Assembly: GCF_964213995.1 (NCBI RefSeq)
Contig: NW_027591005.1
Span: 62,001 to 126,000 of the forward strand
Direction of reading: 5' to 3'
Length of the DNA: 64,000 nucleotides
Source of the DNA: Mustelus asterias
Taxonomy: Eukaryota
Shown: positions 1 through 64,000 of the stretch, piece after piece
Numbering within the stretch: the first letter of the stretch is position 1
Layout: each line of letters starts with the position of its first letter
The notes under the pieces: generated by a model
What the model was told of the DNA's origin: nothing
What the model saw: the letters and a program-made list of their open reading frames with translations, nothing else
The model's database searches: none
Translations under genes and position numbers: made by a program

Positions 1-3000
1 GAGAGTGTGTGTGAGCGACAGAGAGTGTGTGTGAGCGACAGAGAGTGTGTGTGAGCGACAGAGAGTGTGTGTGAGAGACAGAGAGTGTGTGAGAGACAGA
101 GAGTCTGTGTGAGAGACAGAGAGTGTGTGTGAGAGACAGAGAGTGTGTGTGAGAGAGACAGAGTGTGTGAGAGCGAGACAGAGAGTGTGTGTGAGCGAGA
201 CAGAGAGTGTGTGTGTGAGAGACAGAGAGTGTGTGTGTGAGAGACAGAGAGTGTGTGTGTGAGAGACAGAGAGTGTGTGTGTGAGAGACAGAGACTGTGT
301 GGGTGAGAGACAGAGAGTGTGTGTGCGAGAGACAGAGAGTGTGTGTGTGAGTGAGACAGAGTGTGCGTGAGAGACAGAGAGTGTGTGAGAGAGACAGAGA
401 GTGTGTGAGAGAGACAGAGAGTGTGTGTGTGAGTGAGACAGAGAGTGTGTGTGAGAGACAGAGAGTGTGTGTGAGAGACAGAGAGTGCGTGTGAGCGAGA
501 CAGAGAGTGTGTGTGAGAGACAGAGTGTGTGTGAGCGAGACAGAGAGTGTGTGTGAGAGACAGAGAGTGCGTGTGAGCGAGACAGAGAGAGTGTGTGAGC
601 GAGACATAGAGTGTGTGTGAGAGACAGAGTGTGTGTGAGAGACAGAGTGTGTGTGAGCGATAGAGAGTGTGTGTGGGCGAGACAGAGAGTGTGTGTGAGC
701 GAGACAGAGAGTGTGTGTGAGCGAGACAGAGTGTGTGTGAGCGAGACAGAGAGTGTGTGTGAGCGAGACAGAGAGTGTGTGTGAGCGAGACAGAGAGTGT
801 GTGTGAGCGAGACAGAGAGTGTGTGTGAGCGAGACAGAGAGTGTGTGTGAGCGAGACAGGAGTGTGTGAGAGCGAGACAGAGAGTGCGTGAGAGCGAGAC
901 AGAGAGTGTGTGTGAGAGACAGAGTGTGTGTGAGAGACAGAGTGTGTGTGAGAGACAGAGTGTGTGTGAGAAACAGAGAGTGTGTGTGAGAGACAGAGTG
1001 TGTGTGTGAGAGACAGAGTGTGTGTGTGAGAGACAGAGAGTGTGTGTGAGAGACAGAGAGTGTGTGTGAGAGACAGAGTGTGTGTGTGAGTGAGAAAGAG
1101 AGTGTGTGAGCGATAGAGAGTGTGTGAGCGAGACAGAGAGTGTGTGTGAGAGACAGAGTGTGTGTGTGAGTGAGACAGAGAGTGTGTGAGCGATAGAGAG
1201 TGTGTGAGCGAGACAGAGAGTGTGTGAGCGAGACAGAGAGTGTGTGTGAGAGACAGAGTGTGTGTGTGAGCGAGACAGAGAGTGGTGTGAGAGAGACAGA
1301 GAGTGTGCGTGAGAGACAGAGAGTGTGTGTGAGAGACAGAGAGTGTGTGTGAGCGAGACAGAGAGTGTGTGTGAGCGAGACAGAGAGTGTGTGAGAGACA
1401 GAGAGTGCGTGAGCGAGACAGAGGTGTGTGAGAGAGACAGAGAGTGTGTGAAACAGAGAGTGTGTGTGAGAGACAGAGTGTGTGTGTGAGCGAGACAGAG
1501 AGTGTGTGTGAGAGACAGAGAGTGTGCGTGAGAGACAGAGTGTGTGTGAGTGAGACAGAGAGTGTGTGTGAGAGACAGAGAGTGTATGAGAGAGACAGAG
1601 AGTGTGTGTGAGCGAGACAGAGAGTGTGTGAGCGTGACAGAGAGTGTGTGTGAGAGACAGAGTGTGTGTGAGAGACAGAGTGTGTGTGAGAGACAGAGTG
1701 TGTGTGAGAGACAGAGTGTGTGTGTGAGAGACAGAGAGTGCGTGAGCGAGACAGAGAGTGTGTGTGAGAGACAGAGTGTGTGTGTGTGAGTGAGACAGAG
1801 AGTGTGCGTGAGCGAGACAGAGAGTGTGTGTGAGAGACAGAGAGTGTGTGTGAGTGAGACAGAGAGTGTGTGTGAGTGAGACAGAGAGTGTGTGAGAGAC
1901 AGAGAGTGTGTGAGAGAGACAGAGAGTGTGTGTGAGAGACAGAGTGTGTGTGTGAGACACAAAGAGTGTGTGTAAGAGACAGAGAGTGTGCGTGAGAGAC
2001 AGAGAGTGTGTGTGAGAGACAGAGAGTGTGTGAGAGAGACAGAGAGTGTGTGAGAGAGACAGAGAGTGCGTGAGCGAGACAGAGAGTGTGTGTGAGAGAC
2101 AGAGAGTGTGTGAGCGAGACAGAGAGTGTGTGTGAGCGAGACAGAGAGTGTGTGTGAGCGAGACAGAGAGTGTGTGTGAGCGAGACAGAGAGTGTGTGTG
2201 AGCGAGACAGAGAGTGTGTGTGAGCGAGACAGAGAGTGTGTGTGAGCGACAGAGAGTGTGTGTGAGAGACAGAGAGTGTGTGAGTGACAGAGAGTGTGTG
2301 TGAGCGACAGAGAGTGTGTGTGAGCGACAGAGAGTGTGTGTGAGCGACAGAGAGTGTGTGTGAGCGACAGAGAGTGTGTGTGAGAGACAGAGAGTGTGTG
2401 AGAGACAGAGAGTCTGTGTGAGAGACAGAGAGTGTGTGTGAGAGACAGAGAGTGTGTGTGAGAGAGACAGAGTGTGTGAGAGCGAGACAGAGAGTGTGTG
2501 TGAGCGAGACAGAGAGTGTGTGTGTGAGAGACAGAGAGTGTGTGTGTGAGAGACAGAGAGTGTGTGTGTGAGAGACAGAGACTGTGTGGGTGAGAGACAG
2601 AGAGTGTGTGTGCGAGAGACAGAGAGTGTGTGTGTGAGTGAGACAGAGTGTGCGTGAGAGACAGAGAGTGTGTGAGAGAGACAGAGAGTGTGTGAGAGAG
2701 ACAGAGAGTGTGTGTGTGAGTGAGACAGAGAGTGTGTGTGAGAGACAGAGAGTGTGTGTGAGAGATAGAGAGTGTGTGTGAGAGATAGAGAGTGTGTGTG
2801 AGAGACAGAGAGTGTGTGAGCGAGACAGAGAGTGTGTGTGAGAGTCAGAGTGTGTGGGTGAGCGAGACAGAGAGTGTGTGTGAGCGAGACAGAGAGTGTG
2901 TGTGAGTGAGACAGAGAGTGTGTGTGAGCGAGACAGAGTGTGTGTGAGCGAGACAGAGTGTGTGTGAGCGAGACAGAGTGTGTGAGAGAGAGACAGAGTG

Positions 3001-6000
3001 TGTGAGAGAGAGACAGAGTGTGTGAGCGACAGAGAGTGTGTGTGAGAGACAGAGAGTGTGTGTGAGAGACAGAGAGTGTGTGTGAGAGACAGAGAGTGTG
3101 TGTGAGAGACAGAGAGTGTGTGTGAGAGACAGAGAGTGTGTGTGAGAGACAGAGAGTGTGTGTGAGAGACAGAGAATGTGTGTGAGAGACAGAGAATGTG
3201 TGTGAGAGACAGAGAGTGTGTGTGAGAGACAGAGAGTGTGTGAGTGAGACAGAGAGTGTGTGAGCGATAGAGTGTGTGAGCGAGACAGAGAGTGTGTGAG
3301 AGACAGAGAGTGTGTGTGTGAGTGAGACAGAGAGAGACAGAGAGTGTGTGTGAGAGACAGAGAGTGTGTGAGTGAGACAGAGAGTGTGTGAGCGATAGAG
3401 TGTGTGAGCGAGACAGAGAGTGTGTGAGAGACAGAGAGTGTGTGTGTGAGTGAGACAGAGAGTGTGTGTGAGCGAGATGGAGAGTGTGTGTGTGAGAGAC
3501 AGAGTGTGTGTGTGAGAGACAGAGTGTGTGTGTGTGAGAGACAGAGTGTGTGTGTGAGAGACAGAGTGTGTGTGTGAGAGACAGAGAGTGTGTGTGAGAG
3601 ACAGAGTGTGTGTGTGAGTGATAGAGAGCGTGTGAGCGAGACAGAGAGTGTGTGTGAGAGACAGAGAGTGTGTGAGCGAGACAGAGAGTGTGTGAGCGAG
3701 ACCGAGAGTGTGTGTGAGAGAGACAGAGAGTGTGTGTGAGAGAGACAAAGAGTGTGTGTGAGAGAGACAGAGAGTGTGTGTGAAAGACAGAGTGTGCGCG
3801 TGAGCGAGACAGAGAGTGTGTGTGAGAGACAGAGAGTGTGTGTGAGAGACAGAGAGTGTGTGTGAGAGACAGAGAGTGTGTGTGAGAGACAGAGAGTGTG
3901 CGTGAGAGACAGAGAGTGTGCGTGAGAGACAGAGAGTGTGTGTGAGAGACAGAGAGTGTGTGTGAGAGACAGAGAGTGTGTGTGAGAGACAGAGAGTGTG
4001 TGTGAGAGACAGAGAGTGTGTGTGAGAGACAGAGAGTGCGTGAGCGAGACAGAGAGTGTGTGAGCTACACAGAGTGTGTGTGAGAGACAGAGAGTGTGTG
4101 TGAGAGACAGAGTGTGTGTGAGAGAGACAGAGAGTGTGAGAGAGACAGAGAGTGTGTGTGAGAGACAGAGAGTGTGTGTGAGAGACAGAGTGTGTGTGAG
4201 CGAGACAGAGTGTGTGTGAGAGACAGAGAGTGTGTGTGAGAGACAGAGAGTGTGTGTGAGAAACAGTGTGTGTGTGAGCGAGACAGAGAGTGTGTGAGAG
4301 AGACAGAGAGTGTGTGAGAGAGACAGAGTGTGTGTGAGAGACAGAGAGTGTGTGTGAGAGACAGAGTGTGTGTGAGAGAGACAGAGAGTGTGTGTGAGAG
4401 ACAGAGAGTGTGTGTGAGCGAGACAGAGAGTGTGTGTGAGCGAGACAGAGAGTGTGTGTGAGCGAGACAGAGAGTGTGTGAGCTACACAGAGTGTGTGTG
4501 AGAGACAGAGAGTGTGTGTGAGAGACAGAGTGTGTGTGAGAGAGACAGAGAGTGTGAGAGAGACAGAGAGTGTGTGTGAGAGACAGAGAGTGTGTGTGAG
4601 AGACAGAGTGTGTGTGAGCGAGACAGAGTGTGTGTGAGAGACAGAGAGTGTGTGTGAGAGACAGAGAGTGTGTGTGAGAAACAGTGTGTGTGTGAGCGAG
4701 ACAGAGAGTGTGTGAGAGAGACAGAGAGTGTGTGAGAGAGACAGAGTGTGTGTGAGAGACAGAGAGTGTGTGTGAGAGACAGAGTGTGTGTGAGAGAGAC
4801 AGAGAGTGTGTGTGAGAGACAGAGAGTGTGTGTGAGCGAGACAGAGAGTGTGTGTGAGCGAGACAGAGAGTGTGTGTGAGCGAGACAGAGAGTGTGTGTG
4901 AGCGAGACAGAGAGTGTGTGTGAGCGAGACAGAGAGTGTGTGTGAGCGAGACAGAGAGTGTGTGTGAGCGAGACAGGGAGTGTGTGAGAGCGAGACAGAG
5001 AGTGTGTGTGAGAGACAGAGTGTGTGTGAGAGACAGAGTGTGTGTGAGAGACAGAGTGTGTGTGAGAGACAGAGTGTGTGTGAGAAACAGAGTGTGTGTG
5101 TGAGAGACAGAGTGTGTGTGTGAGAGACAGAGTGTGTGTGTGAGAGACAGAGAGTGTGTGTGAGAGACAGAGAGTGTGTGTGAGAGACAGAGTGTGTGTG
5201 AGAGCGAGACAGAGAGTGTGTGAGAGCGAGACAGAGAGTGTGTGAGAGCGAGACAGTGTGTGAGAGCGAGACAGAGTGTGTGTGAGCGTGACAGAGAGTG
5301 TGTGTGAGAGACAGAGTGTGTGTGAGAGACAGAGTGTGTGTGAGAGACAGAGTGTGTGTGAGAGACAGAGTGTGTGTGTGAGAGACAGAGAGTGCGTGAG
5401 CGAGACAGAGAGTGTGTGTGAGAGACAGAGTGTGTGTGTGTGAGTGAGACAGAGAGTGTGCGTGAGCGAGACAGAGAGTGTGTGTGAGAGACAGAGAGTG
5501 TGTGTGAGTGAGACAGAGAGTGTGTGTGAGTGAGACAGAGAGTGTGTGAGAGACAGAGAGTGTGTGAGAGAGACAGAGAGTGTGTGTGAGAGACAGAGTG
5601 TGTGTGTGAGACACAAAGAGTGTGTGTAAGAGACAGAGAGTGTGCGTGAGAGACAGAGAGTGTGTGTGAGAGACAGAGAGTGTGTGAGAGAGACAGAGAG
5701 TGTGTGAGAGAGACAGAGAGTGCGTGAGCGAGACAGAGAGTGTGTGTGAGAGACAGAGAGTGTGTGAGCGAGACAGAGAGTGTGTGTGAGCGAGACAGAG
5801 AGTGTGTGAGCGACAGAGAGTGTGTGTGAGCGACAGAGAGTGTGTGTGAGCGACAGAGAGTGTGTGTGAGCGACAGAGAGTGTGTGTGAGCGACAGAGAG
5901 TGTGTGTGAGAGACAGAGAGTGTGTGAGAGACAGAGAGTCTGTGTGAGAGACAGAGAGTGTGTGTGAGAGACAGAGAGTGTGTGTGAGAGAGACAGAGTG

Positions 6001-9000
6001 TGTGAGAGCGAGACAGAGAGTGTGTGTGAGCGAGACAGAGAGTGTGTGTGTGAGAGACAGAGAGTGTGTGTGTGAGAGACAGAGAGTGTGTGTGTGAGAG
6101 ACAGAGAGTGTGTGTGTGAGAGACAGAGACTGTGTGGGTGAGAGACAGAGAGTGTGTGTGCGAGAGACAGAGAGTGTGTGTGTGAGTGAGACAGAGTGTG
6201 CGTGAGAGACAGAGAGTGTGTGAGAGAGACAGAGAGTGTGTGAGAGAGACAGAGAGTGTGTGTGTGAGTGAGACAGAGAGTGTGTGTGAGAGACAGAGAG
6301 TGTGTGTGAGAGACAGAGAGTGCGTGTGAGCGAGACAGAGAGTGTGTGTGAGAGACAGAGTGTGTGTGAGCGAGACAGAGAGTGTGTGTGAGAGACAGAG
6401 AGTGCGTGTGAGCGAGACAGAGAGAGTGTGTGAGCGAGACAGAGAGTGTGTGTGAGAGACAGAGTGTGTGTGAGAGACAGAGTGTGTGTGAGAGACAGAG
6501 TGTGTGTGAGCGATAGAGAGTGTGTGTGGGCGAGACAGAGAGTGTGTGTGAGCGAGACAGAGAGTGTGTGTGAGCGAGACAGAGTGTGTGTGAGCGAGAC
6601 AGAGAGTGTGTGTGAGCGAGACAGAGAGTGTGTGTGAGCGAGACAGAGAGTGTGTGTGAGCGAGACAGAGAGTGTGTGTGAGCGAGACAGAGAGTGTGTG
6701 TGAGCGAGACAGGGAGTGTGTGAGAGCGAGACAGAGAGTGCGTGAGAGCGAGACAGAGAGTGTGTGTGAGAGACAGAGTGTGTGTGAGAGACAGAGTGTG
6801 TGTGAGAGACAGAGTGTGTGTGAGAAACAGAGAGTGTGTGTGAGAGACAGAGTGTGTGTGTGAGAGACAGAGTGTGTGTGTGAGAGACAGAGAGTGTGTG
6901 TGAGAGACAGAGAGTGTGTGTGAGAGACAGAGTGTGTGTGTGAGTGAGAAAGAGAGTGTGTGAGCGATAGAGAGTGTGTGAGCGAGACAGAGAGTGTGTG
7001 TGAGAGACAGAGTGTGTGTGTGAGTGAGACAGAGAGTGTGTGAGCGATAGAGAGTGTGTGAGCGAGACAGAGAGTGTGTGAGCGAGACAGAGAGTGTGTG
7101 TGAGAGACAGAGTGTGTGTGTGAGCGAGACAGAGAGTGTGTGTGAGAGAGACAGAGAGTGTGCGTGAGAGACAGAGAGTGTGTGTGAGAGACAGAGAGTG
7201 TGTGTGAGCGAGACAGAGAGTGTGTGTGAGCGAGACAGAGAGTGTGTGAGAGACAGAGAGTGCGTGAGCGAGACAGAGAGTGTGTGAGAGAGACAGAGAG
7301 TGTGTGTGAGAGACAGAGTGTGTGTGTGAGCGAGACAGAGAGTGTGTGTGAGAGACAGAGAGTGTGCGTGAGAGACAGAGTGTGTGTGAGTGAGACAGAG
7401 AGTGTGTGTGAGAGACAGAGAGTGTATGAGAGAGACAGAGAGTGTGTGTGAGCGAGACAGAGAGTGTGTGTGAGTGAGACAGAGAGTGTGTGTGAGCGAG
7501 ACAGAGAGTGTGTGTGAGAGACAGAGTGTGTGAGCGACAGAGAGTGTGTGTGAGAGACAGAGAGTGTGTGAGAGACAGAGTGTGTGAGCGACAGAGAGTG
7601 TGTGTGAGAGACAGAGAGTGTGTGTGAGAGACAGAGAGTGTGTGTGAGAGACAGAGAGTGTGTGTGAGAGACAGAGAGTGTGTGTGAGAGATAGAGAGTG
7701 TGTGTGAGAGACAGAGAGTGTGAGCGAGACAGAGAGTGTGTGTGAGAGTCAGAGTGTGTGGGTGAGCGAGACAGAGAGTGTGTGTGAGCGAGACAGAGAG
7801 TGTGTGTGAGTGAGACAGAGAGTGTGTGTGAGTGAGACAGAGTGTGTGTGAGCGAGACAGAGTGTGTGAGAGAGAGACAGAGTGTGTGTGAGAGACAGAG
7901 TGTGTGAGCGACAGAGAGTGTGTGTGAGAGACAGAGAGTGTGTGTGAGAGACAGAGAGTGTGTGTGAGAGACAGAGAGTGTGTGTGAGAGACAGAGAGTG
8001 TGTGTGAGAGATAGAGAGTGTGTGTGAGAGATAGAGAGTGTGTGTGAGAGACAGAGAGTGTGTGAGCGAGACAGAGAGTGTGTGTGAGAGTCAGAGTGTG
8101 TGGGTGAGCGAGACAGAGAGTGTGTGTGAGCGAGACAGAGAGTGTGTGTGAGTGAGACAGAGAGTGTGTGTGAGCGAGACAGAGTGTGTGTGAGCGAGAC
8201 AGAGTGTGTGTGAGCGAGACAGAGTGTGTGAGAGAGAGACAGAGTGTGTGAGAGAGAGACAGAGTGTGTGAGCGACAGAGAGTGTGTGTGAGAGACAGAG
8301 AGTGTGTGTGAGAGACAGAGAGTGTGTGTGAGAGACAGAGAGTGTGTGTGAGAGACAGAGAGTGTGTGTGAGAGACAGAGAGTGTGTGTGAGAGACAGAG
8401 AATGTGTGTGAGAGACAGAGAATGTGTGTGAGAGACAGAGAGTGTGTGTGAGAGACAGAGAGTGTGTGAGCGAGACAGAGAGTGTGTGTGAGAGACAGAG
8501 AGTGTGTGTGAGTGAGACAGAGAGTGTGTGAGCGATAGAGTGTGTGAGCGAGACAGAGAGTGTGTGAGAGACAGAGAGTGTGTGTGTGAGTGAGACAGAG
8601 AGTGTGTGTGAGCGAGATGGAGAGTGTGTGTGTGAGAGACAGAGTGTGTGTGTGAGAGACAGAGTGTGTGTGTGTGAGAGACAGAGTGTGTGTGTGAGAG
8701 ACAGAGTGTGTGTGTGAGAGACAGAGAGTGTGTGTGAGAGACAGAGTGTGTGTGTGAGTGAGACAGAGAGTGTGTGTGATAGAGAGCGTGTGAGCGAGAC
8801 AGAGAGTGTGTGTGAGAGACAGAGAGTGTGTGAGCGAGACAGAGAGTGTGTGAGCGAGACCGAGAGTGTGTGTGAGAGAGACAGAGAGTGTGTGTGAGAG
8901 AGACAAAGAGTGTGTGTGAGAGAGACAGAGAGTGTGTGTGAAAGACAGAGTGTGCGCGTGAGCGAGACAGAGAGTGTGTGTGAGAGACAGAGAGTGTGTG

Positions 9001-12000
9001 TGAGAGACAGAGAGTGTGTGTGAGAGACAGAGAGTGTGTGTGAGAGACAGAGAGTGTGCGTGAGAGACAGAGAGTGTGCGTGAGAGACAGAGAGTGTGTG
9101 TGAGAGACAGAGAGTGTGTGTGAGAGACAGAGAGTGTGTGTGAGAGACAGAGAGTGTGTGTGAGAGACAGAGAGTGTGTGTGAGAGACAGAGAGTGCGTG
9201 AGCGAGACAGAGAGTGTGTGAGAGAGACAGAGAGTGTGTGTGAGAGACAGAGTGTGTGTGTGAGCGAGACAGAGAGTGTGTGTAAGAGACAGAGAGTGTG
9301 CGTGAGAGACAGAGAGTGTGCGTGAGAGACAGAGAGTGTGTGTGAGAGACAGAGAGTGTGTGAGAGAGACAGAGAGTGTGTGAGAGAGACAGAGAGTGCG
9401 TGAGCGAGACAGAGAGTGTGTGTGAGAGACAGAGAGTGTGTGAGCGAGACAGAGAGTGTGTGTGAGCGAGACAGAGAGTGTGTGTGAGCGAGACAGAGAG
9501 TGTGTGTGAGCGAGACAGAGAGTGTGTGTGAGCGAGACAGAGAGTGTGTGTGAGCGAGACAGAGAGTGTGTGTGAGCGACAGAGAGTGTGTGTGAGAGAC
9601 AGAGAGTGTGTGAGCGACAGAGAGTGTGTGTGAGCGACAGAGAGTGTGTGTGAGCGACAGAGAGTGTGTGTGAGCGACAGAGAGTGTGTGTGAGCGACAG
9701 AGAGTGTGTGTGAGAGACAGAGAGTGTGTGAGAGACAGAGAGTCTGTGTGAGAGACAGAGAGTGTGTGTGAGAGACAGAGAGTGTGTGTGAGAGAGACAG
9801 AGTGTGTGAGAGCGAGACAGAGAGTGTGTGTGAGCGAGACAGAGAGTGTGTGTGTGAGAGACAGAGAGTGTGTGTGTGAGAGACAGAGAGTGTGTGTGTG
9901 AGAGACAGAGAGTGTGTGTGTGAGAGACAGAGACTGTGTGGGTGAGAGACAGAGAGTGTGTGTGCGAGAGACAGAGAGTGTGTGTGTGAGTGAGACAGAG
10001 TGTGCGTGAGAGACAGAGAGTGTGTGAGAGAGACAGAGAGTGTGTGAGAGAGACAGAGAGTGTGTGTGTGAGTGAGACAGAGAGTGTGTGTGAGAGACAG
10101 AGAGTGTGTGTGAGAGACAGAGAGTGCGTGTGAGCGAGACAGAGAGTGTGTGTGAGAGACAGAGTGTGTGTGAGCGAGACAGAGAGTGTGTGTGAGAGAC
10201 AGAGAGTGCGTGTGAGCGAGACAGAGAGAGTGTGTGAGCGAGACAGAGAGTGTGTGTGAGAGACAGAGTGTGTGTGAGAGACAGAGTGTGTGTGAGAGAC
10301 AGAGTGTGTGTGAGCGATAGAGAGTGTGTGTGGGCGAGACAGAGAGTGTGTGTGAGCGAGACAGAGAGTGTGTGTGAGCGAGACAGAGTGTGTGTGAGCG
10401 AGACAGAGAGTGTGTGTGAGCGAGACAGAGAGTGTGTGTGAGCGAGACAGAGAGTGTGTGTGAGCGAGACAGAGAGTGTGTGTGAGCGAGACAGAGAGTG
10501 TGTGTGAGCGAGACAGGGAGTGTGTGAGAGCGAGACAGAGAGTGCGTGAGAGCGAGACAGAGAGTGTGTGTGAGAGACAGAGTGTGTGTGAGAGACAGAG
10601 TGTGTGTGAGAGACAGAGTGTGTGTGAGAAACAGAGAGTGTGTGTGAGAGACAGAGTGTGTGTGTGAGAGACAGAGTGTGTGTGTGAGAGACAGAGAGTG
10701 TGTGTGAGAGACAGAGAGTGTGTGTGAGAGACAGAGTGTGTGTGTGAGTGAGAAAGAGAGTGTGTGAGCGATAGAGAGTGTGTGAGCGAGACAGAGAGTG
10801 TGTGTGAGAGACAGAGTGTGTGTGTGAGTGAGACAGAGAGTGTGTGAGCGATAGAGAGTGTGTGAGCGAGACAGAGAGTGTGTGAGCGAGACAGAGAGTG
10901 TGTGTGAGAGACAGAGTGTGTGTGTGAGCGAGACAGAGAGTGTGTGTGAGAGAGACAGAGAGTGTGCGTGAGAGACAGAGAGTGTGTGTGAGAGACAGAG
11001 AGTGTGTGTGAGCGAGACAGAGAGTGTGTGTGAGCGAGACAGAGAGTGTGTGAGAGACAGAGAGTGCGTGAGCGAGACAGAGAGTGTGTGAGAGAGACAG
11101 AGAGTGTGTGTGAGAGACAGAGTGTGTGTGTGAGCGAGACAGAGAGTGTGTGTGAGAGACAGAGAGTGTGCGTGAGAGACAGAGTGTGTGTGAGTGAGAC
11201 AGAGAGTGTGTGTGAGAGACAGAGAGTGTATGAGAGAGACAGAGAGTGTGTGTGAGCGAGACAGAGAGTGTGTGTGAGTGAGACAGAGAGTGTGTGTGAG
11301 CGAGACAGAGAGTGTGTGTGAGAGACAGAGTGTGTGAGCGACAGAGAGTGTGTGTGAGAGACAGAGAGTGTGTGAGAGACAGAGTGTGTGAGCGACAGAG
11401 AGTGTGTGTGAGAGACAGAGAGTGTGTGTGAGAGACAGAGAGTGTGTGTGAGAGACAGAGAGTGTGTGTGAGAGACAGAGAGTGTGTGTGAGAGATAGAG
11501 AGTGTGTGTGAGAGACAGAGAGTGTGAGCGAGACAGAGAGTGTGTGTGAGAGTCAGAGTGTGTGGGTGAGCGAGACAGAGAGTGTGTGTGAGCGAGACAG
11601 AGAGTGTGTGTGAGTGAGACAGAGAGTGTGTGTGAGTGAGACAGAGTGTGTGTGAGCGAGACAGAGTGTGTGAGAGAGAGACAGAGTGTGTGTGAGAGAC
11701 AGAGTGTGTGAGCGACAGAGAGTGTGTGTGAGAGACAGAGAGTGTGTGTGAGAGACAGAGAGTGTGTGTGAGAGACAGAGAGTGTGTGTGAGAGACAGAG
11801 AGTGTGTGTGAGAGATAGAGAGTGTGTGTGAGAGATAGAGAGTGTGTGTGAGAGACAGAGAGTGTGTGAGCGAGACAGAGAGTGTGTGTGAGAGTCAGAG
11901 TGTGTGGGTGAGCGAGACAGAGAGTGTGTGTGAGCGAGACAGAGAGTGTGTGTGAGTGAGACAGAGAGTGTGTGTGAGCGAGACAGAGTGTGTGTGAGCG

Positions 12001-14810
12001 AGACAGAGTGTGTGTGAGCGAGACAGAGTGTGTGAGAGAGAGACAGAGTGTGTGAGAGAGAGACAGAGTGTGTGAGCGACAGAGAGTGTGTGTGAGAGAC
12101 AGAGAGTGTGTGTGAGAGACAGAGAGTGTGTGTGAGAGACAGAGAGTGTGTGTGAGAGACAGAGAGTGTGTGTGAGAGACAGAGAGTGTGTGTGAGAGAC
12201 AGAGAATGTGTGTGAGAGACAGAGAATGTGTGTGAGAGACAGAGAGTGTGTGTGAGAGACAGAGAGTGTGTGAGCGAGACAGAGAGTGTGTGTGAGAGAC
12301 AGAGAGTGTGTGTGAGTGAGACAGAGAGTGTGTGAGCGATAGAGTGTGTGAGCGAGACAGAGAGTGTGTGAGAGACAGAGAGTGTGTGTGTGAGTGAGAC
12401 AGAGAGTGTGTGTGAGCGAGATGGAGAGTGTGTGTGTGAGAGACAGAGTGTGTGTGTGAGAGACAGAGTGTGTGTGTGTGAGAGACAGAGTGTGTGTGTG
12501 AGAGACAGAGTGTGTGTGTGAGAGACAGAGAGTGTGTGTGAGAGACAGAGTGTGTGTGTGAGTGAGACAGAGAGTGTGTGTGATAGAGAGCGTGTGAGCG
12601 AGACAGAGAGTGTGTGTGAGAGACAGAGAGTGTGTGAGCGAGACAGAGAGTGTGTGAGCGAGACCGAGAGTGTGTGTGAGAGAGACAGAGAGTGTGTGTG
12701 AGAGAGACAAAGAGTGTGTGTGAGAGAGACAGAGAGTGTGTGTGAAAGACAGAGTGTGCGCGTGAGCGAGACAGAGAGTGTGTGTGAGAGACAGAGAGTG
12801 TGTGTGAGAGACAGAGAGTGTGTGTGAGAGACAGAGAGTGTGTGTGAGAGACAGAGAGTGTGCGTGAGAGACAGAGAGTGTGCGTGAGAGACAGAGAGTG
12901 TGTGTGAGAGACAGAGAGTGTGTGTGAGAGACAGAGAGTGTGTGTGAGAGACAGAGAGTGTGTGTGAGAGACAGAGAGTGTGTGTGAGAGACAGAGAGTG
13001 CGTGAGCGAGACAGAGAGTGTGTGAGAGAGACAGAGAGTGTGTGTGAGAGACAGAGTGTGTGTGTGAGCGAGACAGAGAGTGTGTGTAAGAGACAGAGAG
13101 TGTGCGTGAGAGACAGAGAGTGTGCGTGAGAGACAGAGAGTGTGTGTGAGAGACAGAGAGCGTGTGTGAGAGACAGAGAGTGCGTGAGCGAGACAGAGAG
13201 TGTGTGTGAGAGACAGAGAGTGTATGAGAGAGACAGAGAGTGTGTGTGAGCGAGACAGAGAGTGTGTGTGAGCGAGACAGAGAGTGTGTGTGAGCGAGAC
13301 AGAGTGTTGTGAGCGAGACAGAGAGTGTGTGTGTGAGAGGCAGAGAGTGTGTGTGAGCGAGACAGAGAGTGTGTGTGAGAGACAGAGAGTGTGTGTGAGA
13401 GACAGAGTGTGTGTGTATGAGTGAGACAGAGAGTGTGTGAGTGATAGAGAGTGTGTGAGCGAGACAGAGAGTGTGTGTGAGAGACAGAGTGTGTGTGTGA
13501 GCGAGACAGAGAGTGTGTGTGAGAGACAGAGAGTGTGTGTGAGAGACAGAGAGTGTGTGTGAGAGACAGAGAGTGTGTGTGAGCGAGACAGAGAGTGTGT
13601 GTGTGAGACAGAGAGAGTGTGTGAGCGAGACAGAGAGTGTGTGTGAGTGAGACAGAGAGTGTGTGAGAGAGACAGAGAGTGTGTGTGTGAGAGACAGAGA
13701 GTGTGTGTGAGAGACAGAGAGTGTGTGTGAGCGAGACAGAGAGTGTGTGTGAGCGAGACAGAGAGTGTGTGTGAGCGAGACAGAGAGTGTGTGTGAGCGA
13801 GACAGAGAGTGTGTGTGTGAGAGACAGAGAGTGTGTGTGAGTGAGACAGAGAGTGTGTGAGAGAGACAGAGAGTGTGTGAGAGAGACAGAGAGTGTGTGA
13901 GCTACACAGAGTGTGTGTGAGAGACAGAGAGTGTGTGTGAGAGACAGAGTGTGTGTGAGAGAGACAGAGAGTGTGAGAGAGACAGAGAGTGTGTGTGAGA
14001 GACAGAGAGTGTGTGTGAGAGACAGAGTGTGTGTGAGCGAGACAGAGTGTGTGTGAGAGACAGAGAGTGTGTGTGAGAGACAGAGAGTGTGTGTGAGAGA
14101 CAGTGTGTGTGTGAGCGAGACAGAGAGTGTGTGAGAGAGACAGAGAGTGTGTGAGAGAGACAGAGTGTGTGTGAGAGACAGAGAGTGTGTGTGAGAGACA
14201 GAGTGTGTGTGAGAGAGACAGAGAGTGTGTGAGAGACAGAGAGTGTGTGTGAGAGACAGAGTGTGTGTGAGCGAGACAGAGTGTGTGTGAGAGACAGAGA
14301 GTGTGTGTGAGCGAGACAGAGTGTGTGTGAGCGAGACAGAGAGTGTGTGTGAGAGACAGAGAGTTTGTGTGAGAGAGACAGAGAGTGTGTGTGAGAGACA
14401 GAGAGTGTGTGTGAGAGACAGAGTGTGTGAGTGAGAGACAGAGAGTGTGTGTGAGAGACAGAGTGTGTGTGAGAGAGGCAGAGAGTGTGTGAGCGAGGCA
14501 GAGAGTGTGTGTGAGAGACAGAGAGTGTGTGTGAGAGGCAGAGAGTGTGTGTGAGTGAGACAGAGAGTGTGTGTGAGAGACAGAGAGTGTGTGTGAGAGA
14601 CAGAGAGTGTGTGAGCGAGACAGAGTGTGTGTGTGAGAGACAGAGAGTGTGTGTGAGAGACAGAGTGTGTGTGTGAGAGGCAGAGAGTGTGTGTGAGTGA
14701 GACAGAGAGTGTGTGTGAGAGACAGAGTGTGTGTGTGAGAGACAGAGAGTGTGTGTGAGAGACAGAGAGAGTGTGTGAGAGACAGAGAGAGTGTGAGTGC
14801 GTGCGAGTGA
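1..14810. repeat. Compound (GA)/(GT) satellite, ~18-22 bp unit GAGACAGAGAGTGTGTGT(GA), with higher-order repeat of 3804 bp
   Basis: Continuous tandem array. Rare variant markers recur 3804 bp apart (gagtctgtgt ~5937/~9741; agacaaagag 8901/12705), and identical ORF translations occur at 6446/10250, 7242/11046 and 8091/11895. Confidence 0.97.
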
Positions 14811-15017
14811 GTGAATGTGAGTGTGTGTGAGAGTGTGTGAGGGAGTATTCATGTGTGTGTTGATGAGAGTGTGTTAAAGTGAGTGTTTATGAGAGTGAGT
14901 GTGTGTGTGAGCAAGTGTGCAAGAGGGAGTGTGTAAAAGTGAGTATGTGTGTAATGTGTGTGAGACTGAGTAAGTGTATAAGAGTGAGTGAGTGCTGGCG
15001 GGAGAGTGCAGGAGTGT

Positions 15018-15314
15018 TAAGTTTCAGTTTATTTACGAGTGTCACAAGTAGGGTTACATTAACACTGCAATGAAGTTACTGTGAGAATCCCCTAGTTGCC
15101 ACACTCCAGTGCCTATTCGGGTTACACTGAGGGAGAATTTAGCACGGCCAATGCACCCTAACCAGCACGTCTTTCAGACTGTGGGAGGAAACCGGAGCAC
15201 CCGGAGGAAACCCACGCAGACACGGGGAGAACGTGCAGACTCCGCACAGACAGTGACCCAAGCCAGGAATCGAACCCGGGTCCCTGGCGCTGTGAGGCAG
15301 CAGTGCTAACCACC
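15018..15314 (-). mobile_element. tRNA-derived shark SINE (HE1/V-SINE-like head, gtgttaatgtaagcc...aataaa-type tail)
   Basis: Reverse complement of the SINE head GGTTAGCACTGCTGCCTCACAGCGCCAGGGACCCGGGTTCGATTCC; near-identical copies at 50489-50790 and 57906-58200. Confidence 0.85.
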
Positions 15315-16322
15315 GGTGATAAGGGGGAGAGTTAACAGAAAGCAGCTGGTGAGAATATACTGGCCGGTTTTAATTTAATCCAAATTAATGAATTAGAAAC
15401 TTTTAACCTAAGGAATTGACATCCGAGGATTTCAGTTTAAAATCCCATTGAAGCTCCCTGTCTCATAATGGGATGTTTTTGCCTGTATTTAGTAATTAGT
15501 GACTTCATATCTCACAGCGAGATAAATAAAACTTTTTTCCAATTGATAGGGACAGCTCAATGGACAAAACTGGTGTGAGAAAGGGGCAAATCCTTTGAAA
15601 ATGGAGGCAGAGAGGAGGCTTTGTTCAACTCCCATTCTTTCCCTGTCTTCAGCAGGCTGGGCAGGAAGTGTGAGCAGAGAGGGGGGGGATAGACAGACAC
15701 ACACTGACACAATCCCCCCAATCCACTCACTCACACATCCCCATTCCCCCTCCACTCGCTGGGTTGTGGGGACCGGCTGCAAGGATTTTCAGGGCTGCTG
15801 TGGGAGGGTCAGGGGGTTTTTGAAATGGACGAACACGACCTACAGGGGAAAAGAAATAAAGTTTGAAACTAAACTAAAGAAACTAAAGACAGGAACTTGC
15901 AGAATCCATTGCCGGCCTGCATTAACATATCAAGAGTCAGTCTGACATTGCCACAAACTCCTCTGGGGTGAGAGGGGGAGGGGGGGTGAATTAGCATCTC
16001 AATAGAGAGACAGACATTGCAGACATGTCAGAGACTCAGGGTGGGGTTTGCATCCAGCACACTCAGGATAAATGTGAATCTGAGAGCCTTCAGTCTCCAC
16101 ACCAATAATCCCCCTGCACTGAAAACATTCCCACTCTGATTCAGTGTGTGTGTCTCAATCTGCTTTTTGACCTGTGCTTTGCTTGTGTGGACATGATGCT
16201 GAATGGACTTGAATGGAAATGCTGGACTCCTCGCTATGATATGTTGTGTATTTTATTGTTAAAATGGCCGTGTCTCTTTTTCTCTCTCTTTTTAACCAAT
16301 TTTTATCTCTTTTTCTCCTGAG

Positions 16323-16466
16323 GAATTTTGAAAACTGGGGATGTGTCGAGGATCCAAAGGACGGGAATGTTTGTGACCAGGATGAGGGAGAGGAGCTTCT
16401 TCCAGAGGGAGGGCTGACTGAGGCCTGTTGCTCAGGCTTCGGCCTGTTGCTCAGGCTTCACCCTGA
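16323..16466 (+). other. Candidate exon (144 nt, phase 2-2) of an unidentified repeated-exon gene
   Basis: Polypyrimidine tract plus ctgag acceptor and GTGAGT donor; open frame NFENWGCVEDPKDGNVCDQDEGEELLPEGGLTEACCSGFGLLLRLHP; homologous to the next three exons. Confidence 0.4.
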
Positions 16467-16587
16467 GTGAGTTGTGTCTGTTTATTAACCTGATCCAGAT
16501 TTAATGTTTCATATCAGAGGGAGCGAGATCTGAATGAGAGTGGAATAGAGAGAGAGAGAGAGAGAAACACACAGGGAGGGAACTGTC

Positions 16588-16934
16588 TCATAGAATCATA
16601 GAAACCCTACAGTACAGAAAGAGGCCATTCGGCCCATCGAGTCTGCACCGACCACAATCTCACCCAGGCCCTACCCCCATATCCCTACATATTTACCCAC
16701 TAATCCCTCTAACCCAGGCATCTCAGGACACTAAGGGCAATGTTTAGCATGGCCAATCAACCTAACCCGCACATCTTTGGACTGTGGGAGGAAACCGGAG
16801 CACCCGGAGGAAACCCATGCAGACACGAGGAGAATGTGCAAACTCCACACAGACAGTGACCCAAGCCGGGAATCGAACGCAGGTCCCTGGAGCTGTGAAG
16901 CAGCAGTGCTAACCACTGTGCTACCGTGCCACCC
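16588..16934 (-). mobile_element. HE1-like SINE (tRNA head, CR1-like ttctatga tail)
   Basis: Full reverse-complement match to the plus-strand copy at 56728-57073. Confidence 0.9.
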
Positions 16935-17203
16935 TAACTCTTTAGTCTCTGCTTTACAACTGACTTGTTGTGTTTGGGTGTTACTGAGAGATTGTGTAAC
17001 TGAGAGGAGATCCTGGGTTTTTGCTGTGCTATTTAATTTAAATATTTTCTTGTATTTTAATTATTTTCTCTCTCTTTCCCCAAGAATTAATATTTATATT
17101 TTACTGAGAGATTGTGTAACTGAGAAGGGGGAATCCTGGCCTCTTGTGCTATTTAATTTAAAGAATTCTTGTATTTTAATTAATTATTTTCTCTTCTCCC
17201 CAG

Positions 17204-17305
17204 GAATTTGAATTTTGAAGACTGCAATGTGACTCGGAATCCTTGGACAAGGGGCTTTTCTCCAGAGGAGGATGGATGGACTGAGGCCTGTTCTATAGGC
17301 CGCAT
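17204..17305 (+). other. Candidate 102-nt symmetric phase-2 exon, copy 1
   Basis: ttctccccag acceptor and gtgagt donor; open frame NLNFEDCNVTRNPWTRGFSPEEDGWTEACSIGR. Confidence 0.5.
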
Positions 17306-18124
17306 GTGAGTTGTTGTCTGTTTATTACCCTGATCCAGGTTTAATTTTAATCTCACTTCCTCGGATGAACCAGTCCTGGTTCGATTGTGGGGTGTGGGGA
17401 GGCTGGAGTTTGAAACCCTGGGGTTAAAATATCCCGGCTTTGCAATTAGTCACAAACAGGTTAACCCTTTGCTGGGTGGCAGAGAGTAAATTAAATATCT
17501 GTAATATGAAGCTGTCTAAAAGTTAGTTTTAAATCCAAGATAACAGGGATGGGAGACAGAGCGCTGTTCCTAATTGTTGAATAAAATTCATAGAGGCCTT
17601 TATAATTCAGTTTTCAGGTTTTCAGACTTTCATTGCGTCCTCTCTGCAGCTTTTCCCCCATTCTGTCTATTTCTCTCTCTCTTTCTCTCTCTCTTTCTCT
17701 CCCTGTCCTTCCTCTATCTGTCTCTCTTTTTTATTCCCTCTCTCTCCCTCTTTTTCGCAGGAAGTCATATTTTGTTGGACAATCTCTCAGTAAAATCTGA
17801 GAAAGGGGAATCCTGGGCTCTTGCGCGATTTAATTTAAACATTTTCTGGTATTTTAATATATTTCTCTCTCTTTTACCCAAGAATTAATATTTAGATTTT
17901 ACTGAGAGATTGTGTAACTGAGAAAGGGGAATCCTGGGCTCTTGTGGATTAAATTTAAACATTTTCTTGTATTTAAATTAATTATATTCTATCTCTTCCC
18001 AAGGAATTCATATTTAGTTGGACAATCTCTCAGTGAAATCTTAGAAGGGGGAATCCTGGGCTCTTGTGCTATTTAATTTAAACATTTTCTTGTATTTTAA
18101 TTAATTATTTTCTCTGTTCCCCAG

Positions 18125-18226
18125 GGATTTGAATTTTGAAGACTGCAATGTGACTCGGAATCCTTGGACAAGGGGCTTTTCTCCAGAGGAGGATGGATGG
18201 ACTGAGGCCTGTTCTATAGGCTGCAA
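18125..18226 (+). other. Candidate 102-nt symmetric phase-2 exon, copy 2
   Basis: ttccccag acceptor and gtgagt donor; open frame DLNFEDCNVTRNPWTRGFSPEEDGWTEACSIGC. Confidence 0.5.
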
Positions 18227-19041
18227 GTGAGTTGTTGTCTCTTTATTATCCTGATCCAGGTTTAATTTTAATCTCACTTTCTTGGACGAACCAGTTCTGG
18301 TTCGATTATGGGGTGTGAGGGGGGCTGGAGTTTGAATCCCTGGGGTTAAAATATCCCGGCTTTGCAATTAGTTACAAACGCATTAACCCTTAGGTGGGTG
18401 GCAAAGAGTAAATTAAATGTCTGTAATATGAAACTGTCTCAATTTGTTTTAAATCCAAGGTAACAGGGATGGGTGACAGACCGCTGCTCCTAATTGTTGA
18501 ATAAAATTCACAGAGGCCTTTGTAATTCAGTTTTCAGAAGTTCAGAATTTCATTTCGTCCTCTCTGCAGCTTTTCCCCCATTCTGTCTATTTCCTCTCTG
18601 CTTTCTCTCTCCATCCCTTTCCTTCCTCTATCTGTCTCTTTTTTTTATTCCCTCTCTCTCTCTCCCTCTTTTTCCCAGGAAATAATATTTTGTTGGACAA
18701 TCTCTCAGTAAAATCTGAGAAGGGGGAATCCTGGGGCTCTTGTGCTATTTAATCTAAATATTTTCTGGTATTTTAATATATTTCTCTCTCTTTTACCCAA
18801 GAACTAATATATAGATTTTACTGAGATTGTGTAACTGAGAAAGGGGAATCCTGGGCTCTTGTGTATTAAATTTAAACATTTTCCTGTATTTAAATTAATT
18901 ATATTCGATCTCTTCCCAAGGAATTAATATTTAGTTGGACAATCTCTCAGTGAAATCTTAGAAGGGGGAATCGTGGGCTCTTGTGCTATTTAATTTAAAC
19001 ATTTTCTTGTATTTTAATTAATTATTTTCTCTTCTCCCCAG

Positions 19042-19143
19042 GAATTTGAATTTTGAAGACTGCAATGTGACTCGGAATCCTTGGACAAGGGGCTTTTCTC
19101 CAGAGGAGGATGGATGGACTGAGGCCTGTTCTATAGGCTGCAA
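19042..19143 (+). other. Candidate 102-nt symmetric phase-2 exon, copy 3
   Basis: ttctccccag acceptor and gtgagt donor; open frame NLNFEDCNVTRNPWTRGFSPEEDGWTEACSIGC. Confidence 0.5.
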
Positions 19144-19582
19144 GTGAGTTGTTGTCTCTTTATTATCCTGATCCAGGTTTAATTTTAATCTCACTTTCTT
19201 GGACGAACCAGTTCTGGTTCGATTGTGGGATGTGGGGGGGGGGCTGGAGTTTGAAACCCTGGGGTTAAAATATCCCGGCTTTGCAATGAGTCACAAACAG
19301 GTTAACCCTTTGCTGGGTGGCAAAGAGTAAATTAAATATCTGTAATATGAAGCTGTCTAAAAGTTTGATGCAAATCCAAAATAACAGGGGTGGGAGAGAG
19401 TGATTTACCCGAATGTTAAATAAGATTCACAGAGGACATTACAATTCAATTTTCTGAAGTTCAGCCTTTACATTTATCTTCCCCTCTGCAGCTTTCTTCC
19501 CCATTCTATTTCTCTCTGCTTTTCTCTCTGTACTTTTCCCCTATCTTCAGCTTTCTCTCCCTTCCTGTTTCTTTCCATTCAT

Positions 19583-19916
19583 CTCTCTCTCTCGAGCAAT
19601 CTTCCATATCTGTCCATCACTCACCAGAATGTCTCTCTCTCTCTCTCTCTCTCGAGCATTCTTCCATATCTGTCTATCACTCTCCAGAATGTCTCTCTCT
19701 CTCTCGAGCATTCTTCCATATCTGTCCATCACTCACCAGAATGTCTCTCTCTCTCGAGCATTCTTCCATATCTGTCTATCACTCTCCAGAATGTCTCTCT
19801 CTCTCTCGAGCATTCTTCCATATCTGTCCATCACTCACCAGAATGTCTCTCTCTCCCTCTCGAGCATTCTTCCATATCTGTCCGTCACTCTCCAGAATGT
19901 CTCTCTCTCTCTCTCT
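19583..19916. repeat. Minisatellite, ~52-60 bp unit CTCGAGCATTCTTCCATATCTGTCYATCACTCWCCAGAATG(TC)n, about 6 copies
   Basis: Direct tandem repeats with a variable (TC)n tract. Confidence 0.9.
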
Positions 19917-21539
19917 GGCTCCATCTTCCTTTGTGTCTCTTTAAACCTTTAATCAACAAAAACTGTGTTATTGTAAACAGGGAGACAGGAATATGGCTTC
20001 GCTCATTTCAATGCAGAGTACATGAGATAGAGGGAAAGAAACAGCTATGGGCAGAGACAACGAGTGAGAAAGAGAGGGGACAGGGACAAGGATCTAGACA
20101 GGAACATCCATCTTTACACTGAGTAAGAGAGACAGGAGCAGAGGGAGAAAAGAGAGGGAGATAGTGAAAGGGAGATGGAGGGAGATGTTGAAATCAATCC
20201 CGGGAGGGCGATTTTAAAAACTGTCCCGAAGGAATCAGCAGCCCCTTCCCAAACTGAAAGAGGGAGATGAGCAGCTCCTGGAGTCTGAGAGGGAGACAGG
20301 GATGGACTGGGGGGTTGTGGATATTTGAAATCAGTTTTAGGAGATTCTGTTTGTAGATTTCTCTCTCTCTGTTCATGCCATTCTGATGTTTCTGAGAGAT
20401 TGTGTAACTGAGAAGGGGGAATCCTGCGTTTCGGTGAGATTTAATTGAAATGGTTTCTTGTATTTAATTAATTTTCTCTCTCTTTTCCCCAAGAATTCAT
20501 ATCTCGTTAGACAATCTCTCAGTAAAATCTGAGAAGGGGAATCCTGGGCTCTTGTGCTATTTAATTTAAATATTTTCTGGTACTTTAATTATTTTCTCTC
20601 TCTTTTCCCCAAGAATTAATATTTAGATTTTACTGAGAGATTGTGTAACTGAGAAGGGGGAATCCTGGGCTCTTGTGCTATTTAATTTACACATTTTACA
20701 CAATAAAATTCACCCAGAGACCTTTACAATTTAGTTTACAGATGTTCAGATTTTCATTTCATCCTCTCCACAGCTTTTCCCCCATTCTGTCTATTTCTCT
20801 CTGCTTTTCTCTCCATTTCCTTCCTCTATCTGCCTCTCTTTATTCTCTCTCTCTCCCTCTTTTTCCCAGGAATTAATATTTAGTTGGACAATCTCTCAGT
20901 AAAACCTGGAAAGGGGCAATCCTGGGATTTTGTGCTGTGTAATTTTCATTCTGGGTGTCCCGGGGGGTTTGATTTCACTGTCTCAGCCCCTCTCTGCCTC
21001 ACTCTCTCTCTGTATAAACTTTTCCCAAATTACAAAACACTCAACACAGCTGACTGCACCTTGTGGGATCTTGCTGGGGATTTTGTTTTAAAAAGGGTGT
21101 TTTCTCAGAGGCAGTTTAAACCTTTCAGGGGACTGTGGGGAAGTCTCCAGACTTGGGACAACACACACACAGGGTTGGGGGCTGGGGGGGGGGAGGTGGG
21201 CAGTCAGGTATACTGGTATTCTGGGAGACTGATATTCCCAACAAGGGCCAGAGGTCTCAGTGCTGAAACATATTAAACTGTTCAAACAGAGGCAGGCAGA
21301 AAGCCATGAGGCTTCAGAGCTCCCTGTAGATGCAAAGGTAACTCCCATTGCCAAAAAGTAGCCACATGTGAAGTGGAAACACCTTCCCTCAGCTTGTTAC
21401 ACACTGACCTTTCCACAACCCCAACATGTTTACAAACACTCGCTGCAGTTTCTGCAAACTTTGTATCAAACTGCCTCCCATTCTGCTCAATACTGACCCC
21501 CTCTCAACCTGGCACTGAACTAGTGTCTGAATTGAGACA

Positions 21540-21900
21540 GAGACACACAGACAGAGTTTTTAAAGTTGAAAGTTTTGAAGTTTATATATTAGTGTCACAA
21601 GTAAAGCTTACATTAGCACTGCAATGACGTTACTGAGAGAGACAGAGAGAGGCAGAGACACACAGACAGAGACATAGATAAAGAGACAGAAAGAGACAGA
21701 GAGATAAAGAGACAGAGAGGATGTTTAAAGTTTTAAAATTTGTTTATTCCTGTCACAAGTAAGGCTCACATTAACGCTGCAGTTACTGAGAGAGACAGAA
21801 AGAGAGAGTTTTTAAAGTTGAAAGATTTAAAGTTTATTTATTAGTGTCACAAGGCTTACATTAACACTGCAATGAAGTTAGTGAGAAAGACAGAGATAGA
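21540..21900 (-). repeat. Three tandem SINE-tail remnants separated by (GA)-rich tracts
   Basis: aaagtttatttattagtgtcacaag...cttacattaacactgcaatgaagtta repeated three times. Confidence 0.7.
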
Positions 21901-24900
21901 GGGAGCATCCAGAGTGGGTTCAGTAACACATTTATTGATCAGATATCTCTCTCTGTGACTCTTTAGTGATGAGATATTCAGCCAGGATGGTTTCACTGAC
22001 CCTCTTCAGCAGGCAGATATTCCCAAATCCAGCCTAGGTCTCAGACACACACACACACACACACCACTCACACATTCCCTCTGCTCTGTCCAAGGGAATA
22101 TTTTAATCCAGGAATTTCTATTTTATATTTACAGGGTGAGGGGTGGGAGAAACTCAACTCAAAAATCCTGCAGTCTCTCCAAGCTGCTTTTAAATTTCAA
22201 TTCAAACCCTGGGCCACATGGGAAGCTGCAGAGATTGGGAAACTTACCAAACCCAGTTTGTGTGTGTGAGTGTCTGCAGTTTTTGTGTCTTTGAACTTGT
22301 GAGGGTGCCAGGGAGAGAATGTCACTGTCTTCACCTCTCTGCCTCTCTGTATAAAAAAATCACCAAATTAAACCACACTCAATCATGCGACCATACACAA
22401 TTAATTATCAAATATCTGTCTCTCTCGCTTTATCTCTCTCTCTCTCCCTGTTCTCTCTCTCCCTGTCTCTTCTCGAGCAGAAACAGGTGGAGACAGAGAG
22501 GCAGGGAGAGAGAGGAAGAGGGAGGGATGGAAACAGCTGGAGTTGTGGGTTAGATGTAGGGGGAGAGACACAGGCTGTTAGAGGGAGGGGGGTTTTCAGT
22601 GAGGGACAGGGTCTCCAGTTTAATTCTGAGGGTCCTGAGAGAGGGATTTCACTGTCTCAGCCCCTCTCTGGCTCCCTCACTCTGTATAAACAATTCCCAA
22701 ATTAAAAAACGCTCAACACAGCTGACTGCGCTTTGTGGGATCTTGCTGTGCACCACAGGGATTTTAGTTTTAAAAAGGGTTACTTTTAAGAGGGAGTTCC
22801 AGCCTTTCTGGAGATTTGGGATGATGCAGACACACACACACACACAGGGTAGTGAGTGGGGAAGGGGGCTCACAGCAGGCAAGAGAGTGGGGGAGAGGAC
22901 TGTGTCCCATCTGATTCAGGTTCACATTGCTGCTGCTGTGGGATCTTGCTGTGCACACACTGGGCCTGTGGCCGTTGCCTGCACTGAAGCAGCGACCAGA
23001 CTTTTTATTTTCAAACAAAATCTGGCTCAGGGACCGCAAAGTGGGTTCAAGGAAAAAGCTTGAAAAGGAGTCGGGTAAATTCAAGCACTTTAATCGCCGA
23101 GGCATCGTCGGCTCTGGAGCAGGTGCTGGGGAATGGGAGGAGGATAGATTGGGATTTGATGGCCAGCATGGAGCTGGTGGGCCGAAGGGCCTGTTTCTGT
23201 GCTGTGTGACTCCAGATTCTTTTCTCTCTCTCTTTTCCCAGGAATTTCTATTTGGATGGGGGGGGGGTGGGTATAGAATTTCCCTGTCTCTGTCTCTCCA
23301 GTGTTCTTACCAATCCCAGCACCCCTCCCCTCTCTCCCCAGACATTCCTGTCTATATTTCATCTTTCAATAAAATGTTTAAGAAAACACCAATGTGAATT
23401 GTTGTCAATTTAATTTGGGAAGAGAGAGAGAGGAGTGGATCCCATTTCCCCCACACTCTCCTGCAGTCCTCACCCACAACATTTATTTAATCTGGCCCTC
23501 ACCAGGTTGTGTGTGTGGGATCTTGCTGTGCACACAGGTGGGTCTGGCTCCCTATTCCTCGCACTGTGACCGTGAGCAGAACTTTAAACAGGAAAGATTG
23601 AGGGGAATGAGAAGGGTTGGGGAGGCGGAGGAGGCAGACAGAGAGATAGAGAAATGGAGGGAGAGCTAAACAGAGAGGGTGTGGGGGGGGGGTTGTGAGA
23701 GGGTCTCAGGAGGGGCAGGGTGAAAGAGACACAGAGTCTGGGGCTGCCCTCCTCCATCGTGGGACTGGCAGTGGGATCTTGCTGTGCAGAATTACCTTCA
23801 TTGTCATTTGAATCATTCATTCATTGACTAAGGGAGGGTGGGTGTGTGATTGTGGGATTATAAATATTGTTACCACGCTGAGGTGATGTTTCCCTCTGCG
23901 CTATTTTGTAACCCCCTAAATGGATACACCTCACCTCGTAATCTTAAGTAAGTGTGTGTGAGACAGGAGGAAGCTATTGGTTTTAGACAGATGTGCAGAA
24001 GGAGGTCATTTGGCCCATCTAGTCTGTACCGACCACAATCCCAACCAGGACCTATTCCCATGACCCCACACTTTTAACCTGCTAATCCCCCTGACACTGG
24101 GGTCAATTTAACACGGCCAATCCACCCAACCCGCACAGCTTTGTGCTGTGGGAGGAATTGGTAAATTAAAGCAGGATCTGACACTCTCTGTATCAGGAAC
24201 AACTAACAGGTCTTTAATTTAGACTGGGTGACAACCTTATTAAAACAATGAACAAACTGAATAAACTCCCCAGTAGAATGCTGTTCCAATTACAAGACTC
24301 ACTCAGGAACAATGAAATAAATCATTACAGAATAGAGTCACCCTCAAATAATATACCAGGCGTCTGTTGGAAGTGTGAACTTCCTTCTGCTGCTTGGGTC
24401 TGGAATACTTTCTGAGTTGGTTTCTGCTTCTATTTAGATGGTGATGTGATGAAGCTGTATATATTACTGCAGGATTCAGTATCAGACTCTCCCTCCTTCA
24501 ATCTAAAGAGGCAGCAAGGTCACTCCCTCCCCGTTATTTCCCCGTCCCGGGTTTAAATACCCAGAATTTCCTCACAGTATTCCTGCAATTTGAGTGGCTT
24601 GAGGCTGTCACCAACGCCCCAATTTGAGTGCAATTGGTTGTGTGTGTTTGAGAGCTTGTTTTAAAATCATTGACCCAATTCAAAGCCTGTTTTGCTCTGC
24701 TGGGACTCTGGCTGCTGCTTTGGACACAACTGTTGTAAAGTTGTCTTCTGCAGTTTAAAATCCCCAGCACAAAGACACAGGCTTTCTAAAGACACAACGC
24801 TGGATGGTTTGTTTTGGTTTTCTCAGCATTTCTTTTCAATATTTACATTTGTCAAACACCACATCTTTAACCTTATATATGCAACTTCATAACAATATTG

Positions 24901-25258
24901 GACAGGGAGAGAGAGATCGGGAGAGACAGAGAGACAGTCACACAAAGAGAGAGGGAGAGAGAGACAGAGAGAGAGAGAAAGTCACATGGAGTAATGAGGA
25001 TGGGGCCTGGATGTGAATGTGGGCGGTGTAGACCTGATGGGCCGAATGGCCTCCTTCTGTACTGTCGGATTCTATGATTCTGTAATGGGGGCTGCGTGCG
25101 GTGTGAGGGGAGGGTGGAAGGGGACAGGGGGTGGGGGCAGCACTGGTTCCCTTTTCCCCCCCCCTCCCTCCTCCCAGGCCCTGTCCGGGAGGTTTCGGGG
25201 CTGGAGGGGATTGTTCTGGTGAACTGGCCGGGGCCTGGGGAACCTGTTCTTTGTCCAG

Positions 25259-25384
25259 GATGTATAATGCAGCCTCTGTGACCAGGCCTCAATCCCAGGC
25301 CTAACCTCAGGAAGGCTTTTGTATTTAGCTTCATTCCCGAACAGTGCCTGTGTTTAAATCGATGGGACTCGACGGTCGAATAAA
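25259..25384 (+). other. Candidate terminal exon A (MYNAASVTRPQSQA-stop, AATAAA at 25379)
   Basis: ttctttgtccag acceptor; phase-2 frame ends GCC TAA at 25304; polyA signal; paralog of 27467-27575. Confidence 0.4.
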
Positions 25385-25405
25385 ACCTGCAGCAGCCACT
25401 TTAAT

Positions 25406-25855
25406 ACAAAGAACAGCACAGCACAGGAACAGGTCCTTTGGCCCTCCAAGCCTGCGCCAATCATGTTTACCTATCGAGACCAATGGCCTGTAACCCTCTA
25501 TACCCCGTTTGTTCATGTGTCTATCCAGATAAATCTTAAATGTGGCTAATGTATCTGCCTCAACCACCTCACTTGGCAGCGCATTCCAGGCCCCCACCAC
25601 CCTCTGTGTAAAAACCTTCCCCCGCACATCTCCACTCAACCTTTCCCCCTTATCTTGAACTTGTTCCCCTTGTAATTATCATTTCTGTCCTGGGAAAAAG
25701 CTCCCAACTGTTCATCCTCGCCACACCCCTCATAATTTTATAAACTTCCAGCTGGTCGTCCCTCAGCCTCTGTCTTTCCAGGGAGAACAATCCCAGTTTA
25801 TTCAATCACTCCTCACAGCCAATACCCTCCATAGCAGGCAACATCCTGGTCAACA
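25406..25855 (-). mobile_element. CR1-type LINE 3' fragment
   Basis: ORF 25331..25639 contains FTQRVVGAWNALP, the typical C-terminus of CR1 ORF2, followed by a CR1 3' tail. Confidence 0.85.
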
Positions 25856-27466
25856 CTTTCATTGGATTTGGGATGTGATTGTGGGTTTTCCTGCTATATC
25901 TCTTTCTCTTCAATCTTTCTCCCGTGATTGAGAGTTATCAGGGAGGGAGAGAGAGAGAAAGGGATGGTAACAGAGAGAGAGAGAGAAAGGGATGGTAACA
26001 GAGAGAGAGAGAGAGAGAGCAAAGGCAGAGGGGCAGGGAGAGGAGAGAGATTGGAGGGGAGTGGGTTAGCGGGTGGGGGTGGGGGAGCCTCCGCTGTGCA
26101 CTCTCAGCCCAGCCAGCTCCCCAGTCTCTGGTTAGGTGCATTAACCCACTCTGGCGCATTAACAGGCGCCAGAGTGTGGCGACTAGGAGAATTTCACAGT
26201 AACTTCATTGCAGTGTTAATGTAAGCCTTAGTTGTGACTAAGAAATAAACTTTACTTTATACTTTACTCTGAGATAAAGACCCTCACTCACAGCCTCCCA
26301 GAAGGTGGGATTTATAAACAGCGACTGTGTAACTGAGGCTGAATCTGTGCTGTTGTGTTTGAAAATATATTTTCCTCATATTTGATGTGTTGTAAAGATA
26401 TTGGAATGTGGCTGCTACCACATTGCAGTGAGAGAGAGATGTAGCTTTGCAGAAGGAGCTTCCCTCCCCATTTCCCCATGGAAATCACTGAGAAATAGCA
26501 GACGTGGCCCACAACACGTCATTATTTGAAACGGTCAGACAGAAACTTATCAGAGAGAGCATTTTAATCCCCATTCATCCCCAGATGGAGAAACAGAGCA
26601 GAGATCAGGACAGATTATCCAGAGTAGGAGAGACCGGGGCAGAGATGGGGTATTGGATATATATATAGATCTGGGGGGAAAGAAAAAGAGACACAGAGGG
26701 GGCTGGACAGGTTCAGAGATAGAGGCAGAGAAACGGGCAGAGAGAAAGAAACAGCGAGAGACAGAGGGAATGGGAGAGAGAGGTGTGACTGTGCTCGGAG
26801 TGGAAGGTTCCCTGTTCATATCGAATGTACAAACAGCCCCAATCCTGGAGTGACTCATTATTTTTATTTGGGGTGGGGGAGAGATGGAGGGTGGGGGGGA
26901 GCGAGGGAGAGAGAGGGAGAAGTGTGGTTCCATCATTGCCCACTCACTTTAGCCCAATCCTCACTTAAAATATCACTTTGTATCTGGCCCTGCTCAGACT
27001 GTGTGTGGGATCTTGCTGTGCCCTCCTCCCCACCCCATATTCTCTGCACTGTGACAGCGCCCCACACTTTAAACATGAAAAGATGGAGAGGAAGGAGGGT
27101 GGGGTAGAGAGAGAGGAACAGAGAATGGGTGGGGAGTGTCGGGGGCTCAGTGGAGGGGGGTAGGGGGATAGAGACAGAGGCTCTGGGGGTGGAGGGGGAG
27201 GTGGGTGTCCTCCTGCAGTGTGGGACTCCCTGTGGATCCTGATTGCAGCATTCCCAGTCTCTCTCTCTCCCTTTCACTGTGAAGCACTCGGGAGGGAGAG
27301 GGAGCTGAAATTCAAATTTCTGAGCCTGGGGGAAAGGCTTGTTCTCAATCCCACAGTCCTGCTTGTGTTTTTAGACAGGGCGCTGGGATTTGTGGGTGTG
27401 GATGGAGAAGATTGTTCTGTTTAACTGGGGGGTGGGAGAGAGGGGGGTTTGTTCTTTCTACCTGAG

Positions 27467-27575
27467 GAATAATGCAGCCTCTGTGACTAGAACGCACTTC
27501 ATGGCCTAAATCTCAGCAGCACTTTTGCATTCGCTTAATTCCCCTTTAAGTGGCTGAATTCAATGGTTCAATAAA
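27467..27575 (+). other. Candidate terminal exon B (NNAASVTRTHFMA-stop, AATAAA at 27570)
   Basis: ttctttctacctgag acceptor; same frame and same GCC TAA ending as exon A; polyA signal. Confidence 0.35.
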
Positions 27576-29539
27576 ATGTGAAGCAGCCACTTCAGGGTGG
27601 GATTGTGGATTTTCCTGCCCGACTTGCCCCCTCTCATTTCCCTTTTGATTGTGAGTTTTATTTTAAACGGTCAGACAGAAACTTAGAGAGAGCATTTCAA
27701 TCCAGATTCACCTCGAGGTAGAGAAACAGAGCAGAGATCAGGACAGGTTATCCAGAGACGGGGTATTGGACAGATATAGATCTGGGGGAAGTGTGTAGGA
27801 GACGGAGAGGGAGAAACAGAGGGGGGGGGGGGGGAGAGGTGACTGACAGAAGTGGGAACTTCATTGGGGCCTCCTGTGTTTATTCACTGGCCTGTCTCTG
27901 GAGTAAAGCCCCCAGAATGGTTTGATGTGTTTAATAAATTCAATATCGGGACAGTCAGGAGGCAGTTCATTGCATTTGAAACGTGTTCCCATTTTGTCAG
28001 GGTTTAATAATGAGGAGGTGAAAATGAATGTTTCCCCCACCCCCCCCCCAGTGAGATTGTGAATTTCAGCAAGTCCTGGGATCTTGCTGTGCCTTTTATT
28101 GTTTTTAATCAGCTTTTGTTTTGTGTTTAATCAAATTTCACTTTATTTTCTCTTTCTCTCTTCCAAGGAGAATTCCTTTGGAAACTTTGGCGATGCAGAG
28201 AGCGAATAGTTTTGCCATGAGGAATCCTCGGACAAGAGCTATAACCAGAGAGAAAAATATTAATAAAAGTCCCCGTGTCTTTGTCGTTCATTTTTATACA
28301 CAGATAGACTGGTGGGGCTTTTACACTGAGGGTTAGTGGTCTGTGTGTCAGGGGGAGGGGGTATTCCCAGTGATCCCTGCTCCAATGTAATCCCACAGAT
28401 TTCAATCCCTCTCCCTGAAGCTCTGTCTGTGCAACTCCCCCATCCTCAGAACTGTTTCTCCACATCTTTCCAATCCCTGTCTCTCCTCATCCTTTATACC
28501 TCAGCCTCTCACAATGGCAGCATCTTTCCCCTGTCTTTCACTCTCTCTGAAACGTTGTCACTCTGTCTTGCCAAAGCCCCACTTACTACTTATCTCCACA
28601 TCTCACTTTGTATCTCAGCCTCTCTGGACATCTCCCTCTCTCTCTGTGGATCATTTTATCTCAATCACAGCAGCCTCCTCTCCGTCTCTCTCTCTATCTC
28701 TGCTCCCCCCTCTGTCTATCTCTGCTCCCTCTCTGTGACTCATTCTGTCTGAAGTACAGCAGCATTCTCTCTCACTCCCCATCTCTATATCTTTTCACAA
28801 TAACTTCATTGCAGTGTTAATGTAAGCCTACTTGTGATTAACAAATAAAATTTTAACTTTAACTCTACTTTTGTCTCTTATCTCTCTCTCTATCGCTTCC
28901 CTCTCTCTATCTGCTTCCCCCTCTCTCTGATCTCTGCTTCCCCCTCTGTGAATCAGTCTGAATTACAGTCGCATCCTCCCCATCTCCATCTCTCTGATCT
29001 CTGCTTCCCCCTCTCTGTGAATCATTCTGTCTGAATTACAGCAGCATTCTCTCTATCTCCATCTCTATATCTCTGCTTCTCTGTCTCTTATATCTCTCTC
29101 TCTGCTCTCTCGTGGGGGACGGGCCAGATCACGGGTTTGCTGTTCACAAGCAGCAAAGGCCCAGGAACGCAGAGGGAGGGAATCAGGGGCAATTCAGAGG
29201 GATCCAGCACTGCTGAAAGGGGGGAGTGTGTAATACAGGGGCTTGTTCAGAGCCGGGGCTATTAGACAGAGAGGGAAGGGGCCGGTGGGGGAGGCTGTTG
29301 TACAAGAGCGGGAAAAATTATAACACAGGCTGACCAGAGTCAGGGGTTATCAGAGAAAGGGGGCAATGGAGGAGGGGAGGGGGAATCAGACAGGGGGTCT
29401 GTTGTACAGGATGGGGGTGGGGGATGTTATAACACAGGCTGCTCAGTGTCAAGGGAATTAGTCATTTGAACGTTAATGTTTAAAATGGGCAGAGTTTCCA
29501 CATCCAACTCCACCAGGAGCTGTTTACAGGGGGGTGGTG

Positions 29540-31050
29540 GACGGGGATGGACGCGCGGAGGGGGGGGGGGGGGGGGGGGTACTAATTAGAAAGGGGGGGA
29601 TCTGTCAGTCCAGAGGCTGTTCACAGGGAGGGAGTGGGAATTTGCCAGGTTGAGAGGGGCGGGGGGGGGAAAGAGGGGAACTTAGAGGGATACGGGGCTC
29701 AGAGGGAAGGATCGGGAGATTTAGAGGGATTGTGAGGAGGGACGACAGATTTGGCTGGAGTGGGGGGGGGATTGAGGAGGATTAAAGGGGGAGAGTGGAG
29801 AGGGATGTAGGGGGAGACTCAGGGATTGTGGTCGGGAATTAGAGGGATTCAGGGGGATTTAAGGGTCTCATGGGGACTTTGGGATTTAGCGGGGCTGAGA
29901 GGGAGGGAATCGGGGGGAATTCGGGAAGAGGGGGCTCAGAGGGGGATTTCTGGGGTTCTGAGGGATACAGGAGGGATTGGGGGGTTTACGGGGATTAAAA
30001 GACATGGTTTGGTGCTCAGACAGATAGAAGGGGTGGGATTGGAGAGGGAGCAGGATTCGGGGGCAGAGGAATGTGGCGAGGGTGGGTGCGATCTCGGGAG
30101 ACATTCAGGGGGGATTCCAGAGGAATCTCAGGGGCTTAGAATCTGGGGAGGGTCTGGATGGGGTAGGGAGTCAGAGGGAGTTAGCAGGGGGGCGAGTCGG
30201 GGTGGAGGGAAAGGGATTGAGGGCGGGGTGGATTTATAGGGATTTGGGAGGGGGGAAATTCAGAGAGGGATTTAGGGTGGGGCCTTGCATCAGGGTTAGA
30301 ATTGGGGGGGTGTCGAGCGATTCGGAGTGGGGGGGTGACTCAGAGGGATTCAGGGGTGGGGAGGACTGAGGAAGGATTGGGTGGCTTGATTTTGGCAGGG
30401 GGGGGGGCAAAGGGAGCCTTTGGGGGGGGGGGGCTGAGGATTTGGGGCAGGAACTTGGAGGATTCAGGGGGCTGAGAGTCAGATTGGCAGTGGGTGTCAG
30501 AGAGATTGAGCGGGGGGAGGGGGTGCTTACAGAGTCGGATTAAAGGAGATCGGGCAGAGGGACAGGGAATCAGGTGGGGGAAAGAGGAGTTTTGGGGGGG
30601 AATTAGTGGAGATTGAGGGCAGCGGGTTGAGAAGGATTGGGAGTGGCTCAGAGGGCTTTGGCGGTGAGTTCCTGAGAGAGAGTGAGTGGGGGGGTGATTA
30701 GAGTGGGATTGGAGAAGATTGGGCAGAGAGGATCGGGGGGAGGGGCCGAGAGAGATTGGGCAGCAGGGAGGGTTAGAGGCGTTGAAGTGGAGGGATTTAG
30801 AGTGGGTTTCTGGAGTGGGGAATTAAGGAGGGGTTTGGGGGGGAGGGGAATTTGGGGGTGAGAGACTGAGGGTGGCGGGTTTAAAAGGATTGGGAGTGGG
30901 TTCAGGAGAAGGGTTCGGGGGGGATTGAGCTGAGAGAGGAATCTGTAGGGCATTGGCAGGAAGGGGAGGGGGGGGGAGATTCAGCAGCGTTTTTGTGTCT
31001 GGTGGGAACAGCTGGAGACGGGAAGCGGGGGGGGGGCGCAAGTCGGGGGG
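29540..31050 (+). repeat. Strand-asymmetric G-rich low-complexity region (degenerate GGGATT / TTAGAGGG motifs)
   Basis: Very high G and low C on the plus strand, with many G4-G20 runs. Confidence 0.75.
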
Positions 31051-31717
31051 GGCGCAATTCGGGGGGGGGCGCAATTCGGGGGGGGGCGCAATTCGGGGGG
31101 GGGCGCAATTCGGGGGGGGCGCAATTCGGGGGGGGCGCAATTCGGGGGGGCCGCAATTCGGGGGGGCCGCAATTCGGGGGGGGCCGCAATTCGGGGGGGG
31201 CCGCAATTCGGGGTGGGGGCAATTCGGGGGGGGGCAATTCGGGGGGGGGCAATTCGGGGGGGGGGCAATTCGGGGGGGGGCAATTCGGGGGGGGGCAATT
31301 CGGGGGGGGGGCAATTCGGGGGGGGGCAATTCGGGGGGGGGCAATTCGGGGGGGGGCAATTCGGGGGGGGGCAATTCGGGGGGGGGCAATTCGGGGGGGG
31401 GCAATTCGGGGGGGGGCAATTCGGGGGGGGGCAATTCGGGGGGGGGCAATTCGGGGGGGGGCAATTCGGGGGGGGGCAATTCGGGGGGGGGCAATTCGGG
31501 GGGGGGCAATTCGGGGGGGGGCAATTCGGGGGGGGGCAATTCGGGGGGGGGCAATTCGGGGGGGGGCAATTCGGGGGGGGGCAATTCGGGGGGGGGCAAT
31601 TCGGGGGGGGGCAATTCGGGGGGGGGCAATTCGGGGGGGGGCAATTCGGGGGGGGGCAATTCGGGGGGGGGCAATTCGGGGGGGGGCAATTCGGGGGGGG
31701 GCAATTCGGGGGGGGGC
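31050..31717 (+). repeat. Tandem repeat (GGGGGGGGGCAATTC)n, 15-bp unit
   Basis: About 26 perfect units from ~31320, preceded by GCGCAATTC/GCCGCAATTC variants; this repeat generates all the Pro/Gly ORFs at 30.8-31.9 kb. Confidence 0.97.
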
Positions 31718-31940
31718 AAGTCTCAATAAGGTCACATCGCATGCTTCTAAACTCCACTAAGTAGAGGCCCAACATACTCAAACTCTCCGAAAAAACATAT
31801 CCATACCTGGGATCAAAGGAGTGGCCTTCCCTGAACTGCCTCCAATGCCAGTATAGGTTTCCTAATGTAAGGGGACAGTGTTCCAGATGTGGTCTAAATC
31901 GTACCTTGTATAGTTTTAGCAAGATTATTAGTTTTAACAA
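31718..31940 (-). mobile_element. Degenerate CR1 LINE fragment
   Basis: Translation LYKVRFRPHLEHC...LGLYLVEFRSMRCDLIET matches CR1 ORF2 motifs seen elsewhere in the window. Confidence 0.7.
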
Positions 31941-32273
31941 AGACAAGCTTGAAAATGAAATATATGTAGATAATTACTCAAATCAGTGGGCATTTGACTC
32001 AACCTGCTAAATGGGCATTTTCTATCCTATTAGTAACCCAATTTCAGTTCGATGTCACATCACTGATGCCTAATGTTTCAACTGGTGTTGATGACACGGC
32101 TTAATGAACAGTGAGCTGAACTCGATACTCGGTGCCTAATAGCTTAATTGATTGGTGCAATGGCTTCTCCTTCATTCCAAGCACTGCCTTGGCTCTTTAC
32201 CGGCCTTTCACCCGACACCATTCAGCAGAAATCTGTATCTAATGGGAGGAAATGAAGGTGGACTCGCACTTAC

Positions 32274-32336
32274 TTGGCACAACCTGCAGTCGGGTGCCGC
32301 TGCCGAATATCAGTTTTTCATTATCAGCAATATACA
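32274..32336 (-). CDS. TRDJ: TCR-type J segment (J3): YIADNEKLIFGSGTRLQVVP
   Basis: FGxG motif; phase-1 GTAAGT donor at 32273-32268; preceded by a 12-RSS. Confidence 0.9.
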
Positions 32337-32364
32337 CACAGTGACTATTGCCCAAGCAGAAAGC
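32337..32364 (-). other. 12-spacer RSS of J3
   Basis: Plus strand reads CACAGTG, 12 nt (actattgcccaa), GCAGAAAGC. Confidence 0.88.
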
Positions 32365-32828
32365 TTCCACTGGGGCAGGCCACAGAGACTTCAGCTATTT
32401 CAAAACCCTGGGGAGTACATGCTCTTAGCATAATTTTATGACCGATCTGCCCTCAAAACAGGTGCGACCGATTAAATAGCAAATTAGAAAGAGACAATTC
32501 TGGATAAACTGTGTACGTCTGGCAGCACGTGTAGAGAGAGAAACAAAGCTAATAATCCTGCTATCCCGGAATCAGTCTGGCATTAGGAAATATTGTTTTC
32601 TTTTTTAAAAAAAAGTTGGATCACTATTCTTTGAAGTATTGTGGTATCAATAGTTGGTACGTGTGAGATACTTAGTTGTGTGAGGAACTTCTTTATGTGC
32701 AAGTGGAAAAGGACACATTCCTTCATCATTGTATAATTCATCAGGTTCGTTTGTCACAATGGCAAATTTTCTCCCCACTTTTGCAATGAGGCCAAAAACT
32801 TCTGAGTGCAAAATGAATCTTCTCAAAT

Positions 32829-33166
32829 TCATAGATCATAGAATCCCTACAGTGTAGAAGGAGGCCATTCGGCCCATCGAGTCTGCACCGACAACAATCC
32901 CACCCCAGGACCTATTCCCACAAATTTACCCCACTAATCCCTCTAACCTACACATTCCCTGACACTAATGGGCAATTCAGCATGACCAATAAAAATAGCC
33001 CGCACATCTTTGGACTGTGAGAGGAACCAGAGAATCTGGCGGAAACCCACGCAGACACGGGGAGAACGTGCAACCTCCACACAGACAGTAACCCAAGCCT
33101 GGATTCGAACCTGGATTGCTGGAGCTGTGAGGCAGCAGTGCTAACCACTGTGCCACCGTGCCACCC
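32829..33166 (-). mobile_element. HE1-like SINE between J2 and J3
   Basis: SINE head and tail match the other copies. Confidence 0.88.
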
Positions 33167-33194
33167 GTAATTGATGCCAATAGATTCTACTCAC

Positions 33195-33258
33195 TTGGCT
33201 CCACGCTCAATTTGGTTCCACCACCGCATATTAATGGTCTGTAAGAAGCACGAGCGTA
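33195..33258 (-). CDS. TRDJ: TCR-type J segment (J2) with non-canonical CGGG motif: YARASYRPLICGGGTKLSVEP
   Basis: xGxGT-L-VEP pattern; GTGAGT donor at 33194-33189; open frame; preceded by a degenerate 12-RSS. Confidence 0.82.
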
Positions 33259-33286
33259 CACTGCGATTACTCTCCATGTCAGAACC
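33259..33286 (-). other. 12-spacer RSS of J2 (degenerate)
   Basis: Plus strand reads CACTGCG, 12 nt (attactctccat), GTCAGAACC. Confidence 0.7.
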
Positions 33287-33717
33287 TAAAGACATGGAGC
33301 ATGCATGCCAAAATTCAAAAAGGGCTTTAGTCATTGCTCAGGGCAGTTAAGCAGGTCTCGCTACAGAATACTATTTCCTGCAGTTTGTTTGGATCAAAAG
33401 TTAGTCAGAAACCTTTACAATCTTCCAAGTCATCCATCTCTTAATTTCCCAGGAAAATAAGTCAGAGCGTGACTGGCTGGGAGTTCTCAATGTACACATC
33501 CAAGCGAGGTAACACGTGCAGAGAATTCCCTGGCTCACTTTCGAACGGAATTTTCAAATCCATACAAAAATGCTGCTTTTGGGATTTCGTTCAGTATTGG
33601 AACTAAAGGAAATCTACACCATTGAGCCCCAACCCACCCCCTCCCCCCAATCCCAACTCACCCCACCTTTATAAGTGTAACTCAGAACTGTGATTTTGAT
33701 GCCAGAAGGCTGCATAG

Positions 33718-33856
33718 ATGATTGCAGTCCTAATTCTGGGTTCCATTGAAATAGGTAACACAAACATGACTTTGCATTTCAGACAGGTTCCCTACCACTA
33801 GAATTCATACACAATAATGGATTCATTTGCACACTGAAGTGATATTTGAAATATTC
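33718..33856 (+). repeat. Left arm of ~140-bp inverted repeat (partner 36001-36140)
   Basis: attctgggttccattgaaat...acacaaacatgactttgcatttcagacaggttcccta...atggattcatttgcacactgaagt is the reverse complement of 36001-36140. Confidence 0.9.
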
Positions 33857-33879
33857 TTTATTCATAGTCTGAGGCAAAG

Positions 33880-34230
33880 ATTCATAAAGTCAGAGAAGTC
33901 CACTGCACAGAAAACGCCCTTGGGCCTATCATGTCTCCGCCGGTCAAAGACAAACCAAATAACTATTCTAATCCCATTTTCCAGCACTTGGCCCATTGCC
34001 GTGTATGATATGACATCACAAATGTATATCTAAATACTTCTTAAATGTTGAGAGGGTCTCGGCCTCCATCACCATTTCAGGCAGTGAGTCCCAGACGCCC
34101 ATCACCCTTTGGGTCAAAACGTTTTCTTCACATCCCCGCTAAATCTCCTGCCCCTACCTTAAATCTATGTCCCTGGCTGCTCTCTGCTCTCTCAAGTAAC
34201 GGGAAAAGTATCTTCCTGTCTTCTCTATCT
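33880..34230 (-). mobile_element. Degenerate CR1 LINE 3' fragment
   Basis: Similar to the CR1 tails at 49540-49917 and 25406-25855. Confidence 0.65.
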
Positions 34231-34595
34231 ATGCCACTCATTACGCTGAAGGGCTTTTTCCAGTGCTGTCTCCTTCTATGACCCTATGACTCTATCTGGG
34301 TGAGTCTCTTCCAGCTATTTATCGAGGTGTCACTTAATTGCACTACATACAGCCAGATCATTGACATATCTCACTGTTGGCAGCGCACTTGTGTTGTCAT
34401 GATAGAGGCCAGTTAAATGTTTAAAGGAAATACTTCGGAAAATCTAAGTGCCCAGTCAAGCTACGCTTCCAATTCCCAAAGATCCCTGCTCATCCATAAA
34501 ACAACAGTGATCATTAAAATAATTGTATGTCTCAATTAAGTCACAGGGGATAAAATAACATGTTGAGAGATCATTATCCAGGATTAGTTACTTAC

Positions 34596-34655
34596 TGGGT
34601 TCCACAATCAGCCTGGTCCCGTTGCCAAAGATGAGCTTAGCCTTTTCATATGTTG
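34596..34655 (-). CDS. TRDJ: TCR-delta-type J segment (J1): TYEKAKLIFGNGTRLIVEP
   Basis: KLIFGxGTRLxVEP closely resembles vertebrate TRDJ (human TRDJ1 is TDKLIFGKGTRVTVEP); GTAAGT donor at 34595-34590. Confidence 0.92.
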
Positions 34656-34683
34656 CACAGGGTTTGATCCAATAAGAAGATCT
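34656..34683 (-). other. 12-spacer RSS of J1 (weak nonamer)
   Basis: Plus strand reads CACAGGG, 12 nt (tttgatccaata), AGAAGATCT. Confidence 0.7.
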
Positions 34684-34865
34684 ATTGCGGTCCCGTTCAC
34701 CACCCTTTCTCTCTGTCGTGTGTCCGACTGATTTGATTAGGGTTGGGTCAGACCAGTAATATGATAAACTCGGTCAACATCACGGTGGGGATGGGGGTCA
34801 GCGGCTGGGAGTGGGCTGAGAGGGGTGCTATTGAGAGAGGTTGGTGCACTCCTGTGAGGCTGGGA

Positions 34866-34904
34866 GGTTATTGTACGGGCGTTAAGGGAGATTCAGCTAC
34901 TGTG
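34866..34904 (-). other. 3' 23-spacer RSS of the D segment
   Basis: Plus strand reads GGTTATTGT, 23 nt, TACTGTG (minus strand CACAGTA-23-ACAATAACC). Confidence 0.92.
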
Positions 34905-34922
34905 GCTCCACCGTATATCCCC
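34905..34922 (-). CDS. TRDD: TCR-delta-type D segment GGGGATATACGGTGGAGC
   Basis: 18 nt between a 12-RSS and a 23-RSS; open in all three frames (GDIRWS / GIYGG / GYTVE); GGGGATA core resembles vertebrate TRDD. Confidence 0.92.
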
Positions 34923-34950
34923 CACAGTGATACATGCCAGCACAAAAACT
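34923..34950 (-). other. 5' 12-spacer RSS of the D segment
   Basis: Plus strand reads CACAGTG, 12 nt (atacatgccagc), ACAAAAACT. Confidence 0.95.
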
Positions 34951-35529
34951 CGTCAGCAGCTGTTGCTGCTGCTGCTTTCAGATGTATAACGTCACCTCCG
35001 AGAGCAGAATCTCGCTGATAAATGCAGACATCAATTCCACTCCTATAAAACCCGAGTAAAACGGTCCATAGGATTTCACACGAGCGCTGGCTAAAAAAAT
35101 ATTTTGCACAGAGAAGCTATGGGGTTAGATGACCAGCAGGATGTTTTGAGGGTGAGGTAAGATTTCAGGAACATTGTTAAAGGAATGGAGGTAGGTAAAC
35201 AGAGCAGGTGGACGGGGGCGGCGGTGAGTGGTTAACGTCGAGAATTCTCCAGCTCAGGTACAAGGCTCTTGAAGGCACGCTCGCGGATTGAGGGGCCCAG
35301 AGGAATTACGGACACTTTCAAAAGGCTAAAACTGGAGCAACAACAGACTGAAAGGCATACAGGTTGGAGAAGGTTACAAAGATGGTGAGAAGAGCAAGTA
35401 TCGAGGGATTTGATGAGAATGACGGGAATCCCGATGTTTACCCAGAAGCCAATATGGTTTTGGTTTTTACTAAGTATGTAATGGAATGACTTTGTCGCTG
35501 ACATTCCCAATTGCCCTGAACTGAATGGA

Positions 35530-35860
35530 TTCGAACTACAAAGGGCCATGAACGAAGCCCAGTCGGTCAAGCAAACCAGCCTCCCATCCATTGAAACAGT
35601 CTACACTTCCTGCTGCCTCGAAAAAGCAGCCAGCATAATCAAGGAACCCACACACCCCGGATGTACTCTCTTCCAATTTCTTCCGTCGGGAAAGGAATAC
35701 AAAAGTTTGAGGACACATAACAACCGACTCAAGAACACCTTCTTTCCTGCTCCAATCAGACTCTTGAATGGACTTACCTTGCACTAAGTTGAACTTAGTC
35801 TATGACTGTAAAAATGCATTCTGCACTGTCTCCGTTCCTTCTCTATGAACGGTATGTTTG
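35530..35860 (+). mobile_element. Rex1/Babar-type LINE 3' fragment
   Basis: ORF 35548 reads LPSIETVYTSCCLEKAASIIKEPTHPG...LFQFLPSG...RLKNTFFP, typical of this clade's ORF2 C-terminus. Confidence 0.7.
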
Positions 35861-35867
35861 TGAGCAT

Positions 35868-35960
35868 TTCTCCACTCCACCTGACGAAGGGGCAGCGCTC
35901 CGAAAGCTAGTGGCATTTGCTACCAAATAAACCTGTTGGACTTTAACCTGGTGTTGTTAA
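35868..35960 (+). mobile_element. Penelope-like element terminal fragment
   Basis: ccacctgacgaaggggcagcgctccgaaagctagtg...aaataaacctgttggactttaacctggtgttgt, a motif typical of Penelope pseudo-LTR ends. Confidence 0.7.
35877..35913 (+). ncRNA. Minimal type I hammerhead ribozyme motif
   Basis: Helix I CCAC/GTGG; core CTGACGA; helix II GGGGC-AGC-GCTCC; GAAA; palindromic AGCT helix III; CUA cleavage triplet. Confidence 0.7.
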
Positions 35961-36000
35961 ATTTCTTTCTATGAATCTTTGCCATCAGGCTACCACCAGA

Positions 36001-36140
36001 GAATATTTAAAGTATTACTTCAGTGTGCAAATGAATCCATTGCTGTGTATGTGTTCGAATGTTAGGGAACCTGTCTGAAATGCAAAGTCATGTTTGTGTT
36101 ACTGATTTCAATGGAACCCAGAATCAAGACTACGAAAATC
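36001..36140 (-). repeat. Right arm of ~140-bp inverted repeat (partner 33718-33856)
   Basis: Reverse complement of the left arm with scattered mismatches. Confidence 0.9.
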
Positions 36141-38099
36141 AACAAGTTACAAGTTCACTTAAATGCATTGTACTTTCCAGACAATTGCATAAATTGTACA
36201 TGACATTCGAACTAACTGATCCATGTCGTTGTTAAAGGCCAACGGAACGTTCTGAACCTCCTTCACCCAACCGTCCAACACAACGTTATATGTGTCTCTC
36301 TCTTACCCATGCAGTTATTGAAACTTCTCTAAAAGCAAGAAGGGGAAAGGGGATGAAACAGGGAACTACTATACAGCTTTTTCCCCCTTCAGCTTCACGT
36401 CAACCGGCGGGAAAGAGCTGCAATCTGTTATTGAGGCAGTCTTAATAAAGCACCTCGAAAATCATAGCATGGTCCATCAGGTTTTACGAAAAGCAATTCA
36501 CTTTGAGAAACGCATTAATACCTTTGAGTTTGCAAGTCGCAAAATAGATCAAGGGGAGGCAGTAGATTTGAATTTCCAAATATACATTCAATAAACAAGC
36601 AAACATGACGTCAATAGGCAAGACGAGTGATTGTACAGTTGGAGGGCAATATTAGCACGGCGAGGGTAATGGGTAGAAAGCAGAGCATGGACATTTTTCA
36701 CTCATTAATGGGATGTGGACGTCGCTGTCTGGGCTAACATTTATTGCCCATCACCTGTTACTCGCCACCCCCGCCCCCCCCCCCCCCCCCCCCGCGCCTA
36801 CCTTCTAACAGGATGCCTTTCAAGACCCTGTCGGGGGCATTTTTTGGAGGCCCATGTTGCCCAGGCGATGGAAGGATGTCAGATATTCTTCTCCAAAATG
36901 CAGATTGTTTTTTTAAAAAGAAAATCAACAATGCTTTACTGGTCATCATTAAACTTGTAATTCCAGCTTTTTATTGAACTGAAATTTAACCACCTGCTTC
37001 CGTGTTGAGGTTCGAACCCAGCTCCCCAGAGAATGATCCCAGAATTATTAAACCAGTAGCTTTACCGCTCCGTGTCTTCCTCCCCTTGAATGGGAGATGC
37101 TAACGTTGGCCATTGCTGCCAGTCAGTGCACTGTAAGGCTCATGGCTAAGGCTATTTGCATTCTCCATCAATGAGTTACACGAAAAGCGAGATGATAATA
37201 TATCTTGGTTTGTACATTTTACAAGGACAGGTGGGAATACAAGCTGGGAGGGAGGCACATAGAAGCTAGAAGGGGATGTACAGTGCTTTCTACTGTCCAC
37301 CGCCAGGGAACTACGCCTGTTCAGTTGTTGAATGCATCTGAAACGCAAATCAAGGTGTTTTAGGTGGATTAAAAGATATAGAAACGTACAGGACGGTAGA
37401 TTTGAAGTCACGGATCAACCACACTCATGTTAAATGGCGCAGCAGCCTCGACGCGCTGAAAGGGTAAGTGTAGGTACTAAATATTATGCTGCTGTCGAAG
37501 CCCCACAAGAGCCACTTCTCGCCTGCCTTTCTCTCACACCGATATCATTCTAATCTTCACTTGCCCTTCTGTGCATCTTACTTCCCCATGAATATATTCA
37601 TGGAATTGGCCAAAATTACGTTTTGTGAGAGGAAATTCCACGTTTTCAACACGCTTTGTGCGAGATAGTTTCTCCTGAAAAACTCTGGATTTCTTACCTG
37701 TTGCCCATCACTTCAAATAAATGTCTTGCGAGGCTATTCCAGAGTCAATCACTTGCTGTGGATATTGAGTCACGAGAAGGATAAACCAAGCAGAGAGAGC
37801 AGGTCTCCTTCCACACAGGTACATGAGTGAAAGAGGTGGGTTTTGGTAGCAATCAAATTGGGTCACCATTAGATTTAATTTTCTGATGTTTACACCCACA
37901 GTGCTGTTAGGCAGAGAATTCCAGGATTTTCGTCGCGCGACAGTTAAGAAACAGTGATATATTTAGAAGTTGGAATGGTGAGTGATTTGGAGGGGAACAA
38001 GTAATGATACTGTGCCTTGAAGAAATTAATCTCTATCATGTTTCTTGTAAGAGGCATGTTTAAAATTCAACTCTGTTTTACGGGGGCCGATTTGTCTGC

Positions 38100-39165
38100 G
38101 CAAAGAACAAAGAACAAACGACAGTACAGCACAACAACCGGCCCTCCGGAGCCTGTGCCGATCATGTTGTCCTATCTAGACCAACTGCTGAAATCGTTCT
38201 ATTCCCCGTTTCTTCATGTGCCTATCAAGATATGTCTTAAATGTTATTAGAGTGGCTGCCTCAACCACCTCACTTGGCAATGCATTCCAGACCCCCACCG
38301 CCCTCTGTGTAAGAAACTTCCTCCACGCATCTCCACTGAACCTTTCGCCCCGTATCTTGAAGTTGCTGCCCCCTTGTAATTGTCATGTCTACCCTGGGAA
38401 AAATGTTCCAACTGTTCACTCTATCTATAGCTTTCATAATTTTATAAACTTCTATCAGATCGCCCCTCAGCCTGCGTCTTTCCAGGGAGAACAATCGCAG
38501 TTTATTAAATCTCTCCTCATAGCTAATACCCTCCATACCAGGCAACATCCTGGTAAACATTTTCTGCACTCCCTCCAAAGCCTCCACATCCTTCTGGTAG
38601 TGTGGTGACCAGAATTGGACACAGTATTCAAAATGTAGCCTAACCAAAGTTTTATACAACTGTAACATAATTTGCCAACTTTTATACTCGATGCCCCATC
38701 CGATAAAGGCAAGCATGCCATATGCTTTCTTTACCACCTTTTCCACCTGTGCTCCCACTTCTAAGGATCTGTGGACCTTACTCTCAAATCTCTCTGTGTG
38801 TCTATGCTCCTGATGGTTCTGCCATTTATTTTATGGCTCCCAACTCAAGGATCAACCAAAATGCATCACCTCGCATTTGTTCAGGTTAAATGCCATCTGC
38901 CAGTTCTCCACCCATTGTTCCAGCTTATCTATATCCTGTGACATGCTCTGACAATCTTCATCACTATCCACAACTCTGCCAATCTTAGTATCATCCGCAA
39001 ATTTGCTAATCAGAGCAGCTACGTTTACTTCCAAGACATTTAGATATATATTACAAACAGCAGAGGTCCCAGCACTGATCACTGCGGAACACCACGAGCT
39101 ACAGACCTCCATTCAGAAAAAAAACACCCTTTCACCGCTACCCTCTCTCTTCTATGGCCAACCCA
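38100..39165 (-). mobile_element. CR1 LINE 3' portion (RT C-terminal half and tail)
   Basis: ORFs 38852..39112 (SKFADDTK...WQMAFN..KCEVMHFG) and 38270..38758 (LYKTLVRLHFEYCVQFWSP...RLRGDLIEVYKI). Confidence 0.92.
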
Positions 39166-39173
39166 GAGAATAC

Positions 39174-39856
39174 TGTTAATGCGGGCAAATGATTCATTTT
39201 AGCTAAGCATGTGTTTGTTTTAATCTGATTTAATGCATTTTTGTTTATTTTGGTTTTTCCTCTGTGGTTTCAGAGTAGGGCTTTGATTGGGTTGATTGGC
39301 AGAGGCAGGGTCATGTGAATGGGCTTGCAAGGAAAACACAATGCTTTATTTTATTTTAAAACAGTCAGTTTCTGCTTGGTCCTGAAAGAAGAAAGAGGTC
39401 TTTCTCTCTCTGTCCATCTCTCTCTCTCTCTCTATTTTCTCTCTCACTGTCTCTCTCTCTGAAGGCTGCTGTGTGGGGCTGGCAGAAGTCAGTTGTCTCT
39501 CTGTCTGCCTCTCTCTCCAGAGGTGTTTTAGCACTTTTAACAAGTCCAAGCGCATAAGCAGGGGGTTGCTACTGATTTTGAAAAGGAGTTCAAGTCGATC
39601 AGAGGAATATTGCTTGAATTTGAACTAATAGAGATGCATTAGTGGCTGTGAATTGCATCGTGTTAAGCTAAGCATTTCAATTGGGAAAAGTTAAACTAAT
39701 TCGTTCGTTATAGTCAAACTGTACTGTATTGTTAAATGAAGTTAGTTTTGATAAGCGCTTTCTTGTGTGTCAATGGAATCAGACCTGGAGCGAAACACCT
39801 TATCCTCACACTAATGTCAAGTAGAAACACTGTTGGGGTCTAGTCATAACCTAACA
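39174..39856. mobile_element. Possible solo LTR
   Basis: Block bounded by TGTT...AACA and of plausible LTR length; no target-site duplication seen. Confidence 0.3.
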
Positions 39857-42157
39857 TATGGAATTCGTAACATACTTGTGTTTTTTTCTCTGGCACATTA
39901 ACAACCTCCAGGTGATGGTGATTCCAATGTGTCTGCTGGCCCTGGCCTTCTGGAAGGTAGAGCTCGTGGGATTTAATGTACTGTCGAAGGAGGTTTGAGA
40001 AGTGGCTACAATGCAGGTTTTTCTGCACACTGCAGGTTTCAGCTGTCTCCTGTCTCAGTAATGATCAACTTCCGCACCTCATTTCTCCTGGTTAAATGTG
40101 TAAGGTTATCATCTCGAAATCGTTGGGGATTCCAGCCCAATTCCACTGCTCCAATGTCAAAACTGAGGAAGTTATACAATGTCACACATCCACTTTTGGA
40201 TATGATATAAAATCATTTGTCTTCTCTGTTAGGCGTTTAATGTCCCATAGCCGAATTGAAAGGGGAGCTGGTGAGTTAGTCATTAGGCCATGGAATTTTA
40301 CAGCCCTTCATCCATTTTTGTTTGTCTTGGCCATCAAACAGCTCCGTGTTCCAGCACTTAGTCCATTGCCTTGTATATAAAAGGTTTGAAGTGTTCATCT
40401 CGATGCTTCTCAAATGCTGCTTTCATACTTGAAAAATTCTGAGTGTTGCCATTAACAGAAACATTTCAGTTTCAACCACATTACTCTGTATCTTGAGTCA
40501 CGTCTATGCCAGGCCAGGTAAGGACGGCACATTTCCTTCCCCAAAGCCGCATTAATGAACAAGATGGGGTTTTAGAGCCATCGACAATGGTCGTCATTAG
40601 ATTTTATTTTATTGTTTTCAAATTTCACCAAATGCCTTGGTCAGATTTGACCTTTCTTCCCCGAATCAGTAACCTGGGTCTTTGAATTATTGATCCAATG
40701 ACAATACCAGTGGGCCACCATCTCCCCATAGTCCAGCATCGACATCCGATGACCACTAATAATTCAACATATACTGATTGAGCAGGATAGCAGCGACCAT
40801 GGAAAAGAAGTCCGATGTCGTGATATTCCTATGAACCTTCTATTTGACCTGGTTGAGAGATTTTATCAGTCAAAGTCTTTCCCGACTTGTTCCCACCTTC
40901 GTACAATTGGCACAAAGCATTTACAAATATAGACATTGCCAACACTGAACTGTCTCTCCTTTGAAAATCACCATGGAACCAATCCCCCCGCCCTAATTAA
41001 TGGGCAGCTCCTGAAACATTGCAACTTGCCAGGCAACACCGACGCTACTCTGGGGCCACTCTAAACTGGAGCAAATCGTCTTAAACCTGCGTCATTTTGA
41101 CATTTTTCTTCCCGCCAATGCAACTGCCTCTCCTTGGATATTTTATATAAATGATATCCAGCGTACTCCGAAAGGCAAGCCTGGATGGGTGCTGGATGCA
41201 TTCTGAGTGGTAACTTCCGTTGAGGATGGAATAGACGGTTTCAGCGGGAACATAAATGTATGTGTGTAATAAGTGGGGCAGTGAGACCATTCGGATTGTC
41301 CTGAATCGAATCAGTGGTTTCAATGGAATGTGATGGATATAACTTTACAATCCTATCTGACTGAAACATAACCAAAAAACATCCTGGGTATCAGTCACCG
41401 ATTGGGGTTTATGCTCGGGACAGTATTGTTAACGGCACAAAAGCATACTGAGTAAAAGTATCTGAAAACTCCCCGGTTCTTTGTTCAGTGATTGACCAGG
41501 AGGGGAAGGGTGGGGAGGGGGTGGGGGTGGAATCTGGTTTGTGTCTAAATCAACACAGGCTCCAGGAGAATATTTTGAGTGATAGCTCTTGGTTGTGTTT
41601 CCTGCTTTCAGATCCTGTAGGAAGCTCGACAGTTTCAGAAGTTTTGCAACGTCTCCATCTCGATGTTCCTCCTCCCTGGTGAGATTACTCGAACTGGATT
41701 CAACCGCCCCCCCCCACCCCACCGCCCCCCCCCCTCGCCCCACCCCCTCCATAATCAGTGCTTCTTCACTTTTCCAGATGTTCAGTCGGGGGTGGTGTTC
41801 CACGTAAGAACATAGATCAATGGAATAACTACTGTGCAAAGGGGGCTCGAATCCCACAAAGACTGATACTGAAATTTGAATTAAGTAAAAATCTGGAATC
41901 AAAAATCTAATGACTACCATGAAACAATTGTCGATTGTTGTAAAGACTGATCTGATTCACGGATACCATTTAAGGAAAGATATCTACCTTCCTTATTTGA
42001 CCTGGCCTACCTGTGACGGCATATCCACACAACAATGCGGTTGACTCTCAAACACCATTTGATATGGCCGAACAAACCATTTAATTCAAGGAAAATTAAG
42101 GGTGGACATCCCATGAATGAAAATAAAAGCAGGGAAATGGCTGCAATTCCTCTCGTG

Positions 42158-42196
42158 GGTTTTTGTACAGGTCTGGGTGTGATCTATATCACTGTG
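42158..42196 (-). other. Consensus 23-spacer RSS of the intact V
   Basis: Minus strand reads CACAGTG, 23 nt, ACAAAAACC (perfect heptamer and nonamer). Confidence 0.97.
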
Positions 42197-42501
42197 CCGT
42201 TGTGCACAGTGATACGTAGAGCTGTCTCCCATTGTTAAAGTCCTAATAGAGAGCACGAATACACTGGTGGAAAGGTACTTGGACGCAGTGATTCGTTCAC
42301 CAAACTCCGGATTGTAATTCTTGCTATTTTCATTGTAGTACCAAAGGAGCCAGCCCGGTCCCTTCCCGGGACTGTGTCGGTACCAAAGCATGGTGTAACT
42401 CCCAAGATCAAATCCACTGGTTTTACAGGTTAGGGTCAGGGTTTGCCCTATTATCCCCGTCTCTGCCTCTGGCTGGGTCAACACCACATCCGACTGGACG
42501 T
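42197..42501 (-). CDS. IGHV: Intact IgM-VH-like V exon upstream of TCR-delta D/J (VH-delta/TAILV-like)
   Basis: VQS-DVVLTQPEAETGIIGQTLTLTCKTSGFDLGSYTMLWYRHSPGKGPGWLLWYYNENSKNYNPEFGERITASKYLSTSVFVLSIRTLTMGDSSTYHCAQR; both Cys and the Trp are present; shark IgM-VH-type FR1; cag acceptor at 42504-42502; no stops. Confidence 0.93.
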
Positions 42502-42619
42502 CTGCTAACGGAAAGAAACAATAATTATGGTGAGGTGAATCCAGTTTGTGTCACGCCACAGGGAATGATTAATTTTAAACAGAAACTGTGGAAACTTTCT
42601 GAAAATATCCGCTACTCAC

Positions 42620-42671
42620 AGGATAAGAAACCAAGAAACAGACTGAGAGATATTGCTAGCGCCATGCTCAT
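42620..42671 (-). CDS. IGHV: Leader exon of the intact V (MSMALAISLSLFLGFLS)
   Basis: Hydrophobic signal peptide; phase-1 GTGAGT donor at 42619; 118-bp intron joins in frame to the V exon. Confidence 0.9.
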
Positions 42672-42880
42672 GGAGCTTGTGTTAACTTAGACACCCTCCT
42701 CCCGGGACACCCTCCAGTCATTCACTGAACAGAGCACTGGCTGATCTTTAACTTCTGATCGTTAGTCACAACGGTTTGTACAAGGGCAGGGGGAGGGTTT
42801 TGACAAGCCACCAATTAGAATAGAAGACACTGTCAACACGTGACAATATATCCATATCAATACAGAATGGGCGCCAAGGA

Positions 42881-42888
42881 ATTTGCAT
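42881..42888 (-). promoter_or_regulatory. Octamer ATGCAAAT in heavy-chain orientation, ~210 bp upstream of the V leader
   Basis: Plus strand ATTTGCAT; an E-box CACGTG lies at 42837-42842. Confidence 0.4.
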
Positions 42889-43734
42889 TGTTAAATAAAG
42901 CTGCAAAGATTCATTGTTACTCAGGGCGAATTGAATCATATTCCTCATGTTTCCGTTAACAGTACCGTCTGGAACATTATTTTCATTAGGGGACTGATTC
43001 CATGTTGCTTGAGCAGAATGATTTAATAAGGTAGGCTCTTAGCATGACCGTCACATGCTGTCCAAACTGCCCATTCAATTCACTGACATAACAACACCGA
43101 TAATCTCCCCTGTACATTCCACAGATCGCTTCATATTCCAATTCAAGCAATATATCCAATGCTCAAGGAAATTTGTTGTTGAATCTTCATCCAGGCAATG
43201 CATTCCAGATCCCAGCTGTGTAAAGAATAATCCATTATTCTGTAGTTACGTGTGTAGTCTGGAGAATCTTTCCCAGTTTGGATGGGAGTGATTTGGAGGT
43301 GAACCTCCAGGTCGTGGTGGTCCCAGGTATCTGCTGCTCTTATCCCCTAGATGGCAGTGTTTGTAGGTTTGGAAAGTGCTGCCTAAAGAGCCTTAGCGAG
43401 TTCCTGGATGTCTAAATGTTTGCCACTGTGCCACGTCTGCCAATGTGTGTATTTGTGGAATTGGTTGCCATCAACTGAATTGCTTTGTCCTAAATAGTGT
43501 CGAGCTTCTTGAGTGTTGTTGGAGCTTCATTCATTCAGTCAACGGGCCGCAGTAGCATAGTGGCATCTGGTCCGTCGTCTTGGAGGTTAGAGAACATCCG
43601 GTGCAGATCCGGATAGCTTTTATAGGCGATTAAGCCTAATATCTTGGATCATGATAATATGTTCCATGCTGCGGCTGTACACTTTCCAATGATACTTGTT
43701 AAAGCACCACATGGTCGACTTGTTAGCATTGAAT

Positions 43735-44140
43735 CACAGAAAATAGGAGCGGGAATAGATCATTCGGCCCTTAGAGCCTGCTCCATCATTCATTATGATC
43801 ATGGCTGATCTTCTATTGCAATACTCCTTTCTCCCTACAACCCTTCACACCTTTAGAGTCTAGAAATCTATCTATTTCATTTTTAAATATATTCAGATAC
43901 TTGGCCTCCGCAACTTCCTGAGGTGGAGAGTTCCACAGCTTCTGAGTGAAGACATTTCTCATAAATGACCTATCACATATTTTGAAACGCTGACACTCTG
44001 TTCTAGACGCTCCACCCCCTCCCCCCCCTCCCCCCCCCCCCCCCCCCCGTCCACCGCCCCCCCCCTCCCCAAACCCCGGAGCCAGAGGAAGCAACATTCC
44101 TGAATCCAGTCTGACCAGCCCTGTCAGGATTTGAAAAGTT
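43735..44140 (-). mobile_element. CR1 LINE 3' fragment with internal poly-C tract
   Basis: ORF 43813..44097 reads RNVFTQKLWNS.PQEVAEA..LNIFKNEIDRFL. Confidence 0.75.
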
Positions 44141-44354
44141 TGAGTGATATTACAAAAATTTCATTCCACTTAGCAAACTTAAACCACATGAGATTTATGA
44201 GGAAGTGACTGTCCGGGTGTGATATTATCCGTACATTAGATGGATGGCCTTATTCTGTGTGGTAGAGTAACACTATGGTTCCATGGATTGTTGTCAGCAA
44301 TGAATCTATTGGAGTTTGATGAAGGGGACAAACTGTGTGCAGTTCCTCTAGTTT

Positions 44355-44397
44355 GGGTTTTTTTTTTACAAATCTGGGGCTGACCCGCCTCACTGTG
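44355..44397 (-). other. 23-RSS of the V pseudogene (nonamer decayed to a poly-A run)
   Basis: Minus strand reads CACAGTG, 23 nt, AAAAAAAAAACCC. Confidence 0.75.
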
Positions 44398-45153
44398 TTA
44401 ACTGTGTACTCTAATAAGCAGCTGTTTCCTCCATCGTCAGAAACCTGACATCCAAAGCAAATATATTGTGTGCAAGCTCTTTGGAAACAGTGAATCGTCC
44501 TCGAGTCTCCCCACAGTATCAATGGAAGTCTTCATCATAGTAGGAAACTAGCCAGTCTGGCCTCTTTCAGGGACCATGACAGTGCCAGTACAGCCAATAG
44601 CCACTGAAGTCGAAGCCGCTGGTATTGCAGGTCAGGGACAGGGACTACACTGGGAACCACTTCTCTGCCTCTGGCTGCGTCAGAACTACTTCCGACTGGA
44701 CACCTGTTAAAGTCAAAGAGACATCCATTATTGTGATGGGCGGATCGGTGGCACAGTGGTTTTTATTCCAGGCCTGAGTACTATCTGTGTGGAGTTTAGA
44801 CGTTCTCCCCGTGCCTGCGTGGGTTTCCTCTGAATGCTCCAATTTCCTTCCACAGTCCAAAGATATGCACGCTAGGTGGATTTATCGTGCTAACGTGTTC
44901 CTAAATATCGGTAGATGTCTCGATTAGGTGATTAGCAGGGGTTACGGGGACATGGCAGAGTGGGCCTGGGTGCAAACTCAATGGTGAAATAGCCTCCTTC
45001 TCACTGTAGGGATTCTATGATGATTCCTTCCCCTGTAACACACCACTGAAAGGTGAGGTTCAGCAAACACACACAGCAGGAATTTGGGGAAATGTCAAGC
45101 AGCTCACTGCAGAAGGAACCCTCCAATAGTCCGAGTAACATTGTTAACCTCAT
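44398..45153 (-). pseudogene. IGHV: IgM-VH-like V pseudogene (leader 45108-45153, V exon 44398-44703)
   Basis: Leader MRLTMLLGLLEGSFC with GTGAGC donor. V exon VQSEVVLTQPEAEKWFPV*SLSLTCNTSGFDFSGYWLYWHCHGP*KRPDWLVSYYDEDFH*YCGETRGRFTVSKELAHNIFALDVRFLTMEETAAY*STQL has four in-frame stops and has lost the second Cys. Confidence 0.9.
44738..45020 (+). mobile_element. HE1-like SINE inserted in the leader intron of the V pseudogene
   Basis: SINE head ggtggcacagtgg, core ctgtgtggagttt, tail gggattctatga. Confidence 0.85.
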
Positions 45154-45685
45154 GGTCAAGAACAGGAGGAACAAGGTGCATTTCAAACTGCTTGCTGTCG
45201 CTGCAAGTTGCTTTCAGTTATTGGTGTGTTGGGACACCAAGGTCCCTTTGCACAACAATAGCAGTTTCTGCAAGAACATACCCAGAATTTGCAACCGATA
45301 ACACATTCTTTAGAGCCAATAATAATTGTGTCTTTTTCTTAAAGCAGCAAGGGCCAAATATTGAATAATTCCAATGTCACAAATGTTCATTTTTGCAGCA
45401 AATTGTGATTACTGTCTCATTCATCTCGAGATTCGCCCCTTTCCTCAGCAATAGTGTCACTCAGTTAGAACAATAATATTCTAAGGGACAAAGTGCAACC
45501 GAATGCACTAGCCCTGGTGAAATCAGAAAGGCTCTGGTCCTGGTGTGAGAGACCCCAAACACATTGGCTGCAGCTGGACTGTGAGCACAAGTGGAAATGG
45601 ACAATGGTCCAATTTCCCAGCACTTGGTCCGTAGCCTTGCATGCTATAGCGTTTCAAATGCTCATCTGAATGCTTCCTAAATGTG

Positions 45686-46855
45686 TTGGGTTGGTGGTCG
45701 GCGGCCTTGGAGACGGGGCAGTTTTTTCTCACGTGCCCCGCCTCCTTACAGGCATGGCACCGCACACCGTCCGCGGACCAAAAGACCCGGTACGTGGTCC
45801 CCTCGTGGGGGACATTGAACCCTCCCTCCAGTTCCTCCTCCCGGGCCAGGCGGACAAAAACCTGGCGCCGGAAGGAGTATATGTGGCGGAGGGAGGGGTC
45901 CCGAAGGCCGAGCGGGATCGGCTGCACCCCGGACCTGACCTCCCCCAGTAGATGGAGGTGGGGGAGGAGGAGCTCACTCGGTAGGAAGGGCGGGACGTTT
46001 GATATTACTATCTTGTGGGCGGTGGCCTCCAATGGGTCCACCGCCAGGAACGTCCCGCCCACCGTGAGCCCCTTTTCCAGGGCGAGGCGAACCGCCCGCT
46101 CGGTCTTCAGGAAGAATACGGCCCGGCCGTACATCTTTGAGGCCGCGACAATGGCTGAGGGGCCGACAACCCCAGCCATTGCCTTGACGCAGGCCTCGAT
46201 AGACATGTCGGGGTGGGCGTAGCACTTCACCCCGAGCTGCCGCGTGATTAAAGAGAATGGCGGCAGGGCCTTGGGAGCGGCGGGGGCTCTGGCAGCCGCC
46301 ACGCCCGCATAGGTGGGCCGAGAAGGCCCTGCCACCGGCGACGCTGGTGATGTCGCCATGGTATCAGGGGAAGTGCTACACCCACCCCGAGACTGCCCAG
46401 ATGCACGGCAGGGCGTATGTGGGATGGGGAAGATAAGGCAGGGTGGGGTAGGCGGGGAAGGGTGTAGGTGCTCTCTCCCCGGAGTGAGAGAGGGAGAGAG
46501 GAGGTTGGAGGAGCAGGAGGGAGATGAGGCACAAGGCCGGTGCCCCAGTCAGGAGGGAAAAAGGGGAGGGGGTGCCGGTCCCGGGGGCAGCAGCAGTGGG
46601 TAGGGGAATTAGGAAAAAGGCCTTCACCCCCCCCACTGCAGATGGAAAAGAGACAGTCCAAACGCCTTCGCCCCCCCCCCCCCTCTCCTCCAGTCACTCC
46701 CTGTCCTCTCTTCCTCCCTCCCCCCGGGGAGAGCACACCCTCCAGAGGCCGGATGGCAGGCAAGCAGGCAGGCAGGTAGTCCAGACGGCAGGGGGAGGGG
46801 TCAAAGGGACCAGCCGGTACCACAGCATGGAGGCGACCAGCTGGTTTATGACGCG
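45686..46855 (-). mobile_element. Tx1/L1-clade LINE: 5' UTR plus truncated ORF1 (starts at 46359, CCHC zinc knuckle)
   Basis: ORF 45523..46359 has Tx1-ORF1 motifs (ASKMYGRAVFFL, ISNVPPF, SFRRQVF) and the knuckle CHACKEAGHVRKNC; GC-rich; no ORF2. Confidence 0.85.
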
Positions 46856-47554
46856 AACTCACCTCTTAACCTTCTTCTCTCTAACGAAAACAGCCTCAAG
46901 TCCCTCAGCCTTTGCTCATAAGACCTTCCCACCATACCATGTTCCAGTTGGATTGTATAGTCCCCACCAGTTACACACGACACACTCACAGTCCAGAAGA
47001 GACACACGTGTGGAAGATGATGCTGTCGGAGGCAGAGGTGCCTCAAGCTATCCGTGCAGCAACGCAGCTCCAGTGCGCTGAAGGCTGTCCTCCTCGGCAG
47101 TAATGACCTGCCACCGGTCTGCACCTTCACAAGACTCTGGACACAATGGGTAAAGAGAGATAGAGAGTGAGAGATGGATTCATATCTATACATGATGAGA
47201 GAGAGAGAGAGATTGCCCCAATACAAACATCACTCCCCAACCTCTCTATCCCCCTCCCCAGCAACTATCTGAAGCTAAATTAATGTCACAACATTACTGC
47301 CATCTTTTACCCAAAACTTAGCTTCAGACCCTGTCCCTCTATATTTAACCAGCCCGTCTCTGACATCTCCTCCAGTCACACAACCCTGTGAGATGTCTGC
47401 ACCGCTCTAATTGTGGCATCATGAGCGTTCCACATGCAACATGACTTGCATCGATAAACTCTCATCTCCAACATTTCAATTGAAGTTTCAAAGCTCAATG
47501 GCTTTGAAGCCGAATGGTCCAGATTGCCATGGCCTTCAATGTGAACAAGTTGTT

Positions 47555-47960
47555 AGTGATGTCACTACAGAGGTTGCCTAGGAAACAATGACTGAACACA
47601 GGGGGTGAATGTGAGAAGCTGAAGTTTCCACTTGAAGACATTCCCAGTGTCTCTGAGCAGCTGAACTGGGGAAGCCTTTGGGCAGAGACTGTGCTGCTGC
47701 TATTGCCCTTCCTGGCCACCAGGCGTCGCTGTGACGCTGCCGGGGGCTGCCTGTGCGCATGTGCGGCACGGGAATGCTCCCAGAGGTCAGCGCGCGGGAC
47801 GCCGCCGCATTGATGCTGTCTCCCCTGGCAACGCAAGATGGTCGCCGCCGTCTCCCTTGGCAACGGAATATGGCCGCTGGCCGTCTCCCTTGGCAACGCG
47901 AAATGGCCGCCGGCGGTGGGTGTCATTGCGGCGCACGCGCAGTGAGGTCTGTCTGCAGCC
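47555..47960. promoter_or_regulatory. CpG-rich promoter-like block with RFX X-boxes and YY1-, NRF1- and CRE-like motifs
   Basis: GTTGCCTAGGAAAC at 47573-47586; AGTGATGTCA at 47555; TGCGCATGTGC at ~47754; three ~32-bp units gtctcccYtggcaacg..aNatggYcgc at 47818-47915. Confidence 0.55.
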
Positions 47961-48269
47961 ATTGTCCAGGTTGCCCCCAGTGGATGGGGTTGGGATTGTG
48001 CAGCAGATGGAGCAACAATCCCAGTTTCAATAGGGGGACAGAAGCTGCAATGCTGCCCCCTGTTGGTCACTTCTCCCAGTCTCAGCATTGCAGAGTGTTT
48101 AAACAAGAGTGCATTGTCACAGCAGCACCTTGACCTTCAGTTTCACTTTATTTATTAGCCTCAGAAGTAGGCTTACATTAACACTGCAATGAAGTTACTG
48201 TGAGAATCCCCTAGTCGCCACACTCCGGCGCCTGTTCGGGTTACACTGAGGGAGAATTTAGCACGGCTA

Positions 48270-48510
48270 CATTCACGACCTTTTGTAATTTCTTGCAGTC
48301 TTGGACAGAGCAGAAACCATACCAAGCCGTGATACAGAAAGGATGCTTCCTATGGTGCATCTGTAGAAGTTGGTGAGAGTCGTAGCTGACATGCCAAATT
48401 TCCTCAGCCTCCTGAGAAAGTAGACGTGTTGGTGGGCTTTCTCAATTATAGTGTCGGCATGGGGGGACCAGGACAGGTTGTTGGTGATCTGGACACCTAG
48501 AAACTTGAAG
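48270..48510 (-). mobile_element. Rex1/Babar-type LINE fragment
   Basis: FKFLGVQITNNLSW...KAHQHVYFLRRLRKFGM...LTNFYRCTI. Confidence 0.8.
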
Positions 48511-48529
48511 TTGAGACCCAAATGACAAG

Positions 48530-48870
48530 TTGTCATAGTGTCATAGATGTTTACAGCATGGAAACAGGCCCTTTGGCCCAACTTGTCATGCTGCCCTTTT
48601 TCTTTTAACCCCTAAGCTGGTCCCAATTCCCCACATTTGGCCCATATCCCTCTACATCTATCTTACCCATGTAACTGTCTAAATGCTTTTTAAAAGATAA
48701 AATTGTGTCCATCTCTACTACTACCTCTGGCAGCTTGTTCCAGACGCTCATCACTCTCTGTGTGAAAAGATTGCCCCTCTGGACACTATTGTATCTCTCC
48801 CCTCTCACCTTAAACCCACGCCCTCGAGTTTTAGACTCCCCTACCTTTGGGAAAAGATATTGACTATCTA
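48530..48870 (-). mobile_element. CR1 LINE 3' end
   Basis: RGNLFTQRVMSVWNKLPEVVVE followed by the tail. Confidence 0.82.
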
Positions 48871-49917
48871 TTGTGTGTCAACCATAGAATAGCCACAGAA
48901 TGAAGGAGGCCATTCAGCCCATTCAGCTGGTGTCGACTCTCTGCTAGAACAATCGAGCCAGTCCCACTGCTCCACCTTGTCCCTGGAGCCCTGCAAATCT
49001 TTTCCCATCAGCTTCCCATCCCATTTCCTCCGGAAAGACAGCGAGGAGCAGAGAGGAAAGAGGGACTTGGGGAATGGAAAGTTTCATCTGATGTTCTTGT
49101 TGGCAGATGCTCTGTGGCGGATAAAGCTGGCAGCCTCCTCCAGAAAGCAGCACAGAGTGAATGGAAGGGGCAGAATGTGAGTGAGATGAGACACGAGAGA
49201 GAGAGAGAGGGGTGAAAGCTTTCTGTTTGTCAGCAAAAAGCACAATGGTGGCCCTGTGTCCTTCAGGGAGCGGCCCAGGCCTCGCTCAAAGCCTGCCCTG
49301 TCCTCACACTCACTGGGAGACGGCCATTTCTAACATGTTGTCCATGTTTCTGAGCTGACACTGAGAGAAACACAACAACAGCAACCACTGTCCGGACAAG
49401 TCCTCACGGAGAATGAAATGTCCAAAGCCACTTCAAAGGAAGATTGCGCGGCAGGATTTGTCCCCGAGCTGTGGAGGGAGAGATTTGGATGGATGACCAG
49501 AAGCTGGGTCAGTGAGGTTGTGTTTTAGCAATGGAGGTCTAGAGAACAGAAAAGGCCCTTCGGCCCATTGCATCTGTGCCGGCCAAAGACAAATCACCTA
49601 ACTTGGCTCACGGCCTGGTAAGCCTTGGCATTGCAAATGCATAGCTAAGCACTTCTTAAACGTTCTGAGGGTCTCTGCCTCCACCACCCTTTCAGGCAGA
49701 GAGTTCCAGACTCCCACCACCCTCTGGGTGAAAAAGGTTTTCCTCACATCCCCTGTAAACCTCCTGCCACTTATCCTAAATCTATACCCCCTGGTCATTG
49801 ACCCCACCACCAAGGGGAAAGCTTTCTTCCCGTCTACTCTATCAATGTCCCTCATAATCTTATCCATCTCCATCATGTTGCCCCTCAGCCTCCTCTGCTC
49901 CACGGAAAACAACCCCA

Positions 49918-50052
49918 GGGTGGAATCTTATCACCGTTCAGGCCGGCAGGATTTTCTCATCCCACTGCAGTGAAAGGAGATTTGGCTGGTCACCAGATTC
50001 TCCGACCTCGCTGAGCGGGAGTGTGGCGTCAACAGGTGGTAAGATCACACCC
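49918..50052. mobile_element. Small MITE with imperfect TIRs (Harbinger-like)
   Basis: Inverted termini GGGTGGAATCTTATCACC and GGTGGTAAGATCACACCC, inserted into CR1 sequence. Confidence 0.55.
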
Positions 50053-50081
50053 TCAGTCTATAAAATCTCTCTTCAGTTCGA

Positions 50082-50377
50082 GTGGCGGCACGGTAGCACA
50101 ATGGTTAGCACTGCTGCCTCACAGCGCCAGGGACCCGGGTTCAATTCCGGCCTCGGGTTACTGTCTGTGTGGAGTTTGCACATTCTCCCCATGTCTGCGT
50201 GGGTTTTCTCCGGGTGCATTGTCCATGCCAAATTGCCCTGAGGGTCCCACGATGTATAGGTTAGGGGGATTAGCGGGAAAACACGTGGGTTTACGGGGTA
50301 AGCCTGGGTAAGAGTCCGTGCAGATTTGATGGGTCGAATGGCCTCATTCTGGACTGTAGGGATTCTATGATTCTATG
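50082..50377 (+). mobile_element. HE1-like SINE
   Basis: tRNA-like head and ttctatgattctatga tail. Confidence 0.88.
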
Positions 50378-50488
50378 AACTAAAACTCTCCAGGCCAGGC
50401 AACATCCTGGTGAATCTCCTCTGCACCTTTTCCAGTGCTATCACATCCCTCCTATCCTGTGCAATCCACAACTGCACAATTTATCGAT

Positions 50489-50790
50489 GAGGTGCGGCAC
50501 AGTGGTTAACACTGCTGCCTCACAGCGCCAGGGACCGGGTTTGATTCCTGGCTTGGGTCACTGTCAGTGTGGAGTTTGTACATTCTCCCCGTGTCTGTGT
50601 GGGTTTCCACCGGGTGCTGCGGTTTCCTCCCACAGTTCGAAAGACGCGCTGGTTAGGTGTATCAGCCATGCTAAATTCTCCCCAAGTTGCCCAAACAGGC
50701 GCCAGAGCATGGCGACTACGGATTTTCCACAGTAACTTCATTGTAGTGTTAATGTAACCCTACTTGTGACACTAATAAATATACTTTTAA
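50489..50790 (+). mobile_element. tRNA-derived SINE, second tail type
   Basis: HE1-like head with cacagtaacttcatt...aataaat tail. Confidence 0.85.
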
Positions 50791-52890
50791 ACCTGATACT
50801 CAATTCCCCCATGTTGGCCTTGTTCTGTGATCATTAATGCGGATGTTTAGATTATTCAATAGTTCTTTAAGGACAGCAGACACAGGGGAAAAAAAACATG
50901 CAGCTCTTTACACAACAGATATATTTCAAGGGGATATTGCAGCCAGCTGTATCTGAGTGGCAGTAATCTTCCCTCAGAATCAGACAGATTGTGGGTTCAG
51001 CTCAGAGCCTCAAATACTAGGCCCTTAGCATCGATCAGAGACTCCGAACAGAGAAATACAGAAAGAGAGTTTGGCAAAGTCAGATTTAATTTTCCATTCA
51101 ATATTTATTTAAAAATTCAGAGAATATTTGACAGGAAAATTGATTTTAAAGTTAACAAAAGTGAATCTGACCTTTGAGCTTCACAATGAGATCTGAACCC
51201 CTACGCTCTGAGCTGCCCAATATCTGTACAGCTGTACCAGACACCAGAAAGAGAAAACCAGAGCTCAGCATCACGGGAAATGAACAATTGTGAATCAGGA
51301 ACGAGAAAAGTTATTAATTTATACCTGAGATTTAAACTACAGGAAAACTATTAACTACAATTACATTACAACAAAAGTTACCTTCTACATTTCACACTGA
51401 AAACTGAACTACCGCCCACAATTGTCTCAGTGACAGATTCAGAATGATAAACTGAGAGAATTTCACTGTTGGAGTCACCGACAGCAGATATTGTATTTGT
51501 GTCAATCAGGAATCTTAATAATCAGCTGAGGGAAATCTACACCGTCCAAAATTCAACCCATCACTTGATCTGTAAAAGAAAGATACAATAATGAAGCAGA
51601 TGTTTATGATGCGGGACATTAATGTTAGAGTTTTTAATCAATGAATCATTTAGAGATTTTTCAAATCCCTTCTGTCAGTTTGACAATCCACTCTGACACC
51701 AGTCACATTTCACACTCTCTGCTCAGTCCTGTGTTGGGGGGGGGGTGTTTAGTGTGGGATCAGTGTTTGCTTTTCTCAAACCGCAATGATATTCCCAACA
51801 AGGGCAAGAGGTTTCAGTGTTTAAAAATGTAAAGATTTCAGAACAAAACCAGACAGAGAGTGATGAGGCCTCACACCTTCAATGTAGTGATTCCCCCAAT
51901 CTTTCCTTTTGAAAATTGCTTCCTTCCTCTGAAGTATTGGAGACGTCGACATCACTGAAACAATACAATCTCTCGGGACAATCACTGTAAACAGCTTCTG
52001 GAAACAAAGTTCACACTTTAATCACCCAAAAAGCTGAATGTCCATTCAAACACCTCCCTCCCCATATCCTTGTAAATGCAAAGATAACTCCCATTTCCCC
52101 AAAGCAGGAAGATGTGAAATGGAAACATCTTCAGCTTTTTACACACTGCACTTTTCCACGGAACAAAATGTTTCAAAACATTTGCTGAAGTTTTGTTTTA
52201 AACTCTTTATCAATGTCCTTCCAGGTTTAGTGTGAAGGTTTGTGTTCCACACTGAGCCCCTCTCAGTCTCCACATGGAGCTTGTGTGTGTGCTGATGCTC
52301 CTGTCATTTTGGATGGATACTGTGTGAAGCTGCATTCTCTCCCAGTGAGTTTCTGATCTACTTCACTCTCTCTGCGGCTGGAGCAATGTCCAGCAGGCAG
52401 CAGAGGATGGCAGTGTATCACTGTCAGCACAATATAGACAAACAGCCTTTAGCAAGAGAGGCTTTGACCCTTTTTCAATCCAAATCCCCAATTTGATGTT
52501 TTCAGCTGCGCTGTTTACAATGCTGCTGAATATTGTGTGTCTTTGGTAAACTGGGATGTGTAGCATTCAGTCACATTAAGTGGTCAATAAATACGTCAAC
52601 ACTGTGTATATCTTTCTGTGTGTGTGTGTCAGCGTGCATGTGTGTCAATGTATTTAAATCTCAAAGGAAAATAGGAGCAGGTGTAGGCCATTTGGCCCAT
52701 CGATCCTGCGCCAGCATTCAAACAGATCATGGTGCACGTACGCACACAAAACACGCACACACCAACACACACAAAACATGCACACACCAACACACACAAA
52801 ACACGCACACACACAAAGCACGCACACACAAACACACATAAAACACACACAAAAAGCATACAAACACAATAAACACACACACACCAAACA

Positions 52891-53205
52891 CACAGTTAGC
52901 ACTGCTGCCTCACAGTGCCAGGGACTCAGGTTCGGTTCCCACCTTGGGTCACTGTCTGTGCGGAGTTTGCACGTTCTCCCCGTGTCTGCGTGGGTTTACT
53001 CCGGGTGCTCCGGTTTCCTCCCACAGTCTGAAAGACGTTCTGGTTCGGGTGCATTGGCCGTGCTAAATTGTCCCTCCGCGTCAGGGAGACTAGCTCGGGT
53101 AAATGCATGGGGCAATGGGGATAGGGCCTGAGTGGGATTGTGGTCGGTACAGACTCAATGGGCCAAATGGCCTCCTTCTGCACTGTAGGAGTCTAGGATT
53201 CTATG
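52891..53205 (+). mobile_element. HE1-like SINE
   Basis: Head and tail match the other copies; preceded by an (AC)-rich tract at 52740-52890. Confidence 0.85.
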
Positions 53206-53272
53206 AAAACACACAGAAACAGATATTCTCACCCAGTAACACTCAGACGCACACAGTAATAAACACACACGG

Positions 53273-53453
53273 NNNNNNNNNNNNNNNNNNNNNNNNNNNN
53301 NNNNNNNNNNNNNNNNNNNNNNNNNNNNNNNNNNNNNNNNNNNNNNNNNNNNNNNNNNNNNNNNNNNNNNNNNNNNNNNNNNNNNNNNNNNNNNNNNNNN
53401 NNNNNNNNNNNNNNNNNNNNNNNNNNNNNNNNNNNNNNNNNNNNNNNNNNNNN
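53273..53453. other. Assembly gap (181 N)
   Basis: Run of N. Confidence 1.
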
Positions 53454-53710
53454 CACACAATCGATTTGCATCTTGAACATGCTGCATGATTGGGCTTCCA
53501 CATCCCCCTGGAATAGAAAATTCCAAAGATTCACCACCCTCTGAGTGAAGAAATTCCTCCTCATCTCAGTCTTCAATGGTCTGATTCTGAGATTGTGTCC
53601 CCTGGTTCTAGTCTCCCCAGCCAGGGGAAACATCCAATCTACATCCACCCTGTCACACCCTGTAAGAATTTTAAGTCTGTTTCAATGGGGTCGCCTCTCA
53701 TTCTTCAAGG
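53454..53710 (-). mobile_element. CR1 LINE fragment
   Basis: RTRGHNLRI...RRNFFTQRVVNLWN. Confidence 0.8.
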
Positions 53711-53806
53711 GTTCAAGGCCGACTTCCGGACTTGATGGCCATGGAAGGTGTGCTCATAACGGGGCCAAACAGCTGGATTATCAAACAGTAAATCCTGCCG
53801 GATCAT

Positions 53807-56800
53807 GTATCAGTAAACTCTGCCCGAAACCTATCTCAGTTATTACAATATGGGCCTTGTATCAGTAATCTCTGCCCGAAACCTCTCTCAGTTATTACAA
53901 TCTGGGACTTGTATCAGTAAACTGCCCGAAACCTCTCTCAGTTATTACAATCTGGGCCTTGTATCAGTAAACTGCCCGAAACCTCTCTCAGTTATTACAA
54001 TCTGGGACTTGTATCAGTAAACTCTGCACGAAACCTCTCCGAGTTATTACAATCTGGGCCTTGTATCAGTAATCTCTGCCTGAAACCTCTCTCAGTTATT
54101 ACAATCTGGGCCTTGTATCAGTAAACTCTGCCCGAAACCTCTCTCAGTTATTACAATCTGGGCCTTGTATCAGTAATCTCTGCCTGAAACCTCTCTCAGT
54201 TATTACAATCTGGGACTTGTATCAGTAATCTCTGCCCAAAAACTCTCTCAGTTATTACAGTCTGGGACTTGTATCAGTAATCTCTGCCATAAACCTCTCT
54301 CAGTTATTACAATCTGGGCCTTGTATCGGTAATCTCTGCCCGAAACCACTCTCAGTTATTACAATCTGGGCCTTGTATCAGTAATCTCTGCACGAAACCT
54401 CTCCGAGTTATTACAATCTGGGCCTTGTATCAGTAATCTCTGCCCAAAACCTCTCTCAGTTATTACAATCTGGGACTTGTATCAGTAATCTCTGCCATAA
54501 ACCTCTCTCAGTTATCACAATCTGGGCCTTGTATCAGTAATCTCTGCACGAAACCTCTCCGAGTTATTACAATCTGGGCCTTGTATCAGTAATCTCTGCC
54601 CAAAACCTCTCTCAGTTATTACAATCTGGGACTTGTATCAGTAATCTCTGCCATAAACCTCTCTCAGTTATCACAATCTGGGCCTTGTATCAATAAACTC
54701 TGCCGTAAACCTCTCTCAGTTATTACAATCTGGGCCTTGTATCAGTAATCTCTGCCCAAAACCTCTCTCAGTTATTACAATCTGGGACTTGTATCAGTAA
54801 TCTCTGCCATAAACCTCTCTCAGTTATCACAATCTGGGCCTTGTATCAGTAATCTCTGCCCGAAACCTCCTTCAGTTATTACAATCTGGGCCTTGTATCA
54901 GTAATCTCTGCCATAAACCTCTCTCAGTTATTACAATCTGGGCCTTGTATCAGTAATCTCTGCCCGAAACCTCCCTCAGTTATTACAATCTGGGCCTGGT
55001 ATCAGTAAACTCTGCCATAAACCTCTCTCAGTTATTACAATCTGGGCCACGTATCAGTAATCTCTGCCCGAAACCTCCCTCAGTTATTACAATCTGGGCC
55101 TGGTATCAGTCATCTCTGCCGTAAACCTCTCTCAGTTATTACAATCTGGGCCTTGTATCAGTAATCTCTGTCATAAACCTCTCTCAGTTATTACAATCTG
55201 GGCCTTGTATCAGTAATCTCTGCCCTAAACATCTCTCAGTTATTACAATCTGGGTTTTGTATCAGTAATCTCTGCCCTAAACCTCTCTCAGTTATTATAA
55301 TCTGGGCCTGGTATCAGTAATCTCTGCCATAAACCTCTCTCAGTTATTACAATCTGGGCCTTGTATCAGTAATCTCTGCCCGAAACCTCCCTCAGTTATT
55401 ACAATCTGGGCCTTGTATCAGTAATCTCTGCCATAAACCTCTCTCAGTTATTACAATCTGGGCCTTGTATCAGTAATCTCTGCCCGAAACCTCCCTCAGT
55501 TATTACAATCTGGGCCTGGTATCAGTAATCTCTGCCATAAACCTCTCTCAGTTATTACAATCTTTGACTTGTATCAGTAATCTCTGCCCTACAACTCTCT
55601 CAGTTATTACAATCTGGGCCTTGTATCAGTAAACTCTGCCCGAAACCTCTCTCAGTTATTACAATCTGGGCTTTGTATCAGTAATGTCTGCCCTAAACCT
55701 CTCTCAGTTATTACAATCTGGGCTTTGTATCAGTAAACTCTGCCCGAAACCTCTCTCAATTATTGCAATCTGGGCCTTGTATCAGTAATCTCTGCCCGAA
55801 ACCTCTCTCAGTTATTACAATATGGGCCTTGTATCAGTAATCTCTGCCCTAAACCTCCCTCAGTTATTACAATCTGCGCCTTGTATCAGTAAACTCTGCC
55901 CGAAACCTCTCTCAGTTATTACAATCTGGGCCTTGTATCAGTAATCTCTGCCCGAAACCTCTCTCAGTTACTACAATTTGCGCCTTGTATCAGTAATCTC
56001 TCCCCTAAATCTCCCTCAGTTATTACAATCTGGGCTTTGTATCAGTAAACTCTGCCCTAAATCTCCCTCAATTATTACAATCTGGGCCTTGTATCAGTAA
56101 TCTCTGCCATAAACCTCTCTCAGTTATTACAATCTGGGCCTTGTATCAGTAATCTCTGCCCGAAACCTCTCTCAGTTACTACAATCTGGGTTTTGAATCA
56201 GTAAGCTCTGCCCGAAACCTCTCTCAGTTATTACAATCTGGGCCTTGTATCAGTAATCTCTGCCTGAAACCTCTCTCAGTTATTACAATCTGGGCTTTGT
56301 ATCAGTAATCTCTGCCCGAAACCTCTCTCAGTTATTACAATCTGGGCCTTGTATCAGTAAACTCTGCCCGAAACCTCTCTCAGTTATTACAATCTGGGCC
56401 TTGTATCAGTAAACTCTGCCCGAAACCTCTCTCAGTTATTACAATCTGGGACTTGTATCAGTAATCGCTGTCCGAAACCTCACTCAGTTATTACAATCTG
56501 GGCCTTGTATCAGTAATCTCTGCCCGAAACCTCTCTCGGTTATTACAATCTGGGCCTTGTATCAGTAATCTCTGCCCTAAACATCTCTCAGTTATTACAA
56601 TCTGGGCCTGGTATCAGTAATCTCTGCCCTAAACCACTCTCAGTTATCACAATCTGGGCTTTGTTTCAGTAATCTCTGCCCTCGACCTCTCTCAGTTATT
56701 ACAATCTGGGCCTTGTATCAGTAATCTGGGCGGCACGGTAGCACAGTGGTTAGCACTGCTGCTTCACAGCTCCAGGGTTCCGGGTTCGATTCCCAGCTCG

Positions 56801-57137
56801 GGTCACTGTCTGTGTGGAGTTTGCACATTCTCCTCGTGTCTGCGTGGGTTTCCTCCGGGTGCTCCGGTTTCCCCCACAGTCCAAAGATGTGCGGGTTAGG
56901 TTGATTGGCCAGGTTAAAAATTGCCCCTTAGAGTCCTGGGATGTGTAGGTTAGAGGGATTAGCGGGTAAATATGTGGGGATATAGGGGTAGGGCCTGGGT
57001 GGGATTGTGGTCGGTGCAGACTCGATGGACCGAATGGCCTCCTTCTGCACTGTAGGGTTTCTATGATTCTATGATCTCTGTCCTAAACTTCCCTCAGTTA
57101 TTACAATCTGGGCCTTGTATCAGTAATCTCTGCCCTT
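53807..57137. repeat. 52-bp minisatellite GTATCAGTAATCTCTGCCCGAAACCTCTCTCAGTTATTACAATCTGGGCCTT, roughly 57 copies, interrupted by a SINE
   Basis: Head-to-tail units 52 bp apart (e.g. 54011 and 54063); the last unit resumes after the SINE. Confidence 0.97.
56728..57073 (+). mobile_element. Full-length, young HE1-like SINE inserted into the minisatellite
   Basis: GGGCGGCACGGTAGCACAGTGGTTAGC head to ttctatgattctatga tail; short atct duplication at the junctions. Confidence 0.92.
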
Positions 57138-57905
57138 CAGCTGATTGGAGAATATCATTGTGAATATTACTGAGTTTGGGATGTAATATTTTCCTGCTGT
57201 TGCCAATATGGCTGTTTTTAACATAGTTTCTGGGATCCTCCAGTCTCCCCTCAGCAGCTTTCTGGGCAGTGAGAGGTGACACACCGTTCACTAGCAGAGG
57301 GAGTTTTTGGTCCTGTCGCTGTCAATGGGATTTCCCATTGAAGTCACCTCACGCTAGCAGGAAACCAGAGGCAGGGGTACGAGAGCAGAGAATTCCCCAC
57401 GAGTGAACAGCCGGAGAATCCCGGACATTCGCTCCTTTCCCAGTTATCACTGCACTCAACCCAGTCGCTGTTTATACGCTCAGTTGTCTCAGTGAATACT
57501 ACATGACACCATGCTGCTGTGGACACTACAATCAACCCTTTTTGAGTTCTCACTGTATTAATACCATGTATGGATTGATATTTCATTGGACAATGTGCTG
57601 GGTTCGATGAATATTTATTGATTCTTGTGATGTGGGTGTCACTGGCTAGGTCAGCATTTATTGCCCATTCCTAGTTGCCCTGGAGAAGGTGGTGGTGAGC
57701 TACCGTCTTGAACCCACTGCTGTCTATGTGGTGTAGGTACACCCACAGTGCTGTTAGGGAGGGGACCTGCTTAAATTATCACTGCATTTAACCATGTCAC
57801 TCTTTATAAAAAATAAACTAGACCATGTCTGGGTAATGAGTGTGGAGCATGTCTCCATTTCTCTTTACCTCAGCACTGTATCTGTGTATATAACACTTTA
57901 TACAG

Positions 57906-58200
57906 TTTCAATGTTATTTATTAGTGTCACAAGTAGGCTTACATTAACACTGCAATGAAGTTGCTGTGAAAATCCCCTAGTTGCCACACTCCGGCGCTGT
58001 TCGGCTTCACTGAGGGAGAATTTAGCATGGCCAATCCACCGAACAGCATGTCTTTCAGACTGTGGGAGGAAACCGGAGCACTCGGAGGAAACCCAGACAC
58101 GGGGAGAACATGCAGTCTCCACACAGACAGTGACGCAAGTCGGGAATCGAACCCGGGTCCCTGGCGCTGAGAGGCTGCAGTGCTAACCACTGTGCCACCC
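57906..58200 (-). mobile_element. tRNA-derived SINE, second tail type
   Basis: Matches 15018-15314. Confidence 0.85.
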
Positions 58201-59140
58201 CTATAAACTAGATACAGTTTCTCTTCTTAATGCATAGGGCTATCCCTCTGTATATACTACAATTGGTCTTTACTTAGTTATTGCTTCACTCAACTATGTC
58301 ACTGTTTCCAATGCACTCAGTGAAGTCACAGTTATTAACGCACGCAGCCATGCCTCTATCTACACTACACCCGACAATTTCTAAGCTGTTGCTGCACTTC
58401 CCCAGGAATAGATTTGATCTTTTTCTCTTACATTCAGCATCATCGGAGATACTGCTGTGTTCGGCCTTGTTTCATTCATTACTCAACTCACCTGTGTCTC
58501 AGTTTTATTTTACACAAGTTCCTGTCTTTCTTATTCCTACATTCTACCCTGTTTCAGTTGTTACTGCACTGAAAAATCTCTCTGTTAGATAGACAGAGAA
58601 AGAGAGTCAGCTGGATTGATAGACGAATATTCCTTTAAAGTTATATATTTGTGTGGTCAGCTGGTGCCACCACTCTTGTTTGGAACAGTTTTTGTTTGGT
58701 CTTGTTACCAGCTATTGGGTGTTGTGTGAAATGTCCAATTGCTCCAGTATTGTGTGTGTAATATTGGTGTTGAAAGATTGGGTGAATTTCGCTCGAGTCT
58801 CTTGGAGATGAGCAGAAATTGAGGAAGGGAAATAAAGTTGAACATCGGTAAAGGGAAAGTGACCACAGTCCCAGATGACGATCTGCTGCTCTCCCCTTTG
58901 AGGGGGAGAACTCACTGGCGGTGATTTACCACACCTCAGGCCAGGGGAAAGGTCGAAAGGGTTGGGCTTTCATGACGTGTTGGAGACTTTGTGCATCTCA
59001 AACCAGCTGTCCAGCCAACTGAGTGAACCAACTTCCATATTGCCACATTTCAATGCATGTTGCACAACCTGGTCACAAACTATTGCATTGGAGATTACTC
59101 ACTGATATTGGGATTGATCTGTGACAATTCTCACAGTCAC

Positions 59141-59184
<44 letters not shown>

Positions 59185-60094
59185 TTCTGTCTGTGTGCAT
59201 GTTAGTGGATATGTTTTTACAGATTCCCACAGAGAGAGAGAGAGCGAGAGATGCAGAGACCAACAGGTGACAGGGTCAAGGAGAGTGAGAGAAAGAGAGA
59301 GCCAGATTGAGAGAGGCACTGAGAGACAATGTCTGTCCAAATCCTCTTGAAGCCACTTTGCATTTTCCTCACAACTCACATTCCCACCAAGCTCTGTGTC
59401 ATCCGCAAACTTGGAAATATTACATTAGGTCTCCACATCCAAATCATTGATAAACATTGGGAACATCTGGGAACAAAGTCCAGATCCTTGTGGCACAGCC
59501 GGCCGACACAAGACGGAGAAATCATCTGGCCGGGAACACAACAGCGACATTTTTCAGGGAAGCTTGGAGCCAGCTGTGTCTCAGTGGATCATAATCTGAC
59601 CTCAGAATCATTCAATCGTGGCTTCAGTTACAGCATCAAATTCTCGGCCAGGCTGGAAAACAAATCACTCCTCAAATCCCCAAATAAAACATTCTGGGAT
59701 CTGAACTTAAAATGCTGTAACTGATCATGGAGGAAAGAGTGGGGTCTAATAGACACTGAGAAGATAACTTGCATCTGAATCATAGAACGGTGACAGCACA
59801 GGAGGCCATTCAGCCCCATCAAGCCAGTGCGACACTCTGCAAGAGCAATGTCACTATTCCCACTCCTCCACCCTTTCCCCGTCACCCTGTAAATATTTCC
59901 CCTTCAGCTTCCCATTCAACTTCCCCTGGAAGTCCTTGATGGAATCCGCTTCCACCTCACCCTCAGACAGTACATTCCAGATACTGGACACTCACTACGT
60001 TAGAAACATTTCCTCATGTTGCCGCTGTCGCCATTTACCTGAATTCAGCATCCTCTGGTTTTCAACCTTTCCCCCAATGTGCCGATTATCTCAA

Positions 60095-60272
60095 AGCCGA
60101 TCCTCTCAGTCCCGGGACGTCCCTGCAGGAGTTCCTCAGGGTGAGTGTCCGAGGCCCCAACCATCTTCAGCTGCTCCATCACTGACCTTCCCTCCATCAC
60201 AAGGTCTGAAGTGGGGATGTTCGCTGATGATTGCACAATGTTCAGCACCATACGCAACTCCTCAGATACTGA
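60095..60272 (+). mobile_element. CR1-clade RT fragment
   Basis: GVPQG followed by IFSCSITDLPS...MFADDCT, the RT catalytic motif. Confidence 0.7.
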
Positions 60273-61069
60273 AACAGAAAATAAGGACATACCAAACAGG
60301 TCAGGCAGCATCTGTGGAGAGAGAAACAGATTCTGGGACCAGGGGGACTGAGAGACAGGCAGATTGAGAAAAATATGCACACACTAACACTCACACAGAC
60401 AGCCTAAAACTAAACAGATATATAATGGAGGAGGAATCCCTTCTCCCTCTGTAAATAGAGATTAACTAGATTTCTCTTCCAAAAAGACAGCACATCTGGA
60501 TGGGCAGAATAGTCTCCAATTCTACCCATGGTCCTTTTCTGATCTCCATTCTTCACATCTGCACACGTTGGCTTCAGCTCCAGTTTGTGAATGAAAGCAA
60601 ACCCCTGTTCATTACAAATCCACTCAGCCTTTTCCCTCTGCTCTCTCCACACACAATCTACAAGACACAAACAGGAAAGATGGATTCCAGGAGAGAAAGG
60701 TCACACCTGATCCTCCTCTCAATGGATTCGCTGTCGCCAGAGAGAACATTCCAGCTCCTACAGAAAGTCACAACTGATTAATGTCAGGGACAGAATTGGA
60801 ATGAATTAGACACAAGAGAGATGAAAGGTTTCTGCTCATCATAAAAAAGCTAAAGAGTCACTCAATGTCATTAAGGGAGAGACCTCGCTGGTCTATCTTT
60901 GACCCAAGTCACACACTGACTCTGAATGTCCTCACAGCAACTTGGGGGATGGACATTTCTAAAGTATTATTCATGGCTTTAGGGTTTCCAAAAGTGTTTC
61001 ACCGACAATGGAGCGCTTTTGAAATGTTGTCAGTGTTATTTAGGAAATAAGCAAACTTTTGACGCCACA

Positions 61070-61660
61070 TGCATTGAGTTTAAAAATTGGCAAGCCATGT
61101 TGCAGCTTTATAGAACCATTGTTAGGCCGCACTTGGAATATAGTGTTCAATTCTGGTCGCCACACTACCAGAAGGATGTGGAGGCTTTGGAGAGGGTACA
61201 GAAAAGATTTACCAGGATGTTGCCTGGTGTGGAGGGCATTAGCTATGAGGAGAGTTTGGAGAAACTTGGTTTTTTCTCACTGGAATGACGGAGGCAAGGG
61301 GGGGTGACCTGATAGAAGTCTACAAGATTATAAGAGGCATGGACAGAGTGGATAGTCAGGAGCTTTTTCCCGGGGTGGAAGAGTCAATTACTAGGGGGCA
61401 CAGGTTTAAGGTGCGAGGGGCAAGGTTTAAAGGAGATGTACAAGGCAAGTTTTTTTACACAGAGGGTGGTGGGTGCCTGGAACTCGCTGCTGGGAGAGGT
61501 AGTGGAAGCAGATACAATAATGAGTTTTAAGGGGCGTCTGGAGAAATACAAGAATAGGATGGGAATAGAGGGATATGGTCCCTGGAAGGGGAGGGGGTTT
61601 TAGTTCACACATGGTTGGTGCAGGCTTGGAGGGCCGAAGGGCCTGTTCTTGTGCTGTAAT
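61070..61660 (+). mobile_element. CR1 LINE 3' end
   Basis: LYRTIVRPHLEYSVQFWSP...DLIEVYKI...TRGHRFK followed by the tail. Confidence 0.9.
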
Positions 61661-61775
61661 TTTCTTTATTCTAATTTCAGAGAGAGATATATACAGATAC
61701 AGAGCCATAGAAAGACAGAAACAGGATGGGATTGTGCTGTACATGTTTCCGAGCTGACATTGAGACACACACGAG

Positions 61776-62430
61776 ATGTACACCAATGATTTGGATGAGG
61801 GAACCAAAAATAATATTTCCAAGTTTGCTGATGCCATGAAACTTGTTGGGAATGTGAGTAGTGAGAAGGATGTTAAAATGTTTCACAGTGACTTCAGAAA
61901 ATTGAGTGAATGGGTAAATGTGTGGCAGATGCTGTATAACGTGGACAAACGTGAATTTAACTACTTCGGACAGAGAAGCAGAATGGCAGAGGATTATTTA
62001 AATGGTGATAGATTGGGAAATGTTGATATACAAAGGGACCTGGGTGTCCCAGTACACCAGAGACTGAAAGCAAGCATGCAGCTACAGCAAACAGTTAGGA
62101 AGGCAAATGATATGTTGGCCTTCATTGCAAGAGAACTTGAGGAAAGGAGCAAGGATGTCTTACTGCAGCTGTACAGGCCCTCGGTGAGACCACACCTGGA
62201 ATATTGTGTACAGTTTTTGTCTCTGAAACTATGAAATGCTGCACTTACCATAGAGGGAGAGCAGCGGAGGCACACCAGACTGATTCCTGGGATGGCAGGA
62301 TTGTCGTATGAGGAGAGATTGAGTCGACTGGGCCTGTATTCACTGGAGTTCCGAAGAATGAGAGGGGATCGAATTGAAATGTATAAATTCTGACCGGGTT
62401 GGACTGACTGAATACAGGGATGTTGTTTCC
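61776..62430 (+). mobile_element. CR1 LINE RT fragment
   Basis: ISKFAD...WQMLYNVDK...RPHLEYCVQF. Confidence 0.88.
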
Positions 62431-62619
62431 TCCAGCTGAGGGGCTGAGGGGGTGGGGAGAGGGGCGGGGGGGCGGGGGGAGAGGCTGGAACAAGGGGTCA
62501 CAGATGGTGAAACTTTGCAATATGTTTAATCTGTAGAAACCTATCCATCTCAGTCTGTGAACGATGACTGAGCCTCCACAGCCCTCTGGGATAGGGAATT
62601 CCAAAGATTTACCATCCTA

Positions 62620-63195
62620 GAAGCACATGGAATTCAGGAAAACTTGGCGAGATGGATCCGAAACTGAGTTAGTAATTGGACACAAAGGGTGGTGTTGGAA
62701 GGCTGTTTGAGTGGCTGGAGGCCGGTGTCCAGTGGTGCACCACAAGGCTCCATGCTGGGGGGCTCATTGTTGTTATACATAAATGAGACAGATGATAATG
62801 CGGGGGCAATGATAAGCAAGGTTCCAGATGACACCAAGATTGGTAGGATGGTTAATAGTGAAGAAGGTTGTAGGTTACAGGAAGATATCGCTGGGTTGGT
62901 CAGATAGGCAGAGCAGTGGCAGATGGTATTTGACCCTGATACGTGCGAGGTGATGCACTTTGGAAGCAGTAACAAGGCAAGGGAGTATTTAATGAGTTGC
63001 AGGACACTGGGAAGCTCAGAGGAACATATGGATCTTGGGCAATTATTCACAGATCCCTGAAGGCAGCAGAGCAGGTGAATCAAGTGGTAAAGAAGGCAGA
63101 TGAGACACTTGCTTTTATCAGTCATGGCGCAGAGTAGAAGAGCAAAGAGTTAATGTTGGAGTTGTACAGAGCGTTGGTTAGGCCACAGCTGGAGT
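62620..63195 (+). mobile_element. CR1 LINE RT fragment (degenerate)
   Basis: WRPVSSGAPQGSMLG...SKVPDDTKIG. Confidence 0.82.
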
Positions 63196-63972
63196 AACTA
63201 GTGGCGTGCCGCAGGGATCGGTACTGGGGCCTCAACTATTTACCATTTATATAGACGATCCGGAGGAGGGGACTGAGTGTAGGGTAACAAAGTTTGCAGA
63301 CGACACAAAGATAAGTGGAAAAGTGAATCGTGCGGAGGGCGTAGAAGGTCTGCAGAGAGATTTGGACAGGCTGAGTGAGTGGGCGAGGATCTGGCAGATG
63401 GAGTATAACGTTGACAAATGCGAGTTGATTCACTTTGGAGGAAATAATAGCAAATTGGATTATTATCTAAATGGACAAAAATTACAACATGCTGCTGTGC
63501 AAAGGGACCTGGGGGCCCTTGTGCATGAGACGCAAAAACCCAGTCTGCAGGTGCAACAGGTGATCAAGAAGGCAAATGGGATGTTGGCCTATATCGCAAG
63601 GGGGATAGAATATAAAAGCAGATATGTCTTGCTGCATCTGTACAGGGCATTGGTGAGGCCGCAGCTGGAATACTGTGTGCAGTATTGGTCCCCTTATTTG
63701 CGGAAGGATATATTGGCCTTGGAGGGAGTGCAGAGAAGGTTCACCAGGTTGATACCGGAGATGAGGGGTGTTGATTATAAGGAGAGACTGAGCAGATTGG
63801 GTTTGTACTCGTTGGAATTTAGAAGGCTGAGGGAGGGATCTTATGGAGACCTATAAGATAATGAAGGGGCTGGGTAGGGTAGAGGTGGAGAGATTCTTTC
63901 CACTTAGAAAGGAAGCTAGAACTAGAGGGCACAGCCTCAAAATAAAGGGGGGTCAGTTTAGGACAGAGTTGA
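63196..63972 (+). mobile_element. CR1 LINE RT fragment (younger, 216-aa open frame)
   Basis: PQGSVLGPQLFTIYIDD...KFADDTK...RPQLEYCVQYWSP; an (AACATAG)n tail of another element follows at the window end. Confidence 0.92.
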
Positions 63973-64000
63973 ACATAGAACATAGAACATAGAACATTAC

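What the first reader, a model, noticed from the sequence alone, without database searches (positions are those of the whole stretch)
14810..32273. No constant-region exon downstream of the J segments; the island ends abruptly at a G-rich tandem repeat
Seen: 550 bp past J3 a CR1 fragment is fused directly to (G9CAATTC)n. I find no Ig C1-like or V-like exon on the minus strand in the remaining ~32 kb, which holds an opposite-strand exon array and satellite. Inference, three alternatives: (a) an orphon or duplicated V-D-J cassette that can rearrange but has no C, or reaches a distant C; (b) an N-terminal cassette that splices to a distant supporting V, as in NAR-TCR or TCR-mu; (c) a misjoin of the assembly at the repeat.
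Basis: partly seen in the sequence, partly recalled or inferred. Interest (0 to 1): 0.7.

Follow-up and report, generated by a model that had tools for sequence, protein, structure and literature searches.

The report
Truncated shark TCR-delta minicluster copy
This shark T-cell-receptor delta cassette lacks its constant region, while 11 near-identical sister cassettes in the same assembly keep theirs, so it is likely a young broken duplicate, cut at a G-rich repeat that is likely a recurrent breakpoint in this immune-gene region.

Summary
Observation confirmed: no constant exon follows J3 in the window or anywhere on this 131-kb contig. The cassette (IgH-like V, D, three J) is one of 12 near-identical TCR-delta units. 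All 11 sisters run past the same base into sequence that holds a C-delta exon 13-19 kb on; in the closest sister (C173) J4-J6, hinge and transmembrane exons were read too. The window matches C173 over 37 kb with 2 substitutions and 1 indel, but lacks two pieces: a 21.4-kb NAR-TCR cassette upstream and everything after base 31718. Both joints show 2-3 nt microhomology and no RSS. The G-rich array is the edge of a block with 44 exact marker hits; 15 of 43 readable copies are cut there and fused to other DNA. Best reading: a real, young, constant-less pseudocluster (0.7). Misjoin 0.15; somatic molecule 0.1. The NAR-TCR/TCR-mu reading is rejected. Read contigs could not test the joint.

The parts
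42620..42671 (-). Leader exon of the IgH-like V; phase-1 donor, in frame with the V exon
42158..42501 (-). Intact IgH-like V exon (42197-42501) with a perfect 23-spacer RSS; TAILV-like
44359..44704 (-). Second IgH-like V, pseudogene (stops, frameshift), 23-RSS with degenerate nonamer; start approximate
34866..34950 (-). D segment (34905-34922) with 5' 12-RSS and 3' 23-RSS, the TCR-delta layout
34596..34655 (-). J1 (KLIFGNGTRLIVEP); degenerate RSS
33195..33258 (-). J2; Cys in place of Phe in the FGXG motif, degenerate RSS
32274..32364 (-). J3 (KLIFGSGTRLQVVP) with its 12-RSS; last J kept of the six in the sister unit
31718..31720 (.). Joint 2: J3 intron, inside a CR1-type fragment, fused to the G-rich array; 2-nt microhomology, no RSS; J4-J6, C-delta, hinge and TM lost
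31030..31719 (+). G-rich minisatellite, 46 G-runs with 6-nt loops (fits the G-quadruplex motif; folding untested); cut inside its first unit type
14810..31029 (.). Multi-copy non-coding block with AG/GT-flanked plus-strand repeats; no Pfam Ig or other above-cut-off family; nearest copies C1098 and C1007 (98.6% with gaps)
45686..45688 (.). Joint 1: 21.4-kb deletion relative to C173 (NAR V-D-J, supporting V-delta, one more V); 3-nt microhomology, inside a LINE ORF1, no RSS
1..14795 (.). 20-bp GA/GT satellite

Best explanation
The window holds a TCR-delta V-D-J cassette that has no constant region on its contig and is likely a real, young, germline pseudocluster derived from the complete unit on contig C173. 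Shown: it equals C173 apart from two joints and three small differences. Inferred: two breaks were repaired by microhomology end joining or template switching, not by RAG; one dropped the NAR-TCR cassette, the other fused the J3 intron to a G-rich array that is a recurrent breakpoint in this duplicated IgM / TCR-delta / zinc-finger region. Predicted: V, D and J3 can still be cut and joined under the 12/23 rule, but the product would be sterile; at most the intact IgH-like V would serve as a donor to a sister's D-J-C.
For: Sisters: 11 other places match the D-J stretch at 96-100%, C123 in two pieces at 93 and 98%; 11 of 11 stop matching at 31718, go on in homologous DNA (0.08-3.5% mismatch among them) and have a C exon 13.3-18.6 kb on. 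In C173 J4-J6, C1-set exon, hinge and TM are present. Contigs of 4 of 4 read runs bridge the breakpoint into the sister continuation, so the intact form exists in reads. Window vs C173: 36,995 bp, 2 substitutions, 1 homopolymer indel. At both substitutions the window carries the base shared with paralogs and C173 the private one, as expected of a separate lineage rather than of errors in the window's contig. Joint 1 joins two collinear places 21.4 kb apart in one unit, which a random chimeric read would hardly do. Array as hot spot: 15 of 43 block copies with a readable far end (window included) are fused to other DNA, 14 different joints, against 28 with the common flank; one lies on a 202-Mb scaffold; some show microhomology or a short scrambled array-like insert. 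C181 is an independent case: its delta unit is fused to the array 37.7 kb further on and keeps its C.
Against: The joint 30-mer occurs once in the assembly, on an unplaced 131-kb contig. Identity to C173 (0.005%) is far higher than in other close pairs here (0.14-0.5%), which also fits reuse of the same reads. Both substitutions lie in repeats, where paralog reads could pull a consensus to the common base. The only array joint seen twice (C325, C2562) is 100% identical and may be assembly redundancy. Polarity does not fit the worm G4 model: there deletions run 50-300 bp 5' of the G-tract (PMC4654259, passages), while this joint removes DNA 3' of it. The partner block is not on C173 by the exact marker and is not C181's copy, so the event is not a simple short deletion and its geometry is unresolved. 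No rearrangement or expression was tested.
Confidence: 0.7

Rival explanations
1. Assembly artefact: contig C973 stitches C173-type reads to a separate block copy at the G-rich array.
For: Near identity to C173; joint unique in the assembly; small unplaced contig in a heavily duplicated region that also holds fully redundant pairs (two C71 flanks and C479/C1148 100% identical over 1.5 kb).
Against: The joint has only 2 nt of homology, not a shared repeat. A second, collinear microhomology deletion lies 14 kb away. Ancestral bases at both substitutions. Thirteen other distinct array joints, some with end-joining scars. The window's array carries unit variants not seen at that place in its nearest block relatives.
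Confidence: 0.15
2. A real but somatic or mosaic molecule (for example from lymphoid cells) was assembled as its own contig.
For: The assembly holds RAG-type joined versions of sister units: supporting V joined to D on C850, and a D-D-like join on C138; these could be germline-joined or somatic.
Against: Neither joint of the window lies at an RSS. Two private substitutions on the C173 side imply separate descent. A somatic clone would need a high cell fraction to be assembled (inference).
Confidence: 0.1
3. A working N-terminal V-D-J cassette that splices to a distant supporting V or C, as in NAR-TCR or TCR-mu.
For: Leader, V, D and J3 are intact with usable RSS.
Against: No V or C in 93.7 kb downstream. 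The V is IgH-like (51-56% to IgM VH) and not NAR-like (30%). In sisters the same J lead to C-delta with no V between, and the NAR-TCR cassette is the piece this copy lost.
Confidence: 0.03

Closest known systems
Elasmobranch TCR alpha/delta locus in the antigen receptor complex (PMC12227049; parts 1-2 of 8 and term passages read)
   Same: TCR-delta segments, NAR-TCR and IgH-like V lie among IgH miniclusters; a basking-shark gene model has the same order NAR V, supporting V, further V, IgH-like V, J, C-delta.
   Different: The paper describes TCR alpha/delta as a translocon. This assembly has 19 C-delta exons in repeated units, and this copy has none.
[quoted passage not shown]
   Same: IgH-like V with leader and 23-RSS directly upstream of D-delta; 67% to the basking-shark V in the same position.
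   Different: No nurse-shark TAILV sequence could be compared; here the V sits in a multiplied unit and, in this copy, has no C in cis.
NAR-TCR (PMC6795676 and PMC12227049, passages)
   Same: The intact sister unit carries the NAR V-D-J plus supporting V cassette.
   Different: The window's V, D and J are not that cassette; it was deleted at joint 1.
Marsupial TCR-mu tandem clusters (PMC7615758, passages)
   Same: Delta-derived, repeated clusters each with its own C, with partial clusters and zinc-finger genes nearby.
   Different: Marsupial partial clusters lack V or V and D and keep C; this one keeps V-D-J and lacks C. No Vj-type second domain.
G-quadruplex-linked deletions repaired by polymerase theta (PMC4654259, passages)
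   Same: Breakpoint at a G-run array, short microhomology, occasional templated insert. Two block copies (C1866, C181) lack about 260-320 bp on the 5' side of the array, the worm polarity and size.
   Different: The window's joint and most others remove DNA 3' of the retained G-runs and reach kilobases or more.

Membership tests
TCR-delta (TRD) unit | V-23 / 12-D-23 / 12-J signal layout (recalled) | tested here: met
   RSS scan; sequences
TCR-delta (TRD) unit | J with FGXG motif | tested here: met
   J1 and J3 yes; J2 has CGGG
TCR-delta (TRD) unit | C exon 1 with trd signature CLXXXFXP and not tra CLXTD (PMC10322711 methods passage) | tested here: met
   Met by the sister exon (CLASDFSP; 43 of 101 aa to the basking-shark C)
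TCR-delta (TRD) unit | C, hinge and TM exons in cis in this copy | tested here: not met
   Absent from contig C973
TCR-delta (TRD) unit | Canonical trdc-(traj)n-trac position (PMC10322711) | tested here: not met
   No J-type 12-RSS cluster in the 51 kb after C-delta of C173; V genes, zinc-finger and tRNA genes follow. Other sisters were not scanned that far; C-alpha was not located.
NAR-TCR cassette | N-terminal V related to IgNAR | tested here: not met
   30% to the NAR-TCR V, 51-56% to IgM VH
NAR-TCR cassette | Supporting V-delta downstream of the first J | tested here: not met
   None downstream on the contig; the sister's supporting V lies upstream, in the deleted piece
TAILV | IgH-like V resident next to D-delta | tested here: met
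   the tree placing it with IgH V has no starred support
TAILV | Clusters with published nurse-shark TAILV sequences | not testable with these tools
   Source paper not held; no named TAILV among homolog hits
TAILV | Expressed on C-delta | not tested
   No RNA run was laid
G4/TMEJ deletion of the dog-1 type | 3' joint at the G-tract, loss of 50-300 bp on its 5' side | tested here: not met
   Opposite polarity and far larger at this joint
G4/TMEJ deletion of the dog-1 type | Array forms a G-quadruplex | not testable with these tools
   Motif fits by sequence; the fold tool does not model G4

The most novel reading that the evidence does not exclude
In this shark TCR-delta has left the translocon plan and turns over like antibody miniclusters: whole NAR-TCR / TAILV / D / J / C units are copied and killed, a G-quadruplex-type minisatellite acts as a recurrent breakpoint, and constant-less remnants such as this one stay in use as donors of IgH-like V genes to neighbouring units.
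Probability: 0.25. Interest if true: 0.72.

Novelty: new variant of a known kind. Interest (0 to 1): 0.45.

Why it matters
The missing exon itself is an ordinary loss. What it exposes is not: the papers I could read describe shark TCR genes as translocons, yet this assembly has 19 C-delta exons in repeated units that differ by up to 3.5% among the 11 compared, and here one unit is caught just after being broken. If real, it gives a datable birth-and-death event, a PCR-testable breakpoint, and a way to test whether V genes of C-less units rearrange to other units, which bears on how Ig/TCR chimeras and cluster-type loci such as TCR-mu arose. If it is an artefact, it warns that copy counts in this region are inflated.

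Tried and rejected
Reads: no RNA holder listed. In 4 runs of one study (Logan contigs, at most 3 samples) no listed contig bridges joint 2 (900 pieces not shown) or joint 1 (50 not shown). This is uninformative: the same contigs carry T at 31819, where the window and C173 have G and 10 sisters have T, so minority variants are dropped. Simple 38-kb deletion from a C181-type unit: rejected, as the window keeps 30712-31030, which C181 lacks, and its block is closer to C1098/C1007. Recent head-to-tail duplication in front of C173: not supported, the contig's far end is only 98.96% like C173's upstream DNA. RAG deletion: no heptamer at either joint. Long pure run of 33 units at the joint as a sign of remodelling: dropped, intact copies have 27-77. 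A seventh J suggested by an RSS-like site: no FGXG. Duplex folding of the array: uninformative. The V tree had no starred branch. Five block copies were left out of the 43 because the far end could not be read (C172:118k, C1866, C353, C1080) or was not fetched (C462). Papers PMC7039070, PMC7909615, PMC1458790 and PMC3222143 were not held. No supplements were read; table S1 of PMC12227049 may list several C-delta models.

Full report
Setting. The window is G000:C973:62001-126000, on a contig of 130,890 bases in a 3.68-Gb genome. NCBI models of the sister genes are labelled Mustelus asterias, and their contig lengths equal those of G000 contigs, so the genome is taken to be that shark.

The cassette. 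On the minus strand lie a pseudo-V, an intact leader plus IgH-like V with a perfect 23-RSS, a D with 12- and 23-RSS, and three J. J1 and J2 have degenerate signals and J2 has Cys for Phe. The V is 51-56% identical to shark IgM VH, 26-33% to TCR-type V, and 67% to the V that sits before J and C-delta in a basking-shark model. It has 13 close relatives in the genome.

The observation. J3 is followed after 553 bp by the G9CAATTC array. No C, hinge, TM, further J or V lies downstream on the contig, and the controls worked.

What is missing. The D-J stretch has 11 near-identical sisters. All 11 match the window only to base 31718, continue in homologous DNA, and have a C exon 13.3-18.6 kb on (which lists 19 such exons, none on C973). 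In C173 I read J4-J6, a C1-set exon with the trd signature of PMC10322711 (methods passage), a hinge and a TM exon. Contigs from four read runs cross the breakpoint into this continuation.

The parent. The window and the rest of its contig equal C173 over 36,995 bp with 2 substitutions and 1 homopolymer indel. A second joint at 45686-45688 skips 21.4 kb of C173 that holds the NAR V-D-J, the supporting V and one more V. Joint 1 has 3 nt and joint 2 has 2 nt of microhomology; neither is at an RSS. At both substitutions the window has the paralog base and C173 the private one. With the epaulette-shark rate of 7e-10 per base per generation (PMC10587355, abstract), two changes give roughly 4e4 generations, with a range of about 5e3 to 1.4e5 (my arithmetic; a rate borrowed from another species).

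The array. It is the edge of a duplicated block: 44 exact hits of a 32-base marker, almost all on C71 and unplaced contigs. In 28 copies the array runs through further unit types into a common TC-rich flank. In 15, the window included, it is fused to other DNA, giving 14 different joints. Partners include a LINE, a zinc-finger exon, a 69-bp satellite and the 3' flank of another delta unit. Where a parent could be found the joints show short homology or small inserts. In 3 of 23 fetched copies an IgM VH lies about 3 kb beyond the array. The array fits the G-quadruplex motif, but the polarity differs from the worm model (PMC4654259, passages), so G4 causation is a hypothesis.

Real or artefact. 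For real: non-homologous joints, a collinear second deletion, ancestral bases, and a class of similar joints, one on a 202-Mb scaffold. Against: a single occurrence, very high identity to C173, and redundant contigs in the region. The read contigs could not decide. I put a germline copy at 0.7, a misjoin at 0.15 and a somatic molecule at 0.1.

How it would work. Shown: the anatomy and the losses. Inferred: end joining or template switching, with the array as one end. Predicted: RAG can still join V, D and J3, but no delta chain results. The V might join to another unit's D-J, as IgM and IgW V are reported to do with TCR-delta in nurse shark (PMC5931798 and PMC6795676, passages); this is untested and the contig is unplaced.

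Known and new. PMC12227049 (parts 1-2 of 8, term passages) and PMC6795676 (passages) describe shark TCR as translocons linked to IgH miniclusters. Searches listed no paper on multiple C-delta units in a shark or on this species' TCR; four key papers were not held, so this is weak. Marsupial TCR-mu has repeated and partial clusters, but those keep C (PMC7615758, passages). Earlier notes of this scan report the 19 C-delta copies from other windows; I had counted them. Look-ups by the block's sequence, by words and by place found no note on this array or joint.

Verdict. A real absence with a mostly ordinary cause: a broken duplicate. Its value lies in the context, a multiplied TCR-delta unit and a recurrent G-rich breakpoint. 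New variant of a known kind; interest 0.45.

Noticed in passing
L086 (G000:C850, about 35.9-36.3 kb): The supporting V-delta is joined directly to D-delta, both inner RSS gone: a RAG-type coding joint in the assembly, germline or somatic.
   Followed up: partly
L087 (G000:C138, about 217.7 kb): D-delta is preceded by a different upstream sequence, another heptamer and extra bases, like a D-D join.
   Followed up: no
L042 (G000:C123, about 596.0 kb): This sister lacks about 2 kb holding J2 and J3; the joint is not at an RSS.
   Followed up: partly
L070 (G000:C173, about 99.7-100.0 kb): The supporting V-delta is followed by five tandem 61-bp units, each a perfect 23-RSS; three in C71b and at least three in C181.
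   Followed up: no
L089 (G000:C1007, about 2.8-3.6 kb): An IgM VH with a 12-spacer RSS directly after it (V-D joined look) and no leader exon evident in the printed sequence lies about 3 kb beyond the array; the same VH is on C1179 and C1012.
   Followed up: partly
L165 (G000:C1, about 47.567 Mb): A copy of the block edge with only 40 bp of array sits on a 202-Mb scaffold, away from the other copies.
   Followed up: no
L097 (C1866) and L023 (C181, about 268 kb): Losses of about 260-320 bp on the 5' side of the G-rich array, the polarity and size of worm G4 deletions.
   Followed up: partly
window 45686-46900: 5' part of a LINE with a CCHC-knuckle ORF1 (Tx1/L1-like, label recalled); relatives of this LINE also hold the far breakpoints of at least three array joints (C325, C181:143k, C127).
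   Followed up: partly
window 53806-56727: 52-bp tandem array of 56 copies, shared with C173.
   Followed up: no
L132-L134 (G000:C96): A divergent unit (C 81% aa) with the supporting V directly before the J and no IgH-like V found by my pattern in 30 kb.
   Followed up: no
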